Below are positions 1 to 19,629 of a stretch of DNA of 19,629 nucleotides, piece by piece; the stretch's first letter is position 1, and each line of letters opens with the position of its first letter. The position numbers and the translations under genes are program-made. Under the pieces are notes generated by a model that worked only from the letters and a program-made list of their open reading frames with translations, ran no database searches and was not told where the DNA came from. The stretch is from an uncultured Nitrososphaeraceae archaeon (GTDB lineage Archaea > Thermoproteota > Nitrososphaeria > Nitrososphaerales > Nitrososphaeraceae). Where the stretch lies: positions 1-19,629 of the forward strand of contig CAWIMJ010000026.1 of assembly GCA_963837175.1 (NCBI GenBank), in the 5' to 3' direction.

Positions 1-171
1 TATAATATATCTCCTCTAAGATATTTAAATGAAAAATGCAATGTTCAATCGAACACATCCTACAATAATCTGGGTGGCATATTTGAGCCAAATTTGTCCT
101 GCATCCAATGAAACCGCACATGATATTAGTTCTCTAAAGGGACTCGTGAGAATAAAAAGTGAAACCCAAAG

Positions 172-360
172 TTGACAGACTACCAGGCTCAAAAAGTAGA
201 GGAAACTGGAAAGGCTATAGATTTTTACAAAAGAGCGTTTGGTGCTAAAGAAATCTATGGTAATTATACTCCTGATGGAAAGAGCATAATCCATGCAGGG
301 ATTAAGACCGGTGATTCAGTTCTAATGATATCCGATGAATTGCCACATATCTACTGTTAA
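172..360 (+). pseudogene. Truncated VOC/glyoxalase (PhnB-like) family gene fragment
   Basis: KAIDFYKRAFGAKE...DGKSIIHAGIKTGDSVLMISDE matches the N-terminal half of PhnB-like VOC proteins. It stops after about 60 aa, roughly half the usual length. Confidence 0.75.
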
Positions 361-419
361 TTATTGATAGATTTGCCTTTTAATGGAAAGTACCTGTTGT
401 GTGTGACAGACAGGTAGGA

Positions 420-833
420 CTAGACGTTTTTCTTGTTCAATTTCATTTGCCTTCTATTTTTTGCTATTATGATACTACATAGAATTATGAAAGCAATTTG
501 AAAGAGTTCTATTGCTATATCTAATTGACTTACTGGGTACCCACTTCCTGGTACTGCAATGAGGTACATTATTACCAGGATAACTGTTCCACCTATGCCT
601 ACATAATACCAAGTTTTGATCCACCTCTTAATGACAGGTATAACCCAGAATATTTGAGTTAGACCTGAGACGATAAAGAATATTGTAATGTCTATAGACA
701 TTTGTGTAAAAAACATTGGAACAATTGCAAGATGTAATACACCAGCTATAAACGTGGATGAAGCAGCTGCATAAAATAATGCTTTATTATTAGTCAAGAT
801 TTGATCCTGGACTATTATTCCTTCCCTGAACAA
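420..833 (-). CDS. Hypothetical 4-TM membrane protein
   Basis: 137-aa ORF with four hydrophobic segments (AGVLHLAIVP, FFIVSGLTQIFW, WYYVGIGGTVILV, IELFQIAFII). TTG start is uncertain. Confidence 0.7.
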   Translation of the reverse strand: MFREGIIVQDQILTNNKALFYAAASSTFIAGVLHLAIVPMFFTQMSIDITIFFIVSGLTQIFWVIPVIKRWIKTWYYVGIGGTVILVIMYLIAVPGSGYPVSQLDIAIELFQIAFIILCSIIIAKNRRQMKLNKKNV

Positions 834-937
834 TTAGGAGTATATCGTTGCACTGTAAATCAATAATGATGTTTTTTTTACTTTTTCTTTTTTTATTTGT
901 TCTGGACATATTCCTTCATCCATTAGATATACAAAGT

Positions 938-1339
938 CTAGACCTTGAGGCGGTTGAACTCCCCCATGATGAAGCCGGTTCCTGGACTGACGAGAGCCAT
1001 GGACCGTTGCCATAGTGTACCCATTCTTTCATCATTTCGCATTTTTGCACCGACCTCATCTTTGTGCTCACGAATCTCTATAGAATATTAGCTCCATCCA
1101 AACTTCTTCATTTTGAGTAGCTGAGATAATTTTGGCTATGTTAGTGATACCCTCCATTGGTGCCTCGGTGTTGTTTAGTTGGAAAACTAAATGTGTAACT
1201 CTATAATTCCTTATTATGTCGCCAAATTCTTTACTGAGCTCACTATCGCGTCATGGTTCTTTTTTGGTACTCTGTAAACAAAGTGATCGACCTCACTGCC
1301 AATCCCTTGTTCTATTTCTGCTATGGTTGGTTTACTCAT
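938..1339 (-). pseudogene. DUF1428-family protein with two compensating frameshifts
   Basis: Manual translation from ATG 1339: MSKPTIAEIEQGIGSEVDHFVYRVPKKNHDAI /shift near 1242/ ELSKEFGDIIRNYRVTHLVFQLNNTEAPMEGITNIAKIISATQNEEVWMELIFYRD /shift near 1074/ REHKDEVGAKMRNDERMGTLWQRSMALVSPGTGFIMGEFNRLKV* (TAG 938-940). The span is exactly 134 codons. Not in the ORF track. Confidence 0.75.
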
Positions 1340-1442
1340 GGCTAATACTATAAAGAGTGTAGTTTAAAAATATCTAAGGAAATAAAAGTATAGTAATTGC
1401 AATCGCAATATATCAAAGGTCAAGAAGAGGAAGAATAACTAG

Positions 1443-1613
1443 CAACTACGAAGGCATGATCCTACTTCAAGATTCATCAAGTATCCAATTAAGACTAGCC
1501 TAGGAGTGCTGGGCAAGAAGTGTGCCATACTGATAACCAGAGATATCGGCTTTCTCAAGATTAAGCGTTTCAATCGGCTCATAGAATCTATTCAAGCCTT
1601 AATCCACTCTTAG
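1443..1613 (+). pseudogene. Truncated HxlR-family winged-helix regulator, divergent from the DUF1428 gene
   Basis: FIKYPIKTSLGVLGKKCAILITRDIGFLKIKRFNRLIESIQAL* resembles the HxlR N-terminus (CP...LG.KW..LI.R......RF..L...I.GL). It is cut off before the recognition helix and has no clear start. Confidence 0.7.
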
Positions 1614-2248
1614 ACTAATCATTTTACATCACGCAAGTGTCCATTTGAATCTTTACTCTTTATTTAGGCCTTATCTTGTATATCTAGAACCATAGTTATT
1701 CATTACTGAAGAAAAAGACGAATCTATCCAAATTATTGTCAGTACCTTTCCTTTTTTATTAATAGCTTATACTTGTAATAATAAACAATATTGCTGATTT
1801 GTTAAAGTGAGTTTTGATTTCTAAAAAAGATTGCTTAGAATAATAGTAATACTTGCCAAACGAAATAAAGATGGATATGTTCAAGATAACAAAATTCAAC
1901 ATCTGCATCATCGGAATGCTGGTAGGAATAGGACTTATTTGTCTCCTTCCTTTTATGGGTTTAACATGCAGATGGGGCTGTACTCCTGGCAGTTAGGAAG
2001 ATGAGGTATTAAAGTATTCATCTTCCTATTTTATGCCTCTCTTGGGTACATTTGTTTAAAACGTGTATCGCTGCAGATGAAAATTCAATTGAATAGCATA
2101 TTTTATTTTGTTTGTAATTTTGAAAGAATCAAAAGATAGAAAATAAAATGTTATTAAAATTAATCATGTATAAATGATGTTGTCCTAAGGATGTTCTAGT
2201 TCGAATAATAATAATAATACACTATCTCTATTCTTGTCATATTAAAGA

Positions 2249-2335
2249 CTAATCATATTTCTCTTCATCTTCTAGTTCTTGTTCTTCTCTTGATGTCTCT
2301 TTATCTTCTTTTTCCTCTTCTTGTTGGTTACTCAT
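2249..2335 (-). CDS. Possible 28-aa acidic micro-protein
   Basis: MSNQQEEEKEDKETSREEQELEDEEKYD*, with TTATATA (minus strand, ~2363-2369) about 28 nt upstream of the ATG. Confidence 0.35.
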   Translation of the reverse strand: MSNQQEEEKEDKETSREEQELEDEEKYD

Positions 2336-2680
2336 AAGTAGAAGGCCTAATAGGAGCATTGGTATATAACTATTATTATTTTGGATTATGTCAAGTCTTC
2401 GGTGGTTGATTTAATGTAAAATCATAATTATAAAAATTCGGTTGGTAGATGAGATTATTTCGGTGGTATATCTTTAATTGATGATTTGAGTTCGACTCAA
2501 GTTATAACTCCTCATTGGTTACTACCAACTATCAATAGTCATCCTTTATGGTTTTGCAAATGGAGCAGGTCAAGTGGGATTTGAGCTTTTAGTGGTATAT
2601 GAGGGTTCAACACTTTTTTCTTCTTATATTCCATTCTTGATATTGCAGTTAAAACATAATTCGTGACGTTCAATTAAATA

Positions 2681-2945
2681 GTGAAATAATAGTAATATTT
2701 TTGTCAGGAATTATCATTATTGACTCCTATACAATACATAAATGCAGCTAATGCACAGGAGCAGAAAAAGCTTGTTCCAATATTTTGGCACCTATAAGTG
2801 CATATGGAGACAATGTATATATGACATGGTGGTACAACAAGACTCGTACTAGAAAGGTGTTTTTCAGAGGTAGTACAGATGGTGGAAAAACTTTTGGTAA
2901 ACCATTATAGTAAATAGTACTAGTGATGGAGCGCTCTTAGTATAG
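2681..2945 (+). pseudogene. Fragment of a secreted BNR/Asp-box (sialidase-like) protein
   Basis: Frameshifted signal-like segment (IIVIFLSGIIII), then APISAYGDNVYMTWWYNKTRTRKVFFRGSTDGGKTFGKP containing the Asp-box S-x-D-x-G-x-T-F. Confidence 0.65.
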
Positions 2946-3396
2946 AAACGAAAGGATGTAAAATAAATTGACAGCATAATTATACCCAAGAAATAAGAAT
3001 TTTTTCTATGTGAAGTATATATAATATATAACTAACAAACACCGCCAGCCATGGGCCAATACGACAGTATGTCTTGGCAGATCTTTATTCATGGCTTGAA
3101 GCTCATTCTGGGTTTACATCTTTCACTCCTTCCTTCTCCTCATCCCACTCTTCCTCTACTACAGCTCCAGGTTAGCACTAGTTCGATGGAATGTAAGACA
3201 GATTTGACGTCAGGGTTTGGCCCACATTATGCAAATATAGAGACTTCAGAACAAAAGAATACATCTCGTGGAGAAAGAGATGACAAATTTCATTATATTT
3301 ATCTACTATCTCTAATTATGCGGCAGTCGCAACATTAGGCTTTACATGTAAATGTCTAACTATATATTCCAGTATAATAATTGAATACAAGAGAAC

Positions 3397-3740
3397 ATGC
3401 AACAAAAACAAAGACCTCTTGGTGTTACAATAATAGCAATATTGATGATAATTAGCGGAATAGCATTGCTTAGGTACCTGGAGCAATTCTTTTAGTGGTT
3501 GGAATCGGTGTCGTACCTATTGTGTTAGGTATAGCATCTTTTGTTATGGCTTATGGTTTATGGAAAGGAAAAGGATGGGCATGGACTATAACTTTGATAA
3601 TATCAGTGATAAGCATTATAAGCGCTATAGTTTCAATAGCATTTCATGGTTATGGAGCAATAATTAATATAATTATAAATGCCGTAATTATCTATTACTT
3701 ATACAGACCAAATGTCAAAGCATATTTTGGTAAAGTATAA
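3397..3740 (+). pseudogene. Conserved archaeal small multi-TM membrane protein with one frameshift
   Basis: ATG 3397 gives MQQKQRPLGVTIIAILMIISGIALL. After a shift near 3470-3480 it continues GAILLVVGIG...YGLWKGKGWAW...YYLYRPNVKAYFGKV*. The ORF track shows only the 3495-3740 part. Could be a sequencing error. Confidence 0.7.
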
Positions 3741-4063
3741 TCACCGGCAGTAAAATAGGACGCTCTCATGATTGTATAGGTATGTAGTGCAAACTTGATG
3801 CTATAGTAGTTGATGATGCTATAAGGTTTGTATACCCTAACAGGAAGGAAGAAAGAAGCAAACGGAAAACAGTTCCACTATGCTTTTGGTACAAAACCTT
3901 CATTTTCAATGCTGATCTAGCGATAATAATGCTTTCAACAATTTGTAAAGAATTGACATTATAAAGAAATTGCAATTACTCATAAATGCTACAGTAGCAC
4001 AAAATAATAATAATTGTTTTCTTAATACTATAATACTATATAATTATCATCAAATAATACGAA

Positions 4064-4520
<457 letters not shown>

Positions 4521-5003
4521 ATAAGCAACTCAATAAAAAGCCTTTACAAATTGTTTTAGAATTAATGTATATAATATTTCTTGTATTTGCCGCAATTCTG
4601 TAAAAATAAAAATATTTTTACAGTAATATAACTAACTGCTGGATTATACTGTGGTAAGGAATTATCCATGAAAAGGAGAGGTTACATCATGTAAGGATAG
4701 AACATGAAAAAAGAGATTAGATATCGATATACAAAGACGAATATAAGCACAAGACACTAAAAGGTCTTCAAGGAGTAAATGAGCACATGAGAAACCTTGG
4801 TAATAAATTTAATAATTTATTATTATATTTTCCATTATATTAAAGACTTTTAAAGAAATACTAACTTTAAGTAGAGTATATTTAAATAGATATCAGGAGT
4901 AATAGTAGAGTCAAATCTGCTTATATATTCTAAATTCGACATTAAAATTACAAGCTGATAATGATAATCTTTTAATCTCTATTAAGAAAATAAATGCTAT
5001 TAT

Positions 5004-5375
5004 ATGGATGCTTATTATCGTGTTACTATAATTATTTTAGTTTCTATTGTTGCAATAGGTTTGGTTGCAATTCCCTTTGGAAATCCCAAATTCATTGATA
5101 GGGCAATTATTTTGGAATTATCATTTATTACACTGTCTGTTTTAGTATGGAAAGGATATAGTAAAGCACTATATCCTTGTATTCCATTAGCTCTTTTAGT
5201 CATTGTTGGAAATAGTCTTGCATCACCACATGTTAATCTTATGATGACATTTTCCAAACCAGTAAATGCAATTGTGCTGATTGTAGGTGGATATGTATTG
5301 CAAATAGCTTTAATATACACTAGTTTAAGATCCATATTGAATATAAGTTCAAAGAGACTAACTGCAACACCATGA
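5004..5375 (+). CDS. Hypothetical 4-TM membrane protein
   Basis: Intact 123-aa ORF with ATG start, four hydrophobic helices and a GNSLASPH loop. Lies 50 nt upstream of the Rieske gene on the same strand. Confidence 0.8.
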   Translation: MDAYYRVTIIILVSIVAIGLVAIPFGNPKFIDRAIILELSFITLSVLVWKGYSKALYPCIPLALLVIVGNSLASPHVNLMMTFSKPVNAIVLIVGGYVLQIALIYTSLRSILNISSKRLTATP

Positions 5376-5425
5376 TCTTATCTATATCCTATTGTCTTTA
5401 TAAATAATAGGAAGAATGAAACCAC

Positions 5426-7293
5426 ATGACCAATTCAAAAATAGGTGATACTTCTCATTATGTATTTGCTGCCAATATATCAGATATACAAGCTGCTGGT
5501 GGATGTCTTTCTGTACAGATTCAAAAGTATACGATTGCTCTTTTCTATTATGATTTTAAAGTACATGCAGTCGATAATAGATGTCCTCATATGGGTTTTC
5601 CTTTAAGCCGTGGCACTGTTAAAGATAGTATTCTTACTTGCCACTGGCATCATGCACGTTTTGACCTTACAAGCGGAGGAACATTTGATCAATGGGCTGG
5701 TGATGTACGTTCTTTTCCCCTAGAGATTCGCAATGGAAATGAGGTATGGATAGACGTTTCTTCATCTTCATTGGATCCTCTTTCTTACCATCAAAAGCTA
5801 TTACAAAATGGACTTAAACAGAATATCTCCTTAATGATTGCTAAGGTGATTATTGCAATGTTAGGGGAAAAAAGGAAAGATAATGATGTAGATAAAGAAG
5901 ATAATGACAATAAAAGATATTCAGGTATAGCAAAAGCATTTCTTACTGGGCTTGATTTTGGTACTCACTATAAACAATCAGGATGGGGACAAGGATTAAC
6001 AATACTCAGCTGTATGATGAATATTCTATACTACCTTGATATCAAAGATAGACCCCATGCATTATACCATGGTCTTGCTGCTGTTGCACAGGATTGTGCT
6101 TCCATGCCCCCCAGATTTGAATTATCTCCTTTACCGTCGTCTTGGCTTGACTTGCCCACACTTAAACGCTGGTTTAGACAATTTATCGAATCCCGTGATG
6201 CTCAAGCAGCTGAGAGATGTATTGTTACTGCCGTATGGCTTGGTGCTGATAGCTGCCAGATGGCTGATATGCTTTTTGGAGCAGCCACAGATCATCGTTA
6301 TCTAGATATTGGACATGTTCTTGATTTTACTAGTAAGGCATTAGAAGCACTTGATATAGCTGGATGGGATAATAAAGAATTAGTAGAATCTGTATTAAGT
6401 AGCCTTGTGTATGGGTATGCCAATGCTGAAAGAATGGAAGAATCTAGTTCATGGCGACATCCAGTAGACTTGATAGCAATTCTTGAATGCGCCTTCAGAG
6501 ATCTCCCATCAGTATTAGAGAATGGCAGAAGCAAACAAACGAGAGAAAAAAAATGGAATGGCAAAGATCAATTAATAAAGGTGTTATTATCTGATGATCC
6601 ACAATCAATATCTAATGAATTATTAAATGCCTTGAAAGAAGGAGCTAGTGAAGTGGTATTGGCAAGTACTGTAGCATATGCTGCAGCCTTACGTATAGCA
6701 CAATTTAATACACGTAATGAATTCAGTGATTGGGATACTGCACTACACACGTTTACTTACACTAATGCTGTACATCAGGGATTAAGACGGGTTGCTACAC
6801 AAGAGCTAATAAGAGGCGTATTTGATGGTGCAATGAGAGTCTATCTTAATCGTTTTTTGAATGTACCTGCTGTACACGTCTGCCAACGCCGACAACAATA
6901 GAAAACAATAACAGTGGCAGTACATTTAAAGATCCTGAAAATTTGCTAAAAGAGTTTCCATTACTTTTGGATAAGCAACAGCAGGTAAATCAAGCAGGAC
7001 AATTAGTAATAGATTATCTGTATAATTATGGAAATCCAGATCGACTTTTGGTTGTCATGGGAAATGTTTTACTACGTGAAGACCGCAACTTTCATTCTGT
7101 TCAGATGATTGAAGCAGGTTTTCGACAATATTCTCTTCTATCTGTTCAAGATGCAGATGAACAGACGAACATTTTGATAGCAATAGCTAGATACCTAGCA
7201 TCTCATACGCCAACTATGCGTGTACAAGAACGAACATATCAGATAGCAAATCAACTTTATCAAGGAGAACGACTGTTTGAAGATCAACAATAG
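5426..7293 (+). pseudogene. Large Rieske [2Fe-2S] domain protein (~621 aa) split by one 2-nt frameshift
   Basis: Rieske ligands CPH...CHWH (NRCPHMGFPL...LTCHWHHARFDL) followed by a long helical domain. ORFs 5426-6901 and 6943-7293 join as ...NVPAVRLPTPTTIE... if one AC of ACAC (6874-6877) is removed. Confidence 0.85.
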
Positions 7294-7311
7294 GTTAGAT
7301 TTAAAATAAAA

Positions 7312-8407
7312 TCATAAAAATTATGTCTTTCAAATTTCGTTCCCACTCTACCTCCCAATCCCATCTTAAATAGTGGAAGTATTTTTGCAAGTATACCTCC
7401 TGCAGCGCCCAAGACTATTCCTATTCTAATATTGATTACTCAAATTCCTGTTTGTTTTGCTGCTTCTGTGGCGTTTTCCCATTGATAGCAAACTTCAGAC
7501 AGAAAATCAAAAGAGTCAGCTGGAGGACTGTTGTCTTCAGATAGAATCTCGTCTCCTATATTATTGCTGCCATAATATCCTGTCGCAGAAGCTGATACCA
7601 GCACTATAGGTGGTTTATTAAGAGATGCTAGAGACTTGCATAGAAATTTAGTGCTTTGTACTCTGCTTAATAGAATTTTTTTCTTTTTCTCTTTAGTCCA
7701 CCTTCCATAGATATTTTCTCCTGCAAGATTTACTACTCCATCTACTCCTTCTATTGATGGTAAATAAAGAGAACCTGATATAGAGTCCCAGAGAACAGTG
7801 TGGAGAGGGAGATCTGAGCAAACGTACTATTTTATTTCCTCCTGCAGTAAGAAAGGATGCCAAAGCTGAACCAATAAATCCCGTAGAACCTGTAAGAAGA
7901 TGATCATAGGAATTATATTATTATTATCCGTCTTCCACCTTACAGAATTATTATGAATAGAAATATCCTGATTAGTTATTGTATCTCTATACTCAAATAT
8001 CTCCTTTAATTTTTTCTTGACCATGGTTTGAGAAAATACTTTACCAAGAATTCCCAGAGGTAAAGAATATTCTATTCTATCTTCTAAGATAGAAGAGGCA
8101 GCATCTTTAGATTCAAACAAATGAGTATGGCTCCATGAAGAAAAGGTCCTGAGATTTAAATATCACGAAATTGTTTACCTTCTATGTAGTCGATATGTTT
8201 TAAAACCCACGTAATACTGATAATATGTTTAATTAAGGGCATTTGAATAGTAACGTAACCACCGGTATCAATCTGTCCTTTTCTCTCTTTAACAATGAAA
8301 GGTTGCCATGGTGGATTAAGTCGTTCAAAAGCACCGTCTCTACAATGCCAACCAAAGACTTGAGTTGAGGGAGCCGCAATACTACTGCAATAAACAAATA
8401 GTTCCAA
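7312..8407 (-). pseudogene. SRPBCC domain fused to TIGR01777-family NAD-dependent epimerase/oxidoreductase, degraded and truncated
   Basis: N-terminal VFGWH...AFERLNPPW...FRDI*ISGPF/SWSHTHLF...LEDRIEYSLPLG (SRPBCC-like), then the Rossmann motif TGSTGFIG, VVNLAGENIYGRWTKEKK, SASATGYYG, FLSEVCYQWE, RIGIVLG and GLGGRVG. In-frame stops at 8156-8158 and ~7440, several frameshifts, C-terminus missing. Confidence 0.85.
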
Positions 8408-8474
8408 TATGCTGTATTCCTAAATAAGGGAATAAAATAGTAAGGGTTAATTACAGTATAGATAAATATTTATT

Positions 8475-8675
8475 TTATCTTAGTTCCATAGCTACTTCTG
8501 GCTTCAATCTCTTTTTCTCTATCTCTTGTCTTACTAAGAGAGCTGTGACCATTGCCGATCCTCCGAGAATAACACTTGCTATTCCCATTATAGCTGTTCC
8601 ATTAAAAGCGCCTGCGATAGTTATGCCCGCTGTACCCATTACCAAAATCCATGGTATTTTATTTTTGATATTCAT
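8475..8675 (-). CDS. Small 2-TM membrane protein (66 aa)
   Basis: ATG start, Gly-rich helical hairpin and charged tail. TTTATATA box on the minus strand about 25-30 nt upstream. Confidence 0.6.
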   Translation of the reverse strand: MNIKNKIPWILVMGTAGITIAGAFNGTAIMGIASVILGGSAMVTALLVRQEIEKKRLKPEVAMELR

Positions 8676-8994
8676 ACTGGATATTAAATACTCATAATAT
8701 ATAAAAATAGTGGTAATAAATGTATCTAGTGCTAACTTGACTAAAAGATCAAGACTTCAACTTAGCAAATCATGTAGGACCGATTAATAAAGATAATTAG
8801 CATATCTCCGAACACTGACAATTTAGTTTAGATGGTTTAGTTTATACATCATACTCATCTCGTGTCTCATAGGATGATATTTATTCGGCCAATTTACCTA
8901 TGTAATATCTAGTAACGATTTTATCGCATATCATTTTATATACTCACGAATTTAGAGTAACTAACGTTATGCAACAAAGAAAGACTTTACTTAA

Positions 8995-9889
8995 GAGCCT
9001 ATCCCAAAAATAGATAGGAATATAGCTTGTGGGTTTCTTATCATATTTGAGAATGTTTAAGAATAAAAAGTATGTTAGAACAATTATACATATTCCAGAT
9101 GATCTTTGGAATGAAATTAAAAATATTTTACCAGATAAGAAACCAGAGAATACAATAGGCAGACCAATTGTTCCTTATAGAAAAGTATTTGATGGTATCA
9201 TGTTTATCCTGAGAACTGGATCTCAGTGGAAAATGTTACCTAAAGAGTATGGTTCCGGTTCAACATGCCATAGAAGATTTCAGGAATGGAGGCAATCTGG
9301 TATTTTTGATAGACTATGGACCAGATTGTTAAAAATATACAATCATAAAAGAGGAATAAAATGGAACTGGCAGTCACTTGATAGTATATCAGTAAAATCA
9401 CCTTTAGGGGGGCGATGACTGGACATAATCCTACAGATAGAAGCAAATTAGGAACCAAAAGACATATTCTTACAGATAAAAAAGGTATTCCACTATCTGT
9501 TATTATAACATCTGCAAATACTCATGATGTCACTGTTGCAATTGAAACAGTTGACAGCATGGTTATCAAAAGACCATCATCATCAAAACCAAAGCATAAA
9601 CAGAAAACAGAACCTGTGCGTTGATAAAGCATATCATTCCAAAGAAATAGAACAAGAAATTGTGAAGAGAGGATATATTCCACACATATACGACACAGAA
9701 GAGAAGAGGAAAGAATATTTCATAGAAAACATCCAGCAAGAAGATGGGTTGTAGAAAGAACAAATTCATGGCACAATAGATTTAGGAAGTTATTTACAAG
9801 GTATGAAAAGAAGGACGAGAACTATCTGACTCTTGTAAAATTAGCCAACTGTATTATTATCTACAGGAGGATAATTTTGGGATAGGCTC
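8995..9889 (+). mobile_element. IS5-family insertion sequence, 895 bp
   Basis: Perfect 15-bp terminal inverted repeats GAGCCTATCCCAAAA (8995-9009) / TTTTGGGATAGGCTC (9875-9889), with a TAA direct repeat on both sides (8992-8994, 9890-9892). Internal transposase with IS5 motifs. Confidence 0.95.
9029..9885 (+). pseudogene. IS5-family DDE transposase: -1 junction at a G6 run plus two extra frameshifts
   Basis: OrfA has DDLWNEI...GRP...ILRTGSQWKMLPKEYGSGSTCHRRFQEW and SLDS. OrfB has NPTDRSKLGTKRHILTD, CVDKAY and RWVVERTNSW...RYEK. The -1 junction is at GGGGGG 9407-9412. Extra A at 9604-9607 and extra TA at 9689-9690. The TAG stop lies inside the right TIR. Confidence 0.9.
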
Positions 9890-10311
9890 TAAGTCTACCT
9901 CCTATAGATATATTTCTAATAATAACAATACTGAAATTGAAGGGAATAAATGTTGGTATTATAACTAGTAATAGTAATGACAAATCTGAACAAATATTAA
10001 CTCAAAAGGGAGAGAATGAAGCTCCATTTGTAAAATTAAAACCAAGCAAAAAGGTGAGCTGGTGGTTTTTAGAAGAATGAATACGTCATATGCGAAATTT
10101 TCAAATTTTTATAAGGACAGGTATTTTGAATGACTAAGTGAATCAGCGAATTGTAATTTTAAAGAAAATTACTTTGTATGAGCTCTGGCATAACTATGAA
10201 ATGAATCCTAGTACAGAATGAAGATGATTGGGATATTATTGTCCGTCCTAGGAGATCAGCAACAAGAGAAAACATAATAGCGTTGACAAAAGATGATAGA
10301 AAAAACTTCCG

Positions 10312-10590
10312 TTACCAGAATCTTAGCTTTGATTTTAAATATTTCAAAAGTATAATTAATGTCATCGCCCTTAGATTTCCCTCTATTTTATGACCTGTTA
10401 AAAACAAGCCAATTGCTATTGGAAATAAAATAATGCCAATTATAGGAGATAAGATATCTAGACTACCAAGATAATAACCTGCAAGTAGAGTGAATCCAAT
10501 AGCATAAAGAGATAATCCTATAAGATGCAGGACTCTACTGATAGCATTTCTATGGGTGCTTTTTATTGCCTTAAATAGATTGAGTTGCAT
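10312..10590 (-). CDS. DUF962/Mpo1-like small membrane protein
   Basis: Family-type His motifs HRNAISRVLHLIG and GHKIEGN flanking TM helices. Confidence 0.7.
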   Translation of the reverse strand: MQLNLFKAIKSTHRNAISRVLHLIGLSLYAIGFTLLAGYYLGSLDILSPIIGIILFPIAIGLFLTGHKIEGNLRAMTLIILLKYLKSKLRFW

Positions 10591-10741
10591 TATCGTTATA
10601 TAATATCTCTTCTAACTCTCAATATAATAAAGCTTGCCTAGTAATTAAGATAATCCAATTTCATTCGATGGTGCCTACTTCATAACATCATTTACTAGTT
10701 TTCGTATCTTTTTCCATACAAAAAGCCATTGACTAAGGAAA

Positions 10742-10882
10742 TTTCCGTACACTCCATAGTTTTCCATACAAAACTCCGTACAGTTTTCCGTACACTCCAT
10801 AGTTTTCCATACAAAACTCCGTACAGTTTTCCGTACACTCCATAGTTTTCCATACAAAACTCCGTACAGTTTTCCGTACACT
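10742..10882. repeat. Perfect 43-bp tandem repeat, about 3.3 copies
   Basis: Unit TTTCCGTACACTCCATAGTTTTCCATACAAAACTCCGTACAGT starts at 10742, 10785 and 10828, with a 12-bp partial at 10871. A further partial TTTCCATACAAAA lies at 10711-10723. Confidence 0.97.
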
Positions 10883-11706
10883 AGTGGGATGTGGAAAGTT
10901 GGTATACCTATCTTATATCTAGTCTACTATACATTATAGCTAATTATATAGTATTTTCTACACAAAACACAAACTGGATAAACAAAGAAGAACTAAATAT
11001 ATCATCAACACAACTATCGATAGAATATTATAATGTCTTTTCATGCTCGCTAGCCAAGCTTAATATCAAGCTGGATTGATTAAAGAAGAAAATACATCGG
11101 AATTACTTAGGTTTACAATATATCATATGCTATTTCAAATTTGCAAAAATCCAATATATCTTCTACTCTGATAAGACTAACAACATAAACCTCAATACGA
11201 TCAGCATCAGCAGCATATTCATCATTTACACTAGAGTTTTGAGCTACTTATTAATATCTCACGATGGACAGGATTTAGAGCAGAATTACCTGCCCACTAT
11301 TGAAAATCGTGTTTTGTCAGATCATTTGTCATCTCTGTATTACAATATAATCACACAATTATCAGAATGTCTAAAGCGACAGGTGCATTGATTCACAGTC
11401 TTCAGAATTATTAGAGACAGAAGGAATTCTCTATCACAGTAGTAATAAAGTGTCATTATTCTAATGAGCGCATCTTCTAACTAATGTCGTATATATTGCT
11501 ATGGAAACATCCATCATATTCATTATAGTGTCGTGAATTATATTTTCTATAATACCGTTAAAAACTTAAAGTTGAATCAAAAGGCATAACTATAATTTTT
11601 TTCTTGCAGCAGAGCATAGTTTAATAAGACTCTGTTAATGGGATTCTTGTTATTTTTATCGTCTATCATTTTCATTTATTAGCAACATAAATATCTATGC
11701 TGTTCC

Positions 11707-12366
11707 CTACAAAATACCTTTAACTTTTTGGTTTCTTGTTATTTCTTTATTATAGATCGGTGTCAATTTTTGTAACTCATTTAGATATATAATGTATCTT
11801 TTATTAAACCCATTACCATCTGCATCAAAGTATACATCTATATTATTTGGCTCTGTAATTCGTGCAAGCAATGTAAGAAGTTGTCTCACATCATTATCAT
11901 ACTTTAATGAGCTTTCATTCACGATTACAGATAGCAATTGAGTGAGTCTTCCATGCAATCCAAGAAGATAAAGAGAATGTGTAAGATATAATTTGGCATC
12001 CAAGATATCTCCTTCTAATGCTGCCAGACAAAAATCAAACAGAAGATTCCTTAAAGGCAAACCAGATCTACCTATATTTTGTATTTGTTTGTACCGTTGT
12101 TTACCTATTATCTCTTCTACCGATGCATCTTTTAAGAATTTGTTGAAAAGTTTTACAATGTCTTTTAAGCTAACTGTATTTCTTCCTACTTCAATTATAC
12201 CTAATCTTGTTGCAACACCATCTATGTCTTGGAAGTGAAACTGTGAATCCATCGTTGTACCTTTTGAAAGTTTACTATTGCTTAGAATACTACTATCTAT
12301 AGGTATATATTCTATTAACCTCTCTATCTCTTCAAAAATTGCTAATGTCATAAAACCTTCCCACAT
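11707..12366 (-). CDS. Hypothetical protein (219 aa, or 214 aa from the second Met)
   Basis: Long uninterrupted ORF in stop-rich AT DNA with globular, helical composition. No family recognised. Confidence 0.7.
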   Translation of the reverse strand: MWEGFMTLAIFEEIERLIEYIPIDSSILSNSKLSKGTTMDSQFHFQDIDGVATRLGIIEVGRNTVSLKDIVKLFNKFLKDASVEEIIGKQRYKQIQNIGRSGLPLRNLLFDFCLAALEGDILDAKLYLTHSLYLLGLHGRLTQLLSVIVNESSLKYDNDVRQLLTLLARITEPNNIDVYFDADGNGFNKRYIIYLNELQKLTPIYNKEITRNQKVKGIL

Positions 12367-12764
12367 TTATGTTAGTTTTATATTCATTTATTCTCATATT
12401 TCTCATTCTGAATCTCCTGCCTTGAATTATCTATCTGTAGAGAATATGTTATGGATATATTAGCACTTTCAAATGTGCAGATTTAGAAGTTTGTATGCAA
12501 ATATTTCCACAAACCAGAGAATATGTTATTCTGACACCAAATTGCACAAGATATAATATTTTTCGATATTATCATTTGTTTCTCTAACGGTACTTCCTTG
12601 ACTAACCCAAAGTATACGTTAAAATTGTAAAATATAGGCAATAGGTTACATTTTTCTTTGTTTTGCTTATTTCATGTTAAAATTATGCAATACTCGCGTA
12701 GATTAAGCATTTTTGTCATGTTTTTTAGAAAGAATTAACTATCTGCAGTATGTAGTGTCCTTCA

Positions 12765-13118
12765 ATGAATTACACTAAACTTCAAAATCCAAAATACCAA
12801 ACATGCATAGATGTCTGCAATAACTGTATGGAAGCCTGCGAAGCTTGTTGTACAGCTTGTCTTTCTGATGCAAATAATGTTAGCATGATGACAAGATGCA
12901 TAATGATGTGTCGTGATTGTGCTGATATGTGTATGATGACATCTACTATGATGTGTAGAGGCAGTGAATATGTAAGACAGATGTGCAATATGTGTGCTGA
13001 TATGTGTGATGCTTGTGCTATGGAATGTGAAAAATATGGTAACAAGATGGAACAATGTAAGCAATGTGCTGATATGTGTCGTGCATGCGCTCAAGAATGT
13101 AGGAATATGACACGCTAA
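12765..13118 (+). CDS. Four-helix-bundle copper storage protein (Csp3/DUF326 family)
   Basis: 22 Cys in CxxC/CxxxC spacing (CIDVCNNCMEACEAC, CRDCADMC, CADMCDACAMEC, CKQCADMCRACAQEC). No signal peptide, so cytosolic Csp3 type. Confidence 0.92.
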   Translation: MNYTKLQNPKYQTCIDVCNNCMEACEACCTACLSDANNVSMMTRCIMMCRDCADMCMMTSTMMCRGSEYVRQMCNMCADMCDACAMECEKYGNKMEQCKQCADMCRACAQECRNMTR

Positions 13119-13131
13119 TTCTTTTCTTTTT
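13119..13131 (+). terminator. Putative archaeal oligo-T terminator
   Basis: TTCTTTTCTTTTT immediately after the Csp3-like stop codon. Confidence 0.55.
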
Positions 13132-13439
13132 AATTTGTGTTATGCTTTATAAGATCCGATTAAATAATGTAGATAAACTCCAGATATTGTGTTTTTTGAT
13201 CTATCAATCCCAACGTCTTGATCCATCAAAAAATCATATTTGAAAGTAATCGTTATTATTAGTATATCTACATCCCATCGCATTGGACTGGTTTAATCTT
13301 GCTTCTTTTAGAATATTTCTGATGGATATTTAATTACAAATCACTTAATAACATGTTTAAAAGAATAGTTCAGGTTATGAATATCCTAATTATAGTTTAT
13401 TTATCATTTACTGCAAAAAAGGCATGTAATATGTTTACA

Positions 13440-13465
13440 TTGCATATTTGAATCCACTTATATCC
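13440..13465 (+). promoter_or_regulatory. TTGCATATTTGAA motif plus TATA box upstream of the Zn-ribbon gene
   Basis: TTGCATATTTGAATCCACTTATATCC begins 50 nt before ATG 13490 and is 21/26 identical to the ssuA upstream region. Confidence 0.6.
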
Positions 13466-13489
13466 TGGCAGCATATATACATATGATTA

Positions 13490-13831
13490 ATGTCTGTCAT
13501 AGAAGCACTACCACCATCAGTAGAAGACAAAGAACAAATAAGAAAAACGATAAGGACTGTAGAAGAACAGAATGAAAGAAGAAGGAGTGATGCTACAACA
13601 AGACTAAACGTTCAAAATGTTATAACACAAATACAATTCTTATTATGTCAGTCTTGTTTTTGGTGTGCATCTTATATTGGTTTATCAAGCAACGTAAAGA
13701 CAGTCGACTTAATTAAATGTCTAATTTGCAAAAATGGTAAAATAGAATCATTACCAATTGCAAATAATGAACGTTACAAATTTGATCACGATCAGAATTA
13801 TGGAGTGATGCTACAATTCCTCAAAAGATAA
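13490..13831 (+). CDS. Small CxxC...CxxC Zn-ribbon-like hypothetical protein
   Basis: FLLCQSCFWCAS...KCLICKNGKIESLPI...ERYKFDHDQNYGVMLQF, a pattern I recognise from Nitrososphaeraceae paralogue families. TATA box at leaderless distance. Confidence 0.8.
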   Translation: MSVIEALPPSVEDKEQIRKTIRTVEEQNERRRSDATTRLNVQNVITQIQFLLCQSCFWCASYIGLSSNVKTVDLIKCLICKNGKIESLPIANNERYKFDHDQNYGVMLQFLKR

Positions 13832-14964
13832 AGATAAAAGATAAAGAGAGTAGATGATGATTACTAATATTAGTTGTATCAAAGACAAAGGAGTCTGATC
13901 AAACAAATTTAAAGATATATTTTATTTTATTTTTCTATGGTATTATCAACTATTTTTCCATATTTTGACCAAGAGCCGCCATAATTCTTTATGTGTGTGT
14001 TTCAAATAAATATTTTAGAATAAACTAGGTACGTGAAGACTTTGGTTTATTCTGCAGTATGCGATGACTTCATTGCTATGAGTTGTTGGTCTAGATTGAT
14101 CTTCCATCTCCTCTTTGGTTTAATGCGCCCATCAAAGATGATGGCTTGTCCTCAAATTATGCTTTTTCTGCTCTTGAATATGTCATCCAATATGAGAATA
14201 TTATGTCGCATATTCCGGTGAAGTAAAGATTTCTCCGGTAAATTCTTTTTGGTTTCTAACATCGACCAATAATCTTTGTTGCTAAGGATTTCTTTACCTA
14301 TTCGAGAAAGACTCATCTCATATTATTATTGGTTCTGCGGCCTTGAAATTCCTTTGGAATAAGTTGGAAGGTCTTTGATAATTGGCCAAACTTCTTCCAG
14401 CCATTTCTTTTTCTTCGTTAGTCAATCTTTAATTCTTATAGATATAATACTTGAATACCCAGAATGTAATGCTGCAAACCAATTGTTGAAATCTCTAGAC
14501 TATTAACATTGCACCATTGCTGGCATCTGAACTCCAATAATTCCTCACATATTTATCTACTCAGCACAATCATGTTAAGCAGTTCATTAATTTCTTTTTA
14601 CTACTCAAATAAAACAGCTTCTGGATCATTACCTCTTACCTTATAATCTTTTATGTGATTCTCTGCCTACCCTATTAATCTACCAAACTTTGCATAGTCA
14701 GATGTAACCTTTCTGCTTGATTATGCTAAAACTGACATATTGATATGTATATCGGATTTACAATATAAGCTAAGTCAAAAGATGCAAATAAGGGAAAACC
14801 ATGTAATTTCTTGTTTGGTCATTCTAAAATTGATTTACGCAGCTAATAAGTGAACATAAATAAATGGTCTGGGATGGTAAACAGAGTTGCTCTAAACACT
14901 GAATTAGTATATTCATGTTTTTCTATGCTGCATTCTCTATTATGTTCCCAATCGTCATTAATTG

Positions 14965-16089
14965 TTAAAGAACACTATCAATATCTGTTTGTTCTTGTCC
15001 TCCTCCACCAATTGTAGGTAATCCTTTTTCGGATAATACTTCGTCTAATAGTTTCAAATCATATATTCCTGATAAATCAGGTCGTGTTTTTCCTAAAAAT
15101 CCAATATCAAATGCGCTATTAGCTGATTGAAAGAGTGATAATTTAATAGGGTCATATGTTAATTCTAATCTTGCTAAAGATTCTCTTAACTGATCCTCAG
15201 GAATTGCCTGACCGGTAAGTTTTTTGAGCTCGACATTGAATGCTTTTATTGCTTCTTCTTTATGGCTGTTGATCCATTCTGTTTCATCTACATGTGCTGC
15301 CAACAATTTCTTTATCACATCTGGATTGTTTTGAAGATAATCTGTCCTAGCAACTATGTTTGATGTTACAAACTGTCCGTTTGGTGGCCAAAGATCTCTT
15401 TCATCTAAAAATAGTCTCGCATTTGCTTCTTTTATTAACCGTGCACCCCAAGGCTCTGGTACCCATGCACCATCAATCTCTTTCTTTAACATCAGAGTCA
15501 GTATATCAGCAGGTTTTGCAGGTACTACTTCTACATTTCCTCCGTTTTCTTTTGTTTTGTATCCATTATTTAGTAAGTATTTTCTAAGAGCTACATCCTG
15601 AGTATTACCAAGCTGTGGAGAAGCAAATTTTTTATTTGCAAAATCTTTGGTTGATTGTATTCCTGAATCATTTCTAACTACGAAAACTGCTCCTCCACTT
15701 GATGCACCAGAAATTATTCTAAGATCTTTTCCTTGTGAAACAACATATGCATTGATTGCAGGATTGGGACCAACATATGTTACGTCAACTTGCTTTGCGA
15801 ATAATGCCTCCATTGCTGATGGACCTGCGTTGAAAACAAATGTCTTGACCTCAACATTGTCGCCTAAATCTTTCTGAAATGTACCATTCCCCAAACCTAT
15901 TACTGCCTGTGCGTGATTGATATTTGGAAAATAGCCAATCTTCAAAGTTTTCTTTACTACACTGCCTTTTTCTCCACTAATACTAGAGTTATTAGTTTGC
16001 GAAAATGCTGGTGTAGTAGTAGGTATAACAATTGCTGCTACAAGAATAATTGCGGCAGCAGTTATAGCAGATATTGTTTTTATATGCAT
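14965..16089 (-). CDS. ssuA: Aliphatic sulfonate ABC transporter substrate-binding protein (SsuA/NMT1-like)
   Basis: Sec-type signal peptide and motifs LKIGYFPNINHAQAVIG, FNAGPSAMEAL, YVGPNPAIN, ASPQLGNTQDVALR and DGAWVPEPW. Confidence 0.88.
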   Translation of the reverse strand: MHIKTISAITAAAIILVAAIVIPTTTPAFSQTNNSSISGEKGSVVKKTLKIGYFPNINHAQAVIGLGNGTFQKDLGDNVEVKTFVFNAGPSAMEALFAKQVDVTYVGPNPAINAYVVSQGKDLRIISGASSGGAVFVVRNDSGIQSTKDFANKKFASPQLGNTQDVALRKYLLNNGYKTKENGGNVEVVPAKPADILTLMLKKEIDGAWVPEPWGARLIKEANARLFLDERDLWPPNGQFVTSNIVARTDYLQNNPDVIKKLLAAHVDETEWINSHKEEAIKAFNVELKKLTGQAIPEDQLRESLARLELTYDPIKLSLFQSANSAFDIGFLGKTRPDLSGIYDLKLLDEVLSEKGLPTIGGGGQEQTDIDSVL

Positions 16090-16114
16090 ATGACGATAAT
16101 AATTTAATATCAGT

Positions 16115-16140
16115 GTATATGACTGCTTTCAAATATGCAA
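16115..16140 (-). promoter_or_regulatory. TTGCATATTTGAA motif plus TATA-like box upstream of ssuA
   Basis: The minus strand reads TTGCATATTTGAAAGCAGTCATATAC, beginning 51 nt before the ssuA ATG. Confidence 0.6.
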
Positions 16141-16243
16141 ACCCTGAACAATATGCGCAAAAAACTATCATAAATAATATATATTTAGCACGCTTTGCTA
16201 GTATCGCAAGTTCAATATATGTCATTTTAACACATATTATCAA

Positions 16244-17230
16244 TTGCTTGACGACCTAGCCATAAATAGAATAGATAAAAAAAAACCTCGAAAAGAAGGT
16301 TTAACCTTTATAGTAGATAAGATGCAAGGGCTAGATAGAGAAAATCTCGAAATATTAGCACCATTGATAGACGTGGTAAAGATTTATGGTGCGTATCCAT
16401 TATTAATGTCTGAATCTCAGCTAGAGAGGAGAATAAAATTTTATCATGATTTTAATATTTTGGTATCGACTGGAAGTACTATTACAGAATACGCTATTAC
16501 GGAAAGCACTCTTGAGAAATTTGTTAGAGAAGCTGCTAAAGTTGGATTTGATATAATAGAAATTGGCGAAAATAATATTGATCTAAATATAGAACAAAAG
16601 AAAAGGATTACTGATACTATATTATCTATAAATCTTGATTCTCATTGGAAAATAGGCAAAAAGGATCCTCGTCATCAGATTGGAATAGATAAAACACTGT
16701 CAAAGGTTGAAGAAGCACTAACCATAGGTACTGACAAGGTAATACTTGAAGCTAACGAAGGAATCAATGTCGGTATTTATGATGAAAAAGGATTAATAAA
16801 ATGGAATTTTGTAGCAGCGCTTACTTCAAAATATCCACCAAATAGATTTATTTTTGAAGCACCTCTGGAGACTCAGCAATCTGCTTTAATAGCAGAATTT
16901 GGTCAGCGGGTGAATTTAGCTGAGGTTCGTCATGATATTGTTGCATCTGTGGAATCCCAGCGAAGAGGATTTTTATCTAAAGCTTCCTTTGGTGTATCGA
17001 TCCTTCACAAGGAACCAGAAGGTGGACCTGCTTCAAAATTCATTTATTATATAATAAAGACAAAACATCCTATAGAACAAGCAGAGTTGATGCGGCTAAC
17101 TCGTCTGCCTAGACGAACTGTTCAAAGTGCTGTAGACGAACTAAAAGAACAAGGATTGATAGCAGAAAAAAGCAGTCTCGAAGATGCTAGAAGGAGAATT
17201 TATTATCCTATTCAATCAGACTGGATTTAA
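16244..17230 (+). CDS. comA: Phosphosulfolactate synthase (ComA)-like domain fused to a C-terminal winged HTH
   Basis: KPRKEGLTFIVDK, IDVVK, GFDIIEI, IGKKDP, FIFEAP..QQ..LI.EFG..VNLA and RRG match the ComA family. The last ~70 aa (PASKFIYYIIK...IEQAELMRLTRLPRRTVQSAVDELKEQGLI...DARRRIY) form an archaeal MarR/TrmB-like wHTH. TTG start. Confidence 0.88.
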   Translation: MLDDLAINRIDKKKPRKEGLTFIVDKMQGLDRENLEILAPLIDVVKIYGAYPLLMSESQLERRIKFYHDFNILVSTGSTITEYAITESTLEKFVREAAKVGFDIIEIGENNIDLNIEQKKRITDTILSINLDSHWKIGKKDPRHQIGIDKTLSKVEEALTIGTDKVILEANEGINVGIYDEKGLIKWNFVAALTSKYPPNRFIFEAPLETQQSALIAEFGQRVNLAEVRHDIVASVESQRRGFLSKASFGVSILHKEPEGGPASKFIYYIIKTKHPIEQAELMRLTRLPRRTVQSAVDELKEQGLIAEKSSLEDARRRIYYPIQSDWI

Positions 17231-17332
17231 TTGCATAAATATATGACACCACAATAGATACGTGTAATGCCATGAAGTATAGGTATTAGGTTTTAGAGTA
17301 CTAGCTTATTAGAGACACACTCATAAAATAAT

Positions 17333-17599
17333 ATGATGTCAGATTCAGGATGTAAACATCTTAAATTAATTCAAGAACACGTAAAGCCTAGTGCAGATGG
17401 CTGTGAGGACTGTCTTAAAATTGGTGATTCTTGGGTTCATTTGCGTCTTTGTCTTATTTGTGGCCATGTAGGATGTTGTGACTCGTCAAAGAATAAACAT
17501 GCGACTAAACATTTCCATTCAACAGAACATCCGATTGTCCAATCTTTTGAACCTAATGAAAATTGGAGATGGTGTTTTGTGGATCAGACATTTCTTTAG
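17333..17599 (+). CDS. Stand-alone UBP-type zinc finger (zf-UBP) protein
   Basis: CKHL...GCEDCLKIGDSWVHLRLCLICGHVGCCDSSKNKHATKHF...HPIVQSFEPNENWRWCFVD. Confidence 0.92.
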   Translation: MMSDSGCKHLKLIQEHVKPSADGCEDCLKIGDSWVHLRLCLICGHVGCCDSSKNKHATKHFHSTEHPIVQSFEPNENWRWCFVDQTFL

Positions 17600-17871
17600 C
17601 ACACACCGAAGGTTGTAGATGTCCTGAATAAAAATCCAAAATTCAAGATTTGGAATCTAGGTCTTGGTGTCATAGCTTTTGCTGCACTTTTTAATTACTT
17701 GTTAATTCATTCATGCATAGCACAAAAATTTCCCAAACCTGGAGTACCATAACTTTGCATTTATTATCATGCAAAGATAAAATCATACTCACCGTCACTA
17801 TTAGCGGTCTCCTACTGAAAAAATCATTATCATCACCACATGCAAGAGCCGACCATCTGGTGTAGGAATGG

Positions 17872-18270
17872 AGGAAACAAATGCAGACCCTATCCATAGA
17901 TATACAAACAAAGATTCTCAATAAGTTGGATGAAAGAATACATTGACTTACCCAGACTATGGTTGAGCGACCAGAACTAATTAATTAAAGTAATAAGCAA
18001 TATCCAGCAAACTATTCTTCACCAGATATATCATTTTCTTATCATATCCTATACACATTTGCACATGTTTTCCATATGCGTCAAAGAGGGGTTGTAGGTA
18101 TTAATGAATTGAATGGATGGTTACGGCGGATTAAAAGCGTCTTTAAATAAGGCATGATAGCAGATATTTGGAAAACTATAGATGCAGAGAAATGATTTGA
18201 TGCTGCCTTTGAGGAATTCATTAATAGGGAATTAGCACCTGTGGCTACTAAAAAATACTCAAACCCATAG
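17872..18270 (+). pseudogene. Degraded conserved hypothetical protein
   Basis: Manual translation: RKQMQTLSIDIQTKILNKLDERIH*LTQTMVERPELI...SPDISFSYHILYTFAHVFHMRQRGVV...GWLRRIKSVFK*GMIADIWKTIDAEK*FDAAFEEFINRELAP. Several in-frame stops and no 5' end. Confidence 0.65.
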
Positions 18271-18337
18271 TGACAGATACTATTTTACAAGATTTTATTA
18301 ATCGTATTCATTGATATTTATTCAGCTGAAGTTGAAC

Positions 18338-18747
18338 CTACTTCTTGATTGTTCGATAAAGTTTTTTAAATTCTTGATAAGACTTGGAATCTCTTTCATC
18401 TACTTATGCAATTTTCAGGAATGTGTCTTCGTAATATTTGACTATAGTAGGTTAGATGTGTTCTATCATCTTCGTATCACTAATCACTTTTTCATTGACT
18501 ATAAATGAAAGCCAGTTCACACTATTAAATGTGCGAGAATACCATTGACTCCTAGCATAGTCATATTGAGATCCTAAAGGTAATTTAGCGAGCTCGCGAT
18601 CCAAATCTCTAGATTATTGAAAATATTATTTGACAATGTAATCTGATTTAGTCTTTTCGTAAGCCGAAATGTTACGATAGTATAAAATAATGCTATTGCG
18701 TATATTCCAGCGGTAATAATCTGAAAGTATTCAGAAGGTATTACCAT
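18338..18747 (-). pseudogene. Degraded single-TM-anchored hypothetical protein
   Basis: MVIPSEYFQIITAGIYAIALFYTIVTFRLTKRLNQITLSNNIFNNL /shift/ DLDRELAKLPLGSQYDYARSQWYSRTFNSVNWLSFIVNEKVISDTKMIEHI*PTIVKYYEDTFLKIA*VDERDSKSYQEFKKLYRTIKK*. Confidence 0.65.
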
Positions 18748-18948
18748 GTGTGGATTTAGAGAATAGCATGATTTTAGATTTAGGTTTTTTAATTGACTAC
18801 GTCTTTATCTGTAGCGGAAGTTCAGTATCATATGAATCAAACAGTCTCCAGAAATACCTTTACTAGGATCGTCGGATCGGTGAGCACATTTAGATTGGGT
18901 TGAGTTATTCTTGGATGATTCAAAGATAGTGTTTTCTTACTACTGCTA

Positions 18949-19629
18949 TTATCTTTCGCTAAAGAACGCTGCGAGCTGCTCAATGACAAAATCTGGCTGC
19001 TCTTCTGGAATCCAATGTCCTGAAAGAGGAACCGTGAATCCCTTTACATTTGTAGCTAATGATTGTAACGAGCTTAACGCAAAATTTCCAGGAAGATCAC
19101 CACCTAATGCTGGATAAATATCACCACCTAATGCTAATACAGGCATTGTTATCTTAGCCTTAGCTGATTCTTTATTTTGCTCTGCATCTATTGGGAAAGC
19201 TCTAAAATGTTCAAATGTGCATGCATTCCACCAGGAGCCGAAACATGACTTGCAAATACATCTATATCTTCTTCTGTAATTGCAGATGGATTATAAGCCA
19301 ATCCTTTGAAGAACCATGATATATATTCCCGCTCCTTACCTTCTACAAGAAATTCTGGTAAGTTAGGCACTGATGAAAAGCAAACCACCAAGGTCCATTC
19401 TCACCAAATTCTGGAGGTAAAAATCCTGGGAATGGAAAATCCATGATCACTAATTTATTTACATTGTCAGGATGAGCTGCAGCATATGAATAAGCTGTCT
19501 GTGAGCCTACGTCATGTGCTACCAACAAAATTTGATTAAAACCTAATTGAGATGTCAATTGATAGATATCTTCTGCAGTAGTCTTACCGTCGTAACCTGT
19601 AACTGGCTTTGAAGAATCACCAAATCCTC
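18949..19629 (-). pseudogene. Alpha/beta hydrolase (epoxide hydrolase/dehalogenase type) with two frameshifts; 5' end outside the window
   Basis: GFGDSSKP, Asp-nucleophile motif VAHDVG, WWFAFH, MPVLALGG and catalytic His motif SGHWIPEEQP. Frameshifts near 19368 and 19215 join the three track ORFs. Confidence 0.85.

Follow-up and report, generated by a model that had tools for sequence, protein, structure and literature searches.

The window, by which we mean the whole 19,629-nucleotide stretch of DNA from an uncultured, ammonia-oxidizing soil archaeon of the Nitrososphaeraceae, carries a gene that encodes a ComA-type (beta/alpha)8 barrel followed by a winged helix-turn-helix (wHTH), and this gene diverges from an ssuA-like gene (Table 1). 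The preliminary description had read a ComA-like domain and a wHTH in one frame, head-to-head with a sulfonate-binding protein gene across 154 bp. PF02679 followed by PF12802 within a single open reading frame bore out the first point, and the coordinates of the second were exact. The fusion starts with TTG in the window and with ATG at the same codon in relatives. Its neighbor matched TIGR01728 SsuA_fam (205.6 bits; cut-off 163.5) and PF13379 NMT1_2 (3e-31), is one of five ssuA copies in this genome, and is a putative regulated target of the fusion protein. RNA-library contigs covered the ssuA-like gene in 4 of 4 soil runs; none was found over 16090-16243, a null count that does not imply absence.

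Table 1. Features at the fusion locus, with positions given on the window
Feature	Position	Strand	Basis or remark
Cys-rich 113-aa ORF	13490..13831	+	no Pfam match; cluster c6
Second dyad copy, ATATGT-N7-GCATAT	13429..13447	+	precedes the 113-aa ORF by 43 nt
ssuA-like gene, substrate-binding protein of NitT/TauT-type ABC transporter	14965..16089	-	374 aa; hydrophobic N-terminal anchor
Divergent intergenic region with both promoters	16090..16243	.	154 bp
Direct repeat of an ATATGC(G)CAAA-like word (two copies; starts separated by 18 nt)	16133..16161	+	sequence reading
TATA-like box TTCAATATAT of the fusion gene	16211..16220	+	∼25-30 nt upstream of the start codon
Dyad ATATGT-N9-ACATAT	16217..16237	+	between the TATA-like box and the fusion start codon
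ComA-wHTH fusion gene	16244..17230	+	328 aa; TTG start
ComA-type (beta/alpha)8 barrel, residues 12-244, remodelled catalytic face	16277..16975	+	PF02679, Foldseek
RRGFLSKAS loop (residues 240-261) and linker to the wHTH	16961..17026	+	alignment, models; pLDDT 75-78
Winged helix-turn-helix, residues 262-322	17027..17209	+	PF12802, DSSP, profile versus PDB

A chance origin of the reading frame is contradicted by the 1031 proteins recovered at E ≤ 1e-3 in a 90%-cluster search and by full-length copies in 45 of the 61 Nitrososphaeraceae genomes, one of them unpublished (G035). These data support a fusion that is real, conserved, and under constraint. In the 3.81-Mb genome, which is 91.5% complete, PF02679 matched only three copies of the fusion locus (contigs C26, which holds the window, C48, and C27; ∼98-99% identical); the check for a canonical comA that had been suggested earlier found no stand-alone ComA. 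All sources name ComA-wHTH proteins "phosphosulfolactate synthase," and our literature search found no paper on a ComA-wHTH protein.

The barrel belongs to the ComA family by profile: PF02679 aligned to residues 12-244 (E 9.2e-65; 218.9 bits, cut-off 25.2) and covered profile positions 4-241 of 243. However, the equivalog model TIGR03849 scored 163.7 bits, below its cut-off of 280. An AF2 model of the fusion (mean pLDDT 91.8, pTM 0.80) was matched by Foldseek to M. jannaschii ComA, 1QWG (E 6.9e-22; TM 0.85 on the target), and to 1U83 (E 1.9e-14). In a HMMER alignment to 1QWG (E 4.9e-31) we saw each altered motif that had been listed in the preliminary description, namely KFGWGT to KIYGAY, GGTLFE to GSTITE, EISDG to EIGEN, EVGKK to KIGKK, EGRESG to EANEG, and RRGLRGDT to RRGFLSKA, together with the retention of GKK and FEAP.

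The changed catalytic-face residues are A50, S78, G108, N110, K136, N171, A226, and E227, and according to DSSP on the AF2 model they follow strands 73-75, 104-107, 132-137, 166-168, and 224-228. Several replace residues that are close to invariant among 69 stand-alone ComA representatives: G78S (G78 in 68/69), S108G (65/69), G110N (62/69), E136K (66/69), R171N (60/69), and N227E (64/69). In addition, the R-x-G-LRGDT segment has given way to the RRGFLSKAS loop, with LRGDT replaced by FLSKAS and one residue inserted. When mapped on the structure model, as had been proposed, the substitutions fell on the catalytic face and in a predicted trimer-interface pocket. K46, E82, E106, K140, E169, E172, E205, Q211, Q212, N224, and R240 are retained. 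K140 (M. jannaschii K137) is the proposed general acid of ComA, and since it and the acidic E82, E106, E169, E172, and E205 are retained, the barrel may still catalyze the ComA reaction or a different one.

We then compared these positions across relatives. In a table of 43 Nitrososphaeraceae rows (38 distinct genes from 33 genomes), N171 and S78 occurred in 43/43 and K136 and E227 in 42/43; G110N and the LRGDT-to-FLSKAS change were likewise fixed. By contrast, 80 distant fused relatives retained the canonical ComA residue set, with R171 in 79 and R171A in one. The survey of the ComA plus wHTH architecture that the preliminary description called for reached beyond the family, to other Nitrososphaerota and soil Thermoplasmata; the canonical-residue proteins come from Thermoplasmata of soil and peat and from Nitrososphaerota of groundwater (P0129 and P0124, for example). 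The window protein and these relatives form one clade (14 fused and 2 truncated representatives; support 0.989). Since relatives with fully canonical ComA residues also carry the wHTH, sequence comparison indicates that the fusion event is older than the residue changes, and the ancestral protein was probably a working enzyme, or an enzyme plus regulator. Barrel identity was 65% within Nitrososphaeraceae versus 67% in the canonical Thermoplasmata set, and together with the fixed residues this marks the remodelled pocket as a fixed new state and not decay.

The C-terminal domain matched PF12802 MarR_2 at residues 270-317 (E 1.1e-6; 29.1 bits, cut-off 27). DSSP assigned three helices and a two-strand wing (H262-274, H279-286, H290-302, E306-310, E318-322), with LPRRTVQSA as the recognition helix. 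A profile search against the PDB returned MarR/SlyA DNA-binding domains (4mnu, E 1e-4; 1lj9, E 0.0044), and the SlyA-like alignment spanned both the recognition helix and the wing. R291, T292, and L300 are near-invariant across 21 fused representatives, and in an alignment of 13 C-termini R36, R37, T38, and Q40, all from the recognition helix, are among the invariant positions. Between phyla, the wHTH is better conserved than the barrel (48% versus 38% identity). These features make the wHTH a candidate for sequence-specific DNA binding. NAD kinase in this genome likewise carries a homologous wHTH, and a wHTH of this kind is appended to it in every Nitrososphaeraceae genome, so that the module could serve a general role apart from specific DNA binding.

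MarR/SlyA regulators share the wHTH core of recognition helix and wing with the fusion. However, its 61- to 74-aa domain aligns with no more than residues 35-89 of a SlyA-like chain of 153 aa, and the dimerization helices found at both ends of MarR proteins are missing; oligomerization would fall to the barrel. ComA is a homotrimer, and Wise et al. (2003) reportedly placed its active sites at the subunit interfaces. A three-copy model of the fusion scored 0.87, versus 0.00 for the best of 3 controls, with contacts agreeing by at least 92% between runs and a partner pLDDT of at least 83; in calibration, the mark used for such models was reached by 20/30 solved pairs and 1/23 single chains. In the predicted interface, residues 241, 243-247, and 249 contact positions 49-55, 79-80, 140-142, and 171-172 in the adjacent subunit, so the first part of the RRGFLSKAS loop is predicted to line the pocket of its neighbor. 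The wHTH lies outside the interface. The result may reflect memory of the solved ComA trimer by the model. Furthermore, a trimer with three separate wHTHs would match a two-fold dyad poorly.

Such a dyad lies at the fusion promoter. The TATA-like box is a probable promoter element, as in archaeal promoters generally; the word occurs in the same position in many genera, and its distance from the start codon would make the fusion mRNA leaderless or near-leaderless. The dyad downstream of it matched twice in the window against 0.17 expected, and in other genera arms of the form TATGC...GCATA occupy the same place. Across 298 kb of loci we counted 25 matches, 6 of them no more than 17 nt from the start of a fusion gene, and in two loci the dyad also precedes a second ssuA paralogue. 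In N. gargensis (2.8-Mb genome) there were 22 matches versus 10 for a reversed control, which argues that the dyad is not a generic promoter word, but the same scan returned no regulon. The dyad is a candidate operator for autoregulation. No comparable dyad was seen upstream of cysH and ssuBC in this genome, and a clear operator-like site was found only at the fusion's own promoter, with no wider regulon. The dyad is degenerate in the window's own genus (L006-L009) and missing upstream of many fusion copies without ssuA. The second copy in the window is tentatively a second site, and the Cys-rich ORF downstream of it a possible regulon member; homologues of this ORF adjoin the fusion in five loci of three genomes (L036, L045, L049, L050, and the window; three of the loci are from G000). 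On the ssuA side, the ATATGC(G)CAAA-like copies are possible, if weak, half-sites: the window holds no excess of the word (3 matches versus 3.72 expected, the second copy being among the matches), and similar words recur, by eye, in intergenic regions of another genus (L010-L014).

Next, we looked at the genes around the fusion in other genomes. An ssuA gene lies within 1.5 kb of the fusion in 16 of 29 relatives' loci, with the other 13 lacking it in their 4-kb loci. In a set of 14 20-kb loci, 11 have ssuA within 7 kb of the fusion, and 7 have both ssuB and ssuC. The divergent fusion/ssuA pair emphasized in the preliminary description does recur across genera, often as ssuABC, but it is not the only layout, as co-directional arrangements also occur; one copy in N. 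gargensis reads ssuA-ssuB-ssuC-fusion on the same strand. Three distant Nitrososphaerota loci (40-43% identity) have a divergent ssuA, with ssuB in all and ssuC in two. The locus in this genome lacks ssuB and ssuC, and the only ssuC match is at C50:325827-326627. The fused loci of Thermoplasmata are instead flanked by ATP sulfurylase, PAPS reductase, phosphodiesterase, and SDR genes; among 80 canonical-residue fused loci, ATP sulfurylase occurs in 19, phosphodiesterase in 18, and SDR in 35. This neighborhood comprises sulfate-activation genes (ATP sulfurylase, PAPS reductase) and a possible sulfonate-biosynthesis set, not uptake genes, and its resemblance to a biosynthetic cluster means that a wHTH alone is no sign of a non-enzyme. 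Overall, sulfur genes adjoin the fusion in three independent contexts in two phyla: ssuABC, a same-strand ATP sulfurylase, and a divergent PAPS reductase with ATP sulfurylase.

Other neighbors were also observed. A rhodanese gene is recurrent near the fusion, a TIM-related gene is the convergent neighbor in some distant loci, and Nitrosocosmicus-like genomes (L037, L040, L041) carry a second paralogue whose neighbors are a CAP-domain protein and a histidine kinase instead of ssu genes.

The absence of comB/C/D/E noted earlier holds for the window, and across the 91.5%-complete genome PF04029 (ComB), PF02615 (ComC family), and TIGR03845 (ComD) gave 0 matches, while the same searches were positive in M. 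jannaschii. With no stand-alone ComA either, an alternative use for the enzyme's product is not apparent. The genome does encode a PAPS reductase, so sulfite is made in the cell.

We propose, with the case for and against it about evenly balanced, that the fusion is an enzyme-derived, RbkR-like one-component transcription regulator of sulfur acquisition. The ComA-type barrel would trimerize like ComA to give three ligand pockets at subunit interfaces, and in Nitrososphaeraceae this pocket would have been rebuilt and then fixed through E136K, R171N, N227E, G78S, G110N, and the change of the LRGDT loop to FLSKAS. A pocket rebuilt to this extent would most likely not support phosphosulfolactate synthesis. 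Instead, the barrel would probably bind a small sulfur-status metabolite, with sulfite, a sulfonate, or PEP/phosphosulfolactate-like anions as candidates. Because the pocket-closing loop 240-249 is continuous with the linker and wHTH, ligand occupancy could shift the position of the wHTHs. Binding to the dyad would let the protein regulate its own gene, and from the shared 154-bp region its control would extend to ssuA or, in relatives, to ssuABC. DNA binding, the operator, the ligand, the direction of regulation, and the loss of catalysis are what we infer here. A broader version, which we hold more tentatively, is that ComA-wHTH proteins are previously unrecognized sulfur-status transcription factors of soil Nitrososphaerota and Thermoplasmata. 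These would originally have been bifunctional phosphosulfolactate-synthase/regulators, and the Nitrososphaeraceae barrel would now be a non-catalytic trimeric sensor that controls ssuABC and its own gene; the ancestral form would have read sulfite or PEP at the promoter before its anion pocket was rebuilt.

We also weighed readings in which the barrel is still an enzyme. It could be a bifunctional trigger enzyme that remains catalytic, with a wHTH that is also regulatory, as in RbkR, BirA, and PutA; the reaction would be that of sulfite with PEP, or a related addition/elimination on another substrate via the remodelled pocket. The retention of K140, E82, E106, E169, E172, E205, Q211, Q212, N224, and R240 is consistent with this, as are a barrel constraint equal to that of canonical relatives and cellular sulfite from PAPS reductase. 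Canonical fused relatives in apparent sulfite-producing or sulfonate-making clusters also point to an ancestor that was probably bifunctional. However, the pocket has lost two arginines and other near-invariant residues, the charge at position 136 is reversed, and the TIGR03849 score falls short of its cut-off. Moreover, ComB, ComC, and ComD were not found as users of the product, and Nitrososphaeraceae loci, unlike those of Thermoplasmata, have no phosphatase or dehydrogenase neighbors. We regard this reading as unlikely. Less probable still is an enzyme only, with a metabolic linkage to ssuABC (for example, acting on an imported sulfonate, or releasing or consuming sulfite) and a wHTH that serves assembly, protein-protein contact, or stability and not DNA binding. 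The uniform database name, the co-directional operon-like order in N. gargensis, the failure of a simple regulon scan, and the like wHTH on NAD kinase in every family genome, which might be a general non-regulatory module, all fit such an enzyme. Against this, the wHTH matches DNA-binding MarR/SlyA domains across recognition helix and wing, of the whole protein its recognition-helix residues are conserved best between phyla, it lies outside the predicted oligomer interface, and the fusion promoter has a conserved dyad; in addition, a kinase or phosphatase for a sulfonate-to-phosphosulfolactate route is not linked.

A very improbable alternative is a regulator that does not act on sulfonate uptake, with the ssuA adjacency being historical and its targets or signal elsewhere, for example in central carbon or PEP status. 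The Nitrosocosmicus-like paralogue, the 13 of 29 4-kb loci without ssuA, and the TIM-related neighbor would suit it, but the three independent sulfur contexts in two phyla and the recurrent rhodanese argue for a sulfur role.

How does the proposed sulfur regulator compare with known systems? It has PF02679 and the (beta/alpha)8 fold in common with ComA (M. jannaschii 1QWG, B. subtilis YitD 1U83, and bacterial XcbB), as well as family-invariant residues including K140 and FEAP and a predicted ComA-like trimer. Unlike ComA, it has ∼85 extra C-terminal residues that form the wHTH, has lost G78, S108, G110, E136, R171, N227, and the LRGDT loop, and has no ComB/C/DE partners that we could find. The canonical-residue ComA-wHTH proteins of Thermoplasmata and Nitrososphaerota share its architecture and wHTH motifs but keep the full ComA residue set, and those of Thermoplasmata have sulfate-activation neighbors instead of ssuABC.

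A precedent is RbkR, an archaeal riboflavin kinase with a MarR-type wHTH that regulates its own gene as well as genes of biosynthesis and uptake (Rodionova et al. 2017, PMC5397151). Both proteins join an archaeal metabolic enzyme domain to a MarR-type wHTH, are the genome's only representative of the enzyme family, are linked to uptake and biosynthesis genes of their own pathway and to a site at their own gene (a candidate site in the fusion's case), and are found in Thaumarchaeota and Thermoplasmata. RbkR, however, has an N-terminal wHTH, kept catalytic residues, shown activity, and proven operators and ligand control (PMC5397151), whereas the fusion has a C-terminal wHTH, a remodelled pocket, and a predicted trimer. 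BirA, NadR, and PutA, named in the same text as classical trigger enzymes (PMC5397151), likewise put a metabolic enzyme and a DNA-binding domain in one chain and read metabolite status at the promoter; these are bacterial, have other folds, and are demonstrably catalytic, whereas the fusion may be a pseudoenzyme sensor.

Ammonia-oxidizing archaea are major soil nitrifiers, and to our knowledge the transcriptional control of their sulfur acquisition is undescribed. The fusion protein offers a concrete regulator candidate with a probable operator region and few candidate ligands. The name "phosphosulfolactate synthase" would mislead, as it implies coenzyme M or sulfolactate synthesis in Nitrososphaeraceae. 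Fused forms with canonical residues next to genes of sulfate activation, and remodelled ones next to genes of sulfonate uptake, make up a natural series for the change from enzyme to sensor. If the broader version of our proposal is true, the fusion would be the first sulfur-responsive regulator defined in ammonia-oxidizing archaea, and a shift from enzyme to pseudoenzyme sensor caught in the act.

The ssuA gene and the ComA-wHTH fusion (a ComA barrel with a C-terminal winged helix, wHTH) are divergent and separated by a gap of 154 bp. The ComA family PF02679 covers fusion residues 12-244 (E 9.2e-65) and PF12802 (MarR_2) covers residues 270-317 (29.1 bits, cut-off 27). The start codon is backed by relatives, which read ATG-CTT-GAC-GAC at the equivalent position. 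Databases give the name 'phosphosulfolactate synthase' to the best family matches and to distant fused clusters alike. Against the ComA equivalog model TIGR03849, the fusion scored 163.7 bits, below the cut-off of 280. Judged by its sequence, the fusion is outside the ComA equivalog group, as it falls short on two defining features, scoring below the model's cut-off and departing from the family's invariant residues.

Features of the window, with coordinates, strand and supporting matches
Feature	Position	Strand	Remarks
Rieske-domain protein, 491 aa	5426-6901		Rieske domain at N-terminus
IS4/5 transposase fragment	9029-9418		DUF4096
Long ORFs antisense to DUF326 gene	12762-13094, 12782-13045		overlap DUF326 gene; probably shadows
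DUF326 protein, 117 aa	12765-13118	+	PF03860; Cys-rich, three repeats
Part of 6.5-6.9-kb repeat	13113-19629		window end falls inside repeat
Second dyad match	13429-13447		43 nt 5' of 113-aa ORF
113-aa ORF	13490-13831	+	Cys-rich; no Pfam match
SsuA-family substrate-binding protein gene, 374 aa	14965-16089	-	TIGR01728 SsuA_fam, 205.6 bits vs cut-off 163.5
TATA-like box TTCAATATAT	16211-16220		upstream of fusion start
Dyad ATATGT-N9-ACATAT	16217-16237		between TATA-like box and TTG start at 16244
ComA-wHTH fusion ORF, 328 aa, TTG start	16244-17230	+	PF02679 + PF12802
zf-UBP zinc-finger protein, 88 aa	17333-17599	+	PF02148, 1.9e-13; 102 bp 3' of fusion, co-directional
Three successive short ORFs, 65, 67 and 71-94 aa	18949-19627	-	resemble one alpha/beta-hydrolase in pieces; PF00561, 2.2e-11, for the last piece, the only one scanned

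Elsewhere in the window, coding density in positions 1-12000 is seemingly low, with about 11 ORFs of at least 90 aa in 12 kb. A 432-bp stretch carrying the DUF326 gene is repeated on another contig of the source genome (C27) at 97% identity. The split hydrolase ORFs may reflect a frameshift in the gene or errors in sequencing.

We then considered the catalytic face. The preliminary description had named several altered ComA motifs, and all of these changes are visible when the fusion is aligned to Methanocaldococcus jannaschii ComA (1QWG, E 4.9e-31). Among 69 stand-alone ComA representatives, the consensus was G78 (68/69), S108 (65/69), G110 (62/69), E136 (66/69), K140 (66/69), R171 (60/69), N227 (64/69), R244 (59/69) and T248 (61/69). 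The window's fusion instead has S78, G108, N110, K136, K140, N171 and E227, and the LRGDT of ComA has become FLSKAS with a one-residue insertion; K46, E82, E106, K140, E169, E172, E205, Q211, Q212, N224 and R240 are unchanged. In M. jannaschii numbering, K140 is K137, N171 is R170, K136 is E133 and E106 is E103. In 2003, Wise and colleagues reportedly proposed K137 as the general acid.

We extended the comparison from these stand-alone and fused representatives to 130 aligned sequences, and observed a clean split between Nitrososphaeraceae and distant fused forms. N171 and S78 were present in 43/43 Nitrososphaeraceae rows, and K136 and E227 in 42/43 (the rows represent 38 distinct genes from 33 genomes, as some loci entered twice). 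The distant fused loci, including three from Nitrososphaerota, had E136, N227 and S108 in 80/80 and R171 in 79/80. Barrel identity was 65% within Nitrososphaeraceae vs 67% within the canonical Thermoplasmata set, and the Nitrososphaeraceae barrel is therefore constrained. A pseudogene or decaying barrel was rejected on this identity, close to that of the canonical set, together with the fixed substitutions.

An AlphaFold2 model of the fusion (70-sequence alignment; mean pLDDT 91.8, pTM 0.80) showed a barrel of eight strands followed by a winged helix (H262-274, H279-286, H290-302, E306-310, E318-322), and a Foldseek search with it ranked 1QWG first (E 6.9e-22, TM 0.85 on target) and 1U83 third. 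Active sites of TIM barrels are at the C-terminal ends of the barrel strands; in the model, every changed residue lay at or just past such an end (73-75, 104-107, 132-137, 166-168, 224-228) or in the loop that follows helix 230-240. ComA active sites are reported to lie at subunit interfaces. A three-copy prediction passed with a score of 0.87 vs 0.00 for the best control, with contact agreement between runs of at least 92% and partner pLDDT of at least 83. The score mark was reached by 20/30 solved pairs and 1/23 single chains in calibration; because a solved ComA trimer exists and the job type differs from those calibrated, the pass may be model memory. In the trimer model, residues 231-249 of one chain contact 26-30, 49-55, 79-80, 140-142 and 171-172 of the next, which would bring the remodelled loop together with K140, the A50 region and the likewise remodelled N171 in a single pocket between subunits.

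The wHTH lies outside the predicted trimer interface. Its profile matches MarR/SlyA DNA-binding domains in the PDB (4mnu, E 1e-4); however, the match is to the wHTH core only and the MarR dimer helices are absent, so the fusion falls short of a complete MarR protein. Between phyla, the wHTH is more conserved than any other segment of the fusion (48% vs 38% for the barrel), and its LPRRTVQ and wing D-x-R-[RK] motifs are almost invariant. The source genome also encodes a 334-aa NAD kinase (PF20143, PF01513; contig C50:365847-366851, L155:848-1852) with a C-terminal extension homologous to this wHTH (36% identity over 59 aa, E 1e-10), and weak wHTH-only matches to frames of 333-396 aa occur in nearly all 61 Nitrososphaeraceae genomes; by sequence, this looks like a second enzyme-wHTH fusion in the same lineage.

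Fusions of this kind form a conserved family and are no peculiarity of the source genome. A 90%-cluster search returned 1031 proteins at E<=1e-3, and the best 120 of these were mostly 328 aa, 66-98% identical and from Nitrososphaera/Nitrososphaeraceae, including Ca. Nitrososphaera gargensis Ga9.2. Full-length copies were present in 45/61 Nitrososphaeraceae genomes (one, G035, unpublished), five of which have two; the others of the 61 had contig-end fragments, stop-containing remnants or nothing. In a class-wide sample of 151 genomes, the window query at E<=1e-20 found the fusion in 2/3 additional Nitrososphaeraceae genomes, 3/80 of a second family and 0/67 of ten other families. An exhaustive search of 50% representatives gave 744 matches; in 21 of these rows, most of them full length and one being the window's own protein, the alignment extends through the wHTH. 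Named members of the distant fused clusters are proteins of Nitrososphaerota and Thermoplasmata metagenome-assembled genomes. Scanning genome contigs yielded 80 distant fused loci, the majority from soil or peat Thermoplasmata and three labelled Thaumarchaeota or Nitrosopumilales. In a quick FastTree of barrels, 14 fused and 2 truncated representatives formed one clade (support 0.989); 6/20 fused representatives fell outside it, and this tree does not establish that all fused forms are monophyletic. We found no published description of a ComA-wHTH fusion among the open-access papers searched.

Next, we examined gene neighbourhoods. In Nitrososphaeraceae, ssuA is beside the fusion in 16/29 4-kb loci and within 7 kb in 11/14 20-kb loci, 7/14 of which have both an ABC ATPase (PF00005) and a permease (PF00528); a rhodanese gene is also recurrent. 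One copy in N. gargensis is divergent and faces ssuA-ssuB-ssuC, and the other ends a co-directional ssuA-ssuB-ssuC-fusion row. Immediately upstream of that row is a 615-aa TPP enzyme (L035:13702-15549, minus strand), which is also near the fusion in another locus, L047; its assignment as sulfoacetaldehyde acetyltransferase was dropped, its best score being pyruvate-oxidase-like and below every NCBIfam cut-off. The three 20-kb loci without ssu genes hold a second paralogue, found in Nitrosocosmicus-sized genomes, whose neighbours are a histidine kinase and a CAP-domain protein.

All three distant Nitrososphaerota loci, whose fusions keep the canonical residues, have a divergent ssuA and ssuB, and the two longer ones also ssuC; ssuA was found in 0/77 other distant fused loci (mostly Thermoplasmata). 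Among all 80 distant loci, an SDR is 3' of the fusion in at least 35, and ATP sulfurylase and type I phosphodiesterase are upstream of or divergent from it in at least 19 and 18, respectively, lower bounds because many contigs are short. One Thermoplasmata subgroup has a PAPS reductase-ATP sulfurylase pair divergent from the fusion, with the same spacing in 7 loci (Pfam-confirmed in L128). Across two phyla, the fusion is thus found in three different arrangements with sulfur-acquisition genes. A recurrent Thermoplasmata row (L052-L087, L114) consists of type I phosphodiesterase and/or ATP sulfurylase, a canonical ComA-wHTH and then an SDR, with a ROK protein and a GH15 enzyme on the opposite strand; it may be an undescribed cluster for sulfonate (sulfolactate-like) biosynthesis in soil and peat. 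A 382-aa triosephosphate-isomerase-domain protein, extended by about 155 aa at its N-terminus, is convergent to the fusion in L094-L110 and L120, a Thermoplasmata subgroup and one Thaumarchaeota locus.

In the source genome, a canonical comA elsewhere in the assembly was rejected, as PF02679 matched only three ~98-99% identical copies of the ssuA-fusion-zfUBP segment (C26, the window's contig; C48; C27); both ssuA and the fusion are interrupted in the C27 copy. These copies belong to a repeat (97.9-98.6% identity; the window, L049 on C48 and L050 on C27) containing the 113-aa ORF, ssuA, the fusion, the zf-UBP gene (in all three) and hydrolase fragments, which could be a true multi-copy segment, co-binned strain variants or an assembly error. 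Profile searches found five ssuA copies, a sole ssuC match (C50:325827-326627) and PAPS reductase; no matches were obtained for ComB, ComD or the ComC family, and none above cut-off for SsuD, absences that are provisional since the genome is 91.5% complete. Soil metatranscriptome contigs from four libraries of four studies matched ssuA (4/4), the fusion (3/4) and the zf-UBP gene (4/4). Such contigs are uninformative on level, strand and ends and may include DNA carry-over, and are weak evidence that the three genes are transcribed; the intergenic region without contig coverage carries no evidential weight.

The fusion promoter contains a candidate operator, the dyad. The pattern ATATGY-N5-11-RCATAT occurs twice in the window vs 0.17 expected (two were reached in 3/200 shuffles). 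The second match precedes the 113-aa ORF, homologues of which adjoin the fusion in five loci of three genomes (N. gargensis L036, L045 and the three source-genome copies). Across the window and 14 20-kb loci (298 kb), we counted 25 matches, six of them within 17 nt of a fusion start. Other genera have TATGC-N5-9-GCATA at the same promoter position, e.g. TATGCAAAACATGCATA and ATATGCGCAAAATCTGCATAT; relative to these, the window's GT/AC arms have thus changed on both sides with the symmetry preserved. Another possibility is that the dyad forms a hairpin in the 5' RNA. Within the window's own genus the dyad is degenerate, and among the upstream regions compared it is absent before many fusion copies without ssuA. 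Scanning the N. gargensis genome for TATGY-N5-9-TGCATA gave 22 matches vs 10 for the reversed control, with a clear promoter-proximal match only at the fusion's own promoter, and thus did not delineate a regulon. In the source genome, neither cysH (L154) nor the ssuBC locus (L051) has a comparable dyad upstream, and the half-site word ATATGCRYAAA was unenriched in the window (3 matches vs 3.72 expected). CTGCRT was found upstream of the fusion in 12/36 proximal vs 1/36 distal regions in Nitrososphaeraceae and in 21/71 vs 7/71 in the others, a modest enrichment, partly inside coding sequence, that is only a hint of a cross-phylum core.

Taking sequence, models and gene order together, the simplest interpretation is that the protein is a one-component regulator of sulfur acquisition derived from an enzyme; the preliminary description had proposed an organosulfur-sensing regulator of sulfonate uptake. 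We propose that it works like RbkR, an archaeal riboflavin kinase joined to a MarR-wHTH that regulates riboflavin synthesis and uptake genes (PMC5397151). A regulator whose barrel is a non-canonical, probably non-catalytic sensor has about an even chance of being correct. With K140 and the other unchanged residues on one side and the fixed substitutions on the other, we think it rather unlikely that the protein is still a bifunctional enzyme-regulator. That it is an enzyme only, as its database name would have it, is less probable again, given the nearly fixed wHTH motifs. The remaining weight goes to a regulator with other targets, for which the ssu-free paralogue loci speak and the recurrent ssuA neighbours do not.

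Phosphosulfolactate was probably still the product of the ancestral fused protein, because distant fused forms combine canonical residues with sat/cysH, phosphodiesterase and SDR neighbours. For Nitrososphaeraceae, a sensor role is suggested by the rebuilt pocket, by partner genes for sulfonate uptake and by the lack of matches, in the source genome, to the downstream coenzyme M-pathway genes searched.
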